From Candidatus Brocadiia bacterium (GTDB lineage: Bacteria; Planctomycetota; PUPC01): a stretch of DNA of 64,000 bases. How positions within the stretch are numbered: the stretch's first letter is position 1; each line of letters opens with the position of its first letter. Shown piece after piece: positions 1 to 64,000 of this stretch. The translations under genes and the position numbers were made by a program. The notes under the pieces are model-generated. The model did no database searches and was not told where the DNA came from. It saw only the letters and a list, made by a program, of their open reading frames with translations. Where the stretch lies: assembly GCA_030605345.1 (NCBI GenBank), contig JAUWIN010000001.1, positions 5,253 through 69,252 of the forward strand. The letters are read 5' to 3'.

Positions 1-1
1 A

Positions 2-235
2 CTGCTTAACAAGGCGCTCCGGGGTTATGAACTCGCCGTCAAGAAGCAGCCTGAATACGCCCCGGCTTACCTGACGGCGGCGAGGGTCCTGGAGGACGAG
101 AAAGACTACCAAGCCGCGGCCGAATGGTACGAGAAACTCCTCGAAGTATCGAAAGGGGAGGCGACAGTCGGAGCCCTGGCGCCTGACCGCTCCCGGTATG
201 CGTTGCAGGCCGCCGCCGAATTGGCCTGGCTCTAG
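2..235 (+). CDS. TPR-repeat protein, 5'-partial; open from window edge, ends at in-frame TAG (233-235)
   Basis: Frame-2 translation LLNKALRGYELAVKKQPEYAPAYLTAARVLEDEKDYQAAAEWYEKLL... shows TPR-like W-LG-Y/A-F-A-P spacing. The same frame continues into the 287..562 ORF. Confidence 0.4.
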   Translation: MLNKALRGYELAVKKQPEYAPAYLTAARVLEDEKDYQAAAEWYEKLLEVSKGEATVGALAPDRSRYALQAAAELAWL

Positions 236-286
236 TGCGAATACCTTGACGACCTCGATCAGGCAACAAAATACGCCAAGACAGCG

Positions 287-562
287 ATGGAAATCGACGC
301 TAACCTACCCAGCCTCATTGATACGGTGGGCTGGATTCATTACAAGGCCGGGGAATACGGCAAGGCAATACCCTATCTCCGTCGCTCCTTCAAAGCCCGA
401 CCGACCGACGCCACAGTTGCCTACCACCTCGCCGCAGCGCTCGAGAAACACAACAATCCCGAACGTGCGAAGGAGGTACTGCAAAAGGCCATAGAACACG
501 TCGGAGACGACGCCGACCTGAAAGCCAAAATGGAAAAGCTCCTCAGGGCCGTCGGCGGATAA
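287..562 (+). CDS. TPR-repeat protein fragment (same frame as 2..235; possibly one gene interrupted by a stop)
   Basis: ORF track 91 aa; TPR-like sequence GWIHYKAGEYGKAIPYLRRSFKARPTDATVAYHLAAAL. It is in frame with the upstream partial ORF. Confidence 0.4.
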   Translation: MEIDANLPSLIDTVGWIHYKAGEYGKAIPYLRRSFKARPTDATVAYHLAAALEKHNNPERAKEVLQKAIEHVGDDADLKAKMEKLLRAVGG

Positions 563-603
563 CCATCCTACGGTCCATAGGGCCGCTGTTATCTGCGGGA
601 CAT

Positions 604-632
604 TTGCCTCACGGAAGGACATGGTGTATAAT
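604..632 (+). promoter_or_regulatory. sigma-70-like promoter (TTGCCT-N17-TATAAT) upstream of the DJ-1/PfpI gene
   Basis: TTGCCT at 604-609, 17-nt spacer, TATAAT at 627-632. Sits ~90 nt before the ATG at 721. Confidence 0.35.
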
Positions 633-720
633 TACTACAATAATAGAATCAGTTCCCGGGACCAGCGGGTGGTCAGGGAGCCAACTTCCAGAAAAGTTTC
701 AGGAGGCCAAATTGTCAAAG

Positions 721-1338
721 ATGAAAGGTTACTCCGTTACGGCAATGTGCGCCATTGTGCTGGTCGCATTCTCGGGCTGCAAGCAGCAGCAGGAGGAGGA
801 AATGATTGATCTGACAGGAAAGGACGTGTTGATGGTCGTAGCCAGCAACGATTTCCGAGACGAAGAGTACCGCGAACCTGCCGAGGCGCTGGCGCGAGCC
901 AAGGCGGGGGTGGACATTGCCTCCTCCTCGAAAAAGGTCTCCACCGGCATGCTGGGCCATACCGTCACGCCGGACCTGCTGTTGTCAGAGGTGGACGTTT
1001 CCAAGTATGCGGCGGTCATCTTCGTCGGCGGGCGCGGAGCGAGCGAATACTTCGACGACCCTACGGCGCACAAAATCGCCCAAGACGCCGCCGCAGATGG
1101 CAAGTTGGTCTGCGCCATCTGCATCGCGCCTTCAACGCTCGCCAATGCTGGCCTACTGGAGGGGAAAAAGGCCACCTGCTTCCGGTCCGAGAAGGACAAC
1201 CTGACCAAGAAAGGAGCACAGGTTGTCGAGCAGGGAGTGGTTCGCGATGGCAACATCATCACTGCCGACGGCCCTGAAAGCGCCAAGGCTTTCGCTAAGG
1301 CCGTGTGCGAGGCGCTGGCGGAGAGGGAGAATAAATAG
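721..1338 (+). CDS. DJ-1/PfpI family protein (class I glutamine amidotransferase-like), predicted lipoprotein
   Basis: Start MKGYSVTAMCAIVLVAFSGC gives a signal peptide plus lipobox. The nucleophile-elbow motif AICIAP and overall DJ-1/PfpI architecture are present. A longer upstream start exists in the ORF track. Confidence 0.75.
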   Translation: MKGYSVTAMCAIVLVAFSGCKQQQEEEMIDLTGKDVLMVVASNDFRDEEYREPAEALARAKAGVDIASSSKKVSTGMLGHTVTPDLLLSEVDVSKYAAVIFVGGRGASEYFDDPTAHKIAQDAAADGKLVCAICIAPSTLANAGLLEGKKATCFRSEKDNLTKKGAQVVEQGVVRDGNIITADGPESAKAFAKAVCEALAERENK

Positions 1339-1592
1339 GCCGGCTGCGGGAACACCGAACTGCGGGGACAGGCCGCACCGAAACGCTGACAGCGAAGCCC
1401 CACCCATAACGCCATCCTTGGTTGTCAAGCCGGAGTACGCCAGCTTCACCACGGGCGCGAACATGCCTGGCTGGCGGCGTGGGGATTGACAACCGCTGAC
1501 CGAATTGCCAAAATAGAACTTCCTTGGCTGGCAGACGACCGCCAGTTGCGTCTCTAGCACCAGGCCGCAAGGCAATAGGGCTACCGGAGCAC

Positions 1593-2678
1593 ATGACAAG
1601 CTTCGCGCGCATGACCACTACATTGGCACTCAAACCGGTGGACCACGTCCCGGTAGTGGTGAGCCCGTGGGCGGCCACAACTGAGCGGTGGCGAAAGGAA
1701 GGCCATATCGGCGCCGAAGAGGATGTCGCCGAGCACTTCGGCCAGGACCTCCGCACCGGCGGATGGATCGACAGCACCGCCGATATGGATTTCGAGTCGG
1801 TCGTCATAGAGGAAACTGACGAAACTATACTCACGCTGGATGGTAATGGTGCGCAGCTCCGCCGGCACAAACTTCACGAGAGCACACCCGAGCACGTGGA
1901 CTTCGCGGTAAAGGAACGCATTGCCTGGGAGGAAAAGGTCAGGCCGCATCTTCTCGAGGTTGATCGACGCCGGATTCCGTTTGGGGCTTATCGCGAAGCG
2001 CGCCGCTCGGCCGCGGAAAAGAAACTCTTCTTCTGCTGGGAAGGGGGAGCGCCGTTTGAACAAATGTGCGCAGTCTGCGGCCACGAATATATGCTGATGG
2101 GCATGGCCACAGACCCCGATTGGGTCAGAGACATGGTGATCACATTTGCGCGCCTCAACGTTATGCACCAGGAAGTGCTCTTCGCCGAAGAGGGCCTGCC
2201 CAACGGGGTGTTCTACAACGAGGACATGGGATTCAAGTACAAGCCTTTTATGTCACCGCAGATGTACGAAGAAATCGTCCTTCCTGGCCACAAACTGCTG
2301 TTCGAAGCGGCGCACGCCGAGGGCCTGAAGGTGCTCGTGCATTCGTGCGGCTTTGTCGAGCCGCTGGTGCCGGGGCTAATTGAGGCCGGGATGGACTGTC
2401 TCCAGGCGATGGAAGTAAAAGCCGGCATGGACGTCCTCCGGCTGTTCGACCGTTTCGGCGAGCGGATTTCCTTTTTTGGAAACATCGACGTGCGCACTTT
2501 GGTCGCCAATGATCGTGCTGCGATTGAAAAAGAGCTGCTCACGAAAATTCCGCCGATCATCAATCACGGTGGCGGCTACATTCTGCATTCCGATCATTCC
2601 GAACCGCCTGAAGTCGACTACGAGACCATGCGCTTTTTCGTCGACCGCGGCCGCGAGATCGGAACGCCGAAACCCTAG
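1593..2678 (+). CDS. uroporphyrinogen decarboxylase-like (URO-D/MtaA-fold) family protein, paralog 1
   Basis: HSCGFVEPLVPGLIEAGMDCLQAMEVKAGMD, FFGNIDVRTL and a C-terminal HSDHS...EVDYETMRFFV are typical of the URO-D/methylcobamide:CoM methyltransferase-like fold. Internal start MTSFARM chosen. Confidence 0.7.
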   Translation: MTSFARMTTTLALKPVDHVPVVVSPWAATTERWRKEGHIGAEEDVAEHFGQDLRTGGWIDSTADMDFESVVIEETDETILTLDGNGAQLRRHKLHESTPEHVDFAVKERIAWEEKVRPHLLEVDRRRIPFGAYREARRSAAEKKLFFCWEGGAPFEQMCAVCGHEYMLMGMATDPDWVRDMVITFARLNVMHQEVLFAEEGLPNGVFYNEDMGFKYKPFMSPQMYEEIVLPGHKLLFEAAHAEGLKVLVHSCGFVEPLVPGLIEAGMDCLQAMEVKAGMDVLRLFDRFGERISFFGNIDVRTLVANDRAAIEKELLTKIPPIINHGGGYILHSDHSEPPEVDYETMRFFVDRGREIGTPKP

Positions 2679-2716
2679 AAACCCCACATCGGTCTGAAAG
2701 GAAAAGGAGGGATGTC

Positions 2717-3832
2717 TTGACCAAGAAACAGCGATTTCTGGCGGCGGTTCGAGGAGAAGTGCCCGACGTAGTGCCGGTGTCACCGCTTATCCACTGGCGG
2801 TTCGCCAACAAGGTGCTCGGCCGGTGGGATTGGAAGGCCGTATTCGAAGTGCATCAGATGATCGGATCGGTGCACCACCGCGGTCCAATCGGCGTGAGCG
2901 TGCATTCCTCCCTGCCCGACGGGTGTGGATCGGAGCAGCGTGAAATCAAACGCTCGCCCGATGGGCGCGTCGAGAGCGAATGGATCATCCGCACGCCCAA
3001 GCGGACCCTGCGCGGCAAGATTGAGAGGGGCCTGATCCCCCACGAACCCCTGGTGGGGAAGGCGGTGGAGTATCCCGTGAAGTCGGCGGAGTACTGGCGA
3101 GCCTACCTCGAGCTTCGGCAAGCCTGGCTGGAAAACATCACCGGCCCGGCGGTCGAACACTTCGACGAAGTGGTGAAAACGATGGGCGAGGAGGGCGTCC
3201 CGAGCGTAGCTCTCGGGCCAGCCCACAGCGCGCTGGGTGGCGTCCGGGGTATGGCTGAGTTCATCATGGATTTGCATGACTATCCGGACCTGATGGACGA
3301 ACTCTTCGAGGTCGAGCGGCAGATTACGGACAAGTGCATCGATGCGTTTCTGGCCGCGCCGACCGAAGTCGCGTGGCTCGACATCTGCTGGGCGACCGGA
3401 TCAAATCTGGGGCCGGAGCGGTTCAAACGATGGGCGCAGCCCGACGTGGAACGCGCCATGGACAGGGTGCGCGGGGTTCCGAACAAATACCTTGGCCTCT
3501 ACACCCTCGGCAGGATCCGCCACCTGTTGCCCATGTTTGCCGACGCAGGGGTGGATTTCGTCGAGACCTTCGAGCCGAACGAGGGCGACATTACCCTGGC
3601 GGAGGCCAAGAAGCTCTACGGGAAAAAGATGTGCTTGATGGGCAATTTCGACTGCACGATCCTCTCGTTCGGGACGGTAGAGGAGGCGCGGCAGGAAACG
3701 CGGCGCTGCCTGCGCGAGGGAATGGCCGACGGCGGATATGTGCTCGTGACCGGTGACGAAGTGCCCGCCGACACGAAAATGGACAGCCTGAAAGCAAGGG
3801 TTGAGACGGTCGAAGAGCACGGTCGGTACTAG
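2717..3832 (+). CDS. uroporphyrinogen decarboxylase-like (URO-D/MtaA-fold) family protein, paralog 2
   Basis: TTG start preceded by AAGGAGG (2704-2710). Motif ...KKMCLMGNFDCTIL...GYVLVTGDEVPADT; tandem with paralog 1 after a 38-nt gap. Confidence 0.7.
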   Translation: MTKKQRFLAAVRGEVPDVVPVSPLIHWRFANKVLGRWDWKAVFEVHQMIGSVHHRGPIGVSVHSSLPDGCGSEQREIKRSPDGRVESEWIIRTPKRTLRGKIERGLIPHEPLVGKAVEYPVKSAEYWRAYLELRQAWLENITGPAVEHFDEVVKTMGEEGVPSVALGPAHSALGGVRGMAEFIMDLHDYPDLMDELFEVERQITDKCIDAFLAAPTEVAWLDICWATGSNLGPERFKRWAQPDVERAMDRVRGVPNKYLGLYTLGRIRHLLPMFADAGVDFVETFEPNEGDITLAEAKKLYGKKMCLMGNFDCTILSFGTVEEARQETRRCLREGMADGGYVLVTGDEVPADTKMDSLKARVETVEEHGRY

Positions 3833-3873
3833 CTGACGTCCGCCCGGCCTTCACCCCCCAAAGGAGACCTACT

Positions 3874-5028
3874 ATGCCACAACGCTGCTTCGGTGAAGAA
3901 GAGCTGGCCAACCTGCGCGAGGTGATTGAGAGCGGCGAGCTCTGGCGCGGGGTAAGAGGTAAGTTTGTTGGCCGATTTGAGGACGAGTTCGGCCAGTGGC
4001 TGGGCCGAAAGTACGTGCTGGGGATCTGCTCAGGTACCTGCGCCGAGGAAACCGCCGTCGCCAGTCTGGGCCTGGAGCTGGGTGACGAAGTCATCTGTCC
4101 CGCAAGCGCGCCGATCTTCGTATCCTTCCCCGTTATCAGCGTGGGGTGCGTGCCGGTCTTCGCCGATGTTGACCCGCGGACGCTCATCATCTCGCCAGAA
4201 GGCATCGAGGCCCGGATCACCGAGCGCACCCGCGCCGTGCTCGTAGTCCATCTCTGGGGTACGCCGGCGCCGATGGACGAGATCATGGCCGTAGCCCAGC
4301 GCCATAACCTCAAAGTTATTGAAGACTGCGCGCAAGCCTACGGCGCTTGCCACCGAGGACGAAAGGTCGGCACCATCGGTGACGTGGCCTGCTTCAGCCT
4401 TCAGCAAAGCAAACACATCACGGCCGGGGAAGGCGGCATCATCGCCACCGATGACCCGGAAATCTATAAGCGCGCCGTGCTGTTCTCAAACGTCGGAATG
4501 CCCTGGCTCTACCAGTATGGGCTCGAGCAGCCGACGTCCGAGCCGCTGAACGGGCTGCGACGACGGGGCCATTTCGCCTTCGGCCACAACTACCGCATGA
4601 GCGAACTCCAGGGGGCAGTGATGGTGGCTCAGTTGGCCAAGTTGCCGGAGTTCAATGCCCGACGTAAAAAACTTGTCGAAATCATCGAAACTGAGTTGGG
4701 CGATGTACCCGGTGTGGAGCTGGCTCACGTCTATCCGAACACCGAGCCGAACTTCTGGATCTATCCGCTTCGCGTGCCAGAGGCGTTGGGAGACTACGCG
4801 GAGATTAACTATCTTGAGGCGGAGTTCCAGAAGATGCAGAGAACCCGCCGCACGTCACTGGGGATTCCGCTGCCGGACTACGTGCAGTACAAGCCCGGCG
4901 AGTGTCCCCAAGCCGAAGCTGCCAGCAAGGGGTTCGGTGGCATCGATGTCAGCCACGCGACAGACCCCGAAGATATGCGCCAAGCAGCGCGAAACATCCG
5001 CGAAAAGGCCGACAAGCTTTCCGGATAG
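3874..5028 (+). CDS. DegT/DnrJ/EryC1/StrS family PLP-dependent aminotransferase or dehydratase
   Basis: Family-typical stretches VLVVHLWGTPAPMDEIMAVAQRHNLKVIEDCAQAYGA and SLQQSKHITAGEGGIIATDD (PLP lysine region). Confidence 0.75.
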   Translation: MPQRCFGEEELANLREVIESGELWRGVRGKFVGRFEDEFGQWLGRKYVLGICSGTCAEETAVASLGLELGDEVICPASAPIFVSFPVISVGCVPVFADVDPRTLIISPEGIEARITERTRAVLVVHLWGTPAPMDEIMAVAQRHNLKVIEDCAQAYGACHRGRKVGTIGDVACFSLQQSKHITAGEGGIIATDDPEIYKRAVLFSNVGMPWLYQYGLEQPTSEPLNGLRRRGHFAFGHNYRMSELQGAVMVAQLAKLPEFNARRKKLVEIIETELGDVPGVELAHVYPNTEPNFWIYPLRVPEALGDYAEINYLEAEFQKMQRTRRTSLGIPLPDYVQYKPGECPQAEAASKGFGGIDVSHATDPEDMRQAARNIREKADKLSG

Positions 5029-5122
5029 ACTGTTCGGCAGGCCCAATCCCGCGCGAGCTGGGAACTGCTGATTTTACAAGAATCTGAGCGAGGCCGTCCT
5101 CGGCGCCAAACCAAAGAACAGG

Positions 5123-6559
5123 ATGGACAAAATGAGTAATCGCACAGACAGTGGTAGTGATTCGGCGGACCGGTTCGAGCCGACCGTGACATCACTTCAG
5201 AACAACTATAAGTGTCCGGAATGGTTTCGGGATGCCAAGTTCGGGATTTATCTGCACTGGGGGGTGTACTCGGTGGCGGAGCGGGCCGAATGGTACGGAA
5301 GGCAGATGTACATACCTGACGACCCGGTGTACGAGCACCACGTCAAGACATACGGGCACCCGTCCGAGTTCGGCTACAAAGATTTCATCCCCATGTGGAA
5401 AGCCGAAAAGTTCGACCCGGACCGCCTGGTGGGGCTTTTCAAGCAGGCCGGGGCCAGGTATTTCACCCCGTGTGCGGTGCATCACGACAACTTCGACCTA
5501 TGGAATTCCAAACATCATAGATGGAATTCGGTGAACATGGGACCGAAGAAGGACATCATCGGAATGTGGCGGGAGGCGACACTGAAGCACGGGCTTCGAT
5601 TTGGCGTCACCACGCATCTGGCCCGGTCTTACAGTTGGTTCAATGTCAATAAGGGCGCCGACACCGACGGGCCATACAAGGGCGTGCCCTACGACGGCAA
5701 TGATCCCGCCTATCGGGAGTTCTACTTCGAGCCGCACGACGACACCGACCACCGCCAGCCCATCAACCCGCCCGAACACTGGCGAAGGGAGTGGGCGCTT
5801 CGCATCAAAGACCTGATTGACCACTATCAGCCCGACCACCTCTACTTCGACGGCGGAATTCCGTTCCAGGGTGATGACGCGGCCAGGACAGGGCTCGAAG
5901 TCGTAGCGCACTATTACAACCAGAACGCGCGCCGGCACGGAGGTCGGCAGGAAGGCGTGATGTGCATCAAAAATTGCGCCGGGCACGGGCTTTACGTTGA
6001 CGGTATTACCACGCTCGACCTCGAGTGTGCCCGGGCCGACGACATCCAGCAGGCTCCGTGGCAGACGGATACCTCCATCGGCCCCTGGGGCTATTTGGCA
6101 GGGGCGAAGTATCGACCTGTCCGCGAGATTGTTCACGAACTCATAGACATCGTCAGCAAGAACGGGAACCTCCTTCTCAATGTCCCGCCAAAGGCAAACG
6201 GAACGCTGGACAAACAGACAGAACAAATCCTGTCAGACATCGGCCGGTGGATGGAAGTGAACGGAGAGGCGATCTATGGTACCAGGCCCTGGGGCAGGTA
6301 TGGCGAAGGGCAGCTGCGTTTCACCCGTAAGGACGACACGTTATATGTGATCGCACTCGAATGGCCCGCCGCCGGCGAAGGGCTGGCCGTGCCATCCCTA
6401 GGCGGACAGGCCGGAGCGTCGAAGGTTTCTGACGTGACCTTGCTGGGGTGCCCGGAACCTGTCGAATGGGAACAAAATGACAAAGAGTTGCGAATTGCTC
6501 CCCCCGCAGCGCCGCCGTGTGAACATGCATACTCGTTCCGGGTGAAGTTCGCCAGATAG
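5123..6559 (+). CDS. alpha-L-fucosidase (glycoside hydrolase family 29)
   Basis: N-terminal WFRDAKFGIYLHWGVYSV is the GH29 signature; 478 aa is the expected size. Confidence 0.8.
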   Translation: MDKMSNRTDSGSDSADRFEPTVTSLQNNYKCPEWFRDAKFGIYLHWGVYSVAERAEWYGRQMYIPDDPVYEHHVKTYGHPSEFGYKDFIPMWKAEKFDPDRLVGLFKQAGARYFTPCAVHHDNFDLWNSKHHRWNSVNMGPKKDIIGMWREATLKHGLRFGVTTHLARSYSWFNVNKGADTDGPYKGVPYDGNDPAYREFYFEPHDDTDHRQPINPPEHWRREWALRIKDLIDHYQPDHLYFDGGIPFQGDDAARTGLEVVAHYYNQNARRHGGRQEGVMCIKNCAGHGLYVDGITTLDLECARADDIQQAPWQTDTSIGPWGYLAGAKYRPVREIVHELIDIVSKNGNLLLNVPPKANGTLDKQTEQILSDIGRWMEVNGEAIYGTRPWGRYGEGQLRFTRKDDTLYVIALEWPAAGEGLAVPSLGGQAGASKVSDVTLLGCPEPVEWEQNDKELRIAPPAAPPCEHAYSFRVKFAR

Positions 6560-6711
6560 CAAACGGGAAACCCCATTCGCCCTGGCCGCACACACAGGTC
6601 CGGGCTGAAAACCGAATTGGTCTGTCCCTCAATTCCACGCCTCTGGGCTGCCCTGAACGCTGCCCATCGTGCCTCTCCTCCCCTTCTGCCACCCACCTGT
6701 TTGGGACCGGC

Positions 6712-6740
6712 TTGACAACCGGTTCGCTGCGAATATTATA
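6712..6740 (+). promoter_or_regulatory. sigma-70-like promoter (TTGACA-N16-TATTAT) upstream of the MinD/ferredoxin ATPase gene
   Basis: TTGACA at 6712-6717 and TATTAT at 6734-6739, ~30 nt before the AAGGA RBS and the ATG at 6771. Confidence 0.4.
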
Positions 6741-6770
6741 TTCCGACGGTCGAATATATAAGGAACAACC

Positions 6771-8594
6771 ATGAAGATTGCTATTTCGAGTGGAAAAGGC
6801 GGAACAGGCAAGACTTTCATTGCGACCAACCTGGCCGCACTGCTCGCCCAACGTGGCCGCGGCGTCGTATATCTGGATTGCGACGTCGAGGAACCGAACG
6901 GCCACCTGTTCCTCAAGCCCGAGACGGAACGCACCGAACGCATGACCGTGCCCGCACCGGTCAGCATCGACGCGGACAAATGTATCGGATGCGGCAGATG
7001 TGCCGAGGTATGTCACTACAACGCCATCGCGGTGGTCAAGGACAAGGTGCTGCTGTTTGACGAATTATGCCACGCCTGCGGGGCGTGCAGCATTGTCTGC
7101 CCGGAGGGCGCGATTATCGAGGGCGACAAGGAGATTGGTCAGATCAAGCATGGCAGGAGCGGCGATATCGGCTTTCATTACGGTCTGCTGAAGACGGCGG
7201 TGGGTGGAATGTCGCCGCGCCTCATCGCCGCGCTCAAGAAATATGCCGGCGACGACATTACCATCCTGGATTCACCGCCCGGCACGGCGTGTTCCGCCGT
7301 CGAAACCGTTGCAGGCGCCGATTTGTGCCTCCTGGTTGCCGATCCTACGCCGTTCGCGGTGCACGACTTGAAGCTTGCGGTGAACATGTGCAGGCAAATC
7401 GGGCAGGAGCCTGCAGTGGTGGTCAATCGGGCAGGTCTTGATGATGCGGAACTCAGCCAATATTGCAGGAGGGCACAACTCGAGGTCGTCGGCGAGATAC
7501 CGGACAGCCGTCAGATCGCCGAGGTCTATTCCGTCGGTGACCTGGTCGTGGAAAAGTTGCCCGAGATTCGACCCTATTTCGAGAAGATTATCGAGCGGGC
7601 GCAAGCCCTGGCGGCGGCCGAGCGACCGGTGAAGACAGATTTGATCGAACCCCTGTTCCGTCCGGGCGGCGAACGCTCGAGGGCGAGAAAACCGGACCCG
7701 ACGGCGAAGAGGCCGGAAGAAGTGGTCATAATAAGCGGCAAAGGCGGCACAGGCAAAACCTCGCTTGCTGCGTGTTTCGCACAACTTGCCGCCCCGGGGC
7801 TGGTGTCTGACTGTGACGTGGACGCCGCCGACCTTCATCTCGTGCTGGACCCACAGGTACAGGAAGAGGGCGACTTCGTCGGCGGTGTGACCGTGGAAAT
7901 CGATCAGGAAAAATGCACCCGCTGCGGGAAGTGCAGGGAATCCTGCCGCTTCGATGCCATTACGCGCACTGACGACGGCCGCTACCTTGTCGACCAAGTC
8001 GCCTGCGAGGGGTGTGGTGTGTGCGAACTGGTCTGCGAAGATGACGCTGTGAAGATAGAGGACGATATCAACGGCAAGTGGTTTGTATCCGAGACGCGGT
8101 TCGGCCCCATGTCCCCCGCCATCCTGGGGCACGCGGAGGAAAACTCGGGCCGCCTGGTGACGCTGGTGCGCGATTTGGCCGCCGACCTTACCACCGCGGC
8201 ACGACAACCCGGAAATGTCCTCATAGACGGCTTACCCGGAACCGGCTGCCCGGTGATTGCCTCCGTCAGCGGTGTCCGATACGCCGTCATCGTGACTGAA
8301 CCCACCGTGTCCGGCCTGCACGACCTGCGACGGATACTCGACCTCACCCGTCACTTCAGGGTCAGGGCGGGCGTGATTGTCAACAAGGCGGACTTGAACC
8401 AGGAAATGACGGAAAAGATACGCACGGAGACCGAAGGGGTCGGCGCCGACTTGCTTGGCGAGATCGCCTATGACGATAATTTCACTCAAGCGCAGATGAA
8501 GCACAAGACACTCCTGGAGTACGATGGCGGAGAAACCGGGCCGGTGATTGCGTCGATCTGGGAGAAAATCACCAAACTGCTGAAAAAACCGTGA
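6771..8594 (+). CDS. tandem-duplicated MinD/ParA-superfamily P-loop ATPase with embedded 4Fe-4S ferredoxin domains (COG1149-like), fused dimer
   Basis: Two repeats of Walker A (ISSGKGGTGKT and IISGKGGTGKT), each followed by CIGCGRC...C..C...CP or CTRCGKC...CEGCGVC ferredoxin motifs and then a MinD-like core. Confidence 0.7.
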   Translation: MKIAISSGKGGTGKTFIATNLAALLAQRGRGVVYLDCDVEEPNGHLFLKPETERTERMTVPAPVSIDADKCIGCGRCAEVCHYNAIAVVKDKVLLFDELCHACGACSIVCPEGAIIEGDKEIGQIKHGRSGDIGFHYGLLKTAVGGMSPRLIAALKKYAGDDITILDSPPGTACSAVETVAGADLCLLVADPTPFAVHDLKLAVNMCRQIGQEPAVVVNRAGLDDAELSQYCRRAQLEVVGEIPDSRQIAEVYSVGDLVVEKLPEIRPYFEKIIERAQALAAAERPVKTDLIEPLFRPGGERSRARKPDPTAKRPEEVVIISGKGGTGKTSLAACFAQLAAPGLVSDCDVDAADLHLVLDPQVQEEGDFVGGVTVEIDQEKCTRCGKCRESCRFDAITRTDDGRYLVDQVACEGCGVCELVCEDDAVKIEDDINGKWFVSETRFGPMSPAILGHAEENSGRLVTLVRDLAADLTTAARQPGNVLIDGLPGTGCPVIASVSGVRYAVIVTEPTVSGLHDLRRILDLTRHFRVRAGVIVNKADLNQEMTEKIRTETEGVGADLLGEIAYDDNFTQAQMKHKTLLEYDGGETGPVIASIWEKITKLLKKP

Positions 8595-8663
8595 ACCGCG
8601 GGTTATTAGGGGAGTGCGGGGGCAAGTCCGTCCCAGCTGCGGAGCTGAGGTTGGAGTTAAGAA

Positions 8664-9440
8664 ATGGAACTCAAGCCCATAGGTAAAGTCCGCTCACTTT
8701 CAGCGGGCCGATCGGTACTCGAAGTTGATGACGCGTATAAAAACGCCTTATATGGCATCCATCCGGGCGACCGGGTTCAGGTTCTCTATTGGATGCACGA
8801 ATTGCTCGCCGATGCCCGGCAGACCCTCAAGGTACATCCACGCGGCGACGGCAGCCGTCCCCTGCGCGGAGTTTTTGCTCTCCGAAGCCCAATGAGGCCC
8901 AACCCCATAGGCGTATCTGTGGTTAAGGTGGTGCAGGTTGGTGATGGTCAGGTCACCGTGACCGGGCTGGATGCCCTGGACGGTTCGCCCCTGGTGGATA
9001 TCAAAGGCACGACACGGCAGGCGCCGGCGCGGCTCACCACCATGTGGGGGAAGATTCATAACATACTGGTAGGTAAACTTGAAGACGAACTCGGCGAGGA
9101 GCATCTGCGAAACGCGCTTTATCAGGCATTGTGGGAAGCAGGAGGTGCTGCGGCTGAAGGGCATCTGGATGATGCCGCCGCCATCGGCCGACAGATCATG
9201 ACCATCGAAGAGTCCTTTGATATCAAGGGGCGAATTTGCGAAGACACTCCCCACTGCTTCGTGCGGGAGGTCACTTACTGCCCGTGGTCCTACTTCAGGC
9301 CTTTGAGTTGCATGCTTTTTGCCTGGTGGATGGAAGGATTTTGCTACGGCCTCAACCCGGGGTTTCGTTATCGCCTCGAGAAATTGGTTCCCCGGGGAGA
9401 CAACAGCTGCGTGTGGTCGGTTTCAAGGCTGCCTGATTAG
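8664..9440 (+). CDS. TsaA/TrmO (YaeB)-like SAM-dependent methyltransferase domain protein with an uncharacterised Cys/Trp-rich C-terminal domain
   Basis: The N-terminal 130 aa match the TsaA family (RPNPIGVSVVKVV...GLDALDGSPLVDIKG). The C-terminal ~110 aa (CPWSYFRPLSCMLFAWWMEGFCYGLNPGF) are not recognised. Confidence 0.6.
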   Translation: MELKPIGKVRSLSAGRSVLEVDDAYKNALYGIHPGDRVQVLYWMHELLADARQTLKVHPRGDGSRPLRGVFALRSPMRPNPIGVSVVKVVQVGDGQVTVTGLDALDGSPLVDIKGTTRQAPARLTTMWGKIHNILVGKLEDELGEEHLRNALYQALWEAGGAAAEGHLDDAAAIGRQIMTIEESFDIKGRICEDTPHCFVREVTYCPWSYFRPLSCMLFAWWMEGFCYGLNPGFRYRLEKLVPRGDNSCVWSVSRLPD

Positions 9441-9549
9441 CCGAGGACGGTGCAGGCAGCAGCGGGAGCTCCGGCCCTCGCCTTGCTGAATGTAGCGGGC
9501 CCTTGCACCGGTGACGATGAGCCGCCGCGCTTGCGCCGGCAGGGACAAT

Positions 9550-10707
9550 CTATCGCCGCGCGGCGCTGCGGGATGCTCTCAGAACTGTCGAGTAGATTCG
9601 CTCGACCTGTTCAGCCTGTGTGGCGGGGTCGAACCGTTCGAGGGCTGTGCGGCGTGCGGCGGCACCCATCCTGCGGCGGAGTTCTTCATCCCGGGCAAGG
9701 CGGACAACGGCTCCTGCCAGGTTGGCGGGGGAATCTTCTACCACCAGCCCAGTCTCTCCATCGGACACCAGTTCGGGCAACATGCCGCGCCTCGCGGCGA
9801 TGACGGGCGTGCCGAGGGCCATCGCCTCGCGCGCCGCGCGGCAAGACCCATCGGTGCCCGGAACCAGGAATACTTTGACATCGAAGGCGCGCAGCGCCGC
9901 GCCGTATTCGTCGCCACTGAGATATCCGGGGAACAGCACCACGTCATCGAGGCCCAGCCGGTGTGCTGGTTTGACCGCTACAGCTTGTTTGTGGGTCCCG
10001 CGGCCGACGATTACGAGTTTGAGACGCGGCAGTTGCTCCCGCGCTATGGCGGCTGCGTCGAGCAGCACGTCGAACCTCCGCCGCTTCTGGATGCGCGCGG
10101 CGACCCCGACCACGAAGTCGGCGGCGGCGAGGCCGAGTTTCGCCCGCCCGTCGGCAAGGTCACGCGCCGGGTCGAACCTGGCCACGTCAATTGCCCCGTG
10201 GACCAGATGTGTAGTTCCGGCGTCAAGGTCGAAGCGCCTCACGTCCCCTTCCAGCGCCGCCTGCGACAGTTCTATCAGCGCGTCCGCCCTTTTCGGGAAC
10301 AGGAAGCGGTTGCGAAGGTTCAGGTGCATCGGGACTGCGTCGTGGTTGGTGCGGACGATGGCGGGGCGCCGGTTGCAGCGTCGCGCCGCCAGCGCCGCGG
10401 TCAGATGGTCGTTGACGAGGTTGCAGTGGACGATTTCAAAGCCGCGCCGGTCGATGAAGTCGGCGAGGCGCAGGGCGTCGCGCAGGAGCGGGAACGGGCT
10501 GAAGTGCTTGGGCAAGGCGAGACTGGTCGTCGTGTCGAGCCCCTGGCCGGTGGCAAGGGAATCAACATAGCCCTGCCCCTCACGACGCGGGTGTGGATGA
10601 GCCAGGGTGACCTCGTGGCCGCGCCTCATCAGTTCGGCGGCCAGCCGGACCGCTGGCTCGGCGGGGCCGGTCACCTTGTAATTGCTGAACAAGTGGCGCA
10701 GTTTCAT
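9550..10707 (-). CDS. glycosyltransferase family 4 (GT-B, WaaG/RfaG-like)
   Basis: C-terminal EAMALGTPVIAARRGMLPELVSDGETGLVVE matches the GT4 E-X7-E region. Part of the LPS-core locus. Confidence 0.75.
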   Translation of the reverse strand: MKLRHLFSNYKVTGPAEPAVRLAAELMRRGHEVTLAHPHPRREGQGYVDSLATGQGLDTTTSLALPKHFSPFPLLRDALRLADFIDRRGFEIVHCNLVNDHLTAALAARRCNRRPAIVRTNHDAVPMHLNLRNRFLFPKRADALIELSQAALEGDVRRFDLDAGTTHLVHGAIDVARFDPARDLADGRAKLGLAAADFVVGVAARIQKRRRFDVLLDAAAIAREQLPRLKLVIVGRGTHKQAVAVKPAHRLGLDDVVLFPGYLSGDEYGAALRAFDVKVFLVPGTDGSCRAAREAMALGTPVIAARRGMLPELVSDGETGLVVEDSPANLAGAVVRLARDEELRRRMGAAARRTALERFDPATQAEQVERIYSTVLRASRSAARR

Positions 10708-12344
10708 ACGGCTTTACCCTCTCGCCTGCGGTGTTCGAGAATCTCCGCTCCGCCGCGTTGGAGCCAGCGCCGGTGGCGGGCGCGGCTTATGGCGTCGATT
10801 TCGGCCAGAAGTTCAGGCTGGCGGAACTCAGGCCGGCCGCGGGAATATTCTCGGAAAAACCGCAGCCGGTCGGCTCTGGACGGCTTGACATAGACATCGT
10901 CGATCTGGCCGAGGTTCTTAATCCTGAAGTTGAGGGATGGCGCCCGCCCGGTGCGTATGTCGCCGACATCGATGAGGTAGAATTCCCATCCGTCCTGCAT
11001 TTCGCGCACCAAGACGTTCTTTCCGGAGAGGTCGCGGTGACGGAGTTTGTGTGAGTGAATCCGCCTGACAAAGTTAGCGGCCTGGGAGATGAACCGGCGC
11101 CATTTGTGGAGCGCGTCTGTACCGACCGGTCGGGCGGTGTCGGCCACATAGTCGTTGAAGCGGCTCGCGCCGGTGACGTAGTGGGTGATGAAGAACGAGC
11201 GGCGGCCGGCCTCGGCCATGGCGCACGCCTCCGGCGTGCGTATCCCGCGCACGCGGCAGGCATGCGAGCCGACCCAAGCGAAGCTGGCGCGCGAGCCGCG
11301 GAAGAAATCGCCGATGCACTGAAACAGCCCCGGTCGGATAAATTCCTTCACGCACAGAGGAGGCCACCTCTCGTCGCTCAAGTTAACGACGGTTATCCGT
11401 GCTCGCCGGTTGCTCATCAGGACTTCCGTGCCGCGTTGGTCTGCGGTTTTTGCCCGGTGTTGCTCGACGGCCTCGGCCACGAGCTCAGCTGGGAAATCCA
11501 CCCGGCGGTATACCTTCATCCCACTGACGCGCTCACGCCGGAAACCTGTCGACTTTTTCACGCAGCGTTTTGTTCGGCTTGCGTATCTGCGCTCTCGGCT
11601 GCGTATGACGCCGCGACCGAGGGCAACTGCGAAGTTCTCTATTTCTTCCCCGGATGCATCCTGGCCGAGGTATGCGCGGGCGAACGCCAGGTGGTCTTTC
11701 GGGCCCAGGCCGTCGCGCGGTGACGAGAGAAGTTGCGCCACGTTTGCAATGCGCTTCCGCTTAGACACGAGCCTGCCAACGGTTACGCGGTGGAGATCGA
11801 TAAGAACAAGCTCATCGCCTGCGACGAGGATGTTGCCGGCGTGTAGGTCGCGGTGGAGCACGTTGGCGTCGTGCATTCTCCTGACGAGACGGGCGACATC
11901 GCTGAGCAATTCCGGTCTGTGGCCGAGCGCTTCGCGCAGCGGGACCCCGTTCTCGACCGCCTCAGACACTAGCACCGCCTCTGCGAACACGCCGGCGACC
12001 CGCCGCTCGCCCAGCGCAATGACGCGGGCCACGCGCAACCCACGGCCGGCCATCGCGCGCGAGGCGTCCCATTCAACCAACGCCCGTGACGGCAGCAGGA
12101 GATACTTTAACCGTTCCTTCAGCGAGTGCACCTTGTGGTGCTTGATAAAGACCGTCCGCCCGGCAAGTTCAAGCCGGTACACCGTGCGGGTGAGCGTGCG
12201 CTTGATCAGCACTGCTCCGGCTGTTCCCAGCGCGTTCAGGCTCGGAGCCAGTACCTCGCGCAGGGGTTTCTCGAACCACTTTTCGACGGCCCACCGCATT
12301 CCGCCAAGGTTGAAATGCGCGAGTTGTCCGCCTGAATCCTTCAC
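10704..12344 (-). CDS. tandem (two-domain) lipopolysaccharide core kinase, Kdo/WaaP/RfaP family
   Basis: Two kinase catalytic loops, HRDLHAGNILV...LIDLHRV and HRDLSGKNVLV...LIDVGDI, in one 546-aa ORF. Start overlaps the downstream GT4 (ATGA). Confidence 0.65.
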   Translation of the reverse strand: MKDSGGQLAHFNLGGMRWAVEKWFEKPLREVLAPSLNALGTAGAVLIKRTLTRTVYRLELAGRTVFIKHHKVHSLKERLKYLLLPSRALVEWDASRAMAGRGLRVARVIALGERRVAGVFAEAVLVSEAVENGVPLREALGHRPELLSDVARLVRRMHDANVLHRDLHAGNILVAGDELVLIDLHRVTVGRLVSKRKRIANVAQLLSSPRDGLGPKDHLAFARAYLGQDASGEEIENFAVALGRGVIRSRERRYASRTKRCVKKSTGFRRERVSGMKVYRRVDFPAELVAEAVEQHRAKTADQRGTEVLMSNRRARITVVNLSDERWPPLCVKEFIRPGLFQCIGDFFRGSRASFAWVGSHACRVRGIRTPEACAMAEAGRRSFFITHYVTGASRFNDYVADTARPVGTDALHKWRRFISQAANFVRRIHSHKLRHRDLSGKNVLVREMQDGWEFYLIDVGDIRTGRAPSLNFRIKNLGQIDDVYVKPSRADRLRFFREYSRGRPEFRQPELLAEIDAISRARHRRWLQRGGAEILEHRRREGKAV

Positions 12345-12422
12345 GATATACCCCGGTGTTTTTGAGTTTCGAGTTTCGGACCTGCGGAACTCGGAACACG
12401 GAACTCGAAGCTCGAAATTCGT

Positions 12423-13199
12423 TTATCGTCGTCCGCTCGGCAGTTTGCCTGTTGCACCACGCCGGTTCATCTCCCAGAGCTTCGCATACCTCGCGAAGAT
12501 GCTCATGGCCGAGAGCCCACAGAGAAGCAGGCCGTGGAACCCGTCGAGAAAGCCGAGCTTCAATACGTACATCTTAAAGAATTTTACCGGCGGCTTGAGG
12601 AGCAGGTGCCACCATCGCGCACACACACCACGACGAAACATGTCGGCAGCAGCCCAGGAGGAGTATCGGTCGAACTTTTCGAAGTAGTTCCTCAAGTCGC
12701 GGTCCGTGTAGTGCAAGAGGTCCCCATCCAGTTGCCCCACCCTGCCGTCGAGGATGATACTCTCGTGGACTTCAACTTGATTATAGTGCCCCTTGTCGCG
12801 CCGGAACAGGCGTAGCGGCCAGTCGCGGTTCCATCCGCAGTGACGGATGAATTTTCCAAGGAAGTAGCTGCGCCGGTGGACGCGGTAGCCGTCGCAGTCG
12901 CCGCTCTCGACGGCTTTTTTGATGGCGGAGCGAAGTCCTGGCGTGATGCGCTCGTCCGCGTCCAGGATCATCACCCACTCACCGCCCGCCTGGGGGATGA
13001 TCCAGTTCTTCTGGGTCGCCGGGTTGATGTATTCGTGCTGGACGACGTTGGCGGTGTGTTCGGCTGCAATCTCGCAGGTGCGGTCTGTGCTCCCGGAGTC
13101 ACAAACGATAATTTCGTCGGCCCACGTGGCTGTTTCAAGGCACTCGCGGATGTTGTGTTCCTCGTTCTTTGTCGTCACGATGACGGTAATCTTGCCCAA
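12423..13199 (-). CDS. glycosyltransferase family 2 (LPS core GT, WaaE/KdtX-like)
   Basis: VIVTTKNEEHNIRECLETATWADEIIVCDSGSTDRT plus a DXD motif ILDADE; GT-A fold. Confidence 0.75.
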   Translation of the reverse strand: MGKITVIVTTKNEEHNIRECLETATWADEIIVCDSGSTDRTCEIAAEHTANVVQHEYINPATQKNWIIPQAGGEWVMILDADERITPGLRSAIKKAVESGDCDGYRVHRRSYFLGKFIRHCGWNRDWPLRLFRRDKGHYNQVEVHESIILDGRVGQLDGDLLHYTDRDLRNYFEKFDRYSSWAAADMFRRGVCARWWHLLLKPPVKFFKMYVLKLGFLDGFHGLLLCGLSAMSIFARYAKLWEMNRRGATGKLPSGRR

Positions 13200-13250
13200 G
13201 TCTCTTCCGTTCTCGTCGGCAATACCAGACCCCGGCGTGATGCAAACAAT

Positions 13251-14438
13251 CTACGTGGGAGGATAGGGCCGGGGGCTTGGTTTGCGCGAACGTCTTTTTT
13301 CCGCCAGCACGATGTCGTACAGTTCCATTATCTCCTTGAAGTTTCGTTCGAGCGGGCGCGTCTCCGCCAGCGCGCGCGCGGCGACCCCGGCGGCCCGACG
13401 CGTATCAGGACGAAGAAGCTCACGAATCGCGCCGACGAGTGCACCCGTGTCGTCGGGATCGACGACATACCCCTCTTTTCCCTGCGTGATGAGCTCACCC
13501 GCACCGTTGAAGATGCTCGTTACTACTGGCAGGCCGCTGGCCAGGGCTTCGAGGACGACGTTGGCGCAGGGATCATAATAGCTCGGGAAAACGAGCATGT
13601 CGGCGGCGGCATAGAAGCGCTCTGGTTCACGTGATGGGCCAACATACTGCACCATGTGCTCGGCGCCCAGTTCCGCCGTTTCCGCCGCGTAGCGGGCCTG
13701 CTTGCCGCCACCAAGCACCAGGAGGCGAATCGGTGGTTGGCTATCCTTTAGGCAAGCCACCGCCCTAATCGCTGGGCGCAGCCCCTTGCGCTTGAAATTG
13801 TGTCCAACAAACAGAAGTGTCACCTCGTGATCTAATCCAAGCAGTTTTCGCGTCTCCTCACGGAAGCGTTCGCGGTTGCGCGGATGAAACCGATCTAGAT
13901 CGACACCGTTGTAGATGACACGGATTCGCTCGGGAGACGCCGGGTAGAACCGGAGGATTTGCTCTCTCACCATGCGCGAGTTGGCGATAACAAACGGGCC
14001 GGCCCGCCGGAACTGCTCGGCTTCCAGTCTGAGGACAAGCCGGTGGTCAAGGCTCAGCTTCTGGCGCATGCGGGAGAGGAAACGTTTCGGACCCGTGCCT
14101 ACCGCCTTGAGCTCTTGCTCTAGCCACGCCCGGTGAACTCCGCCGCCGGGCCGGAAGACGTCCATATACACGCTTTTCCCGAAGCCGTGGATGATGTCGA
14201 ACGATTCGCCCTGGAGCATCTTTGCCGTGCGCCGGGCGAACGTCCAGCGCCGCAGAAGTTTCATCGGACGTGTGGGGACCCGGTGGAAGACAAGGTCGTT
14301 CTCCGCCACATTCCATTCGTTCGTAATCTCGTGGACCTCGTGTCCGGCCGCAAGGAGCGCGCGGCCGAAGTTGCGAACGTAGGTCTCGCCCCCGCCCTTT
14401 GCAGGATCGAAATACTCGATGGTCAGAGCGGTTTTCAT
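13251..14438 (-). CDS. glycosyltransferase family 4
   Basis: GT4 C-terminal region EALASGLPVVTSIFNGAGELITQGKEGYVV. Confidence 0.75.
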   Translation of the reverse strand: MKTALTIEYFDPAKGGGETYVRNFGRALLAAGHEVHEITNEWNVAENDLVFHRVPTRPMKLLRRWTFARRTAKMLQGESFDIIHGFGKSVYMDVFRPGGGVHRAWLEQELKAVGTGPKRFLSRMRQKLSLDHRLVLRLEAEQFRRAGPFVIANSRMVREQILRFYPASPERIRVIYNGVDLDRFHPRNRERFREETRKLLGLDHEVTLLFVGHNFKRKGLRPAIRAVACLKDSQPPIRLLVLGGGKQARYAAETAELGAEHMVQYVGPSREPERFYAAADMLVFPSYYDPCANVVLEALASGLPVVTSIFNGAGELITQGKEGYVVDPDDTGALVGAIRELLRPDTRRAAGVAARALAETRPLERNFKEIMELYDIVLAEKRRSRKPSPRPYPPT

Positions 14439-14563
14439 TGCTTAGGATTATTCTCGCCGCGATGCGCCAAGCCATCATATGATATGATCGTCTCGGCCAA
14501 TTCCCTTGCCACTATTGTCGTCAAGGTGTCATGCCGCCAAGACGTCATTAACAAGCAATGGAC

Positions 14564-15661
14564 TCAGCGTGACCGCTCGTTGACCAGTTGAGCGTACACG
14601 CGTTCGATTCGGTCAGTCACGAGCTCCCGGTCGAACAGTTTCTCCGCTCGCTCGCGGCCCTTTTCGCCCATTTCCTGCAACGCCTTTGGGTCTTCAATCA
14701 CGGCGGCGATGGTATCGGCCATAGCCCCGGGGTCGTCAGGCGGACAAAGCCGCCCTGTCACACCGTCGACGACGGCCTCAGGTATGCCACCAACACGGGT
14801 AGCCACGATCGGCTTGGCCATGGCCATCGCCTCCAAAAGAGCGTTTCCCATGCCTGCCTTCTTGTTGGGCTGGACAAAGAGGTCCATCACGCTTAGCATC
14901 GCGGGCATGTCCTCAGTGAACCCGGGCACAATCAGGCGGTCTGAGATACCCAACTTCATGGCCTCTTCCACCAGGCCCTCGCTGCCGTGTCCGACGAGGA
15001 GGAGCCGCGCGTGGCGAAACCGCGGGGCGAGCTTGCCGAATGCGCGAACGAGGGTCCGCGCCTGTACGCTCTTGCTTCCCAGCCGCGCGGCACATCCGAC
15101 AATAAAATGCTCCGCCGATAACCCGAGCTCAGCTAATACACGAGGCTGTTTCGGACGCGGAGAAAAGCGACGCGTATCAACCGCGTCGGGGATGACGACG
15201 ATCTTGTCCGACGTCACGCCGTCGGCGACAAGCACGTCTCGCGTCGCTCCCGACACGGCGATCAGGCGATCCGTGAGACCATCATAGAGCAGGCGGCTGA
15301 ATACGCCTCGTTTGAGCGGGACCGTGTTGTGTTTCGTTCGCACAAGCGATACGCCGCGGACGCCCAGAAGAGCCAACACCCCGAGCAAATGGTCGCGGGC
15401 GCTATGAACGTGGACGATGGTAAACCTGCCGCGCACGATGTGCCGCCTGATCCGGGGCGCCGACGTATACAGCCTCGCCCCGGACATACGCAGCCGCATC
15501 ACTGGCACGCCTGCTTGCTCCATCCGATCGCCCAGCATGCTATCAGGCGAGCAGGCCAGCGAGACGTCGTGCCCCCGCTGTCTCAGTACCTCTATCTCGG
15601 CGAGCGTGCGCAAGGGTTGGCCGCCGAGCTTCTTCTTGCGTTCTATGTGGAGTATACGCAT
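14564..15661 (-). CDS. glycosyltransferase family 4
   Basis: Start MRILHIERKK chosen (the ORF-track upstream extension lacks homology). LEAMAMAKPIVATRVGGIPEAVVDGVTG is the GT4 motif. Confidence 0.75.
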   Translation of the reverse strand: MRILHIERKKKLGGQPLRTLAEIEVLRQRGHDVSLACSPDSMLGDRMEQAGVPVMRLRMSGARLYTSAPRIRRHIVRGRFTIVHVHSARDHLLGVLALLGVRGVSLVRTKHNTVPLKRGVFSRLLYDGLTDRLIAVSGATRDVLVADGVTSDKIVVIPDAVDTRRFSPRPKQPRVLAELGLSAEHFIVGCAARLGSKSVQARTLVRAFGKLAPRFRHARLLLVGHGSEGLVEEAMKLGISDRLIVPGFTEDMPAMLSVMDLFVQPNKKAGMGNALLEAMAMAKPIVATRVGGIPEAVVDGVTGRLCPPDDPGAMADTIAAVIEDPKALQEMGEKGRERAEKLFDRELVTDRIERVYAQLVNERSR

Positions 15662-15668
15662 TCCAACT

Positions 15669-16337
15669 TCACAGTATAACCCTTCGCAGAAAGTGGAACA
15701 AGCCCATTCTTTTCCCGACGGTAAGTCGCGGTAGGCGCAGCGGATCGATGTCCGCTCCGACCGCGCCCCGAACGGTCGTGCAGGCGGTCTGATAGCCGGC
15801 CTTACGCACGGCTGCCACAGTCCGTTCATCGAAAGTCCCATACGGATAGCAGAAGTGGCGTATCTCCCGCCCTAACATGTCCTCTAGGATTTTTTTGGAA
15901 CCATCTACTTCGTTCCACAAGTCGTCCGACGAACATTCCGTGAGCCGTGCATGAGTCCGGCTGTGGCTGCCAATGTCAATGCCGGACTCGGTCATCTCCC
16001 TTAACTGCGAGCGGGTCAGGAGGGGGTATGGACGGTGACGTCCCGGCCAGTCGGATGATTGTCTGTCAGTTGTTGCGAAGACGACCGCTGGAATATGCCG
16101 GGCACTCAGCACCGGAAGGGCGTGGTCGTAAATGTCGCTGAAACCGTCGTCGAACGTTATCACGACGTTGCGCCGAGGCATGCGTCCTTCCGCTATAAAA
16201 TGCGGCACGGCATCAAGGTTGCAGAACCTATATCGTAAGAAACGGAGGGTACTAATCTGCTGGCGAAATCGCGCCACGGGAACTGTCAGTCGCTCGTAGG
16301 GTTGGCCACGGAGTTCAGCCACGCGATGGTAGGTCAA
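15669..16337 (-). CDS. polysaccharide deacetylase (NodB homology, CE4 family)
   Basis: VVITFDDGFSDIYDHALPVL and IGSHSRTHARL are canonical NodB motifs 1 and 3. Confidence 0.7.
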   Translation of the reverse strand: MTYHRVAELRGQPYERLTVPVARFRQQISTLRFLRYRFCNLDAVPHFIAEGRMPRRNVVITFDDGFSDIYDHALPVLSARHIPAVVFATTDRQSSDWPGRHRPYPLLTRSQLREMTESGIDIGSHSRTHARLTECSSDDLWNEVDGSKKILEDMLGREIRHFCYPYGTFDERTVAAVRKAGYQTACTTVRGAVGADIDPLRLPRLTVGKRMGLFHFLRRVIL

Positions 16338-16424
16338 TATGCTGAGGCCGGCGATCGCACACTCCCGCTTATCTGGTCGTTTATTGATTGTCCTTGTTGA
16401 TTGTGTCTAATGCCTCGTCCGCGG

Positions 16425-17147
16425 TCACATCCTGAACTCGTCGCCCAGGTAGCGGTCTCGAACTGCTTCGTCCGCCAGGACCTCCTCCGGTGTGCCGTGC
16501 ATCAAGATGACCCCCTCGTCGATGATGTAGGCGCAGTCGGTAATGGAGAGGGTATCACGGACGTTGTGGTCGGTCAGCAGGATGCCGATGCCGCGGTCAC
16601 GCATGGTGCCGATCATTTGCTTGATGTCCGAGACCTTTTTGGGGTCGACGCCCGAGAAGGGTTCGTCGAGCATGATGACGGCCGGACGGGTGACGAGCGC
16701 CCTTGCGATTTCGAGCCTGCGGCGTTCTCCGCCCGAGAGGTTGAGTGCGAGCGAGCCGGCGAGTTTGTCCAGCCCGAGGTCCTTGAGAATGGCCATCCCG
16801 CGCTGGGTGCGTTGGTGCCTCGGCACGTCCAGTGTCTCGATGATTGCAATGATGTTGTCGAGCACGGTCATTCGCTGGAAGACCGACGGCTCCTGCGAGA
16901 GGTATCCCATCCCCCGCCGCGCCCGGAGGTACATCGGCAGATGGGTGACATCTTCACCATTGAGGAAGACCGAGCCGGCCTGCGGAGAGATCATCCCGAT
17001 GGTCATCCTGAACGAGGTGGTCTTCCCAGCGCCGTTGGGGCCCAGCAGTCCGACCACTTGTCCAGGGTCCACAGCGAAACTGGCCTGGTTCACCACGGTC
17101 TTGTGGCCGTAAGACTTCACCAGCTTTTTTGCTTCGAGCAGGGCCAT
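16425..17147 (-). CDS. lptB: LPS export ABC transporter ATP-binding protein LptB
   Basis: LLGPNGAGKTTSF...LNGEDVTHLPMYLRARRGMGYLSQEPSVF...LSGGERRRLEIARAL closely matches the LptB family. Start MALLEAKKL chosen. Confidence 0.85.
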   Translation of the reverse strand: MALLEAKKLVKSYGHKTVVNQASFAVDPGQVVGLLGPNGAGKTTSFRMTIGMISPQAGSVFLNGEDVTHLPMYLRARRGMGYLSQEPSVFQRMTVLDNIIAIIETLDVPRHQRTQRGMAILKDLGLDKLAGSLALNLSGGERRRLEIARALVTRPAVIMLDEPFSGVDPKKVSDIKQMIGTMRDRGIGILLTDHNVRDTLSITDCAYIIDEGVILMHGTPEEVLADEAVRDRYLGDEFRM

Positions 17148-17157
17148 TGCGCTGTCC

Positions 17158-18435
17158 TCAATTAATAAACCTCCAGCGGGGAATAGGCCAGAAGACAAAG
17201 AACGCCTCGCCGATGAGGCTGGGTTGCTTGACCACGCCCCAGCTGCGGCTGTCGAAACTGTTGGGGCTGTTATCGCCGAGAACAAAATACTCGTCCGGGC
17301 CGAGTTTGAACGGCTGGTGGACCGCGAATCTCTGGTAGCGCCTGTTGGAGGTATAGAAGATGTCGCGCCAGAGCCGTACGTCGCGAACGGTCACGTCGCA
17401 GCCAGTGACGGCGAACTCGGCCCTGCTGATTTCGGTGCCGTGGAGTTGGGCTTCGGGGCCCGCCGGCACGCTGTCATCGAATGAGATGATTTCCTCGCCG
17501 TCCACCTCCAGTACAACACGCTGGTCAATGTTTGAGAATTCGACCAGATGTTCGCCATTTGCATTGAACGGTTCGGCGGCGTGGGCGGTTTCCTCGCCGT
17601 TGCACAGCAACCTGGGCGTCTCGCCCCGCTTGCCCAGTGGGAGGTAGGCGGCGTATTTGGTGTCGTCCTCGCGCAGACGGGCGATAATATACCCTGAGCC
17701 ACCGGTGTGCTTGAACCGCAAGGCCAGTTTGAGGTCTCCGACGATGTTGAACGGCCCCAAGCGTTGGCGGTTGGTAGCGCTTTTTCGGTCCGACTCCACT
17801 CGGTCTTCGATCTCGTCAAGATAACGGACACCGCATTCACGCGGGGGTGACGACCCGGAAAGTGTGATGGCGTCGCCACGCATGCGGACGGCGCCGTATT
17901 TGCCCCAGCGCTCGAAAAAAACCTCACCGCGCCTCTTCAGAATTTCGTCGTTGGCCACCGGCATGAGCAGTACGTCTTGGACATTTTCGGGCTTGTGTGA
18001 TATCCGGCTGTCGATGAACACGTCGCCGTTCCTGATCTCAATTTCCTGGCCCGGCAGCCCCACCAGCCGCTTCACATAATTGACGTAGTCCGCGCTGCCG
18101 GGGTATGTGACGGTTCCGTTTGGGTTCTGTTCAACGGCCTCGGCGACGAGGCGGGCGGCCGCGTCTTCCCGCGCACGCGCCCTGTAGAAATCGATACGGT
18201 GCTGGTCGATCTTGAAGACGATGATGTCCCACTGCTGGGGTGGATGTAGATCGAACTGGAACTTACTGACCAGGATGCGGTCGCCGTGGCTCTCACTCCC
18301 GATGAGCGTCGGCTCCATCGACGAGGTCGGGATGCGAAACGCCTCTACTACGTAGTGCCGCATGATCATCGCCAGGACAAAGGCGACCGCAAGGCTCTCG
18401 GCGTATTCCCTGACGGTCAGGCGCGTGAGTTTCAT
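17158..18435 (-). CDS. lepB: signal peptidase I (LepB) with an enlarged middle domain
   Basis: N-terminal TM segment, SMEPTL (box B, Ser nucleophile), VKRLVGLPGQ (box D, Lys) and GDNSPNSFDSRSWG (box E). Confidence 0.8.
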   Translation of the reverse strand: MKLTRLTVREYAESLAVAFVLAMIMRHYVVEAFRIPTSSMEPTLIGSESHGDRILVSKFQFDLHPPQQWDIIVFKIDQHRIDFYRARAREDAAARLVAEAVEQNPNGTVTYPGSADYVNYVKRLVGLPGQEIEIRNGDVFIDSRISHKPENVQDVLLMPVANDEILKRRGEVFFERWGKYGAVRMRGDAITLSGSSPPRECGVRYLDEIEDRVESDRKSATNRQRLGPFNIVGDLKLALRFKHTGGSGYIIARLREDDTKYAAYLPLGKRGETPRLLCNGEETAHAAEPFNANGEHLVEFSNIDQRVVLEVDGEEIISFDDSVPAGPEAQLHGTEISRAEFAVTGCDVTVRDVRLWRDIFYTSNRRYQRFAVHQPFKLGPDEYFVLGDNSPNSFDSRSWGVVKQPSLIGEAFFVFWPIPRWRFIN

Positions 18436-18697
18436 TCAGATTCCACGTATCCGGTTGACGTGTCGCGTTGCTATTATAGCCTTGTGGGCATAACTTGGCA
18501 ATTGCTTGAAACCGCAGACAGCTGTTCCAAAGATTCTGCGAACTTTGCCTGGGGACATGTCCCCTTTACGCCGAGCAGTTGAGCATACGTGTTCGGGGAT
18601 ATGACGGCTCGAAAATCAAATCGCGGGTTCCGCGGCAATCGTTTCAACAATCAATCCACTCTTTCCCCATCGGACACGTCCTAACCTTCTCCACGTG

Positions 18698-19762
18698 TTA
18701 CACGTCGGCGTAGGTCAGCCCTTGCCAACAGCCCTCGTCCTCTATCCGCTGGGCGATATTGACGTCATACGCGTCGGCGACCGGTTCGAGGACCCACGGC
18801 GAACTGTCCCAAACGTTCCGAAGGGTATTTCTGACGACGTCCAGAGCGGCGGGTGTCATCCTGCCCAACGGCCTGCGGGTCGGCCCCGCCGGCATACCCA
18901 GGCCGTTCATCAAAGCCTTGATAGCCAGTGGGTTCCGGAATTTGTCCTTGACCGACCGGATCGAGCCGTCCGGCATGGTGCGCTGGTCGTCAGAGACAAC
19001 AGTGACGATGCCGAAGAGCGGCTCGAGGGCGCTGTGGATTTGGGTTGCCCGGTCGCTGTTACCTTCAAGTGCGGCCTTGACCATCTGTGAGACCGGGCCG
19101 GGTACGATGTTGCTCATCACCGAAATGACCCCCTGCGCGCGGATGCGGTCATCCAGCATGATGTCTAGGGTAACGCCGTCGTCGCCGGAGAGGATATCGA
19201 ATTCGTCCCCCACGAGGCTGCGGGTGACGGCCATGCGTTTGGTGTCCCCCGTGGCTTCCTTGACGGCGGTAACGTTTGGATGTTCGGCGGCCAGGATGGC
19301 GAGGTCTTCCGGCGACAGCGCCGTGCCGCTTCGGCCGGGTATGACGTAGGGGATGACGGTGCAGTCGGGGCAGGCGGCGGCGACAACGCCGTGATATTCT
19401 CGCCGCAGTTCCAATGTCGAAGGCCCGTTGTAGTAGCAATCGACCAGGAGCAGGGCGTCGGCACCGGATCGTGCGGCGTGTTTGCTCCCCTGGACTGCCT
19501 CGTTGGTGGAGTTGCTGCCAGTGCCCGCGATGAGAAGACACCTGTCCGCGGTCGTTTTTATGGCGCCGTCTATGACTTGATTATGTTCCTCCCAAACCAG
19601 GGCCGGTGACTCGCCGGTCGTGCCGGTGGGAAGGAGCCCGCTGATACCCTGGGCTATCTGGAAGTTCATGTTTTTCTCGAACCCGGCCCAGTCCACTGAA
19701 CCGTCCGCGAGGAACGGAGTTACCAGAGCGGTGTGAGCACCTGCAAAGCTCTTTGGAGACAT
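18698..19762 (-). CDS. dihydrodipicolinate synthase/N-acetylneuraminate lyase family (DapA-family) enzyme with a ~60-aa C-terminal extension
   Basis: TGTTGESPALVWEEH and KEATGD (Schiff-base lysine region) place it in the DHDPS family. Start MSPKSF chosen. Confidence 0.7.
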   Translation of the reverse strand: MSPKSFAGAHTALVTPFLADGSVDWAGFEKNMNFQIAQGISGLLPTGTTGESPALVWEEHNQVIDGAIKTTADRCLLIAGTGSNSTNEAVQGSKHAARSGADALLLVDCYYNGPSTLELRREYHGVVAAACPDCTVIPYVIPGRSGTALSPEDLAILAAEHPNVTAVKEATGDTKRMAVTRSLVGDEFDILSGDDGVTLDIMLDDRIRAQGVISVMSNIVPGPVSQMVKAALEGNSDRATQIHSALEPLFGIVTVVSDDQRTMPDGSIRSVKDKFRNPLAIKALMNGLGMPAGPTRRPLGRMTPAALDVVRNTLRNVWDSSPWVLEPVADAYDVNIAQRIEDEGCWQGLTYADV

Positions 19763-19943
19763 GTCTTCCTCCTGCAACGATTGCTTTCGTGTTACAGCGA
19801 CATTCTACCTGTGAGCGGGTACCGCCGCAATCAAAATCGCGGTCACATGTTGCGTCTGAGGTGACGACAGCACGCGTTCTATAAAATCGAGGGCCGACTC
19901 GCGAGAAATTGGGGAACATCAGCACTACACAGCAACAGTGTAG

Positions 19944-20948
19944 TCACCATTTTTCGCCGAAGGTCCTAGCCATTATTTCCGCCGTGGCGTGGCGAAAAGT
20001 GTGATACATCCGAACATACTCGCATCCGGTGTTGGCGATCCGGCGCCTTTCACTCTCCCTCGGAAGGTAGTAATCGATGAGTTCAAGACACTCTTCGACC
20101 GACTGGAACCAGACAAGATGCTCATGGTTCGTGAAGTATTCCTCGAGGTTCGGAACGTACCGCGTCAGGAGAAACCCACCACATCCCAGGGTTAACCAGG
20201 TACGGTTGGAAAAGTACAGATCCAGATCGTTCTTCCCGTCAATCCCGATTATGATCTTCGTTGAGGCGCAGATTTTCCGGTACTGCTTCGGGTAGACATG
20301 TCGCCTAGCTGGGGCTTGTCGTAAAGCGCTTTCCCACCCCTGACCGTATAGCTTGAGTGAAAACCGCTCTGCAATGGCTCGTAAGAGCCCCGTCCGGTTC
20401 GGCATATTTGCGCTACCGATGAAAGCAACGTCTGCGAAGTAACCCGGGTCTGGCGAATCCGGGAAGTGATCTGTCGGATCACACCCGCCACGAATGTAGC
20501 TGACGTTACGGACCCCCATGCTTTTGAAATCAGGGACGTTGCCGCGAGCAGTCGTGAACATAATGGAACATCGACGGCCTAGCTCAATTAGCTCATGGCT
20601 GGCCGCATAAAATAGGTCTTGATAAAACAAGGCCGTGAGGACGCCATTTGGAACAGCGTCCAGCATATCAACAGTGGCGTCCTTGGAATAAATCAATACC
20701 ATATCAGGCTGGAAGCGACGCATACGCCAACATGTGTATCTTAGCCCGTTCTTGTTCCCGAGAAGGCGTGCGACTTTGTGTGTATTAATCCAGAGAACTC
20801 TGTGCCCGTTCTGTTGGAATCCACGTATTAAATGGGCGGTAACCCGGGTGTGACGCTTGTGTTTTGCGAACAAAAGGACGCGGCGCTCTTTGCGAGCAAC
20901 TGGAATGGAATCAATCGTGTACCGGGTGCGCATGGGAAAATCGTTCAT
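19944..20948 (-). CDS. CgeB-like glycosyltransferase (Glyco_trans_1_2 / DUF3880)
   Basis: C-terminal YFSNRTWLTLGCGGFLLTRYVPNLEEYF...LVWFQSVEECLELIDYYL matches the CgeB family pattern. Start uncertain (MNDFPM chosen). Confidence 0.6.
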   Translation of the reverse strand: MNDFPMRTRYTIDSIPVARKERRVLLFAKHKRHTRVTAHLIRGFQQNGHRVLWINTHKVARLLGNKNGLRYTCWRMRRFQPDMVLIYSKDATVDMLDAVPNGVLTALFYQDLFYAASHELIELGRRCSIMFTTARGNVPDFKSMGVRNVSYIRGGCDPTDHFPDSPDPGYFADVAFIGSANMPNRTGLLRAIAERFSLKLYGQGWESALRQAPARRHVYPKQYRKICASTKIIIGIDGKNDLDLYFSNRTWLTLGCGGFLLTRYVPNLEEYFTNHEHLVWFQSVEECLELIDYYLPRESERRRIANTGCEYVRMYHTFRHATAEIMARTFGEKW

Positions 20949-21405
20949 TCGGAAAACGCCAGATTGCCCGAAACCAAACCCGCGGAGGCTTTTTCGCGTG
21001 TTGGAAGATCGCCCCAGCCAGCACAGAGGTCTGGAGTCCGCAACCCTCGCAGCAATCCAATCCTCAGTTCGCCAGCCAAACCGCCTGCACTCCACACCGG
21101 GTCAACAAAACACATGAGGCCAACGGAGTATTCGCGACACGCTTCCTCCATGGCAAACCGTCCTTCAATCTCCAGCAAAGTTCGCGCATAGTCCTCCGTG
21201 GCCACGGCATACTACATCTGCTGACCGCTGGGGTCAAGTACGTAGCAAGGGGACGGCGTCAAGTAAACTGTGCAACCAGGATATGCGTCCGTTCAGCGCC
21301 AGATAGAAGTCGACCTTCTTTTTCCCAGCCAACTGCGCTTTTGCTGGTGAGGCGGCGGCCATGACAACTTGATTGCTGGCGGCTAGCTCCGTAGAATTGC
21401 GGCCG

Positions 21406-22206
21406 ATGAAAACGATTGATTTCCATACGCATGCATTTCCGGACTTCCTGGCTGAGCAGGCGATCGGCGCCATTGAAGCGAGCTCGTCGCTCCAACGCTC
21501 CCACGCCGATGGCACGGTGAGCGGCCTGCTCCGCTCGATGGACACCGCCGGTATCGAGGTGTCCGTCATCGCCTCCATTGCCACTGCTGAGAAGCAGTTC
21601 GTCAGTATCCTGAACTGGTCACGCGAAATCGCGTCCGACCGAATCATCCCCTTCCCTTCCATATATCCGTTTTCCGCAGACGCCGTCCAGCAGGCGGAGC
21701 AGGTGGCCGACGCCGGCTTCAGGGGCGTCAAACTGCATCCCTTATACCAGGATTTCCAGCCTCTGAACGAACGGATGATGCCGATTTATGGCGCTATCGC
21801 CGACCGGGACCTCATCCTGCTGTTTCACTCTGGCGACGACCTCGCCTTCCTCGGCGACCACCGCTGCATGCCGTCCACCATGCTCCAGGTCCAGAAGCGA
21901 GTCCCTGGGCTGAAAATGGTGCTTTCGCACCTCGGCGGATTCTCGCAATACACCGACTTCGAGCGGCACTGCCTCGGGTCGGAAGCGTACATCGATGTCT
22001 CGTTCGGCATACCAGACCAGCCCAGCGAGATGTTCACCCACATCGTCCGCGACCACACCGCCGGCCGGGTGATGTTCGGAACCGACTCGCCCTGGAACGA
22101 CCAGAAAACCGAGATAGAAAAACTGAAGCGGGTGATTGACAAGCCCGACCTGCTGGAGGATATTCTGTGGAACAACGCGGCGGAACTCCTCGGAATCGGA
22201 CACTGA
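21406..22206 (+). CDS. amidohydrolase-2 family metal-dependent hydrolase (TIM barrel)
   Basis: IDFHTHAF (HxH), LLFHSG, LSHLGG and FGTDSPW are metal-ligand motifs of the amidohydrolase_2 family. Confidence 0.65.
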   Translation: MKTIDFHTHAFPDFLAEQAIGAIEASSSLQRSHADGTVSGLLRSMDTAGIEVSVIASIATAEKQFVSILNWSREIASDRIIPFPSIYPFSADAVQQAEQVADAGFRGVKLHPLYQDFQPLNERMMPIYGAIADRDLILLFHSGDDLAFLGDHRCMPSTMLQVQKRVPGLKMVLSHLGGFSQYTDFERHCLGSEAYIDVSFGIPDQPSEMFTHIVRDHTAGRVMFGTDSPWNDQKTEIEKLKRVIDKPDLLEDILWNNAAELLGIGH

Positions 22207-22207
22207 T

Positions 22208-23218
22208 ATGACATCAAAAGAAATCGTGAGGCGGACGCTCGAGTTCAGCCGGCCCGAGCGGCTGGCACGGACGTTGCCTGAGCCGTGGGGGAATGACTTG
22301 TGCAGCGTGGGCGCCGATACGGACGACCTCGCCGGCGGCTGGAAGAAGGTAGGTGATGAGCGTTGGGAACGCACCGACGAGTGGGGCAATACCTGGGCAC
22401 GGGTCGAAGACCACTCCATGGGTGAAGTCGCAAAGGGCGCACTGGAGAACATCAACGCAGTCGAAGACCTCCCCATGCCGCCACTGAGCGACCCGGAACG
22501 CTACGAAAATGCGGCGAAAACCATCGCCGAAAACAACGAGCACTTCATCGCCGGCGGCCTGCCCGGCTTCACCTTCAGCATGGCTCGTAAAATCCGCCGG
22601 CTCGACCAATACATGATGGACCTCCACCTCCACCGCGACAAGATCGAAATCCTCCACGACCGCATCGACGAAGTTCTGCTCGCGATGGTCGAAAACTACG
22701 ACCGCATCGGATGTGATGCAATCATAACCGCCGAAGACTGGGGCACGCAACTTGGGCTGATGATACACCCGGACCTGTGGCGCGAGATATTCAAGCCGCG
22801 GTTCAAAAGAATTTGCGACGCAGCCAGGAAACACGGAATGAAAGTCCTGCTCCACTCTTGCGGCAGGATTACAGACGTCATCCCTGACATGATAGAGGTC
22901 GGCATCGACGCGCTACAATTCGACCAGCAGCAGGTGCACGGCATCGATAACCTGGCGAGATACGCCGGTCGGGTAACTTACTGGTGCCCGGTGGACATCC
23001 AGGCAGCGCTACAGAGCGGTGACGAGGCGGTGATCCGCGGATGGGCGCGCACGCTGGTCGAGAAGCTGTGGTGCGGCGGGAAGGGCGGCTTCATCGCTGA
23101 CTTCTACTCAGATGGGGTTTCCATCGGGGTCCCGCCCGAATGGCAGGCCTGGGCCTGCAACGAGTTCGTCAAGGCAGACGCGGAAAAAGGACGAGTGGTG
23201 CAGGAAAACGGGGGCTGA
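22208..23218 (+). CDS. uroporphyrinogen decarboxylase-like (URO-D/MtaA-fold) family protein, paralog 3
   Basis: KVLLHSCGRITDVIPDMIEVGIDALQFDQ matches the conserved core of paralogs 1 and 2. Start is 1 nt after the amidohydrolase stop. Confidence 0.7.
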   Translation: MTSKEIVRRTLEFSRPERLARTLPEPWGNDLCSVGADTDDLAGGWKKVGDERWERTDEWGNTWARVEDHSMGEVAKGALENINAVEDLPMPPLSDPERYENAAKTIAENNEHFIAGGLPGFTFSMARKIRRLDQYMMDLHLHRDKIEILHDRIDEVLLAMVENYDRIGCDAIITAEDWGTQLGLMIHPDLWREIFKPRFKRICDAARKHGMKVLLHSCGRITDVIPDMIEVGIDALQFDQQQVHGIDNLARYAGRVTYWCPVDIQAALQSGDEAVIRGWARTLVEKLWCGGKGGFIADFYSDGVSIGVPPEWQAWACNEFVKADAEKGRVVQENGG

Positions 23219-23221
23219 GAT

Positions 23222-24643
23222 TTGCCAACGGTGGCGACCACGCCCGGCCCAGTTGCGAGGATTAGCCAAGTTAAAAGCGGCGCGGAGCCCTTCGCCGCGC
23301 TCTGCGCGATAGCGGACGAACGCCTCCCTTTCCTGCTCGACAGTGGCATGAGCCCCGAACGCCTCGGGCGATACTCCTTCGTAGGGTGCGAACCCTTCCT
23401 GGTGGTCCACTCGAACGGCAAGACCGTGTGGGCCGACGGCGGGCGCGCCGGCAGGAACCCCTTCGCAGTCCTTCGCCGTATGCTCAAGAAGCATAGAATG
23501 CGGCCGGCCCAACGGCCAGTCCCGTTCGCCGGCGGCGCCGTCGGCTACCTCGCTTATGACCTCGGGCGGTTCGTCGAACACCTCCCGGACAATACCATCG
23601 CCGACATCCCGCTTCCGGAGATGCACTTCGCCTTCTACGACGTGACGGCTGGTTTCGACCACCAGACCAACAGGTGGTACGTCTCCAGCGTGGACCTCGG
23701 CGTGGCCGGTGCGGCGGGGCGGCGGAAGCGGCTCGTCTCGGCCATCCGCGGCGCGCCGCCGCAGCCCAGGCTCCGGCCGGTCTCGTCCAGCGGCCTCAAA
23801 TCCAACTTCACAAAGCCCCAATACCTGCGGGCGGTCAGCCGCGCAAAGGACTACATCGCCGCGGGTGACATCTTCCAGGTCAACCTGTCGCAGCGCTTCG
23901 AGGCCGAAACTGACGCAGCCCCGCTCGAACTCTACGCCGCACTGCGCTCGGCCAACCCCGCACCGTTCGCCTGCTACCTGCCGGTGGAGGGCGGGACGGT
24001 GCTGAGTTCGTCGCCCGAGCGGTTCCTGAAAGGCACCGGCAGGCACACCGAGACCCGACCTATCAAGGGCACACGGCCTCGCCGTCCCGACGACGAGGCG
24101 TTCAACTGGCAGATGCGGCGCGAACTCCTCGCCAGCGAGAAAGACCGCGCCGAACTGGCGATGATTGTGGACCTCGAACGCAACGACCTCGGCCGCGTCT
24201 GCTCCTACGGCTCCGTGCGCGTTACCGAGCCCATCGTCCTCGAACAATATCCCACGGTGTATCACCTCGTGGCGACCGTGGAGGGCGAACTGCACAAGGG
24301 CCGCGACATCATTGTCCTGATCAAGGCGACGTTCCCCGGCGGCTCCATCACCGGCGCACCCAAAATCCGAGCAATGGAAATTATCGACGAACTCGAACCC
24401 ACCAAGCGCTCCGTGTACACCGGCAACATCGGCTACATCGGCTTCGACGGCACCGCCGACCTCAACATCGCAATACGGACGATGCTCCTCACGCGCGGCC
24501 GTGCCTACCTACAGGTCGGAGGGGGCATCGTGGCCGACTCCGAACCCCAGGCCGAATACCAGGAAACCCTCGACAAGGCCAGCGCTATGTTCCAGGCACT
24601 CGGAGCCGCCAGTAATTCAGATGGAAAAGGCATGCACTGGTGA
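23222..24643 (+). CDS. pabB: aminodeoxychorismate synthase component I (PabB) or anthranilate synthase component I family
   Basis: Chorismate-binding signatures LSSSPERFL, MIVDLERNDLGRV and GGSITGAPKIRAMEII. Its 473-aa size and lack of a TrpG neighbour favour PabB. Confidence 0.7.
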   Translation: MPTVATTPGPVARISQVKSGAEPFAALCAIADERLPFLLDSGMSPERLGRYSFVGCEPFLVVHSNGKTVWADGGRAGRNPFAVLRRMLKKHRMRPAQRPVPFAGGAVGYLAYDLGRFVEHLPDNTIADIPLPEMHFAFYDVTAGFDHQTNRWYVSSVDLGVAGAAGRRKRLVSAIRGAPPQPRLRPVSSSGLKSNFTKPQYLRAVSRAKDYIAAGDIFQVNLSQRFEAETDAAPLELYAALRSANPAPFACYLPVEGGTVLSSSPERFLKGTGRHTETRPIKGTRPRRPDDEAFNWQMRRELLASEKDRAELAMIVDLERNDLGRVCSYGSVRVTEPIVLEQYPTVYHLVATVEGELHKGRDIIVLIKATFPGGSITGAPKIRAMEIIDELEPTKRSVYTGNIGYIGFDGTADLNIAIRTMLLTRGRAYLQVGGGIVADSEPQAEYQETLDKASAMFQALGAASNSDGKGMHW

Positions 24644-24661
24644 TGCCGCTCGCAGGAGGAT

Positions 24662-25780
24662 GTGATGCCTACTTTCAGCACGGTAAAACAGCTTGTCACC
24701 GGCGCCGGGTGTTTCGAGCAACTCGGACAGTTGGCCCGGGGCCTCGGCCGGCGGGCGCTGGTCGTGACCGGCAAACACGCAATGAAAGAAGCAGGCGTCA
24801 CCGACCGCGCCTGTAACTTGCTGAAGGCGGCAGGAGCCGAGCACGTGCTGTTCGAGCAGATTGGCGGCGAACCCACCGCCGCCCAGGTGGACGCCGGCAG
24901 AAAAATGTGCGCTGAGACCGAATGCGATATGGTCGTCGGGATAGGCGGCGGAAGCGCGATGGACGCGGCGAAGGCAATCGCCGCACTCGTCCGCTCGGAC
25001 GCACCCACCGCAGAATACGTTCAGGGCCGGAAAGCTGATGCCGACAGGGTGCTTCCGTGCATTTGTGCCCCCACCACCAGCGGCACCGGCGCCGAGGTCA
25101 CCCCGAACGCCGTCATCAGCCACCCCGCCAGCACAGTCAAGGTCAGCGTACGCGGGCGGGGCGTGCTGCCCACTGCCGCACTGGTCGACCCCGACCTCAC
25201 CATCACCTGCCCGCCGGGTGTCACCGCCGCTTCCGGGATGGACGCCCTGACTCATGCGATCGAGGCCTATGTCTCCATCCACGCCACACCGGTGACGGAC
25301 GCGCTCAGTTTCCATGCCGCAAGGCTTCTGCTCAGGAACCTGCCCGCCGCGTATGCCGACGGACACGACAGGGCGGCGCGTGAGGCCTGCTCATACGCCA
25401 GCACCTTGGCCGGCATCGCACTTGCCAACGCCCGGCTGGGCGTGATTCACGGGATTGCTCATCCGCTCGGTATTCGATATCACGTCCCGCACGGGGTATG
25501 CTGCGGGGTGCTGCTGCCTGCGTCCATCCGCCTGAACCATGCCGCGGCGGTGGAGAAATACCGCTGGCTCTCGCATGTCGCGGGCGATGACATCGAGAAG
25601 GCTGTCGAGCGGATGCTTGACGCCATGAATGTCGGACGCACGCTGAGAGAATACAACATTCCGGAGCGCGATTTCGCCGCCATCACAAAGGAAAGCATGC
25701 CGTCCGGGTCGCTCAAGGCGAATCCGAAGAAGGTGACTGAGGAAGACGTCTTTCAGATCCTTCGCCAGGTCGCAGGTTAG
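24662..25780 (+). CDS. iron-containing (group III) alcohol dehydrogenase
   Basis: GGGSAMDAAKAIA plus the metal-binding histidines (HAIEAY, GVIHGIAHPLG) typical of Fe-ADH. Confidence 0.75.
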   Translation: MMPTFSTVKQLVTGAGCFEQLGQLARGLGRRALVVTGKHAMKEAGVTDRACNLLKAAGAEHVLFEQIGGEPTAAQVDAGRKMCAETECDMVVGIGGGSAMDAAKAIAALVRSDAPTAEYVQGRKADADRVLPCICAPTTSGTGAEVTPNAVISHPASTVKVSVRGRGVLPTAALVDPDLTITCPPGVTAASGMDALTHAIEAYVSIHATPVTDALSFHAARLLLRNLPAAYADGHDRAAREACSYASTLAGIALANARLGVIHGIAHPLGIRYHVPHGVCCGVLLPASIRLNHAAAVEKYRWLSHVAGDDIEKAVERMLDAMNVGRTLREYNIPERDFAAITKESMPSGSLKANPKKVTEEDVFQILRQVAG

Positions 25781-25869
25781 GGCAGCGGTCTGTGCCCGCA
25801 GCATCGTACCCGTTGCTGCTCGGCGGCGGAACGGCTACAATATAGTGGTTCTGAACGGAGCAGACACGA

Positions 25870-27339
25870 ATGAGGAGTAAAAAGGAGCGCGAGCGCTACT
25901 GCAGCCCGCTGGTAACACGCTACGCCAGCGGGGCGATGTCATACCTGTTCTCAGACGACTTCAAGTTCAAGACGTGGCGAGAGCTCTGGACGGCGCTCGC
26001 GGAGGCGGAACGCCATCTCGGCCTGAACATCACCAAGGCGCAAGTCAGCCAGATGAAGAAGGCAGCGGGCCATGTGAACTACGCCGAGGCGGAGAAGATT
26101 GAGAAGAGGACCCGCCACGACGTGACGGCGCACGTCCGCGCGTTCGCCAAGCAATGTCCGAAGGCGAAGGGCATTATCCACCTCGGAGCGACCAGTTGCT
26201 TCGTCACCGACAACACCGAACTAATCCAGATGCGCCGCGGGCTGCAGACTCTTCGGACGAAACTGGCGAAACTGATCGACGTTTTAGGTAGGTTCGCCCT
26301 GAAGCACAAGAACCTTCCGACGCTCGGCTCGACCCATTTCCAGCCGGCTCAGCCCACAACTGTCGGCAAACGCGCCTGCCTCTGGGCGCAGGACTTCATT
26401 CTGGACATGAAAGAACTGGAGACCCGGCTGGAAAGACTGAAGTTCCGCGGCGTCAAGGGCACCACTGGCACCCAGGCAAGTTTCCTCGCACTGTTCGGCG
26501 GCGACGAGAAGAAAGTGATGCGTCTGGAAAGACTGGTAGCGCGAAAAATGGGGTTCGTCGGCCCAGGGGGAGGCGCCGCGGTGTTCGCCGTGACCGGCCA
26601 GACATACACCAGGAAGGTGGACTCGCAGGTGCTGGCGGCGCTGTCGGGCATTGCGCAGTCGGCCAGCAAAATGGCCACCGACATCCGCCTGCTGCAAGGA
26701 CTCAAGGAAATGGAGGAGCCGATCGGAAAGGAACAGGTCGGCTCGTCGGCGATGGCATACAAGCGCAACCCGATGCGGTGTGAACGAATCTGCGCCCTGG
26801 CGCGGTTCGCTGTTGTGAGTGCGTTCAACCCCGCAATCACCGCGGCAACCCAGTGGCTGGAACGAACACTTGACGACTCGGCCAACCGCCGCCTGGCCAT
26901 AGCAGAATCCTTCCTTGCCGCCGATGGAATCCTCAACCTGTGTCTCAACGTTGCGGGCGGACTGGTAGTCAACCAGGGTCAAGTCAAAAGACGCCTCGAG
27001 GCTGAATTGCCGTTCATGGCGACCGAAGACATTCTGATGGCGGCCGTCAACGCAGGAGGCGACCGGCAGGCGCTGCACGAGCGCATCCGACTGCATTCCC
27101 GGGCTGCCGCGGAGGCCGTCAAACAGGAGGGCCGCCAGAACAACCTGCTCGAACGACTGAAAAAAGACCCTGCGTTCGCGCCGGTCCGGGATCAGATAGC
27201 TTCAATGGTCGATCCACGCAGGTTCGTCGGGCGCGCACCTTCGCAAGTGTCTGAATTCATCCGGAACGTCGTCAGCCCGATCCGGAGGAAATACCGCAAG
27301 GCGATTGCGCAACTGGAGGACGAGGAGATTACGGTATGA
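25870..27339 (+). CDS. purB: adenylosuccinate lyase
   Basis: RYASGAMSYLFSD, TLGSTHFQPAQPTTVGKR and SSAMAYKRNPMRCE are PurB/fumarate-lyase signature regions. Confidence 0.9.
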   Translation: MRSKKERERYCSPLVTRYASGAMSYLFSDDFKFKTWRELWTALAEAERHLGLNITKAQVSQMKKAAGHVNYAEAEKIEKRTRHDVTAHVRAFAKQCPKAKGIIHLGATSCFVTDNTELIQMRRGLQTLRTKLAKLIDVLGRFALKHKNLPTLGSTHFQPAQPTTVGKRACLWAQDFILDMKELETRLERLKFRGVKGTTGTQASFLALFGGDEKKVMRLERLVARKMGFVGPGGGAAVFAVTGQTYTRKVDSQVLAALSGIAQSASKMATDIRLLQGLKEMEEPIGKEQVGSSAMAYKRNPMRCERICALARFAVVSAFNPAITAATQWLERTLDDSANRRLAIAESFLAADGILNLCLNVAGGLVVNQGQVKRRLEAELPFMATEDILMAAVNAGGDRQALHERIRLHSRAAAEAVKQEGRQNNLLERLKKDPAFAPVRDQIASMVDPRRFVGRAPSQVSEFIRNVVSPIRRKYRKAIAQLEDEEITV

Positions 27340-27470
27340 GATTGGTGTTGTTGTTGCTTCTGTTGTCCTTGCCGATCCTGGCCGCCGGTTGTGATACCAT
27401 GCCGGAGGAGGCACCCGGCTATTACGTGCAGGCTGAATTGCAGACACATAGCGGGGGCGGGGCCTCGTGA
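27336..27470 (+). CDS. small predicted lipoprotein (44 aa), not in the ORF track
   Basis: ATG overlaps the purB stop (ATGA) and its TGA overlaps the pepP GTG start (GTGA). Sequence MRLVLLLLLLSLPILAAGCDTMPEE... has a textbook signal peptide and lipobox LAAGC. Confidence 0.4.
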   Translation: MRLVLLLLLLSLPILAAGCDTMPEEAPGYYVQAELQTHSGGGAS

Positions 27471-28567
27471 GGAAGAAGAACCTGACACGCCGCCTCAGCA
27501 GGCTGCGTACGCAACTGCGGCGGAAGAAGCTGGACGCGATGCTCGTCATCAGCCAAGCCAACGTGCGCTACCTCAGCGGCTTCACCGGCGACGGCTCTCG
27601 GCTGCTCATCACCCAGACCGATGCACTGTTCCTGACTGACTTTCGATACGTGGAGCAGGCGGAGGCCGAGTGCCCCGGCTGCAAGGTGGTGGATACCCGC
27701 CGGGAGATGAACAAGACGACCGGACGAGAGGCCTGGAAACTGGGGGTCCGGCGGCTGGGGTTTTCGCCTGAAGCGGTCTCGCTGGCCGGGGCGGACGCGC
27801 TTCTGGAGACGCTGAGGGAACGAAGGGTCGAGCCGGTCCGGGCGCCGGGATTGGCGACCGGTCTCCGTGCGGTCAAGGAACCAGGCGAGGTAGCGGCGAT
27901 TCGGGCGTGTGTGGAGGCGGCTGAGGAATGCCTCGAACACGTCCGGCCATATCTGGAACCCAGGGTCCGCGAACTCGACGTTGTGGCGGAGATGGAGTAT
28001 TTCGTGCGCTGTCTCGGGTTCGATGGTATGTCGTTCCGGCCGATCGTCGCGTTCGGGCCGAACAGTTCGCGATGTCATCACGCGCCCGGCAGGCAGCGGC
28101 TGAAGGCGGGCGACCCGGTGCTCATCGATTGGGGCGTGCGTGGCGACGGCTACGTGAGCGACTTGACAAGGACATTTTTCCATACTACGATTCCTCCAAG
28201 GTTCGAGCGGATTTACCGCGTAGTGCTCGAGGCCCAGCGTCGAGGAATCCAGAGGATCCGACCGGGTGCTACGGCCGCGGAGGTGGACGGCGCCGCCCGG
28301 CGCTGCATAGAGAGGGCCGGGTTCGGCCGCCGCTTCGGCCACGGGCTCGGCCACGGCATCGGCCTCCAAGTCCACGAGGGGCCCAGTCTGGCCGCGAACT
28401 CGAACGCGGTGTTGAAACGCGGCATGGTACTCACGGTCGAGCCGGGCATCTACATCCCGGGGTTCGGCGGGGTACGCATCGAGGACGACGTATTGGTGGC
28501 TTCCAGGGGCGCCCGGGTGCTTTCGAGCGTGCCCAAGCGGCTGAGTGAGGTAGTGATTGGGGGATAG
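27467..28567 (+). CDS. pepP: Xaa-Pro aminopeptidase (M24 family, PepP-like)
   Basis: GTG start. The metal-ligand pattern (DWGVRGDGYVSDLTRTF, GHGLGHGIGLQVHE, VLTVEPGIY, IEDDVLV) is that of M24B. Confidence 0.8.
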   Translation: MRKKNLTRRLSRLRTQLRRKKLDAMLVISQANVRYLSGFTGDGSRLLITQTDALFLTDFRYVEQAEAECPGCKVVDTRREMNKTTGREAWKLGVRRLGFSPEAVSLAGADALLETLRERRVEPVRAPGLATGLRAVKEPGEVAAIRACVEAAEECLEHVRPYLEPRVRELDVVAEMEYFVRCLGFDGMSFRPIVAFGPNSSRCHHAPGRQRLKAGDPVLIDWGVRGDGYVSDLTRTFFHTTIPPRFERIYRVVLEAQRRGIQRIRPGATAAEVDGAARRCIERAGFGRRFGHGLGHGIGLQVHEGPSLAANSNAVLKRGMVLTVEPGIYIPGFGGVRIEDDVLVASRGARVLSSVPKRLSEVVIGG

Positions 28568-28573
28568 GGCCGG

Positions 28574-29131
28574 GTGATTAGCGGCAGCGAGCTGAAGAAC
28601 GGAATGACCATCCTGCACAACGGGCAGGTGCACCGTGTAGAATATTTCCAGCACGTCAAGCCGGGCAAGGGAAGTGCGTTCACCCGCACCAAGATTAAAA
28701 ACCTGGAGACGGGAGCGGTGCTCGAACACACCTTCAAGGCCAAGGACAGCATCGATACTGCCATGGTCGAGCGAAAGGAGATGGAATACCTCTATCGCGA
28801 CACGGCATACTACTATTTCATGGACACTGAGACATACGAACAGGTCCCCTTCGCTGCCGAGCGCTGCGGCCGCATTGCGGCTTACCTCAAGGAGAACATG
28901 GCCCTCACCGTGGCGATGTTTCAGGACAGGGTACTCGACATTTCGCTCCCCAAGCTGGTCGAACTCAAAGTCACAAAGACTGACCCCGGACTGAAAGGCA
29001 ACACCGCAGCGGGCGGGAACAAGCCGGCAGAGCTCGAGACCGGCGCCGTGGTGAACGTGCCGCTGTTCGTGGACCAGGGCGATATTATCCAGATAGACAC
29101 CCACACCGGAGAATATCTGGGAAGAGCATAG
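28574..29131 (+). CDS. efp: elongation factor P
   Basis: VKPGKGSAFTRTKIKNLETG (contains the conserved loop lysine), 185 aa, the classic efp-accB-accC neighbourhood. Confidence 0.9.
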   Translation: MISGSELKNGMTILHNGQVHRVEYFQHVKPGKGSAFTRTKIKNLETGAVLEHTFKAKDSIDTAMVERKEMEYLYRDTAYYYFMDTETYEQVPFAAERCGRIAAYLKENMALTVAMFQDRVLDISLPKLVELKVTKTDPGLKGNTAAGGNKPAELETGAVVNVPLFVDQGDIIQIDTHTGEYLGRA

Positions 29132-29192
29132 GGGCGAGGGTTTCGCCGGCCCCGAAGACGCACCGGGGCGTATTTTGGCCGGAGGGCAACCG

Positions 29193-29654
29193 ATGGACAT
29201 CGAAGAGATACGCGGGTTGCTGGACGAACTGGCTGCCTTCATGGAGAAGAACAATCTCGCCGAACTTGAACTGGACGTTGACGGGGCCGAGGTGAAACTC
29301 AAAAAAACCAACAACCGGCCGCAGCAGCAAGCAGTGGCGCAAGCCCCAACGCCGGCGGGACCCGCGCCGGGCAACACGGGAAGCCCCGAGCAACCCGCGC
29401 AGAAACAGGGCACTGAGACAATTACGTCGCCGATGGTGGGCACGTTCTATCGCGCCCCGAAGCCAGACACCGACCCATTCGTCGAGCCCGACGACGAGGT
29501 GGACGAGGACACGGTTCTGTGCATTATCGAGGCGATGAAGGTGATGAACGAAATCAAGGCGGAACACAAGGGACGAGTGGCAGAGATCCTGGCGGAGAAC
29601 GGCGAGCCGATAGAATACGGCCAGCCGCTTTTCCGGATCGTCGTTTCGGACTGA
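29193..29654 (+). CDS. accB: acetyl-CoA carboxylase biotin carboxyl carrier protein
   Basis: CIIEAMKVMNEIKAE is the biotinyl-lysine AMKM motif; a Pro/Ala-rich linker is present. Confidence 0.85.
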   Translation: MDIEEIRGLLDELAAFMEKNNLAELELDVDGAEVKLKKTNNRPQQQAVAQAPTPAGPAPGNTGSPEQPAQKQGTETITSPMVGTFYRAPKPDTDPFVEPDDEVDEDTVLCIIEAMKVMNEIKAEHKGRVAEILAENGEPIEYGQPLFRIVVSD

Positions 29655-29732
29655 CATTATTTCAAAGCAAGGTTGCGAACTGTGGCGTTGGCTGCTTGAA
29701 TCCACGGGGACTTTGGTTCTGAAAGGTGAGCC

Positions 29733-31160
29733 GTGTTCTCCCGAATCCTGCTCTGCGCCCGCGGCGAAATAGCCCTCCGGATAATACGCGCCTGTCGGGA
29801 ACTGGGCATAGCGACCGTGGCGGCGTATTCGGAGGCGGACAAGGATGCGGTGTACCTCAACTTTGCCGACGAGACAATCTGCATCGGCCCCGGCCCCAGC
29901 GACCAGAGTTACCTCAACATCCCTGCCATCATCTCCGCCGCCGAAGTCTCCGACGTCGAAGCCATCCACCCAGGCTATGGCTTCCTCTCCGAGGTCAGCC
30001 GGTTCGCCGAGGTCTGCCGCAGCTGTAATGTCGAGTTCATCGGGCCGTCCGTAACCGCGATGAGCCAGATGGGCGACAAGGTCAAGGCTCGCGAAATCGC
30101 CGCAAGTACCGGTGCATCCATTGTCCCCGGCAGCAAGGGCGCGGTGGAGACCGGAGAACAGGCGGTCGAAGTAGCCCACGAAGTGAACTACCCGGTCCTG
30201 GTCAAGGCCGGGCTGGGTGGTGGCGGCCGGGGAATGCGCGTGGCCCACAACGATATGAGCCTGCTCAATTGCTTCGCCGTGGCTCAGTCTGAGGCCGAGG
30301 CCGCATTCGGCAGCAACGCAGTTTACATCGAGAAATACATTACAGGCGCCCGCCACGTGGAAATCCAGCTGCTCGGCGACCACCACGGCAATGTCATCCA
30401 CCTTGGCGATCGCGACTGCAGCCTCCAGCGGCGGCACCAGAAACTGATTGAAGAGGCCCCATGCCCCGTCCTCGATGACACGGTCAGGGAAAAGCTGGGC
30501 CAATCCGCCATCGCCATCGCCAAACACATCAATTACTACGGCGCCGGTACCGTCGAATTCCTTGTGGACGAGGAGGGTAACTATTACTTCATCGAGATGA
30601 ACTGCCGCATCCAGGTGGAGCATCCCGTAACCGAGATGGTGACGGGGGTGGACATTCTGCGTGAGCAGCTCAGGATCGCCTCCGGCGAGCGGCTGAGCCT
30701 GCGGCAGGATGACATCAACATGCAGGGAGTCGCCATCGAATGCCGCATCAACGCGGAAGACCCGGTGACCTTCCGGCCAGCCCCGGGCACCATAACCAAG
30801 TACTACCCGCCCGGCGGCCCCGGCGTCAGGGTGGATTCCCACGCCTACGCCGGGTTCACCATATCACCGATCTACGATTCGCTGGTGGGCAAGCTGATCG
30901 TGCACCGGAGAAATCGCCGCGAGGCTATCGCCTGCATGCAGCGGGCACTCCAGGAGTACATCATCGACGGCATCAAGACGACTATCCCCCTATACATTGA
31001 AATCTTCGACCACAGCGCATTCCTGTCCGGACGAATCGACACCAAGTTCGTCGAGAACGTCTTGGACAACGGCGGGTTCTCTAACGCCAAGACCGGCTCA
31101 GGCGGGACGGAAACGGGTCGAACACAGCAGGCGACAACTCCCCAGAAAGGAGGAAAGTAG
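29733..31160 (+). CDS. accC: acetyl-CoA carboxylase biotin carboxylase subunit
   Basis: ATP-grasp motifs YPVLVKAGLGGGGRGMRV, EMNCRIQVEHPVTE; 475 aa. Confidence 0.9.
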   Translation: MFSRILLCARGEIALRIIRACRELGIATVAAYSEADKDAVYLNFADETICIGPGPSDQSYLNIPAIISAAEVSDVEAIHPGYGFLSEVSRFAEVCRSCNVEFIGPSVTAMSQMGDKVKAREIAASTGASIVPGSKGAVETGEQAVEVAHEVNYPVLVKAGLGGGGRGMRVAHNDMSLLNCFAVAQSEAEAAFGSNAVYIEKYITGARHVEIQLLGDHHGNVIHLGDRDCSLQRRHQKLIEEAPCPVLDDTVREKLGQSAIAIAKHINYYGAGTVEFLVDEEGNYYFIEMNCRIQVEHPVTEMVTGVDILREQLRIASGERLSLRQDDINMQGVAIECRINAEDPVTFRPAPGTITKYYPPGGPGVRVDSHAYAGFTISPIYDSLVGKLIVHRRNRREAIACMQRALQEYIIDGIKTTIPLYIEIFDHSAFLSGRIDTKFVENVLDNGGFSNAKTGSGGTETGRTQQATTPQKGGK

Positions 31161-31161
31161 G

Positions 31162-31770
31162 ATGGCGAATTCCTTGAAGAAAAGCCGTTACCTTGGATAC
31201 CTCTTGCTGATGGCAGCGGGGGTTCTGCTTTGCGTCATATCCTTTCGCCACCTCGCAACGCGGCCTGCTGTCTGGTTGTTGGACGTGGTCTCCATCATCT
31301 TCGGCGCCGGACTGTTCGGCTGGCAATTGCTCAGGCTCATCAGGACGTTCAGGCGCGACGTGAGAAGATTTGTCAGGATCAAGAGCGAGACCGGAAGCGT
31401 CCGCGTGCACGCAGGGGCCGTGGAGCAGGCACTCCGTCACACCGCCAAGTCCCTGCCCGAAGTGCACGACGTCCGGGTGAGACTGGTGCTCGACAAGCAG
31501 AGCGGCCTACCTTCAGCCGGCGAGGTTGACGCCCGGATAAAGGACATCACAAATATCGTCTCGGTGCACGACGCACTGTCCAAGGTGCTTGCCGAGAGGT
31601 ACCAGCAAATCATCCCTGGCGCCCCCACCATCGACTTTCACCTGACAATCAAGCATCACTTCAAGCCCCCCCGCGAGCACAGAGCCCACCACAAGAAGAA
31701 AAAGTCGGTACCGCCCGAGGAAGACGAGACCAAGTCGATAAGAGCACCTCAATATCCAGTGCCGAAATAA
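31162..31770 (+). CDS. membrane protein with an Asp23/Gls24 (AmaP-like) domain
   Basis: Two N-terminal hydrophobic helices, then a ~100-aa region resembling alkaline-shock-protein-23 family spacing, then a Lys-rich tail. Weak call. Confidence 0.4.
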   Translation: MANSLKKSRYLGYLLLMAAGVLLCVISFRHLATRPAVWLLDVVSIIFGAGLFGWQLLRLIRTFRRDVRRFVRIKSETGSVRVHAGAVEQALRHTAKSLPEVHDVRVRLVLDKQSGLPSAGEVDARIKDITNIVSVHDALSKVLAERYQQIIPGAPTIDFHLTIKHHFKPPREHRAHHKKKKSVPPEEDETKSIRAPQYPVPK

Positions 31771-31832
31771 ACCCGGAATCGCAGCCCACCGGACTGCTCC
31801 CGGCGCCTCCTTTCAGGTAGCTCAGCCTTGCG

Positions 31833-33293
31833 TTACTTCTCGGTGCTGTCCCCGAACACCTGCGCCGAATAGATATACACCTGCGTCTCGTCGTCCTTCC
31901 ATGCGTCAGGGGCTATCCCAATCTTGCGTCGGCAGAGATGCGAGATAAACGTCCGCCTGTCCCAGCCCTGCTCCGTGGCAACCTGCGGCAGGTAGGTCCC
32001 GGTCCGCCTGCCGCGACGGATGTACAGGCCGTGAATGCCGGGGACGAAGTTGAGGGGGTCTTTGACGCGCACCATCGGCGACAGCACCGAAATCTGAATG
32101 CCTATCTCCGGCTCCTCCTCCGACGTTATTGGGTCGCCGACGAAGCGCCGATCGTGCGCCGCCGCAACCGCCATCTCGCCTGCCAGTTTCCAGAGCGGTT
32201 GGTGTGGCACGAACCGCCCGATGCAGCCGCGCAGCCGCCCCTTGTTCTTGTAGGTCACAAACACCCCCCGCTCGACCTGGAGGTCTTTGTTCTGGATGTC
32301 GAACTCCGGCGGCGGCTCGCCGTTCAGCACCGCCCGCAGCGTCTGGCGCGCCACCTCCAGCAGTCTCTTCCGGCCCGCGGCGCCCACCTCGCCGGGCCCG
32401 ATGCTGAATACGCACGCGGCGTAACTTACCGAGTGGCTGTAGTCATTGTTCAGGTCGCCCGACATGTAATACTCGAGCAATTTGCCACGGCAGTCGGGGG
32501 TCAGCATCTCGAGCATCACCGAGATGGGAACCCGCCCGCAAATTGTCGCCCCCGTCTCCGACACATACTTCCGAAAACCGGACGGGTCCACCTTCAGTAT
32601 GTGTTCCACCGCTCCCTTGTCGAGCTTCTCGATATTGGCGCGGAGATTTTTCTGGAACGGCGTAAAACCGAACCTCCGGCCGTAGTGCGTGAAGTCCGAA
32701 CTCGCCACCACCAGGGTGTGCGCGTCGACGTGCCGCCGCAGAATTTTTCCGAGTTCCGAGTGCTCCTTCTCCTTCAGCGACCCTAACACAATTGGCACCA
32801 AACTGAATTTCTTCAGCGCTACCTGGAGGAACGGCAGTTGGAGCTCGAGCGAATGTTCTTCGCTGTGCGCACCCGGAACCGTCCTGACCAGCGGTGACTT
32901 GAGCACCGCGTCGCACACGGCCCGGTCGAGCGGAATCCTGCCCAGCGGTGTCTGGTAGAAATCGACCTTTGGAATAGACCCGCCGTGGAACCGGAGGTGG
33001 TGAGAAGGCCCCATCAGGATGACGCGGCGGATGTCACAGCCGCGAAGTTGGGCGTATGCTGCGCCGGCACAACGCCCGGAAAATCGGTAGCCCGCGTGCG
33101 GCGAAATCAGCGCCACCGGCGGCCCGCCGAGCTCCGCCTTCGGCGCCTTGGCAAAATATCCCTCAATCTGCTTCCGGAGAACCTTCGCCTCAGCCGGATA
33201 CCACGTTCCCGCCATGGCCGCGGGGCGGACCCTTGCCTCACCTGCCTCCGCAACAACAGTTAGCGTCAACAGAAAAATAGGCCAAATCTTCAT
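31833..33293 (-). CDS. fusion protein: MEMO1-like (AmmeMemoRadiSam system protein B) N-terminal domain + AMMECR1 C-terminal domain, with a predicted signal peptide
   Basis: The N-terminus MKIWPIFLLTLTVVAEAGEA (GGAGGG RBS 8 nt upstream) is followed by the Memo motif MAGTWYP...LISPHAGY...HSLELQLPFL. The C-terminal part (GCIGRF...) is AMMECR1-like. Confidence 0.7.
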   Translation of the reverse strand: MKIWPIFLLTLTVVAEAGEARVRPAAMAGTWYPAEAKVLRKQIEGYFAKAPKAELGGPPVALISPHAGYRFSGRCAGAAYAQLRGCDIRRVILMGPSHHLRFHGGSIPKVDFYQTPLGRIPLDRAVCDAVLKSPLVRTVPGAHSEEHSLELQLPFLQVALKKFSLVPIVLGSLKEKEHSELGKILRRHVDAHTLVVASSDFTHYGRRFGFTPFQKNLRANIEKLDKGAVEHILKVDPSGFRKYVSETGATICGRVPISVMLEMLTPDCRGKLLEYYMSGDLNNDYSHSVSYAACVFSIGPGEVGAAGRKRLLEVARQTLRAVLNGEPPPEFDIQNKDLQVERGVFVTYKNKGRLRGCIGRFVPHQPLWKLAGEMAVAAAHDRRFVGDPITSEEEPEIGIQISVLSPMVRVKDPLNFVPGIHGLYIRRGRRTGTYLPQVATEQGWDRRTFISHLCRRKIGIAPDAWKDDETQVYIYSAQVFGDSTEK

Positions 33294-33468
33294 AACCTTC
33301 CCTCCTGAAGCCATTGTCATTACATGATTTTAGCGCTCGGCAGGGCGCAATCAAACTCAATTGCGCCGCCGGCGATTTGCGAGAGCCATTGACAACGCGG
33401 CCACAGGAGCAAAGAATAAGATAGAGGTCGTAGCTGGCGGTGTGTCCCAATCTGCGGAGATATTTCAA

Positions 33469-33882
33469 ATGGTTGCCTCCCCCAGAAAACGAAAAGCTCT
33501 CTATGGCGTTGCTGTCGGCTTCCTTCTTTCTGCCGGCATAGCCGCATGGTGGCTCCTGGGGCGAAACCCCGAGAGAGTCCATAGGGTATATGTTGCTCCT
33601 GACAATTCGTTCCAGGTGGTTGTTAGTGTTACGAAGCAGCATTGGCCCTACGGAGTCCAGGGCAACTACTACCTGACGGACATCACGCTGACACGCTGGC
33701 GCAAGGTCGACGACTACTTTGTGGACTTTCTGGACGACCCCGAGATGATCCTGCGATGGGATGAACACCGCCGAGGGTTTGTGTACATTGGTAAGATATC
33801 GGGGCCGGTCCTCATCAACTGCGAAACCTTTCCACTTGCACATCAGGACAAACCGTTTCCCTTTGACCTCGCGCCCCAGTAG
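33469..33882 (+). CDS. hypothetical membrane-anchored protein
   Basis: ORF with an N-terminal TM helix (ALYGVAVGFLLSAGIAAWWLL); no recognisable domain. Start ambiguous. Confidence 0.3.
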   Translation: MVASPRKRKALYGVAVGFLLSAGIAAWWLLGRNPERVHRVYVAPDNSFQVVVSVTKQHWPYGVQGNYYLTDITLTRWRKVDDYFVDFLDDPEMILRWDEHRRGFVYIGKISGPVLINCETFPLAHQDKPFPFDLAPQ

Positions 33883-34360
33883 GCGACTGGCCGCATGGAA
33901 TCGGATAAGTAACAGCACGATTGTGACGACAGCATACTAATTTTCGCAGCGTGTTGCGCGTTCGGCCGGGGGGTGGGGCCGACACAACCGCCACTATCGT
34001 TCCGGACAGTCTCAATCGGGTGATGGTTCAGCAGACCGCGACGCGCGCCCCGTTGTTTGGCCAATCGCTTTGCTTTGTCGGCCTGGCCGTTTGCAGCTTA
34101 TTGCGGCTTTTCGTCGCTACTCCCTTTCGCCGCCGGGTTTTTGTCCCCGAGGGTAATGCTCACTTGAACCGGCTCGCCGGGGACAGCGGCGCATGAGAAT
34201 CCGCAGTGCCCGGACGGCTGAAAAATCACCCAATCTCTGACGTGGTCGGGCGCTGGGGCGCCGGTGAACCTGGCGACATAAGCACTGGCCGCGCAGTGCG
34301 TTATGTGCAGGCCGAAAAAGCAGCCTGGCAACCCCAAATGTAATTTTTTGTAAAACGAGC

Positions 34361-34424
34361 AAAATGCTACAGCGGTTGTAGCAATGCTACAGCATTTGTA
34401 GCACGTATAAGGGTAGAGGCACGG
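34361..34424 (+). promoter_or_regulatory. conserved palindrome-rich ~65-nt element, copy 1, in the leader of a PEP-CTERM gene
   Basis: AAAATGCTACAGCGGTTGTAGCAATGCTACAGCATTTGTAGCACGTATAAGGGTAGAGG is ~85% identical to a reverse-complement copy at 42108-42177. Contains the 7-1-7 palindrome TGTAGCAaTGCTACA. Confidence 0.5.
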
Positions 34425-34759
34425 TGTAAGTGTGCCCTATGAGAAAGATAACGCGCGGAGCGAGAGAGCGGGATCACAGACGCGCCTTTGCCCGACACGG
34501 GTAGCGGTGCGCCAGCGACCCTAACCGGGGCGGTGCGTAAGCCGCACCCGAGGAGGTGACGCGGAGCCATGCGCGCTCCAACCAACCGTGGCAGCCAGCG
34601 GCGAGCGAAAGGAGGTGATGCGAGGCAAGCACAACCGATGCAACGCCAGCCGTGAATTTGCGGGCCGCGGGCGAATTGGCGGCCATCACCCACTGGAGAC
34701 GGCGCTCATTGTGTTTGGCGCATAAGACTAATCTGCATTTTTGTCGGAGGGACGAGAAA

Positions 34760-35491
34760 ATGAAAAGAGTGAGTTTGCTGGCGGCGCTCGTGTTACTGCT
34801 CACGATTGCCCCGGCGCAGGCGGTGTCGATCCAAATGACCGACGCCACCCCGCACTACGTCAATACCAAGGAGAACTGCTGCACGCCGGCGGAATGCGAC
34901 ATCTGCAAGATCACCGGGTTCTACAACTCGACCCCGGCGGCCGCGGGAGGAAACACAGACTTCACCAACGCGTTCAATGCCTGGGAAGACGACAACGAGG
35001 GCTGGACAATCGTTAACGCCGGGGCCTTGTCGGGAACGTTTCAGATTACCACGTTCGACGCCAAGTTCGACGGGTGCAGCGGCGGGGTGGAGTTCCAGGT
35101 CACCTATGTACCCGGCGAGGGCGACCCAGCGGTGGGCGATACGAACTGGGCACAGGCGATCGACACCAACGACCCCTTGGGCGGCAAAACCAGCCCCTAC
35201 CTGGACATCGCGTCCGGCAAGGACGAGGACCCGCCGCTCTATCCCCACTCATACCCGGACGGGTATTTCTATGACTGGCCCAAGCGAGGATGCCCGGATG
35301 ACTGCGAAGAGACCGTGAGTTGGGAAGGTCACCTGTACTTGACCGCGATCGACCGCGCCGCCGAGAAGTTGTCCCTCTACGAAGGGATCGTATGGGGCTT
35401 CGGGCTGGACTGCGTCGTGCCCGAGCCGGCGATGCTGCCCCTGCTGGGGCTGGGCGTCGCGGCCGTGCTCAACCGCCGCCGGAGGAGGTAA
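34760..35491 (+). CDS. PEP-CTERM sorting domain-containing exported protein
   Basis: Signal peptide MKRVSLLAALVLLLTIAPAQA. C-terminus VPEPAMLPLLGLGVAAVLNRRRRR is the PEP motif plus TM helix plus Arg cluster. Confidence 0.75.
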   Translation: MKRVSLLAALVLLLTIAPAQAVSIQMTDATPHYVNTKENCCTPAECDICKITGFYNSTPAAAGGNTDFTNAFNAWEDDNEGWTIVNAGALSGTFQITTFDAKFDGCSGGVEFQVTYVPGEGDPAVGDTNWAQAIDTNDPLGGKTSPYLDIASGKDEDPPLYPHSYPDGYFYDWPKRGCPDDCEETVSWEGHLYLTAIDRAAEKLSLYEGIVWGFGLDCVVPEPAMLPLLGLGVAAVLNRRRRR

Positions 35492-35748
35492 CGCGAGAGG
35501 CAGGGCGGCAGGTGCCTTCGCCGAAATCGGCGCATGTGACAGTAACTTCGGGAGCGCGTTAGCGTTTCCGCGCCGTGACGTCCTTGCCCTCAATCTCAAG
35601 CGGTTGACTTTGGCCAAGATTACGTTCGGTCGGTTACAACCTCACTGGCGCAAATTATTCGGGGAGACTGTGAATGACTTACCTCCCGAGGGGCTTGACC
35701 GCGCACTGCACACGGTGTAGGATTTAGACAGGAATCAACACCGCCACC

Positions 35749-37617
35749 GTGGAATTGTGGGCAGGACTCATGGAGCAAACGGTTTGCAGCGCCTGCGGCC
35801 GCCAAATGACACTGAAGGACCTGGAGAACAACTCGTTCTCCGAGGTGGACGGCAAGATGTACTGTCCGCAGTGCTTCTTGAAGATTGGCCATCCGAGGAA
35901 AATGCGCTGTCCGAACTGCGGGAGGGAGACGACCGCCCTGCTTCGCAACGGCGTTTATACCTGTATTTACTGTGGGGAGAAAATTGGCGGCCGGCAGGAG
36001 TCCGGTGTCATCGCTTCGGCGCGGCCGTCTGCGGGCCGAGACTCCACCGTCCGTAGGCCAGCCGCCGCTGCTCCGCGCCCTCTGCGGCCCCAAAAAGACC
36101 GCAAAGTCCAGGTGCTGGCTGTGGCATTGAGCGGCTTCGCTGCCGCCTCACTAATCCTCGCCGCCCTCCTGGTCAGAGCGCATTTCAGCCGCGACGCGGA
36201 GCCCAGCCAGCCAGCCGCACACGGGGAGGAGCAGAAACAGCCGGTCAGACCTGAACCGAAGAGCAAGGACGCCGAAGCCCTTCAGCGTGTTCAAAACTGG
36301 GTCAAGGAAAACCCCGAGAAGATCGAGCAGGGTATCAAACTATACAACCAGACAATTCAGGATATGACCGACCCTGTTTTCAAGGCGAGAACGAGGATAG
36401 CGGTGATCGCACTCCAGACAAAGCTCGAGCAGGCCGACAGGGTGAAGCAGGGAAAGCTTGAGCAACTTACCCGCGAACTCGAAGAGGCGCGGGAACAAAT
36501 CCAAAACCTTAAAACGCGCCTGGAAAAAGCGAGCCGCGCACCCGCCCCCAAGGAAGCGCAACCGCCAGCACCGCGCACAACTGAGACCGCTCCCAAGACT
36601 ACCCCTGCGGAAAAGCGCGCCCGGGAAGCAGCAGCCGCGTTTCAAGACGCCCTCGGCAAAGCCCAAAAACAGCAAGCCCTGAAGCAATACGGTCAGGCGA
36701 TGAAAACGATGCAAGCGTTCGCCGACAACTATCAGCACACCGAATACGGAGGGAAGGCGGAGGATAAGTGTAAGACCATCAGTCGCCATGCATACGGGCA
36801 ATTCGGCACCCTGAGAAAGCGTGCCGACGTGCTGGTCGAACAAGGGGATTACACCGGGGCGCGCCAGCTCTATGCGAGCGCCCTGGGCTTTGGGGTGCCC
36901 GACATCACTGGCTTGGTGGAGCAATGCCTCGCCGAAATTCGCCGGCTCGAAGAAAACCAGGTCGGCGCCACGGCCAAGGAACCGACCCCGCCAGCCGTGA
37001 AAAGGCAGATTGAGGCGCTCAGCAGTGAAGATAAATCTGAGCGAGCAGAAGCCGCACGCAGACTGGGCGACCTTGGTGACCCGGCGGCTGTGCTCCCCCT
37101 CATCGAGGCGTTGAAGGACGAGGACTCGTGGAACGTCAGGGCTTGCGCCGCGAAGAGCCTGGGGAAACTGGGCGAAATCAGCGCCGTCCCGGCTCTGATT
37201 GACGCGCTCGGAGATAAGTCGGACGGCGTAGCGTTCGACGCTCACAACGCGCTAAAGGCGATAACGGGCGAGCAGTTCTCCCGAGCCCAGAGGGCAAAGT
37301 GGCTGGCGTGGTATAAAGAGAACAAGGTCGGAGCTCAGCGACCGGCGCCGAAGCCTGTTCAACAAAAGGGGAGTAGTGCATTTACCTCAACCGTCATCGA
37401 GCGCAGATATGACCCCGACACGGTGTCCTTCGTCGTGCCAGAGGGCAAGACCCTCGCCGCCGGCACAAATGTAAAACTGCTGCGAGATGGCGACCACATC
37501 TGTAACGTCCTCATCCAGCAGGTAGCCGGCGCGCAGGCGTTCGGCGAACTGTCTGGCCTGCAGCACGGCGCGGAAGTGGCGCCCGGAGACAAGATTACCG
37601 TTCAGCCGCCAGAATAA
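35749..37617 (+). CDS. zinc-ribbon / coiled-coil / HEAT-repeat (PBS-lyase type) membrane-anchored protein
   Basis: N-terminal CSACGR...CPQC and CPNCGR...CIYCGE ribbons, a single TM helix, a long Lys/Glu/Ala-rich coiled coil, then HEAT-like repeats (RRLGDLGDPAAVLPLIEALKDEDSWNVRACAAKSLGKLG). Confidence 0.6.
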   Translation: MELWAGLMEQTVCSACGRQMTLKDLENNSFSEVDGKMYCPQCFLKIGHPRKMRCPNCGRETTALLRNGVYTCIYCGEKIGGRQESGVIASARPSAGRDSTVRRPAAAAPRPLRPQKDRKVQVLAVALSGFAAASLILAALLVRAHFSRDAEPSQPAAHGEEQKQPVRPEPKSKDAEALQRVQNWVKENPEKIEQGIKLYNQTIQDMTDPVFKARTRIAVIALQTKLEQADRVKQGKLEQLTRELEEAREQIQNLKTRLEKASRAPAPKEAQPPAPRTTETAPKTTPAEKRAREAAAAFQDALGKAQKQQALKQYGQAMKTMQAFADNYQHTEYGGKAEDKCKTISRHAYGQFGTLRKRADVLVEQGDYTGARQLYASALGFGVPDITGLVEQCLAEIRRLEENQVGATAKEPTPPAVKRQIEALSSEDKSERAEAARRLGDLGDPAAVLPLIEALKDEDSWNVRACAAKSLGKLGEISAVPALIDALGDKSDGVAFDAHNALKAITGEQFSRAQRAKWLAWYKENKVGAQRPAPKPVQQKGSSAFTSTVIERRYDPDTVSFVVPEGKTLAAGTNVKLLRDGDHICNVLIQQVAGAQAFGELSGLQHGAEVAPGDKITVQPPE

Positions 37618-37623
37618 TGTCGC

Positions 37624-37911
37624 TCACGCAAGCCTGTTGACGGCGGCTGGCGTCGTCCCTGTCACCCGGAAAACCTTGTTGCGCGAAGTTCGCCCGGACA
37701 CCAGTTCTACCGCCGAAGTGCGCACGCCGAGCGCCTTTGCCAGCGTCGCGGCTATTGCGTCGTTCGCCCGGCCACGTTCGGGGGCTTGTGCCACCGCGAC
37801 CTTGAGCGCCCCGGCGTATTCACCTCCGACTTTGTCTCTGGAGCCGCCGGCTTGAGCCCAGACAGGCACAAGCACCGAGTCGCCTTCTACCCGGCAGCGA
37901 ATCATAAGCAC
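37624..37911 (-). CDS. DUF167 (YggU-like) family protein
   Basis: 95 aa; ...VAVAQAPERGRANDAIAATLAKALGVRTSAVELVSGRTSRNKVFRV matches the UPF0235/DUF167 pattern. Confidence 0.65.
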   Translation of the reverse strand: MLMIRCRVEGDSVLVPVWAQAGGSRDKVGGEYAGALKVAVAQAPERGRANDAIAATLAKALGVRTSAVELVSGRTSRNKVFRVTGTTPAAVNRLA

Positions 37912-38078
37912 TCCGATTCGGAAGACGGTCCAGAGCTCCCAGTCCCAGTGGTGGACTTGCGCATATCTTATCCTTCCACCAGGCAGGCGTCAAACCGCTG
38001 GCAGCCGCGGTTGACAGGCCAGGCCGTGCCGGTTATTTTGATGCGGAATCGAATGTACTCACGTGTGAGGATGCGGCT

Positions 38079-39260
38079 GTGCTTGACCGCGAAAATGCCA
38101 TCCGCTTGAAATTCAGGGAACTATACGGCAGCGACCAGGGCCTGGGCCTGACGCGGGCGCCTGGACGGGTCAACATCATAGGGGAGCATACGGATTACAA
38201 CCAGGGCTACGTCCTGCCCATTGCAATCGCCCAGGACACCGTGGTCGGGTTCAAGCCGAATGGCTCGCGCCGGGTGAACGTTCACTCCATGACGATGGAG
38301 GAGTCGGCGAGCTTTTCGCTCGACGAGACGCCGAGCGGCGAAGGCCCGCGCTGGGTCCGCTATGTCGCTGGTGTGGCCGCCGCATTGCAGGACGCGCGCA
38401 TCGAGTTGGCCGGAATCGACATGGTTATTCATAGCACTGTTCCTGTCGGGGGCGGGCTGTCGTCGTCCGCCGCACTTGAGGTCTCGTGTGCGCTCGCCTT
38501 CCCCTCGGCCGCGGGGGTGGACGTAGAGAGGAAGAAACTCGCGCTCATTTGTCAGGACGCAGAGAATAAGTACGCTGGAATGAGGTGCGGGGTGATGGAC
38601 CAGTATGTGGCACTATTCGGACGGGAGGGGGCGGCTGTCAAACTTGATTGCCGCTCGCTGGAGCACGAGCTGGTGCCGTTGTCCACCGAGACGGCGAAGT
38701 TCGTGGTGTGCGACACCAGCATCCGCCACGAGTTGGCCTCGTCGGAATACAACAAACGGCGGCAGACATGCGAGCGCGGCGTGCAGGAGGCTTCACGAAT
38801 CCTCAGCGGCGAGTCAGTGAACGCGCTGCGTGACCTTGAGCCCGGCGACCTTTCTGGCCTCGAAACTGAACTCGACCCCGTGACTTTCAAGCGGGTGCGG
38901 CACGTGGTGACCGAAAACGCACGAGTGCTGGAGGCAGCCCGGGCCATGAAGGCCGAAAACTACATCGCGCTGGGCGTGCTGATGGACGCCTCACACGAAA
39001 GTCTGCGCGACGACTACGAGGTGAGTTGCCCGGAACTTGACGCAATGGTCGAAATCGCCTGGTCGCAGCCCGGCGTTTATGGCTCACGCATGACCGGCGG
39101 CGGATTCGGCGGATGCACTATTACCCTGGTGAGTTCGGACCACGTGGACAGTTTGTGCAAAAACGTAGCCCTGTCGTACCGGGAACGGACGGGGAACGTT
39201 CCGAGCATTTATGTCTGCGCCCCTGAAAAGGGCGCCGAAGTCATCTCCCCTGCCTTCTGA
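38079..39260 (+). CDS. galK: galactokinase (GHMP kinase family)
   Basis: GalK signature GRVNIIGEHTDYNQGYVLPIAI, GHMP motif PVGGGLSSSAALEV, C-terminal MTGGGFGGCTITLV. Confidence 0.85.
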   Translation: MLDRENAIRLKFRELYGSDQGLGLTRAPGRVNIIGEHTDYNQGYVLPIAIAQDTVVGFKPNGSRRVNVHSMTMEESASFSLDETPSGEGPRWVRYVAGVAAALQDARIELAGIDMVIHSTVPVGGGLSSSAALEVSCALAFPSAAGVDVERKKLALICQDAENKYAGMRCGVMDQYVALFGREGAAVKLDCRSLEHELVPLSTETAKFVVCDTSIRHELASSEYNKRRQTCERGVQEASRILSGESVNALRDLEPGDLSGLETELDPVTFKRVRHVVTENARVLEAARAMKAENYIALGVLMDASHESLRDDYEVSCPELDAMVEIAWSQPGVYGSRMTGGGFGGCTITLVSSDHVDSLCKNVALSYRERTGNVPSIYVCAPEKGAEVISPAF

Positions 39261-39270
39261 GCAGGCCCGA

Positions 39271-39346
39271 TGGTGGAGGCAACGGGACTCGAACCCGTGA
39301 CCTCATGGCTGCCAGCCATACGCTCTCCCAACTGAGCTATGCCCCC
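39271..39346 (-). tRNA. tRNA-Ala (anticodon GGC)
   Basis: Reverse complement GGGGGCATAGCTCAGTTGGGAGAGCGTATGGCTGGCAGCCATGAGGTCACGGGTTCGAGTCCCGTTGCCTCCACCA folds as a cloverleaf. Anticodon loop CTGGCAG with the G3:U70 alanine identity pair; CCA encoded. Confidence 0.85.
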
Positions 39347-39519
39347 AGCGAGCCAGATTCCGCAACGCATTGTACGAGCGCGAGCAGCAGTGTCAAGCCC
39401 GGCTTGAACAGGCGAACGCGTTATGCTACCTTATGCTCCAAGAAACTGGGCGCGCTACACTCCGCCGGGCGGAACCAGAAGCTGCCGCATGGTGAAAATT
39501 AGGGAATTGGGGTAACACT

Positions 39520-40551
39520 ATGACCAGCACTCGCGACCTGTTGACCACGGCACTGGACGGCGGCACCCCGGCGCAAACCCCGCTTTCCATCTATGAGTGG
39601 CTGGCGGGCGATGTAAATGATGATTGGCGCCGCTTGTTTGACCAGGGGCTCGGAATCTGCCGTCACGTCAATACTGTCAAGCACATCGAACACGGGGTCA
39701 AGGATACGGTGGAGGAGAGAGTCGAAAGCAACCGGCACTATTACACCCAGCGGAAAGAGACGCCGGTCGGTACGCTGCAGAAGGTGACCATAGACGGCTG
39801 GGGCCATGAGGACTGGATCAAAACACCCGAGGACTACAAGATTCGACAGTGGATAGTAGAAAACACTGAACTTGTCCCGCAGTATGATCAATTCGAGAAA
39901 ATCGAACAGCAGGTCGAAGATTACGCCGTCACGATTGCGACCGGTTCCCGTACCCCGGCTATGAGCATAAATCTGGACTGGGCTGGGACGGAACAATTCT
40001 GTATGGACGTGGCGACGGGGGTGGACGAATTGTTCGAACTTTACCACGTACAGAAGAAGCAATTCCTGGAGGAAACTCGCCTGATTGCCGCCGGGCCGGG
40101 GCATTTCGTCAAGTGGCTCGAAAATCTCACCGCCGGCATGCTGGGGCCGGAACGCTATGTGGACCTACTGGTGTCTGTCTATAACGAGGCCATGCCGATT
40201 CTCGAGGCAGCGGGCAAGCGCGTGATGGTCCATTATGACGGCCAGATAGGATGCCTCACCGAGCAGATCGCTTCTGCGCCGTTCCACATCATTGAATCAT
40301 TCACCGAGCCGCCGGAAGGGGATATCATGTATGACGAGAGTCGGGCGGCCTGGCCGGACAAAGCATTCTGGGCGAACATCAGCGTCGGCCTTTACGCTCT
40401 GCCCGAACCCCTCCTGCGGGACGCAGTGATTGCCAAGCGCGAGCGGGCGGGCAAGAAAGCCCTTGCCTTTGAAATTTCCGAGGACCTGCCCAAAAACTGG
40501 CAGGAGTCCGTGCCGATAGTGCTCAACACGCTGCGGGAGCTGGACACCTGA
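39520..40551 (+). CDS. uroporphyrinogen decarboxylase-like (URO-D/MtaA-fold) family protein, divergent paralog 4
   Basis: Similar length and C-terminal barrel pattern (VMVHYDGQIGCLTEQIASAPFHIIESF...ISVGLYAL) to paralogs 1-3 but more divergent. Weak call. Confidence 0.55.
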   Translation: MTSTRDLLTTALDGGTPAQTPLSIYEWLAGDVNDDWRRLFDQGLGICRHVNTVKHIEHGVKDTVEERVESNRHYYTQRKETPVGTLQKVTIDGWGHEDWIKTPEDYKIRQWIVENTELVPQYDQFEKIEQQVEDYAVTIATGSRTPAMSINLDWAGTEQFCMDVATGVDELFELYHVQKKQFLEETRLIAAGPGHFVKWLENLTAGMLGPERYVDLLVSVYNEAMPILEAAGKRVMVHYDGQIGCLTEQIASAPFHIIESFTEPPEGDIMYDESRAAWPDKAFWANISVGLYALPEPLLRDAVIAKRERAGKKALAFEISEDLPKNWQESVPIVLNTLRELDT

Positions 40552-40620
40552 GGCCATCTGCAATAGCTCCGCCCCCGACCACGCATAAATAAACGGCGGC
40601 TTGCCGGAATGTGGGAGCGC

Positions 40621-41862
40621 TTACCTGACCAATGAGCGGCGCCGGGTCCGCCGGAGGAAGCGCAGCATAATCAAGCCGAATGTCAGGGTTACACAGGCGG
40701 GCGGTTCTGGCACTGCCTCGAACGCCCCCATGTCGGCCTGTCCGCCGTAAAAGCGGGCCTTGCCGTCGAGGTCGCTGAGAATCACGTATTCGGCGGTGCC
40801 GGGAGCTATTCCGTCAACCACCACGTCCATATCCGCTTGGAACCCGGTGCTGGGGTTGACGTTGACGTAGCGAAAATCGCCAGCATCCACGGTGGCGCCG
40901 CTGTTTATACAGGGACTGCCGACCGCCAGCCTGAAGTCTTGCAGGAGCGGGTCGGTGGTGATGCTGCCCCCGTTGTCGAAGTCGTATTCACCATCGAAGA
41001 CAAAACTACCGCCGGTCGCCTTGTAAATATCGCTGGAGGAATAAAATCGTTTGTTGGGCAGTTCATAGCCGGGTCGCTTGTCTGCGGTGAGTTCAACCGG
41101 CGTGCTCTCCGCGGTGACGATGCTGTTGAAGAGCTGAAGATACCCATCGGTATTCCACGGCTCCTCGTCGTTGGAGATACCAATGGCATTGTCTGCGATG
41201 GTGGAATGGACGATGTAGGTGCTGAATCCATCGGTCGTATCCACGTAGCGCAGACCGGTCCCGAATCCTTCGATGAGTGAATTCATCACATATACCCCAT
41301 GGCAGTGGTCGTCGATGTGGATGCCGGTGCGGGGGTCAGTGTCCTTGCCGTCACCGGAGAGGTGACAGTTCTTGAGAACTGACCCGGCGGCGAAAGTGCT
41401 GAAGTACACGGCGCCGTCAACCGCGAACCCGTCAATGGTTATCGTGGTCAGGTGAACGTGAAAGACCTTGTCGCCCGAGCCAGTGATATGGCTTTTGCTT
41501 GAGAGTTCCTGGTGGACGTTCACCGGGGCGGATTCGCCAGTCTCCCACTTCATCCCTCCCTGGACGGTGTTGACCGTGACTGTGTCGGAGGTGAGGTTAA
41601 TCTGCCCCCCGCTGACCTCGTCCACGTCCTCCTCATAATCACTGTGCACTCGGATGTCCCAGTCGCCGGAACCGTTCGTTTGGATCCACTCATAGACCGC
41701 GTCGATTCCGCTCAGTCCCTCGTCCTCCATCCACTTCCATGAGGGGTCGTTATTGACGGCCGGCTGCGGCCCGCCGACGTAGTAGTAATTCGTCGCCAAC
41801 GCCGGCGCCGAAGCGGCGAAAAGAAAGACAAGAACAGTGCCGGTCACGAATTGCAGACGCAT
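40621..41862 (-). CDS. PEP-CTERM sorting domain-containing protein with a right-handed beta-helix (pectate-lyase-like) region
   Basis: Signal peptide MRLQFVTGTVLVFLFAASAPALA; a beta-helix-like repeat region (NCHLSGDG...HIDDHCHGVYVMNSLIEG...IADNAIGIS); C-terminus EAVPEPPACVTLTFGLIMLRFLRRTRRR. Confidence 0.75.
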   Translation of the reverse strand: MRLQFVTGTVLVFLFAASAPALATNYYYVGGPQPAVNNDPSWKWMEDEGLSGIDAVYEWIQTNGSGDWDIRVHSDYEEDVDEVSGGQINLTSDTVTVNTVQGGMKWETGESAPVNVHQELSSKSHITGSGDKVFHVHLTTITIDGFAVDGAVYFSTFAAGSVLKNCHLSGDGKDTDPRTGIHIDDHCHGVYVMNSLIEGFGTGLRYVDTTDGFSTYIVHSTIADNAIGISNDEEPWNTDGYLQLFNSIVTAESTPVELTADKRPGYELPNKRFYSSSDIYKATGGSFVFDGEYDFDNGGSITTDPLLQDFRLAVGSPCINSGATVDAGDFRYVNVNPSTGFQADMDVVVDGIAPGTAEYVILSDLDGKARFYGGQADMGAFEAVPEPPACVTLTFGLIMLRFLRRTRRRSLVR

Positions 41863-42107
41863 GGGTTGACCTCCTCATCCACCGGTGTCAGGTTATTCTG
41901 ACCGCCTATCCAAAAAGGTGCGTACGTCCCGTGGCGCCGGCCCATCCGACGCCCCAACATCGCTTGTTGTTGGCTGGCATCACATCCTTCTGACTGTGAG
42001 CCAGCTCCTCCGGCAGCGGTTGAGCATAGCCAGCCCGCTGGCCTCTGCAAAGCTGTCTTGCGGCCGGCCCGGTCTACCCCTGGGGCAGACCTTCCCGCCG
42101 CACGAAA

Positions 42108-42177
42108 CACCATCACCCTCTACTATAATACACGCTACAAATGCTGTAGCATTGCTACACGGCGTGTAGCAATTTTT
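42108..42177 (-). promoter_or_regulatory. conserved palindrome-rich ~65-nt element, copy 2, in the leader of the second PEP-CTERM gene
   Basis: Reverse complement AAAAATTGCTACACGCCGTGTAGCAATGCTACAGCATTTGTAGCGTGTATTATAGTAGAGGGTGATGG aligns with copy 1 (34361-34424) in the same orientation relative to the gene. Confidence 0.5.
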
Positions 42178-42612
42178 CTCCGGGTCGCGCGGCCCTGGCG
42201 TTTGTCTGGTCATAACCTAACCCAGCGCCAGGTCTTATGCCGTTTGCGCGCTGGTCCGTTGCATCCGCGTCCGCCCCCATTTTTTTTGTTTTTTCCTGCC
42301 CTGTTGTAGCGGACAGGTTCTCGAAGACATCTCGGACAACTTGTTCCGGTTCCGAAAACCCTCTTCAGTGCAGGGGAATGCCATGCCGACAGCGCCGAAA
42401 ATTTGGGAAAATCTGTGACTCGTAGTCAGACCGGCACTTAGTGCTGCTCTGTCAATTCTGCTTTCTGGGGTATGTGTTGCATGGAGCGTGGCTTCACGAG
42501 GACAATATGCGGGCCCGCGTTGAGCAAAACCGGCGAAGTTGACAAAGTAGCACTAACCGCGGGCCGGCCCGTCGGTCAATAGCCGAAATACAAAAATACT
42601 GAGCGGGCTCAG

Positions 42613-42641
42613 TTGACCACGCCCGTTCGCTACCGTATAAT
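42613..42641 (+). promoter_or_regulatory. sigma-70 promoter (TTGACC-N17-TATAAT) for tRNA-Phe
   Basis: TTGACC at 42613-42618, 17-nt spacer, TATAAT at 42636-42641, 11 nt upstream of the mature tRNA 5' end. Confidence 0.5.
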
Positions 42642-42652
42642 CCTCGGTCGAT

Positions 42653-42727
42653 GGGTAGGTAGCTCAGGGGTAGAGCACGGGACTGAAAATCCCGGTGTCG
42701 GCGGTTCAATTCCGCCCCTACCCACCA
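42653..42727 (+). tRNA. tRNA-Phe (anticodon GAA)
   Basis: GGGTAGGTAGCTCAGGGGTAGAGCACGGGACTGAAAATCCCGGTGTCGGCGGTTCAATTCCGCCCCTACCCACCA has a 7-bp acceptor stem, anticodon loop CTGAAAA and T-loop TTCAATT; CCA encoded. Confidence 0.85.
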
Positions 42728-42747
42728 TTTTTTCAGGTGCAGGTAAG

Positions 42748-43293
42748 ATGGAATTCAACGAACTGTTCAGCGCCGTTGTGGGCGATGTGCGGCGGTGTGG
42801 CGAATCGGTTGACCCGCAGCAGGTCTGCGCCCTCGTTGACGCGCTCGCCACAAAGCGGAAGGTGCTTCTTGTGGGCGCCGGCCGCAGCGGCGCGATGCTG
42901 GAGGCAATGCGGATACGCCTGGGTCATCTGGACATCGACACCCACGTGGCCGGCTCGCCGGGTTGTCCGCCCGTGCAGGAAGGTGACCTGGTGCTGGTCG
43001 CGTCCGGGGCCGGGCGAACTCCCGTGTCCCTCGAAACAGCCGCCAAGGCACACGACGCGGGAGCGCGGCTGGCCGTGATTACAGCGGACACGTCCTCGCC
43101 AATCGCCGGGCTCGCCGACATCATCGTTCACGTCCCCGCGCCGCTGACACTGCGGCACCCTACGCCCCACACCCTCCGGAGCCTGTTCGAGGAATGTCTG
43201 CTCATCATCTGCGATTGCGTCTGCCGGATGCTCCAGGACAGGCTCGGCCTGTCGGCTGCCGCCATGCAGTCCCGTCATTCGTGCGCGGGATGA
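42748..43293 (+). CDS. SIS (sugar isomerase) domain protein, 6-phospho-3-hexuloisomerase-like
   Basis: VLLVGAGRSGAMLEAM...GDLVLVASGAGRTPVSLETAAKAHDAGARLAVIT is the SIS phosphosugar-binding pattern. The ORF-track upstream extension overlaps tRNA-Phe, so the start was set at MEFNELF (42748). Confidence 0.6.
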   Translation: MEFNELFSAVVGDVRRCGESVDPQQVCALVDALATKRKVLLVGAGRSGAMLEAMRIRLGHLDIDTHVAGSPGCPPVQEGDLVLVASGAGRTPVSLETAAKAHDAGARLAVITADTSSPIAGLADIIVHVPAPLTLRHPTPHTLRSLFEECLLIICDCVCRMLQDRLGLSAAAMQSRHSCAG

Positions 43294-43336
43294 AGGCGGA
43301 AAAGCCCTTTGAGGGAGTTCCCTTCAGCCGTCTTTC

Positions 43337-44113
43337 TTACACGAAATACCGCACGGCGTTACGGAAGATTTGCATACCGTCGCCTTCGGGCTTGACGCCT
43401 TCACGCGTCCAGCGCGGGTGCTGGGTCGGGAGGACGTGGCGCTCCGGATGCGGCATAAGCCCCAGAACCCTGCCGGTCGGGTCGCAGATTCCGGCGATGT
43501 CGTCCACCGAGCCGTTGGGGTTGGCGGGATACTGCGCTTCAGTGCGCCCGTCGCGGTCCACGTAACGGAAAATGATTTGGTCGTTGTCACGGATTGCGTT
43601 TAGTGTGGCGTCGTCCTTGGTGAGGAATTTCCCCTCTGCGTGCGCTACGGGCAGGTAGATCATCTCGCCCTTGTTGATCAACGGCGACTTGCCGGAGTCG
43701 GCCCGAAGATAGACCCACCGGTCCTCGAACTTATTCGAGTCGTTGAACGGGAGGGTGACCGGCTGTTGGGTGTCTCGGGTGACCGGACCGGGCAGCAGGC
43801 CAGCTCTTGCCAGGACCTGAAAGCCGTTGCAGATGCCGATGACAAGCTTGCCGCTATCGACGAATTTTTTCAGGCGGTCGCCAAGTTCCATCCGGAGTTC
43901 GTTTGCCAGGATTTTTCCTGCGGCGATGTCGTCGCCGTAACTGAACCCTCCCGGCAGGGCAAGGACCTGATGTTCGTCGAGCAGCGAGGGCTTTTCGTTC
44001 ACCCGATTGATATGGAGCAGCGAGACCTCGCTGCCGGCCCGCTCGAAGGCGAACTTCGTCTCCAGGTCACAGTTGGTCCCCGCCGTCCGGATGATGAGGG
44101 TTTTCACTGTCAT
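43337..44113 (-). CDS. purQ: phosphoribosylformylglycinamidine synthase glutaminase subunit PurQ
   Basis: Class I GATase triad context LVIGICNGFQVLARAGLL and HAEGKF; start MTVKTLIIRTAG. Confidence 0.85.
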   Translation of the reverse strand: MTVKTLIIRTAGTNCDLETKFAFERAGSEVSLLHINRVNEKPSLLDEHQVLALPGGFSYGDDIAAGKILANELRMELGDRLKKFVDSGKLVIGICNGFQVLARAGLLPGPVTRDTQQPVTLPFNDSNKFEDRWVYLRADSGKSPLINKGEMIYLPVAHAEGKFLTKDDATLNAIRDNDQIIFRYVDRDGRTEAQYPANPNGSVDDIAGICDPTGRVLGLMPHPERHVLPTQHPRWTREGVKPEGDGMQIFRNAVRYFV

Positions 44114-44132
44114 TTTTCCACTCGGGTGTTCG

Positions 44133-44543
44133 TCAGAACGTGTCCAACATGCGGATATCCGCCTGTGACTCGGCGAGTTTGGCAAGGCGGCGGTCTGCGG
44201 TTACCAGCGTTCCATTAACCTCGAGCGCGAGAGCTACATAGGAAGCATCGTACACGCTGGCGCCCGTTGTACCCGCTACGTGAATCGCTCGAAAAATCAG
44301 TCCGGCGTCCAAAGCCGAGAAGGAGATGCCAGTATCAAGCAGCTGACGTATCGAATTCTGGACCTGCGAGGGGGTCAGTTCGATTTTCCGCAGAAGGATG
44401 TTAGCGACCTCGTACAACAACATATCGGGGGCGGCCATATCGAGGCTTCCGAGCAAAGCCTGCTCGCAAAGCGCAAGAGCCTTGTCGGAATCATTTTCTC
44501 TTACGAACCACTTTAACGCCACAGATGCATCGATGACATACAC
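44133..44543 (-). CDS. vapC: PIN-domain ribonuclease toxin (VapC family)
   Basis: MYVIDASVALKWF... conserved acidic residues (D5, E-region, D near C-terminus); 136 aa. Overlaps the upstream small ORF by 1 nt. Confidence 0.75.
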   Translation of the reverse strand: MYVIDASVALKWFVRENDSDKALALCEQALLGSLDMAAPDMLLYEVANILLRKIELTPSQVQNSIRQLLDTGISFSALDAGLIFRAIHVAGTTGASVYDASYVALALEVNGTLVTADRRLAKLAESQADIRMLDTF

Positions 44544-44779
44544 TAGCGCTCTCTTTCCTCTCGAACTAGTGTCACCACGTCTTTGCCCTTAGCCTTACCC
44601 TTTGTTAACTTCTGAATCTTCTCGAAAGCCTTTAGTACTTCCTGTGCTGGTTTGGGGCTGCTCAATCTTCGCAACGTCCGATACGTGGCGCGGGGCTCCT
44701 TGGTCTGCCCGGAATCCTTGTCCTTCTTGTCTTCATCCATCGCCATTCTCCCGAAGGCGGTCAATTCTAACAATACCAC
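44543..44779 (-). CDS. putative antitoxin partner of VapC (small Lys-rich protein)
   Basis: 78-aa ORF (or 67 aa from the internal MAMDEDKK start) immediately upstream of and overlapping vapC. No clear AbrB/RHH motif, so assignment is by context. Confidence 0.4.
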   Translation of the reverse strand: MVLLELTAFGRMAMDEDKKDKDSGQTKEPRATYRTLRRLSSPKPAQEVLKAFEKIQKLTKGKAKGKDVVTLVREERER

Positions 44780-44792
44780 GAATATCCAAGGA

Positions 44793-47648
44793 TTACCACC
44801 TCAGCGGCGCCTGCCAGGATTCTTTGAGGCCGATGATGGATTCACGGATGACCGTGTCGCCTCCGAGACCGGTTACCGCGAATGTTCCGTCGTCGGTGAT
44901 TGTGCCGACCTGCGCACAGGATGCGGCGGTCATTGCGTCGCAGAATGCCTCAACTTTCCCCGGCTCGACCTCGACGATGAACCGCGAGTTGGATTCGGAG
45001 AAGAGGAGCTTGGCATCTTCTTGCGCCTCGGCCGAGCAAGGGACCTTCGCCAGGTCGAACCGCATGCCCAACCCGCCAGCGAAGGCCATCTCGGCCGCGG
45101 CGACGGCAATCCCGCCCTCGCTGCAATCGTGACAGGCCCTGACCAGGCCTGCCGCCGTCGCCCTTGACAGCGCGGTAAAAACCCTCAGGCCGAGGTCGGT
45201 GTCGACCTGCGGCACGTTTCGGCCCAGTTCGCCGTGGATGTCGTAGTAGTGCGACCCGCCCAGTTCATCCTTTGTCAGGCCGACCACAAAGACAAGGTTT
45301 CCGGGCTGCTTGGCGTCCATCGACACGGCCTTGGTGACGTCGTGCATCACGCCCATCGCCGAAATCAAAAGCGACGGCGGGACCGCAATCGTGCCGCCGT
45401 CCACCTGGTATTCGTTGTTCAGGCTGTCCTTCCCGGAGACGAACGGTGTTCCGTAAGCCTTCGCAACGTCGTAGCAGGCGCGTGCGGCCCGCACCAGCCC
45501 GCCGAGCCGGTCGGGCTTGTCGGGGTTGCCCCACGAGAAATTGTCCAGCAGCGCCGCACGTTCGAGGTCGCCGCCCCCCGCAACCAAGTTTCTCAGCGCC
45601 TCGTCAATGGCGGAAGCCGCCATGTGGTACGGATCGATCAAACCATACTTCGGGTTCATCCCGTTGGAAACGACCAGCCCACGCCGCGAGCCGAGCACCG
45701 GCGCGACGATGCAGGCATCGCCCGGCCCGTCGTTCTCGGCCCCCACCAGCGGCTTCAGCACGCTTGCGCCCTGAACCTCGTGGTCGTACTGGCGTATAAT
45801 CCACTCCTTGCTGCACACGTTCCACGAGCCCAGAATGTTCTTGAGGTCCTCGCCGTAGTCGGTCTTCGCGGGCAGGTGGGGTTCTTTCAGCGCCGGCTCG
45901 CTCCACTCGGCCTTGCGCTCCAGCCGGGGCACTCCGTTGTGGAGGAAGTCCATCTCCAGGTCGCAGACTTGCTCGCGCTGATAGTGGAGGACCAGCCTGC
46001 CGCTGTCGGTATAGCGGCCGAGGGTTGTGGACTCGACGTTCTCGGACGCGCACAGTTCGTGCAGCGCCTGTTCGTGCTCCGGGGGGACGGCTATGACCAT
46101 CCGTTCTTGCGCCTCGGAAATCCACATCTCAGTGTAGGTGAGGCCATCATATTTGAGCGGGACCGTGGCCAGGTCAACCTCGGCCCCGATGTCCTTACCC
46201 ATCTCGCCCACTGCGGAGGACAGTCCCCCCGCCCCGCAGTCGGTGATGCAGGAATACCAGCCCCGGTCGCGCGCTACCAGGAGCACGTCGCGCATCTTCT
46301 TCTCCATAATTGCGTTGCCAATCTGGACGTGGCTGCTGGAGGTTTCTTCGTGCAGTTCGACGGAGGCGAACGTGGCGCCGTGTATGCCGTCTCGGCCGGT
46401 GCGCCCGCCGACGACCACGACGAGGTCGCCTGGCCGGGCCGCCTTCTCACAGCCGTCCCGCGGGATAAGGGCGAGGTTGCCGCAATACACCAGGCAGTTG
46501 CCGACATATCGCTCATCGAAGAAAACCGCGCCGTTGGCGGTGGGGATGCCCATACGGTTGCCGTAGTCGCGGACGCCGGCGACGACGCCGCGCATAATCC
46601 GCCGCGGGTGCATCACGGCCTTCGGCAGTTTGTGGGGAGGATAGTCGGGCGGCCCGAAGCAGAACACGTCGGTGTTGAGGATCGGCTTTGCGCCCATGCC
46701 GGTGCCCATCGGGTCGCGGATGACCCCTCCGATGCCTGTGCCGGCGCCGCCGTAAGGCTCGAGAGCAGACGGATGGTTGTGGGTTTCGACCTTGAAGGCG
46801 ACGCCCCAGTCTTCGTCGAACTCGATTACGCCGGAATTGTCCTCGAACACGGAGAGGCACCACGGCTTGTCCAGTTCGCGAGTAACCCGCATCACGGTCT
46901 GTTTCAGCAGGTTGTCGATGATTTCGCCGTTGTAGTTGATGATGCCGCGAAAGGTCTTGTGGACGCAATGCTCCGACCACGTCTGGGCCAGGGTCTCCAG
47001 TTCCACGTCGGTCGGGTTGCGGCCGAGCTTCTCGTAGTAGTCCTGGATTGTCTTCATTTCGGCAAGGTTTAGCGACAGCACCCCCTCCCGGCTGATCCGC
47101 TCCATTTCGCCTTCATCGGCTTCCAGCAGCGGCACCACCAGCTTCTCGAAAGGTGTCTTCGAGCCAGTCGTGATCTCGTGTATCTTTTCGCCGCCCAGAA
47201 TAAGATGTTCGATGATGTCGTTCGCCAGCACCTTCTCGCCGATCCTTTTCGCGTCGGCCGCTGCCAGCGAGCCGTAGATGTAGTATTTCCGCGCCGTGCG
47301 AACGGCCGATGCCCGGAGACCCATGTCGGCGATGCCCTTGAGGGTGCTCGCTTCCACCGGGTCCATCACGCCTGGCTTCCGCACGACCTGGACGATTTGG
47401 AGGTCGCTGCGGCTTTCGTCGAGCACCGGCTCGCCGACCGCATACCTGTCCACCACCGGATCGCTCAAGAGACGGTCTGCAATCCGCTCGACCTGTTCCC
47501 GCCCCAGTTCGGTCTGTATGACGAAAACCCGGACTCGCCGCACCTCCTCGATTCCGGAGATGCCGATTGCCTCTGCCTCGCTCTTGACAGTCTGGCCTTC
47601 GGGGTCGAGCTGTCCGGGCTTCAATGCGATTTCAATCTGCCAGAGCAA
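44793..47648 (-). CDS. purL: phosphoribosylformylglycinamidine synthase subunit PurL with N-terminal PurS-like domain(s) (PurS-PurL fusion)
   Basis: N-terminal WQIEIALKPGQLDPEGQTVKSEAEAIGISGIEEVRRVRVFVIQ is PurS-like and is followed by a second PurS-like repeat. The remainder has PurL AIR-synthase-related domains (GAGTGIGGVIRD, SNGMNPKYG). Confidence 0.85.
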   Translation of the reverse strand: MLWQIEIALKPGQLDPEGQTVKSEAEAIGISGIEEVRRVRVFVIQTELGREQVERIADRLLSDPVVDRYAVGEPVLDESRSDLQIVQVVRKPGVMDPVEASTLKGIADMGLRASAVRTARKYYIYGSLAAADAKRIGEKVLANDIIEHLILGGEKIHEITTGSKTPFEKLVVPLLEADEGEMERISREGVLSLNLAEMKTIQDYYEKLGRNPTDVELETLAQTWSEHCVHKTFRGIINYNGEIIDNLLKQTVMRVTRELDKPWCLSVFEDNSGVIEFDEDWGVAFKVETHNHPSALEPYGGAGTGIGGVIRDPMGTGMGAKPILNTDVFCFGPPDYPPHKLPKAVMHPRRIMRGVVAGVRDYGNRMGIPTANGAVFFDERYVGNCLVYCGNLALIPRDGCEKAARPGDLVVVVGGRTGRDGIHGATFASVELHEETSSSHVQIGNAIMEKKMRDVLLVARDRGWYSCITDCGAGGLSSAVGEMGKDIGAEVDLATVPLKYDGLTYTEMWISEAQERMVIAVPPEHEQALHELCASENVESTTLGRYTDSGRLVLHYQREQVCDLEMDFLHNGVPRLERKAEWSEPALKEPHLPAKTDYGEDLKNILGSWNVCSKEWIIRQYDHEVQGASVLKPLVGAENDGPGDACIVAPVLGSRRGLVVSNGMNPKYGLIDPYHMAASAIDEALRNLVAGGGDLERAALLDNFSWGNPDKPDRLGGLVRAARACYDVAKAYGTPFVSGKDSLNNEYQVDGGTIAVPPSLLISAMGVMHDVTKAVSMDAKQPGNLVFVVGLTKDELGGSHYYDIHGELGRNVPQVDTDLGLRVFTALSRATAAGLVRACHDCSEGGIAVAAAEMAFAGGLGMRFDLAKVPCSAEAQEDAKLLFSESNSRFIVEVEPGKVEAFCDAMTAASCAQVGTITDDGTFAVTGLGGDTVIRESIIGLKESWQAPLRW

Positions 47649-47662
47649 ATCTGTTCTCCGTG

Positions 47663-48541
47663 CTAATTTTCAGTTTGACGTTCTGCGCCCCCAGCCCCGG
47701 ACTCCAGCGAAGTCCTTCGGCGGCAAGCACGTTCGAGGGCCTCCCTGAGGTCGTCCCACTGGCGGCTTTTCAGAAGGGCGCGGATGGAATCGAATTCCCC
47801 CGCAAATCGTTCCAGTGCCTCCATGACATTCTCGCGATTATCCTTGAGCACGTCGAGCCAGAGATCGACGTCGCTTGCGGCGATTCGGGTCACGTCCTTG
47901 AGGCCCGTCGCGGCGTAAGGGAGGCTGGCCTCGTCGGCCGCATTGATCGTCGTCACCGCAATAACGTGCGGGAGGTGGCTGATCTGGGCTACCGCGCGGT
48001 CGTGCTCGTCGATGTCGAGCATCTGGACCGAGGCGCCGAGCGCCTGCCACATCTTTCGGATAGTTTCCACGGCATCAGACGCCGTCTTGTCCGTCGGTGT
48101 CAGGACACAGCGCGCGCCGTCGAACAGGTCAGGCCGGGCGTTCTGGACGCCGCGTTTTTCCGACCCCGCCATCGGATGCGCCGGCACGAACGCGATGCCT
48201 TCGGGCAGGACCGCTTCGACTTTCCTGGTGATATTCGCTTTTGTGCTGGCCACGTCGGTGAGGATGCTGCCCGGCTTCATCGCACGGAGCGCCTCCGCCG
48301 CCTTCTCCGCGGTCAGGCCCACCGGCGTGCAGATGACGACGATGTCAGCCTCGGCCGCACCCTCGGCAATGTCGAGCGTCCACCGGTCGATGGCGCCGCG
48401 TTCTTCTGCTCGCTTGAGGGAGATGTCCCGATGCCCGACGCCTACAACCTGCCGCGCCAAAGCACGCCTTTTGAGCGCAAGGCCCAACGCCCCGCCAATC
48501 AGCCCGACGCCAACAATAGTAATCCGTCCAAAATCGGCCAT
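47663..48541 (-). CDS. tyrA: prephenate/arogenate dehydrogenase
   Basis: Rossmann ITIVGVGLIGGALGLAL plus AHPMAGSE (catalytic His region). Confidence 0.8.
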   Translation of the reverse strand: MADFGRITIVGVGLIGGALGLALKRRALARQVVGVGHRDISLKRAEERGAIDRWTLDIAEGAAEADIVVICTPVGLTAEKAAEALRAMKPGSILTDVASTKANITRKVEAVLPEGIAFVPAHPMAGSEKRGVQNARPDLFDGARCVLTPTDKTASDAVETIRKMWQALGASVQMLDIDEHDRAVAQISHLPHVIAVTTINAADEASLPYAATGLKDVTRIAASDVDLWLDVLKDNRENVMEALERFAGEFDSIRALLKSRQWDDLREALERACRRRTSLESGAGGAERQTEN

Positions 48542-48829
48542 CAGTCCACGCGCACTCGAAGAGACTACCCCGATGACTACCGTGCCGGGATTTTACAGTG
48601 ACCCGCGTCGCAAGTCAACGTCGCACATTTTGGAACAAGTCCGTTGAGCTGCCCACACGCTCCCCATCGGCCCACCGAGAAAGGAACCGCCCAACAGAGC
48701 AAGACGGGAATAGGCGACGGCCCCTCATATTACAGACGCATGGTGCAACAGCCAAACGATAACGGAATCGGGGTGGAAAACGCGCCGGCCGTGTGGTAGC
48801 ATATCGCCTGCCGGCCAGGGGACCTCCAG

Positions 48830-49050
48830 CAAGGCAGGAACGATACGTCGGAATAAATCAAGGACCTCGATAATCTGAAGCCGATAGACCACGCGGTGAC
48901 CGCGAAACCCCAGACCCCGGTCTACAAGATGCACCGCTACTTCGCCCGACGCCCCTGGAGCGTCTTTCGCGCCCTCATCGAGCACTACTCGAATCCCGCC
49001 AGCATCGTCCTCGACTCATTCTGCGGCGGTCATAGTCACGCGATTGTGTG
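48830..49050 (+). pseudogene. remnant of a DNA (N6-adenine/N4-cytosine) methyltransferase gene, C-terminal motif-I region only
   Basis: KPQTPVYKMHRYFARRPWSVFRALIEHYSNPASIVLDSFCGG matches the hkYPa.fP..L...lI..yt.pgdlVLDPFaGSGTT region of beta-class methylases. No DPPY domain precedes it and the frame degenerates right after FCGG. GC-rich (native), located at the edge of the low-GC block. Confidence 0.5.
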
Positions 49051-49225
49051 CGGCCCTGCGCCTCGGTGCCGGGGATCCTTCTTGCATTGCCCACAGACGG
49101 GTGATACTCTGCGGCAGCAAATGCGCGGTGGATGAGGAATAAAACTGTCGGCTCTTTTTTTCTTGCGCGGCGACTGTTTCCTGCTATCTTTTCACTTGGC
49201 CGAAGTGTTACGAGGTAGGAAGGCC

Positions 49226-50428
49226 ATGCCTTGTTGGGGAAGGTTCAGAAGCGGCCCCTGGGTTGGTGCTCTGGCGGGTCTAGTTGCTGGCTTACTGATA
49301 GTTCTGGCAATCTCTGACCGCGTGAGCTATGTGCCGTATTCCCACTCCGCGGCTTGGAAAGGCGTCAATTGGGGGAAAGTAAGGGAATTGGGTGCGAACA
49401 TAGGCGTTGTGTGTGGGGCGCTAGCAGGTGTTATAGTAGGTATTCGGGCCGCTATCGAGGAGTTTGAATCGATCTTGGCAAGGAGCCTGGCATGCCTTTT
49501 GGCCGCAGGTATGGGATTGTTTGTTGGTGCTCTGGCTGGCGCCCTGGGCGGCCTGATTGCTGCTCTCCTTATCGTAGCTTTACTCGCGGCCTTGCTCCCT
49601 GTCGTGATAGGTGTTGTTTGTGGAGGGCTCGGCGGATTTCTTCTTGGTCCCGCCGCAAACGAGCTCTTTTATTCCCGTCCTGGTGGCCATCCCAACGAGG
49701 TCCCTGCTGGCTGCACAATTGGAGCCATCGCCGGCGGAGTTGTTTCCGCGCTTGCGTGGAGCTTAGAGAAAAGGTTTCTCGGCAACACGGTTTTTATTCC
49801 CATATTCGCACTTGCCGGATACCTCACTGGACACGGAATCGGCAAACTCGTAGATGGTGTGGGTCTAGCCGAAGTTGTCGATTTGGAGCTAGACGAGGAC
49901 GAGGAGATACGTACGGACGAAACGCCCTGGGGCGAGGATCAAGCAAAAAGAGAAGAAATCGACAGGCTAGTTGCAGAAACGATGGTGGTAATCAAGACGG
50001 CCAGGGCGAGAACCTCGGACCCAACTATTACAGCCGCGCTTATGCTACTGGAAGAAGACCTGCTGAATGTAGCAGACGAGTTCAAAAGTGGGGTAATATC
50101 ATACTCCGATGCAAGGGCAAGGGTCGTACAGATTAAGCAAGACGCGGAAGCCCTGGGATCCACTACGGGCGGTGGAAGGACAACGAAGGAGCGGGTGGAG
50201 AAGGAAACTTACTACGCTATCCTGGGCATCAAGCCCGATGCGAGTCAAGACGAAATCAAGAAAGCTTACCGCGCGAAAATGTCGGAGCATCACCCTGACC
50301 ACTACAGGAATAAGCCAAAATCGAAGCAAGAAGAAGCGGAAGCGATGAGTAAGAAGGTGAACGAAGCTCATGAAGTCCTAATGGACCCAAATAAGCGTAG
50401 GGAGTATGACCGAGACATTGGGGCATAA
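49226..50428 (+). CDS. multi-pass membrane protein with glycine-zipper-like helices and a C-terminal DnaJ (J) domain
   Basis: Repeated GxxxG-rich hydrophobic segments (GMGLFVGALAGALGGLIAAL, VVCGGLGGFLLGP). C-terminal J-domain YYAILGIKPDASQDEIKKAYRAKMSEHHPDH...EAHEVLMDPNKRREYD with the HPD motif. RBS GAGGTAGGAAGG before the ATG at 49226. Confidence 0.6.
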   Translation: MPCWGRFRSGPWVGALAGLVAGLLIVLAISDRVSYVPYSHSAAWKGVNWGKVRELGANIGVVCGALAGVIVGIRAAIEEFESILARSLACLLAAGMGLFVGALAGALGGLIAALLIVALLAALLPVVIGVVCGGLGGFLLGPAANELFYSRPGGHPNEVPAGCTIGAIAGGVVSALAWSLEKRFLGNTVFIPIFALAGYLTGHGIGKLVDGVGLAEVVDLELDEDEEIRTDETPWGEDQAKREEIDRLVAETMVVIKTARARTSDPTITAALMLLEEDLLNVADEFKSGVISYSDARARVVQIKQDAEALGSTTGGGRTTKERVEKETYYAILGIKPDASQDEIKKAYRAKMSEHHPDHYRNKPKSKQEEAEAMSKKVNEAHEVLMDPNKRREYDRDIGA

Positions 50429-50463
50429 CCCGACAGAACGAATAGCGAAATGGACGGCAAAGA

Positions 50464-51261
50464 ATGAGCAACATGCCAGAGCTAAGCAAAAAACAAATGG
50501 AAGTTCTGGGAAAAGTGACTCGCAGGAGTGCCGATATTCGTGCATCCAGCGCCGCCAGACGCACAAGAATCCTTGACATAGCACTCCTTTTTGACACTAC
50601 CGGTAGCATGTATCCGTATCTCGAGAACGTTCGGCAAAATCTGAGCAGACTCGTATCGGAAATTGGCTCAGCTCTGCCCGACGTATGCTATGCAGTAATT
50701 GCGCATGGCGATCACCCTGACGCCGACACGACCTATGTCACCAAGACGTGTCAACTGACCCGCGACGCAGAGAGGGTGACTAATTTCATAATAAACGTGG
50801 AACCAACAGGCGGAGGAGGTCCGGAGGCGCTCGAGGACGCTTTACACGAAGCCAATGCGTTGAAGTGGAGGGAACGCTCCAATAAGGCGGTCGTCCTGGT
50901 CGGTGACGCCCCACCACACGGGGTTGTCGATAGCTTTAGTGAGTGCCCCTGCGGATTTGACTACAGGAAGGAAACAAAAGGCCTATGTAGAAAGGGCATC
51001 AAGATTTATTCGGTCCTATGCAACCCGAACAATGTTGACAGAACCGAGGAGGTCTTTAGATGGTTTGCGAAGCAAACCAAAGGAAGATTCCTGACGCTGG
51101 AGAACATCGATGACCTCACCGACCTCCTTATCGGTGTCTGCATGAAAGAAGCGGGGTTGCTAACATCGTTCGAACACAAATTGCTGCAGGCTAACAAGAT
51201 GACACCTTCGAAGAGGAGGTTGATGCTTCAGCTCAAGGAGAGCGGTCATGATAGTTCCTGA
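50464..51261 (+). CDS. von Willebrand factor type A (vWA) domain protein with MIDAS motif, cytoplasmic
   Basis: LLFDTTGSM (DxTxS MIDAS), downstream T and D ligands, VVLVGDAPPHG, then a Cys cluster CPCGFDYRKETKGLC. No signal peptide. Low GC. Confidence 0.7.
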   Translation: MSNMPELSKKQMEVLGKVTRRSADIRASSAARRTRILDIALLFDTTGSMYPYLENVRQNLSRLVSEIGSALPDVCYAVIAHGDHPDADTTYVTKTCQLTRDAERVTNFIINVEPTGGGGPEALEDALHEANALKWRERSNKAVVLVGDAPPHGVVDSFSECPCGFDYRKETKGLCRKGIKIYSVLCNPNNVDRTEEVFRWFAKQTKGRFLTLENIDDLTDLLIGVCMKEAGLLTSFEHKLLQANKMTPSKRRLMLQLKESGHDSS

Positions 51262-51463
51262 CCCTTTCAAGCTCGCGAAGATCATCTTAGTAATCCAAAT
51301 AAGATCAATTGTAGCTATTCTGAAAATCATGGGGTACATTTTCTATTTCGGCATTGAAGTGGCGTGGTACGTAGCGCATGGTCGAAGGGACAGGATAGGC
51401 GAAGCAATCGGAAGGTTCGGCCAAAGCACAGTCGATGCGTTTGGAGACATCTTTAGGTTATGA
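51248..51463 (+). CDS. small hydrophobic protein (71 aa), hypothetical
   Basis: ORF overlapping the vWA stop; two predicted TM segments (IILVIQIRSIVAILKIMGYIFYFGIEVAWYV). Could be spurious. Confidence 0.25.
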   Translation: MIVPDPFKLAKIILVIQIRSIVAILKIMGYIFYFGIEVAWYVAHGRRDRIGEAIGRFGQSTVDAFGDIFRL

Positions 51464-51999
51464 GAAGAACCCGTGGAAAGACCATGGGCGCGAAAAGAGT
51501 TACTATCAGATTCAAGTGCGTCTGCCGCCAATCCGTGCGCGTATCTGGCGAACACGCTGGGAAGAAGGGAAGGTGTCCGGCATGTGGTGCAATACTGCGG
51601 ATTCCCAGGGACAGCGGGGCGCCAGCCCATGTAGAGATCTCGGTTATTTGGGCTCTTCGCCTGAAACTTCTGATGAACCGCCTCTGCGAGTGCTTGCTCT
51701 GCTCGTATTTTCCCTTGCGGAAATGGGGGGAGATACTCTCCATAGACTGGCGTGCCTTGCTAGTAGTCCTGCCACTAACTGCGGGCTTGTTAGTCAGCCT
51801 CATCCTCTGGCTTTACGCGGCGGGACCTGAAGCGCTACACCTTGCGATTGTTTTCTCCGTTCTCACGGGGACATATGGGTGGCTCACAGCCTTTGCATTT
51901 TTTTTCGGGCGCTCGACCCGCGACCTACAATTCTCCTTGGATACCCTACGCCATCGTCGACGAACCTTGCGCCAGGATCTCGAGAAGCTTGGTCCCTGA
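51460..51999 (+). CDS. zinc-ribbon (CxxC...CxxC) membrane protein, hypothetical
   Basis: N-terminal KCVCRQSV...CPACGA zinc ribbon followed by three hydrophobic helices. Low-GC island cargo. Confidence 0.4.
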   Translation: MRRTRGKTMGAKRVTIRFKCVCRQSVRVSGEHAGKKGRCPACGAILRIPRDSGAPAHVEISVIWALRLKLLMNRLCECLLCSYFPLRKWGEILSIDWRALLVVLPLTAGLLVSLILWLYAAGPEALHLAIVFSVLTGTYGWLTAFAFFFGRSTRDLQFSLDTLRHRRRTLRQDLEKLGP

Positions 52000-52011
52000 C
52001 AGAGTGAAGAG

Positions 52012-52134
52012 TTACTTCAGTTTCTCTCGGCAGATGTTGCACTTGCCGTCCTTGCCGCAGCGGCTACAGTACTTCCTTCCACATATCTTGCACGTCGACA
52101 ATGCAGCTGTTTTACCGCAAACATCACACGGCAT
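52012..52134 (-). CDS. 40-aa zinc-ribbon mini-protein (4 x CxxC), not in the ORF track
   Basis: Reverse strand GGAGGTGAGGAAG-ATG..., translation MPCDVCGKTAALSTCKICGRKYCSRCGKDGKCNICREKLK*. It has a strong SD and 8 Cys arranged as four CxxC pairs. Confidence 0.45.
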   Translation of the reverse strand: MPCDVCGKTAALSTCKICGRKYCSRCGKDGKCNICREKLK

Positions 52135-52434
52135 CTTCCTCACCTCCTTACAGGGCCGAATATCCCCACTCAACCGTTTGCGTACGACCAACCATGACGT
52201 TGAAAAAGTATACGTTGGTCGAACGCTGTTGTCAAACGGTTTCTATCACCCCAATATAGCGATTGGTATTTTGTAGGATGTAAAACAATAGCCTCGTTGG
52301 TGGTGTCGCCCTATGACATGACAAACTAAAATCATGTGACACCCCATGTTACGCTGCGCGTTCAAGGGAAGAAAATTAAACTTCCTGAAGCAGAAGGCCC
52401 CGCAGCATAACCTGTTGCGGGGCCTTATCTTACG

Positions 52435-52496
52435 TGGTGCCGAGGGCGGGATTTGAACCCGCATGCCCCATAAGGAGCACTAGGCCCTCAACCTAG
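52435..52496 (-). tRNA. tRNA-Leu (anticodon GAG) 3' fragment, 5'-truncated (pseudo-tRNA / att-site remnant)
   Basis: Reverse complement ...CTAGGTTGAGGGCCTAGTGCTCCTTATGGGGCATGCGGGTTCAAATCCCGCCCTCGGCACCA gives an anticodon arm (loop TTGAGGG), a long variable arm, a T-arm and the acceptor 3' strand + CCA. The complementary 5' acceptor strand (GCCGAGG) is absent. A hairpin plus U-rich tract follows the 3' end. Confidence 0.55.
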
Positions 52497-52661
52497 CATG
52501 TCTGCCAGTTCCATTAAGAAACTCCCGTATCGGGGGAATGCTTTCTCTAACCTATCTATTGCTCCTGTAAGAGAATCCAATATGAACTCATCAGACCTCA
52601 TTTGCTTCCTGCGAATGTTTTCTACATACTCTTTTTGCTCTGACATTTGGCAGACCTCATA
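52488..52661 (-). pseudogene. truncated low-GC ORF (57 codons) reading into the tRNA-Leu fragment
   Basis: MSEQKEYVENIRRKQMRSDEFILDSLTGAIDRLEKAFPRYGSFLMELADMLG*; its last ~10 codons are encoded by tRNA-derived sequence. It looks like a gene N-terminus cut by an integration or deletion junction. Confidence 0.3.
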
Positions 52662-52852
52662 AACGCTGATAGAAGTCTCGGTAAGCGAAGTTGCATCAAT
52701 CTAATTCCAGTAAATCTGGACAGTTACCTATTTCGTGCTGAACTCATCACTTCATTGTACTTGATGCCGGTTTGGGGTCAATCCACGGCTGGCAGGACGT
52801 TGGGAAGTGGAAGGGGCATCGAAGAACAGGCGCGCGCTGCTGGCAGGTGGTC

Positions 52853-55800
52853 TCAGTGCAGGAGGTCGCGGAGGAGGCCCTTGAGCGCGTCTGCCGGCTC
52901 GTCCTTCTTTTCCTTTTTCTCGTCGCGGTCTCTGTGTTGTTTCAACCTGTCCTTCAGGATGCCTTCGATTAGACTGCGGGGGTCTCTAAGGATGTCCGTG
53001 ACCAGCGAGAGCACCCATTTGGGAAAAGTGGTCAGGTCGGCTGCGATGCGCGGCTTGTCGAAACGGCCGGACACGCCGAACGTGCAGAACGCGGGGCGTT
53101 TCTTCTCCAGCGCTTTCTCCACCACGGCGAGGGCGGCCTCCTGCTTCACCACTTCCCTCTTCACATAGTTCATCAGCAGTTCCGTCGGCGCCATGACGGC
53201 AACGTCCATCTGGATTGTGCCGTCCAGGCCGACCGAGGCTTTCTGTATCTCGAGGTCGAGGTTGTTCCTACCCTCCAGCAGCAGGTCATCAGCGTGCACC
53301 CGCCCTCTTCTCAGGTGCAGGTCCAGGTCGAGTTGGTCGTAGCGGTATTTGTTATCGGGGAGCGCGGCGGCGCCGAGGTGCCGAAGGATCGGGCCGGCTA
53401 ATCCGGCGACCAATGGAGACCGCTCGAAGTTCAATATCACGCCGTCATTGAGGGCGAACTTCATGTCCGCGGTCCAGTTGGTTGTGATGTCATCCCACGC
53501 GAATCCTTTCCCTTTCCAGGTTACGTCGCCGCCAACCCGACCCATGAAGACATCCTTGAGTGACAATTGTGCAGTTGCCACGTTGTTGAGGTCGATTTTT
53601 TGGATGACGATTTCTCCGTTGTGCGCTATCCCAGGTTGGTTCAGGTCTGCTGCCAGACTGGCGCGGACAGTTCCCTGATGGACCTCCGCCCGGAACGGCT
53701 TGGAGGTGGTGATTTTATTCCCCGCCATCCGCAGGTCAGTCGAAATATTTTTGACGATATGTTTCTCATAAGTCAGTTTTTCAACTTCAAGATGACCAGT
53801 GACCGTGTGATTTTTCAGGAACTCGAATTGTGTCCGGGCGCTCGGAGCGGTGGTAGTTTCTCGCACACCGGGGTTGGCCTTCTCCGGCAGTGCTGCGAGC
53901 AGATGGCCTGCGTTCACGTGGGGCGAGGACACCGAGAACGCCAGGTGAAGTGCGTCGGTGTGGGCGAGTATTGGGGCGTTCTTTTTGGCCGCGGTTATCC
54001 GCAGCTCCTTGAACGTCAGCGTAGTATCGCTTTTCGGCGCACGGGTGGACGCGCCCACAGTAAGTCCGGCGGCATCAATACTGTTCCGGTTCATTCGGAT
54101 CTCGCCGTTCGCCGTGAACCCCAGCCGGCCGGAAGTGGCGGCGAGTTGGTCAAGTCTGACCACGCCGCTGAATTCGGCACCACCCAGGCTGCCGGCGGTC
54201 ACTTCGTCGATGGGCACCCTGCCGGAGGCAGACAAGTGGAGTTTGCCGGAAAGTTCGAACTCTCTGAGGGCGGGCACCATGGCGGTCAGCATCGCTGGGC
54301 GTTCAATCACGGCGGTCAATTTCTGGCAGACGAACGTGCCGAAGTCGTCAGACACCTGCCCGTTGAGTCTGAGTTCCGCGCCGTCGAGCAGGACATCGAG
54401 CCGGGATACGTCCACCCCGCCATTTTCGGCCAGCGCTGCTCCGAGTTCTACCGTAGCCTTTTTGGCGCGAGGCTTGGCAAAGAACTCACCGTACTCGAGC
54501 GAGGCCGCTGTGGCGTCAGCAGAAAAGGCGATTTTTGTGGGGGATGCTTGTTCAACGTTGAGGGTGAACGGCACGGCGCCGGTGGCCTTGAGCTGCGGGG
54601 GCAGGAGCCCCTCCGGCAGCGTGGCGAGAGAATCCAGGAAGACCACGCCCTCGAACGAGGCGCTCGCGGACAGTTTCCTCGCTGCGGCCAGCGGCTCGGT
54701 CCGAAACTTATCAATGTCGAGCCCCGATACCGTGCACTGCTCTTTAAGCGTCACCCGGCCATAGGCAGTGTTCGCCTCCAGATTGTCCAGTTCCAGTTCA
54801 CCTTTTCCAGTGTCGAGCCGTCCGGCCAGTTCGAGGCGGCCCTTGGTGTCGATGCCTTCTGGGATTAGTTTCAGCGCTGCGAGCAGTGGGCCGAACTTGT
54901 TGGTCTTTGCAGCGAGCCGCACCTCCACCGCTCCCTTCAGGGCCACGTAATCATCTATCGTGCCGCTTACGGAGGCCGCGAGATCGGATGACTTGAAGTC
55001 CAGGGTTTTTATCTCCACCTGCTTCTTGGCCAGGTCTGCGCTGGCGTCGCACTGGCAGACCAACTCGCCCTTCGACAAAATATCCAAGACGGGGGCGGCT
55101 GCGCGGCCCGCCTGTGGCGGGTCGGACCGGCCGGCTATGGAGAGGTTTTTGGCGGCGAGTTTGAACTTGGTCCTGAACTTTCGAGCCGTGCCGCTGAAGG
55201 AGCCGTCGGCCACAGCCATCTGACCTTGGGGCTTGATTTCGGACAGGACATCAATGTAGGCGGACAGCCGCGACGCAAGGGCGCCCAGGTCAGCGGTGCC
55301 GCTGAAACTTAGCTCTGCCTCCGGCGCGCCAGTAAGGTCGCTGAAACTACCGATTAGTGCGACTTGGGTGTAGGGCATCTCGGCCTCGCCGGCTGTCAGC
55401 ATAACTTTGCAGTCACGGGCGTCAATTTTCGCCCCTCTCGCGTCCAGCCTGGCAGCTACGCTGAACCGAACCGGGGCCGGCTTGCCCTGCTCACGTTCGA
55501 GTTTTGCCGCGGCCGCCACTTTGGCGTGTCCCTCTTCACCCTTTCCCGAGAACTTCAACTCGAGTTTGTCGTGGAGCGGCGGCAACCCGAGGGCCTTGCC
55601 GAACTTGCTTGTGAAGGTGCGGCCGCTGAACCGCACGTAGCCCGAGAGGTCGGTGCCGAGGCTGTTTAGGTCAGACAGCGACCACACCCGCCCCTTCACT
55701 ATCCGGGCGTCGAGGAAACTGGACTTCGCCTCCAGCGAACCAATCGCCAGCTCCTTTAGTTTTCCTTCGGGCGTGAACTGAAGCCCGGCTTCCGCGCTCA

Positions 55801-57127
55801 GTGCGGTGTCCTCGGGCGGGAGTGTGCTCCCGCCGGTGAGCGAGGGGTGGGCCTGAAAATCTGCGATAGAGATGGACACCCGACCATTCAGCGCGGCCGA
55901 CGTGCCGCTGATTTTCAGCCGGCCGGTTATACTTCCGCGGGAAGTGGCCGGCCCGCCGTCGGGCGGGGTCGGCATTCCGAGTGATTTCGCCGCTGCGCCG
56001 CCGGTCAATTTTGCCAGGTCGCAAGTGAAGTTCAGCGAACCGAGAAAGCTTTCGGCCCCGGCATCCTTCATTTCGAGACTGAACTCCCCCTCGGAGAAAG
56101 GTTCGGCCTTGAAAGTGATCCGTGCCGACAGATCCCGGCCTGGTATGTCCATGCTCGAACTCAGGTCCGCGGCGAATGTGAGGCCGTCGAACACAGTGTC
56201 ACCGGTGAGGTTGCCCACCGCCGTGACTTGGCCGGCGCGCTCGGCTGAGACGGAAATCTCTCCGTTGACGGACTCGACCGTCGCCGGCAGGCCCAGGGTC
56301 CCGCAGATACCGCCCAGGGGGAACCGCGTCAGGGTCGCGCTCAGGAGTTCGCCCATGACCTGCCGGGGTTCTATGGTGCCGTTGTGAAACAGGCGGGCGT
56401 TCCCCTTCATCAGGAAGGAGCCCTTGCTGGCGTTGCCGGTCACGCGGTAGCGCAATGGCCGGGCCAGCCCCGGAAGGTTGGCCTCGGCGGTGAGGTCTTT
56501 GAGCATCGTCTCGCGCCGGGTGTCGCCGAGGCAGTCCCGAAAGAGGAGTCGGCCGCCGTCCCACTTGAACTCGAGCGAAAGTTCCTTCAGCGGCTCGGTT
56601 TCTTTTCTCTCAGACTCAGACCCCAGCTCTTGCTTTTCTGGCTCCGGCTTCAGAAGGTCAGCGATGTTCAAAACCCAGCCGGCGCCCCGCTCGATTAGGA
56701 CCCGCGGCTCGGCGATTGCCACGCGCGCATGCACCTTCCTGCCCAGGCTCGCAAGAGCAGACAAGACATTGACCCGGACGTCGAGTTCCTTGACTCGAAT
56801 GAAGTCCTCGGCGCTAAAGCCTTCCCTGTTGGCGATTCTCAACCCTCCCACCTTGACCCCGCTGAAGAGGTCTAGGTCCAGCGATTCCACTGAGACTTTC
56901 CGTTTCAGCGCCGCCCCGGCGTAGCTGCAGAACATTCCCTTCAGCCGCGCCTCAGTAAAGATGAGCGGGAAAAGTATTGCCGCAAGTACAATCAGAGCGG
57001 CAAGGCCGCCAACCACATAAAGGGCGATCTTCACGAGCCGCCGGCGCCTTGTGGGCTTGGGCCGGCCCGGCTCCCCGGCGGCAGCCGCTGCCGCCCTAGC
57101 CCCACTGCTGGAACCGCGGTCTGTCAT
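52853..57127 (-). CDS. AsmA-family / TamB-like giant inner-membrane-anchored envelope biogenesis protein (1424 aa)
   Basis: N-terminal Arg-rich region plus a single TM anchor (IALYVVGGLAALIVLAAILFPLIF), then >1300 aa of beta-rich repetitive sequence typical of AsmA/TamB (DUF748/DUF490-like), and a C-terminal Lys/Glu-rich tail. Confidence 0.6.
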   Translation of the reverse strand: MTDRGSSSGARAAAAAAGEPGRPKPTRRRRLVKIALYVVGGLAALIVLAAILFPLIFTEARLKGMFCSYAGAALKRKVSVESLDLDLFSGVKVGGLRIANREGFSAEDFIRVKELDVRVNVLSALASLGRKVHARVAIAEPRVLIERGAGWVLNIADLLKPEPEKQELGSESERKETEPLKELSLEFKWDGGRLLFRDCLGDTRRETMLKDLTAEANLPGLARPLRYRVTGNASKGSFLMKGNARLFHNGTIEPRQVMGELLSATLTRFPLGGICGTLGLPATVESVNGEISVSAERAGQVTAVGNLTGDTVFDGLTFAADLSSSMDIPGRDLSARITFKAEPFSEGEFSLEMKDAGAESFLGSLNFTCDLAKLTGGAAAKSLGMPTPPDGGPATSRGSITGRLKISGTSAALNGRVSISIADFQAHPSLTGGSTLPPEDTALSAEAGLQFTPEGKLKELAIGSLEAKSSFLDARIVKGRVWSLSDLNSLGTDLSGYVRFSGRTFTSKFGKALGLPPLHDKLELKFSGKGEEGHAKVAAAAKLEREQGKPAPVRFSVAARLDARGAKIDARDCKVMLTAGEAEMPYTQVALIGSFSDLTGAPEAELSFSGTADLGALASRLSAYIDVLSEIKPQGQMAVADGSFSGTARKFRTKFKLAAKNLSIAGRSDPPQAGRAAAPVLDILSKGELVCQCDASADLAKKQVEIKTLDFKSSDLAASVSGTIDDYVALKGAVEVRLAAKTNKFGPLLAALKLIPEGIDTKGRLELAGRLDTGKGELELDNLEANTAYGRVTLKEQCTVSGLDIDKFRTEPLAAARKLSASASFEGVVFLDSLATLPEGLLPPQLKATGAVPFTLNVEQASPTKIAFSADATAASLEYGEFFAKPRAKKATVELGAALAENGGVDVSRLDVLLDGAELRLNGQVSDDFGTFVCQKLTAVIERPAMLTAMVPALREFELSGKLHLSASGRVPIDEVTAGSLGGAEFSGVVRLDQLAATSGRLGFTANGEIRMNRNSIDAAGLTVGASTRAPKSDTTLTFKELRITAAKKNAPILAHTDALHLAFSVSSPHVNAGHLLAALPEKANPGVRETTTAPSARTQFEFLKNHTVTGHLEVEKLTYEKHIVKNISTDLRMAGNKITTSKPFRAEVHQGTVRASLAADLNQPGIAHNGEIVIQKIDLNNVATAQLSLKDVFMGRVGGDVTWKGKGFAWDDITTNWTADMKFALNDGVILNFERSPLVAGLAGPILRHLGAAALPDNKYRYDQLDLDLHLRRGRVHADDLLLEGRNNLDLEIQKASVGLDGTIQMDVAVMAPTELLMNYVKREVVKQEAALAVVEKALEKKRPAFCTFGVSGRFDKPRIAADLTTFPKWVLSLVTDILRDPRSLIEGILKDRLKQHRDRDEKKEKKDEPADALKGLLRDLLH

Positions 57128-57562
57128 CCCATTCTCCTACAGGCTCCGGGGCAGGCGCCCCGGACGCCAGAGCAAAGGACACAAACGAGGGAGCGCCCGC
57201 GCCCTACATGCTCCAACCCTTCAGTATACCAAAATGGTCCGTCGGGTGCGTGAGGAATCTTCGTCGCTGGGAAGGGACGAAGGGAATGCGGCCAACTTGG
57301 TTGGCCCCATTCTCAGTGGTCTCCTGGAGAAGACGACCGAACATCGGCTCAACTGCGACGCCTGCGGCAAACCAGAGCCAAGCCGACCAGCCCAAGCCCC
57401 GGCGGCTCAGAGACGCCGCCTTCGCCACCGCCGATGAGCAGGCGTTCGAACAAGGACACGGCGGCCGAGGCGCCAACATCGTCGTACACGGTGCCGACAC
57501 AGGTCAGCATGTGGGTGTGAAGGGCGGCCCCTTTCTCCACGGGCGAAGCCCTTATAGCTCGG

Positions 57563-58378
57563 TTAGTTCCGCCGTCGGATGAGCGCGGCCCGCCTTGAGC
57601 GAAGTCCAAAGGCCAGAGCGCCCAACCCCAGCAGTGAGAGCGTGGCTGGCTCCGGGATGACCAGTTCAAAGTTGTCACAGTAGAGTTTGCTGCCATCGTC
57701 AAGGGCAAAGTCGCAACCCCAATCCCAGCCGCCGATCCTTAAGGTAAAGGTGCTACTGCCGTCCATGTCCCAATCGCCGACCGAGATGCTGCTGCCCAAT
57801 GCTTGAAATCCGGCGCCCTCGTTGTAATAGGAATGGAACGACGTTCCGTCCCACACCAGCTTCAGCGCTCCATCGCTGGCGGTCGCCGGGGCGTAATGCT
57901 CCTCCATCTCCTCTCCTTCGTCAGTGGTTTTCTCTATCCACCAGCCAAGATAGTACTCGTCTTCCCACCAGCCCCGGTCGAGGCCGAACCAGAGCCCGTC
58001 ACGGTAATCAGCGGTGTTCAGGACGACGACCTCCATTCCGTAGTCGTGATCGCTTTCGGGGCCACCGCCATAGTCGCCGACGTGTACGTCCAGCGTCACG
58101 GTCCAGCCGGTTCCGTACGGCGCGGGGGTTTTGAGCTTGTAGTAGGCCGCATTCTCCTCATCGGGCTCCAGCTCCCCCGGCGAAGTGTATTCCAGATGCT
58201 CATGGATTTCCGCTAGATCACCGTCCTCATCAGTACCATATTCCCACATCGCTGTGTTGCAGATGTTATCGTTGAAGTCATCGAACAAAGTTTGTCCCAC
58301 GGTAGGGCTCGCACACAATCCTGAGGCGACCAGAAGCATGACGATAAGGCACGGGGTGTTCTTCAAGGCTACGTTCAT
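57563..58378 (-). CDS. PEP-CTERM sorting domain-containing exported protein (acidic, Trp/Asp-rich)
   Basis: Signal peptide MNVALKNTPCLIVMLLVASGLCASP. C-terminus VIPEPATLSLLGLGALAFGLRSRRAALIRRR is the PEP-CTERM motif. Confidence 0.7.
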   Translation of the reverse strand: MNVALKNTPCLIVMLLVASGLCASPTVGQTLFDDFNDNICNTAMWEYGTDEDGDLAEIHEHLEYTSPGELEPDEENAAYYKLKTPAPYGTGWTVTLDVHVGDYGGGPESDHDYGMEVVVLNTADYRDGLWFGLDRGWWEDEYYLGWWIEKTTDEGEEMEEHYAPATASDGALKLVWDGTSFHSYYNEGAGFQALGSSISVGDWDMDGSSTFTLRIGGWDWGCDFALDDGSKLYCDNFELVIPEPATLSLLGLGALAFGLRSRRAALIRRRN

Positions 58379-58686
58379 TCTCCACTCTCCTTTCCGTTAG
58401 AGGGTTCAGGCTTCTCCAAGATACAGAACAGCGGGTGCAATTATTCCTGCCAGTTTCATCAGGTCGCAGCCATCACTCCCTTCAGTGATTCCTATTGGTC
58501 AGCCGTTATTCGTGCTCACGTTGCCTTACTGCCGACCTTTTCGGCTGATTTCACCATTCCATTGCAGCAAACTGCGTGCCAGGCGAAACCAAAATCGTAA
58601 GTATTTTGAGCGCGGGGAGTAAGCCCTTGATACATAAGGGCTTACACCACTTTGCCGGAGCCTCATACCCTGGCAGGACCGGCGCG

Positions 58687-58819
58687 GCGTTCCCGCCATG
58701 TTGCGAAAATCCAACGTAGTTTTGCCGGGATTTGGCGCAGAAACGCGGTAAGTCTCGCAGCAGCAAGGGATTATTCACGTGTTGCGAAAAGGCAACACGG
58801 GTCTGGTCAGTGTTGCGTT
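58687..58819. promoter_or_regulatory. array of three GTGTTGC-N6-GCAACAC type palindromes in the leader of the third PEP-CTERM gene
   Basis: catGTTGCgaaaatcCAACg (58687-58706), cacGTGTTGCgaaaagGCAACACgg (58766-58790), caGTGTTGCgttttgaCAACgg (58798-58819); 310-440 bp upstream of the start at 58378. Confidence 0.35.
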
Positions 58820-58973
58820 TTGACAACGGAGAACGCCGGGCTCGTACTACTCGCCGAGGGCTACTATCGTGCGGATGGGCGTCCGTGTGGCGTAGCGGCT
58901 CGCCTTCGCGTCAGGGCGGATTTCGGGGATCTCCCACCTCTGGCCCCGGCCTGTTCCCCTCACCAGCAGGTGT

Positions 58974-59234
58974 TCAACGCCGTCTTTTCGTGCATCGCGT
59001 CAGGACATCGTCTATGAGGCGTGAGATGGCGATTCTGAGCTTGCCCTCCGTCTCGTAGGTGCCATTCTTGATTTCTTTTCGTATCCGTTCGAGTCGCATG
59101 CTGCGCTCTCCTGCGCCACGGCCAGTTCCACCGGCCGACCGCGATTCTCCGCGTCTACGAGCGACGGGGCTGCTCGGCTTATCCCCCTCACTTGCGTTCC
59201 GCTTGCCGCGGCTCAAACCCACGTCAGCCTCCAA
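58974..59234 (-). CDS. FlgM-like anti-sigma-28 factor (tentative)
   Basis: C-terminal RLERIRKEIKNGTYETEGKLRIAISRLIDDV resembles the FlgM C-terminal helix pair (..IK.AI..G.Y.VD..KLA..L..); disordered Arg/Gly-rich N-terminus. Confidence 0.4.
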   Translation of the reverse strand: MEADVGLSRGKRNASEGDKPSSPVARRRGESRSAGGTGRGAGERSMRLERIRKEIKNGTYETEGKLRIAISRLIDDVLTRCTKRRR

Positions 59235-59572
59235 GAGTGCTCCGGCTCCAATACGTCCACAAGTCTCCCTTATTATATCGACCGATTGGCGGAGATACTT
59301 GAGCAGAATCGGCGAACAGGGGGGAAACGGGCGCCCATGGGCCTAACGCTTGTTGTCGCCTGGAGTTACGCCCCTGTGAACTCCAGTTCACCAATCGAAT
59401 CGACCCTGACGATCGGATTTTTTGCCCCGCGCCACTCCCCATCGGGCGGCTCGCCTTCGGCGGCGCTGCGCACAAAGCGGGTGAGAAGCTCAGGGATGCT
59501 GTCGCGTGAGCCACTGTCCAGCAGAACAACCTCGAGCGGCCGCCGCGCCTCCGCGGCCCGGTGCCTTCGTCA

Positions 59573-60121
59573 CTATTGTTCCACGTTGCCGATGTCGTCG
59601 TATCCACCGGACTGGCTGCTCTTGTTCGGCCCACACGCCCAGAGTTGATAAGATGCGAGGTTCAGAAAGACATCACCATTCTTGACCGGTTTCACCTCGA
59701 CGTCCTTCTGGTTCAACCTGTATTTTACCGGTCCGGCGGTATAGGCCGACGGATGGAAGAATATCCACGGATTTCCCCACGGGTCCGACAGTTCCTGGCG
59801 GCCATCCCCGTCTGTGTCAGTTAGCCACCCTTTCACGATGTGCTTCCTGACGAACGGGCCCCCGTTCTCCCTGGTCCGCAGGCACCCCAGCATGGCCTCG
59901 ATACCAGCGTTCTCCCCGGTCCCAAGTGACGGGGGATAGGTGCCAAACTGGCTCTGGTACTGTGAGAGCGCCGCCTGGAATATCCTCAACTGCTCCTTCG
60001 TCTCCTCCACACGGGCGCCTTCGAGGTGCGCCAGGAGCGCTGGGAACATCAACGATGCGAGAACGGCAATTACACCGATGACGACGAGAATTTCGATGAC
60101 GGTAAATGCGTGTTTTTTCAT
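59573..60121 (-). CDS. prepilin-type N-terminal cleavage/methylation domain protein (type II secretion pseudopilin / type IV pilin-like)
   Basis: MKKHAFTVIEILVVIGVIAVLASLMFPAL is a class III signal peptide with the conserved Glu5. Start MKKHAFT chosen over the longer track ORF. Confidence 0.6.
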   Translation of the reverse strand: MKKHAFTVIEILVVIGVIAVLASLMFPALLAHLEGARVEETKEQLRIFQAALSQYQSQFGTYPPSLGTGENAGIEAMLGCLRTRENGGPFVRKHIVKGWLTDTDGDGRQELSDPWGNPWIFFHPSAYTAGPVKYRLNQKDVEVKPVKNGDVFLNLASYQLWACGPNKSSQSGGYDDIGNVEQ

Positions 60122-60347
60122 TTTGAGCTCGTTATCCTGACGGCGTGAAAGATGCAATTCACTTTTCAGCCACAGATACCACGCCGACGGCCATGGCTGA
60201 GGCTGACCCAAAGGCCGCGGCTGCCTGTTCTACTATTCATCTACCAGAAGGCTCTGATTTGCCAGTATACCCCCTACGAGGCATGCCCGCAAGTTGCGGG
60301 TGGCGCTCCAGCGGCCCTCCCGGACATGTAGGATGCGCAGCCGGCTG

Positions 60348-61223
60348 TCACGAGAGGCGGTCGAGTCGCGAGATGACCTCGCCCAGGGTCAACCTAGCCC
60401 GGCGCGATGGGGCGCACGAGAGCAGCACCACGTCCTCCAGCGCAGGTGACGTGTCCCGGTTATAACGGCGCACGGAAGTTTCGAAGGGTTTGATTTGGAG
60501 GTCCACGGCCCCTCCGGTACCGGCGCCTGCAACGTTTGGTCGAATGGTGCGGCCGGTCAGCGCCCAAAACATTGTGGCGCCGAGTCCGAAGACGTCTGTG
60601 CGCTCGTCAACACCGGCTCCCACAAGTTGTTCCGGCGCCATGTACGAGGGACTGCCTGTCACCTGGGTAGCGTGTCCCTTCCGATGGCAGGCCAGGCCAA
60701 GGTCGAGGAGCCGGACCTCCATCTTTTCGTTCACCATGACATGATGCGGTTTGAAGTCGGCGTGCACGATGTCGTTGCGGTGCATGAACTGGAGGATGTC
60801 AGCCGCCTGGCGGTAAATGCTGATGAGTTGGTCGATGGAATACTCACGGTTTTTTCTCAGGTTCTCCCCGTCGATAAAGTCCATCACCAGGTGTAGTTCG
60901 TTGGCAAACAGCAACGCTTTGCGGCGGACGACGAGCCTGTGCATCCGTGGGATACCTGTGTGGCCGCTGTCGAGGTTCGTCAGGTGGCGGCCGATTTTCC
61001 ACTCGTTGCGTACCTGGGTGCGATACACCTTGAGCAGCTTAGCCTGGTCGCCGCCATATTCGGGGGAAGGGGCGAGCCCCTGTATCTCCCGGACGATTGC
61101 CGGAGTGACGCTCTTTATGGCAAGGTACTGGCCGGTCCGGTCGTCTTTGGCCTTGAAAACTACGCTACCGGCCCCGTTGCCTATCTGACCCAGTATGGTG
61201 ACGCCGGATATCTTCGGTGTCAT
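60348..61223 (-). CDS. Hanks-type serine/threonine protein kinase
   Basis: Gly loop ILGQIGNGAGSVVFKA, VAIK-like YLAIKSV, catalytic loop HADFKPHHVMV, DLGLA (DFG equivalent), SPSYMAPE (APE). Confidence 0.8.
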   Translation of the reverse strand: MTPKISGVTILGQIGNGAGSVVFKAKDDRTGQYLAIKSVTPAIVREIQGLAPSPEYGGDQAKLLKVYRTQVRNEWKIGRHLTNLDSGHTGIPRMHRLVVRRKALLFANELHLVMDFIDGENLRKNREYSIDQLISIYRQAADILQFMHRNDIVHADFKPHHVMVNEKMEVRLLDLGLACHRKGHATQVTGSPSYMAPEQLVGAGVDERTDVFGLGATMFWALTGRTIRPNVAGAGTGGAVDLQIKPFETSVRRYNRDTSPALEDVVLLSCAPSRRARLTLGEVISRLDRLS

Positions 61224-61277
61224 TTCGCCGCCTTCCAGGTCTTTCCGAGCGCTGCTTTGGCGTTCGGCCCGATGGTG

Positions 61278-61625
61278 CTATTTGTTCCGCGTGCCAATCG
61301 GCACCAGGCACAGGATTGCAGCCGGCTCTGTACCGGTGTTCTTGAACTGGTGTTTCTCTCCACCGGGCACGAAGATTGCGTCGCCGGGCGCAAAGGCCGA
61401 CTCGCCATCATCGGACAACACGGTTCCCGAGCCGTTGAGCACAAAGACCTCGTGCTCCCAGTCGTGCGCGTGCAGCGGCGTGTGGCCACCGGGCGCGATG
61501 TCGAACCGCCGCATGGCAAAGGTCGGAGCGCCAGAACGCTCGTCGATGAGCCAACGCACCTTCACGCCCGACGCCGGAGCACCCTCTTCGGACGACTCGA
61601 CCTCGCTGAAGTGCTGCTTCTTCAT
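61278..61625 (-). CDS. cupin domain protein
   Basis: Two-His cupin motifs GGHTPLHAHDWEHEVFVLNGSG and PGDAIFVPGGEKHQFKNTG; 115 aa. Confidence 0.65.
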   Translation of the reverse strand: MKKQHFSEVESSEEGAPASGVKVRWLIDERSGAPTFAMRRFDIAPGGHTPLHAHDWEHEVFVLNGSGTVLSDDGESAFAPGDAIFVPGGEKHQFKNTGTEPAAILCLVPIGTRNK

Positions 61626-62266
61626 CTATCGGACTCCTTGCTCAGTTTGTCCTTCAGTTCGGTTATCCTTGTGCCCAGTTCGGCCAGTGCCTTTTGAATC
61701 TTGGCCACCCGCTCGGCAAGGGACTGGATTTTGACAGCCTTGCAAGCAGAATCAACGCTGACCTTCATCCTTTCCAGTGCCCCTGTCAGGTTGTCTAACT
61801 CCTTCGTCACGCCCTTGAGTCTGTCCGACTGGTTCAACTCGGATATTTTCGCGACCAAGGCAGTAGTCTTTTCGACAAGTTCAGCGGCCGGTTCTTCGAG
61901 AGCGCTGGCCTTTCCGGCCGCAGCGTCAAGCTTTGCCCTCAGCTCATTGATGACCGCCCCGAGCTTTTCAGTTTGCGTGGTGAGTTCTTTGAGCCGATCC
62001 AACCCCCTGACCGACTGGTGCAGTTTCTCCAGTTGACCGGCGATTTCTGTCAACCCCTGGCGGACTCGCAGAAGCTCGGCCTCCGAAGACTTCACCTGTC
62101 GAATCTGCTCCCGCACGTCGTTCCTGACCGCCTCTCTTAGCGAATAGTTTGAGATCAATTGAAACGCACTGAAGGCGAGCAGCACAACGAGCACCGCGGC
62201 GACTATCCTGAAGCTGCCCATGTTTCCCCCGCCCAGATCGGTGTCTCTCTTCGGTGATTTCGCCAT
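61622..62266 (-). CDS. membrane-anchored coiled-coil protein, hypothetical
   Basis: N-terminal TM helix (FRIVAAVLVVLLAFSAFQLI) followed by ~170 aa of heptad-rich Leu/Glu/Lys sequence. Overlaps the cupin start by 4 nt. Confidence 0.35.
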   Translation of the reverse strand: MAKSPKRDTDLGGGNMGSFRIVAAVLVVLLAFSAFQLISNYSLREAVRNDVREQIRQVKSSEAELLRVRQGLTEIAGQLEKLHQSVRGLDRLKELTTQTEKLGAVINELRAKLDAAAGKASALEEPAAELVEKTTALVAKISELNQSDRLKGVTKELDNLTGALERMKVSVDSACKAVKIQSLAERVAKIQKALAELGTRITELKDKLSKESDR

Positions 62267-62430
62267 CCGGCAAAATTACCTACCTCATTATAACCCTGCG
62301 CGATGACCGGCTCAAGATTCTTCCGGCAGGTCTGTGGAGCCGCGCGGCGCCTTGCATTTGGGCCGGGCGGGCGTTATCATCTTTCGCCGCGGTCGCAGAG
62401 TAACGGGCCGAACATATTGGAGGGGCCGCC

Positions 62431-62802
62431 GTGGTCGAGCGAAGGAAAGCACTGGTGGTCCGAAGTGCGGGCGAGGTCGCAGTCGTCTATTTCACCGCCT
62501 CCCGCCTCCTCGACGAAATCCAAATCAAGTCTGTCGGAAACGACCTGTACGACATTGTCGAGAAACAGCACAGGGCACGCATCGTCATCAGTTTCCAGAA
62601 CGTCGAGCGGTTCTCGACCGCCCTGCTGGGGAAGTTGGTGAGCCTGAAGAAGAAGGCGGCAAAATCAAAGGGCGATGTCAAACTCTGCTCCATCCCCCCC
62701 AGCATCATGGAAATTTTTGAGGTCACGGGCCTGGACGCAGCGTTCGACATCTTTCAGGAAGAGCAGGCCGCAATCAAGAGCTTCGGCAGAGGTGCCGTGT
62801 GA
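62431..62802 (+). CDS. STAS domain protein (anti-sigma factor antagonist, SpoIIAA-like)
   Basis: GTG start. VAVVYFTASRLLDE...SFQNVERFSTALLGKLVSL...IPPSIMEIFEVTGLDAAFDIF matches the STAS fold pattern; the usual phosphorylatable Ser position is occupied by S/T. Confidence 0.55.
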   Translation: MVERRKALVVRSAGEVAVVYFTASRLLDEIQIKSVGNDLYDIVEKQHRARIVISFQNVERFSTALLGKLVSLKKKAAKSKGDVKLCSIPPSIMEIFEVTGLDAAFDIFQEEQAAIKSFGRGAV

Positions 62803-62931
62803 GCGCCCGCAAACCTGAACCATCGTGCAAAAATTGCAGGCAAGGGCACGAACCCAGCGCGCAGCGGGACGAACCCAGTTCTGAATAGAGTCCCCCTGTT
62901 CCACGCTGGACGAACCCCGGAGAGCTCCGCG

Positions 62932-64000
62932 ATGTTGCTGCTGGTCGAGAAATCCGAACTGAGCGGGTCCATTGACGTTCCCGGTTCTAAATCTCACACC
63001 GTGCGCGGCGTCTTCTTCGCCTCGCTCGCTGACGGGGCCTCGATTCTTACGAAGCCACTCGACTCGCTGGACACCCAAGCCGCCGTCGTGACCTGCCGGG
63101 CCTTAGGCGCTGAAGTCGAGACTGACGCCGACGGCGGTTGGGAAGTGCGCGGGTTCGCCGGACAGCCCTGCGTCCCGGACGACGTGGTGAACGTGATGAA
63201 CTCTGGCACCACGCTCAACATCGCGCTGTCGGTCGCGGCACTTGCCAACGGCCACACAGTATTCACCGGAGACGAGCAGATCCGCAGGCGGCCGTGCGGC
63301 CCGCTGCTCCTGGCGCTGTCTCGGCTGGGCGCCGAGGCGTTCTCAACACGCGGCAACCAGTGCCCGCCAATCGTGGTCGGCGGCAAGCTCCTGGGCGGCT
63401 CCACCGCGCTAAAGGCCACCTCCTCGCAGTATCTCACCAGCCTCCTCATCAGCGCGCCACTTGCCGACAACGACACCGAGATAAAAGTGCTCGAGCTCAA
63501 CGAGCGCCCCTACGTCCTGATGACGCTCGACTGGCTGGAGAGGCTGGGGATTGAGTGCGGCCGCGACGAATCGCTGACGCACTTCAACATCCCTGGCGGA
63601 CAGGCCTACCACCCGTTCAATCGAGACATCCCGGCCGACTTCTCGTCGGCGACGTTTTTCCTCTGCGCCGCCGCCATCACCGGCGGGGACGTCCACCTCA
63701 CCGGGCTCGACATGACCGACTCGCAGGGCGACAAGGCGGTGGTTGAGATGCTGCGGACGATGGGCGCAAGAATTGAGGAGTGCGAGGACGGGCTGGCCGC
63801 GTCAGGTGGGACACTCAAAGGCGCCGAGCTCGACCTCAACGCCACGCCCGACGCCCTGCCCGCCCTCGCCGTGACCGCGTGCTTCGCAGAGGGCGAAACC
63901 AAACTGGTGAACGTGCCGCAGGCCAGAATCAAGGAGACCGACCGCATCTCGGTGATGTGCCGCGAACTCGGCAGGATGGGAGCAAACATCACCGAACTCG
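62932..64000 (+). CDS. aroA: 3-phosphoshikimate 1-carboxyvinyltransferase (EPSP synthase), 3'-partial at window end
   Basis: LPGSKSHTVRGVFFASLADG, NSGTTLNIAL and DEQIRRRPCGPLL are AroA signature regions. The ORF is open to the window end, so it is not a closed ORF in the track. Confidence 0.85.
   Translation, partial: MLLLVEKSELSGSIDVPGSKSHTVRGVFFASLADGASILTKPLDSLDTQAAVVTCRALGAEVETDADGGWEVRGFAGQPCVPDDVVNVMNSGTTLNIALSVAALANGHTVFTGDEQIRRRPCGPLLLALSRLGAEAFSTRGNQCPPIVVGGKLLGGSTALKATSSQYLTSLLISAPLADNDTEIKVLELNERPYVLMTLDWLERLGIECGRDESLTHFNIPGGQAYHPFNRDIPADFSSATFFLCAAAITGGDVHLTGLDMTDSQGDKAVVEMLRTMGARIEECEDGLAASGGTLKGAELDLNATPDALPALAVTACFAEGETKLVNVPQARIKETDRISVMCRELGRMGANITEL

What the first reader, a model, noticed from the sequence alone, without database searches (positions are those of the whole stretch)
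58687..58819. Different palindrome array (GTGTTGC-N6-GCAACAC x3) upstream of the third PEP-CTERM gene
Three closely spaced inverted repeats with A- or U-rich 6-8 nt centres lie 310-440 bp upstream of the PEP-CTERM gene (57563-58378, - strand), again in a ~600-bp ORF-free leader. The half-site TGTtGC resembles the TGTaGC half-site of the other element, suggesting related regulator families recognising TGT-N-GC palindromes, or tandem RNA hairpins.
Basis: seen in the sequence. Interest (0 to 1): 0.5.

Follow-up and report, generated by a model that had tools for sequence, protein, structure and literature searches.

The report
Sigma-54 enhancer upstream of PEP-CTERM gene

Summary
Three copies of YGTTG-N8(A/T-rich core)-CAACR lie at 58699-58716, 58780-58797 and 58811-58828. 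They are the only matches in 64 kb, where 0.02 are expected.

It lies 117 bp downstream of the nearest palindrome and 189 nt upstream of the ATG of the PEP-CTERM gene. An exact IHF consensus lies between the palindromes and the promoter. This is the classic layout of enhancer, bend site and -24/-12 promoter.

The same dyad recurs upstream of sigma-54 promoters in Planctomycetota genomes and in high-GC metagenome contigs. There it is helically phased at about 31-32 bp and conserved as a footprint in orthologous leaders. It sits in front of another PEP-CTERM gene, an EPS priming transferase, PilZ-like proteins and an adhesin-like protein.

RNA-hairpin readings are not supported, and neither is kinship with the TGTAGC element. 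The activator is not encoded in the window and remains unidentified.

Verdict: a new member of a known kind, a TGT-N12-ACA enhancer for a sigma-54 activator. It parallels the proteobacterial PrsR "PEP-CTERM box" but is not a member of it.

The parts
58811..58828 (.). Enhancer (UAS) site 3, TGTTGCGTTTTGACAACG. It is promoter-distal, with its centre at about -264 from the predicted start, and is inverted relative to sites 1 and 2.
   Evidence: Exact match to GTTGNNWWWWNNCAAC. Scores 22.4 bits on a weight matrix built from other genomes. Lies 31 bp centre-to-centre from site 2, about 3 helical turns.
58778..58799 (.). Enhancer (UAS) site 2, a perfect palindrome CGTGTTGC-gaaaag-GCAACACG (core 58780-58797). 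Centre at about -233.
   Evidence: 0 mismatches. 24.7 of 27.5 bits.
58699..58716 (.). Enhancer (UAS) site 1, TGTTGCGAAAATCCAACG. It is promoter-proximal, with its centre at about -152, and lies 81 bp from site 2.
   Evidence: (21.0 bits). Second-site spacings of 81 and 78 bp are also seen in unrelated loci L183 and L235.
58616..58648 (.). 13-bp-arm inverted repeat between the enhancer and the promoter, centred at about -77. Its role is unresolved: it could be a bend or architectural-protein site, a binding site for a second regulator, or an insulating hairpin for upstream read-through.
   Evidence: I3, 92% complementary. As RNA it folds at -20.1 kcal/mol, z -4.9. No T-run follows it.
58620..58632 (-). 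Exact IHF consensus TATCAAGGGCTTA (WATCAANNNNTTR), centred at about -71.
   Evidence: Only 2 exact matches in the window, with 0.62 expected. This one falls in the 117-bp gap between site 1 and the promoter. It is not a conserved feature of related loci, so its function is inferred.
58567..58581 (-). Sigma-54 (-24/-12) promoter, TGGCACGCAGTTTGC.
   Evidence: Exact match to TGGCAC-N5-TTGC, with 0.16 exact matches expected in the whole window. It is intergenic and points at the PEP-CTERM gene. No sigma-70-like promoter was found in 57000-60400.
58379..58555 (-). Predicted 5' leader of about 177 nt, ending in a GGAGAG/GGAG Shine-Dalgarno sequence before the ATG.
   Evidence: The start site is inferred from the position of the GC element. 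No Rfam family matches. The fold is not unusual, z -1.07.
57563..58378 (-). Target gene: a 271-aa secreted protein with a C-terminal PEP-CTERM sorting signal.
   Evidence: TIGR02595 scores 19.8 bits against a cutoff of 16. PF07589 scores 27.9 bits. A signal-peptide-like N-terminus is visible in the translation.

Best explanation
The three dyads form the upstream activator sequence (enhancer) of a sigma-54-dependent promoter that drives the PEP-CTERM gene 57563-58378(-).

Proposed mechanism: RNA polymerase carrying sigma-54 sits as a closed complex on TGGCACgcagtTTGC (58581-58567). [quoted passage not shown] Sites 2 and 3 lie on the same face of the helix, 31 bp apart. The dimers assemble into the active AAA+ ring when their signal arrives. 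The 117-bp spacer then loops, possibly helped by an IHF/HU-type protein at the TATCAAGGGCTTA site near -71, so that the ring touches sigma-54 and ATP hydrolysis opens the promoter.

Expected result: expression of this surface protein is all-or-none and signal-dependent. It is probably co-regulated with other cell-surface and exopolysaccharide genes.

Shown by computation: the sequence elements, their geometry, and their recurrence and conservation elsewhere. Inferred: protein binding, looping, dependence on sigma-54, the identity of the activator and the nature of the signal.
For: (1) A perfect -24/-12 element lies in the right place and orientation. Only 0.16 exact matches are expected per window, which gives about 7e-4 for this 600-bp leader.

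(2) The three sites are the only copies in 64 kb, against 0.02 expected. They lie 117-229 bp upstream of the promoter.

(3) An exact IHF consensus sits in the spacer.

(4) A genome scan for tandem sites returned 20 Planctomycetota loci out of 120. Of these, 9 have an outward-facing sigma-54-like promoter within 20-350 bp, against 2.5 expected (P about 4e-4). In the other phyla the figure was 14 of 100 against 11 expected.

(5) Bases flanking the sites, which the search pattern did not constrain, are Y...R in 92% of cases.

(6) Site-to-site spacings are helically phased at 22-24, 30-33, 40-44 and 49-51 bp (P = 0.002 at a 10.5-bp period).

(7) Independent test: metagenome loci were retrieved using one site plus a promoter. 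A second site lies 18-120 bp further upstream in 11 of 86 non-redundant loci, against 0.16 expected (P about 2e-17). The spacings include 31, 32, 32, 32, 78 and 81 bp, matching the window's 31 and 81 bp.

(8) Phylogenetic footprints: orthologous leaders are only 57-67% identical overall, yet they keep the dyad and TGGCAC..TTGC invariant.

(9) Recurrent targets share a theme. They include another PEP-CTERM protein (L178), an EPS polyprenyl glycosylphosphotransferase (L229), an autotransporter-repeat protein (L219) and PilZ-like proteins. This fits the link between sigma-54 and the bacterial exterior (PMC3162934) and the sigma-54 control of proteobacterial PEP-CTERM genes (PMC1569441).

(10) TGT/ACA inverted repeats with a 10-12 bp spacer are a documented class of UAS for Fis-type EBPs (PMC6615313).
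Against: Within the window, the six-frame signature scan found no bEBP or rpoN motifs, and none of the roughly 40 large ORFs scanned is an exosortase. The rest of the source genome could not be reached, so the presence of sigma-54 and a cognate activator in this organism is assumed from relatives (rpoN in L077, a bEBP in L072).

The closest homologues of this PEP-CTERM gene (47% identity) have sigma-70-like leaders with neither dyads nor a -24/-12 element. The only close relative (L128) is identical in sequence. This particular promoter therefore has no footprint of its own.

About half of the Planctomycetota tandem-site loci show no canonical -24/-12 element, and at least three (L044, L113, L077) lie in coding sequence.

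The site 1 to site 2 spacing of 81 bp is not an integral number of helical turns. The IHF consensus is not conserved in related loci.
Confidence: 0.8

Rival explanations
1. The dyads are operators for a conventional, non-AAA+ dimeric transcription factor, for example a repressor or activator of a sigma-70 promoter. Alternatively they serve the upstream small ORF or an unrecognised divergent transcript, and their nearness to the -24/-12 match is coincidental.
For: Dyad symmetry alone does not identify the protein class. About half of the Planctomycetota tandem-site loci lack a canonical sigma-54 promoter nearby. No activator gene lies next to the array.
Against: No sigma-70-like promoter was found in 57000-60400 on either strand. 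The sites lie 320-450 bp from the ATG, which is too far for a classical operator. The association with outward-facing -24/-12 elements is significant. In orthologous leaders the dyad and the promoter are conserved together. Second-site enrichment was found in loci selected for having a sigma-54 promoter.
Confidence: 0.09
2. The palindromes act as RNA hairpins. They would form 3'-end or terminator structures of a transcript reading in from the upstream gene, or tandem regulatory stem-loops.
For: The 156-nt region folds better than shuffles on the minus strand (z -3.9). The middle dyad forms a -12 kcal/mol hairpin.
Against: The two outer dyads fold no better than shuffles (-4.9 and -3.9 kcal/mol). 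None is followed by a T-run. Across 37 related sites the arm positions beyond GTTG/CAAC pair only at chance level (46% and 32% against about 37.5%), so sequence is conserved and not pairing. The sites occur in both orientations. No Rfam family matches. The array lies upstream of the predicted start of the only supported gene.
Confidence: 0.04
3. The dyads are a non-functional coincidence or the remnant of a repeat, such as a small local duplication and inversion.
For: Site 3 is an inverted near-copy of site 2 (83% over 18 nt), so a local duplication could have generated part of the array. An imperfect 18-nt inverted repeat brackets the whole array (I2).
Against: 0.02 sites are expected and 3 are seen. 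A matrix from unrelated genomes scores all three near its maximum. The window leader shares nothing with the other loci beyond the sites themselves, which argues for functional constraint and against shared descent or a mobile element.
Confidence: 0.03

Closest known systems
PrsR/PrsK/PrsT 'PEP-CTERM box' system of Proteobacteria (Haft et al. 2006, PMC1569441)
   Same: A PEP-CTERM gene in a single-gene unit with a long non-coding leader. A sigma-54 -24/-12 motif is preceded by an activator-binding motif that is sometimes repeated. The leader from promoter to ATG falls within the reported range (maximum 221 nt).
   Different: Motif 1 there is 17 nt long, ends in TTTACA and lies about 63 +/- 11 nt (maximum 92) upstream of the sigma-54 motif. 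Here the dyad is an 18-nt TGTTGC-N6-GCAACA, there is no TTTACA anywhere in the leader, and the nearest site is 117 nt away. The paper reports the box only in Proteobacteria and lists no PrsR, PrsK or PrsT for the planctomycete R. baltica. This locus works like that system but is not a member of it.
TGT-N10-12-ACA class of UAS for Fis-type-HTH enhancer-binding proteins (NifA, FhlA; 15 EBP groups in Clostridiales, PMC6615313)
   Same: Inverted TGT/ACA ends; here the spacing is TGT-N12-ACA. The sites lie upstream of a -24/-12 promoter and there are several per promoter.
   Different: The inner arm (TGTTGC) and the A/T-tract core are specific to this motif. NifA's classic site is TGT-N10-ACA (my own knowledge). 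No characterised EBP that I could find has this exact dyad (the searches were limited).
NtrC enhancer at glnAp2, and GlrR (QseF) sites at glmY (from my own knowledge, not checked here)
   Same: Two strong dyads about 3 helical turns apart, more than 100 bp upstream of a sigma-54 promoter (NtrC). Three TGTC-N10-GACA sites, which also have TGT-N12-ACA geometry, plus IHF sites (GlrR/glmY).
   Different: The half-site sequences differ (TGCACC or TGTC against TGTTGC). The targets differ, and so does the phylum.

Membership tests
Sigma-54 (-24/-12) promoter | GG and GC elements exactly 10 bp apart within TGGCAC-N5-TTGC | tested here: met
   TGGCACGCAGTTTGC at 58581-58567(-) has 0 mismatches. 0.16 exact matches are expected per window.
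Sigma-54 (-24/-12) promoter | Intergenic, oriented towards a downstream gene, with no competing sigma-70 promoter | tested here: met
   It lies 189 nt upstream of the ATG at 58378 on the same strand. The sigma-70 scan found 0 sites in 57000-60400. The other exact match, at 22263, is inside a coding region.
Sigma-54 (-24/-12) promoter | Transcription requires RpoN, and rpoN is present in the genome | not testable with these tools
   The six-frame signature scan found no RpoN-box motif in the window and the source genome could not be retrieved. A related Pirellulaceae locus, L077, encodes RpoN.
bEBP enhancer (UAS), TGT-N10-12-ACA class | Dyad-symmetric 16-18 bp site with TGT/ACA ends | tested here: met
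   Site 2 is TGT-N12-ACA. Sites 1 and 3 are TGT-N12-ACG. In the family matrix the last base is A in 64% and G in 26% of sites.
bEBP enhancer (UAS), TGT-N10-12-ACA class | Located about 80-300 bp upstream of the -24/-12 element, with several sites on the same helical face | tested here: met
   The gaps to the promoter are 117, 198 and 229 bp. Sites 2 and 3 are 31 bp apart. The family-wide spacing is phased (P = 0.002). Sites 1 and 2 are 81 bp apart, which is out of phase.
bEBP enhancer (UAS), TGT-N10-12-ACA class | The same motif recurs upstream of other sigma-54 promoters and is conserved in orthologous leaders | tested here: met
   This was shown in other genomes and metagenomes, not in the source genome.
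bEBP enhancer (UAS), TGT-N10-12-ACA class | Bound by a cognate AAA+ activator | not testable with these tools
   No bEBP is encoded in the window. In L072 (Sedimentisphaerales) three sites sit beside an AtoS/AtoC-like kinase-regulator operon. In L043, L161, L168, L171 and L203 a bEBP gene directly adjoins a site.
PrsR 'PEP-CTERM box' (Haft 2006) | Motif 1: 17 nt ending in TTTACA | tested here: not met
   No TTTACA occurs on either strand of 58379-58974. The motif description comes from PMC1569441; the logo itself was not available.
PrsR 'PEP-CTERM box' (Haft 2006) | Spacer of about 63 nt (32-92) between motif 1 and the sigma-54 motif | tested here: not met
   The nearest dyad is 117 nt from the promoter.
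PrsR 'PEP-CTERM box' (Haft 2006) | Genome encodes PrsR (TIGR02915), PrsK and PrsT | not testable with these tools
   None was found in the window. The bEBP of the related locus L072 scores 401 bits on TIGR02915, below the cutoff of 502.6.
IHF-assisted looping | WATCAANNNNTTR between the UAS and the promoter | tested here: inconclusive
   The window has an exact match at 58632-58620(-). No exact match occurs in the spacers of 24 related high-GC loci, which show only A/T enrichment of about 50% against a background of about 36%.
Intrinsic terminator / structured RNA | Stable stem followed by a U-run, or covarying stems | tested here: not met

The most novel reading that the evidence does not exclude
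YGTTG-N8-CAACR may be the enhancer of an undescribed sigma-54 regulon that is widespread in Planctomycetota. The regulon would control cell-surface and matrix functions: PEP-CTERM proteins, EPS priming glycosyltransferase, PilZ proteins, adhesin-like proteins, a conserved small coiled-coil protein and a GNAT/FemAB-like enzyme. This would be an independently evolved counterpart of the proteobacterial PrsR/PEP-CTERM box, which Haft et al. (2006) reported only in Proteobacteria. A related dyad also precedes sigma-54 promoters in low-GC contigs in front of a recurrent 492-aa protein that I did not scan, and which I take, from memory of its sequence, to be a 4-hydroxybutyryl-CoA dehydratase. That hints at an old and widely reused recognition specificity.
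Probability: 0.45. Interest if true: 0.5.

Novelty: new member of a known kind. Interest (0 to 1): 0.4.

Why it matters
PEP-CTERM proteins are abundant surface and matrix proteins of environmental bacteria, and outside Proteobacteria their regulation is essentially unknown. Haft et al. (2006) stated that further regulatory proteins and DNA motifs remained to be discovered for PEP-CTERM genes with long leaders.

This locus gives a concrete and testable promoter architecture for a Phycisphaerae-type planctomycete. It also gives a dyad motif that can be used to reconstruct a sigma-54 regulon in Planctomycetota and to fish for the cognate activator.

Within this genome, different PEP-CTERM genes appear to be wired to different regulators. 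This one has a sigma-54 enhancer, while the other two leaders carry a TGTAGC repeat block next to a -10-like box. As a mechanism, however, it is textbook enhancer-dependent transcription.

Tried and rejected
- **Footprinting through orthologues failed.** The protein has only 8 homologues and the best non-self match is 47% identical. Their leaders (L001, L005) look sigma-70-like. The one close relative, L128, is identical in sequence. The source contig could not be retrieved.
- **Rfam found nothing.** The scan covered 57000-60500 at E <= 1.
- **No activator in the window.** A scan for GAFTGA, Walker A and RpoN-box signatures found none.
- **No regulator or exosortase among the window ORFs scanned.** About 40 large ORFs were scanned: a polysaccharide and LPS glycosyltransferase cluster at about 10-21 kb, housekeeping genes, a pseudopilin-like protein, a Ser/Thr kinase and an AsmA-like protein.
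- **FlgM idea dropped.** I first read the 86-aa ORF at 58974-59234(-) as FlgM-like, but Pfam and NCBIfam give no support.
- **Second sigma-54 match rejected.** The exact match at 22263(+) lies inside a coding region that starts at 22209.
- **Some genome-scan hits rejected.** L044, L113 and L077 have their sites in coding sequence, and many hits from AT-rich genomes are simple repeats.
- **Literature searches found no prior description.** Searches for the dyad sequence and for planctomycete sigma-54 enhancers gave nothing specific.
- **The activator could not be identified.** I compared the helix-turn-helix tails of bEBPs encoded next to sites, but they carry only the generic Fis-type pattern.
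- **IHF is not a family-wide feature**.

Full report
**1. What is in the sequence**

The region upstream of the minus-strand gene 57563-58378 contains three dyads:
- 58699-58716: TGTTGCgaaaatCCAACG
- 58780-58797: TGTTGCgaaaagGCAACA, extendable to a perfect 8-bp-arm palindrome at 58778-58799
- 58811-58828: TGTTGCgttttgACAACG

The outer two have 2 mismatches each.

The shared core GTTG-NN-WWWW-NN-CAAC matches exactly three times in 64 kb, all here, against 0.02 expected. Site 3 is an inverted copy relative to sites 1 and 2, including the A-tract. The gene is a 271-aa secreted protein with a PEP-CTERM sorting signal.

**2.

Between the dyads and the gene, on the gene's strand, lies TGGCACGCAGTTTGC (58581-58567). 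This is an exact sigma-54 -24/-12 promoter. Only 0.16 exact matches are expected in the whole window. The only other exact match (22263) is inside a coding region. A sigma-70 consensus scan finds nothing in 57000-60400.

Placing +1 about 12 nt after the GC element gives a leader of about 177 nt and dyad centres at -152, -233 and -264.

In the 117-bp gap between site 1 and the promoter there is an exact IHF consensus, TATCAAGGGCTTA at 58632-58620. It is one of only two in the window. It is embedded in a strong 13-bp-arm inverted repeat at 58616-58648. Enhancer, bend site and -24/-12 promoter together make the canonical anatomy of enhancer-dependent transcription.

**3. Evidence from elsewhere**

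Orthologue footprinting was impossible. The nearest homologues are 47% identical and have sigma-70-like leaders. The one close relative is identical in sequence.

I therefore asked whether the dyad recurs with sigma-54 promoters. A scan of species-representative genomes for two dyads 5-35 bp apart stopped at its 120-locus limit. Twenty of the 120 loci were Planctomycetota. That looks enriched for a phylum that I believe makes up only a few percent of species, though I did not test this.

In those 20 loci, 9 have an outward-facing sigma-54-like element within 20-350 bp, against 2.5 expected (P about 4e-4). In other phyla there is no excess at 2 mismatches. Examples are L073 (Phycisphaerae), L098, L089, L063/L110, L104 and L093.

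Three features that the search pattern did not constrain behave as expected for a protein-binding site:
- The flanking bases are Y...R in 92% of sites, extending the motif to YGTTG-N8-CAACR.
- Site-to-site spacings cluster at 22-24, 30-33, 40-44 and 49-51 bp, which is helical phasing (P = 0.002).
- The inner arm positions pair only at chance level, so sequence is conserved and not a stem.

A matrix built from these foreign sites scores the window's three sites at 21-24.7 of 27.5 bits. The next best score in the window is 12.7.

**4. An independent test**

A metagenome scan for one dyad followed 88-118 nt later by TGGCAC-N5-TTGC also stopped at 120 loci. A second dyad, which the pattern did not require, lies 18-120 bp further upstream in 11 of 86 non-redundant loci, against 0.16 expected (P about 2e-17). 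The spacings are 31, 32, 32, 32, 78 and 81 bp, the same as the window's 31 and 81 bp.

High-GC contigs such as L178, L173, L162, L240 and L183 reproduce the window's architecture almost exactly. Alignments of orthologous leaders are only 57-67% identical overall, yet the invariant blocks are the dyad and the TGGCAC..TTGC promoter. These leaders precede a GNAT/Acetyltransf_6 gene in one alignment and a small coiled-coil protein with '..DLEATRREN.YL..' in the other.

The window leader shares nothing with these loci apart from the sites themselves. The resemblance therefore reflects functional constraint and not common descent or a mobile repeat.

**5. What the regulon looks like**

Genes behind the dyad-plus-promoter module include:
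- another PEP-CTERM protein (L178, TIGR02595)
- an EPS polyprenyl glycosylphosphotransferase (L229)
- an autotransporter-repeat protein (L219)
- PilZ-like proteins (L240, and by sequence resemblance L199 and L248)
- a protein with a C-terminus typical of outer-membrane beta-barrels (L188)
- GNAT/FemAB-like enzymes
- the small coiled-coil protein
- FtsH (L083)
- a sigma-70-family factor (L093)

The dominant theme is the cell surface and matrix. This fits the proposal that sigma-54 governs the bacterial exterior (PMC3162934) and the predicted sigma-54 promoters in Planctomycetota (PMC12316311).

In L072 (Sedimentisphaerales) three dyads lie between a permease gene and an AtoS/AtoC-like kinase plus NtrC-type regulator operon. 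In several low- and mid-GC contigs a bEBP gene directly adjoins a site. The activator for the window's promoter is not encoded within the 64 kb and could not be identified.

**6. Rivals**

RNA hairpins or terminators: only the middle dyad is a good hairpin. The outer two equal shuffles, no T-runs follow, no Rfam family matches, and there is no pairing conservation.

A classical operator for a sigma-70 promoter: there is no such promoter, and the sites are 320-450 bp from the ATG.

Chance or duplication: excluded by the statistics and by the foreign-matrix scores.

Kinship with the TGTAGC-N3-GCTACA element of the other two leaders: that element is a contiguous GCTACA/TGTAGC repeat block abutting a -10-like box, with no -24/-12 element nearby. 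It is a different regulatory design.

**7. Comparison with what is known**

Functionally this parallels the proteobacterial PEP-CTERM box. There, a 17-nt motif ending in TTTACA lies about 63 nt upstream of a sigma-54 motif and co-occurs with PrsR, PrsK and PrsT. It was reported only in Proteobacteria (PMC1569441).

Membership fails on the two features I could test. There is no TTTACA, and the spacer is 117 nt.

The dyad does fall into the documented TGT-N10-12-ACA class of UAS for Fis-type enhancer-binding proteins, which includes NifA, FhlA and 15 Clostridiales EBP groups (PMC6615313). I found no description of this specific dyad or of a planctomycete PEP-CTERM enhancer. The searches were limited, and the library lacks many subscription papers.

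**8. Verdict**

The best explanation is a three-site enhancer for an NtrC-family activator acting on a sigma-54 promoter of a PEP-CTERM gene (confidence about 0.8).

Caveats:
- Nothing here is experimental.
- The presence of sigma-54 and the activator in the source genome is assumed.
- Both public scans were truncated samples.
- The roles of the IHF-like site and the 58616-58648 repeat are unresolved.

It is a new member of a known kind. It is moderately interesting, because it extends sigma-54 control of PEP-CTERM proteins beyond Proteobacteria and provides a usable motif.

Noticed in passing
window 58616-58648: A strong inverted repeat, GGAGTAAGCCCTT-N7-AAGGGCTTACACC, lies between the enhancer and the sigma-54 promoter and contains the IHF consensus. 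As RNA it folds at -20.1 kcal/mol (z -4.9). No T-run follows it. It could be an architectural-protein site, a site for a second regulator, or an insulator against read-through.
   Followed up: partly
window 58675-58692 and 58831-58848: An imperfect 18-nt inverted repeat (78% complementary; core CGGCGTTC/GAACGCCG) brackets the whole three-site array. I have no explanation for it and it may be chance.
   Followed up: no
window 34355-34410 and 42125-42180: The 'other element' is a nearly identical block of alternating GCTACA/TGTAGC repeats (GCTACA-N5-TGTAGCAATGCTACAGCATTTGTAGC) directly followed by TATAAG/TATTAT and GTAGAGG. It sits upstream of the PEP-CTERM gene 34652-35491(+) and of the choice-of-anchor-Q protein gene 40621-41862(-). 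It looks like a shared sigma-70-type promoter with an operator. No -24/-12 element is present.
   Followed up: partly
window 22263-22277 (+): A second exact TGGCAC-N5-TTGC match lies 55 nt inside a coding region that starts at 22209. I took it as chance and did not examine an internal promoter.
   Followed up: no
L073:2342-2590, L042 ~5800-6065, L133, L173: A conserved small protein of about 83-88 aa with a coiled-coil-like region and the motif '(I/L)KY..(F/L)D(L/I)EATRREN.YL' sits behind the same dyad-plus-sigma-54 module in four different Phycisphaerae-type contigs. It has no NCBIfam match (Pfam was not searched). It may be a core member of the regulon.
   Followed up: partly
L135, L150, L159, L191, L210, L225, L168, L169, L198, L211 (low-GC metagenome contigs): TGTTGCATTTTTGCAACA followed about 100 nt later by TGGCACGGCTTTTGC precedes a 492-aa protein in many low-GC contigs. 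I did not scan this protein, but from its sequence I take it to be a 4-hydroxybutyryl-CoA dehydratase. In L168 an adjacent bEBP ends in '...GNVRAAAKSLGIDASTFVRKRQKY'. This is a related dyad used by a different lineage and pathway.
   Followed up: no
L044:681-729 and L113:2185-2233: Tandem matches to the dyad pattern fall inside the N-terminal coding region of a conserved Planctomycetaceae secreted protein ('...NRN.L.ADVLFFGNN...'). This is a coding-sequence false positive worth remembering when the motif is used for genome scans.
   Followed up: yes
window 10700-21100: A cluster of GT4/GT2 glycosyltransferases, an RfaP/Kdo-kinase-like protein, an LptB-like ABC ATPase and signal peptidase I forms a polysaccharide and LPS biosynthesis neighbourhood. 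No exosortase, bEBP or rpoN turned up in the window (signature scan plus about 40 ORFs scanned).
   Followed up: partly
window 58974-59234 (-): An 86-aa ORF ending '...RIRKEIKNGTYETEGKLRIAISRLIDDVL' reminded me of the C-terminus of anti-sigma-28 FlgM. It has no Pfam or NCBIfam match, and whether it is a gene is open. If it is not, the non-coding leader extends to about 1.2 kb.
   Followed up: partly
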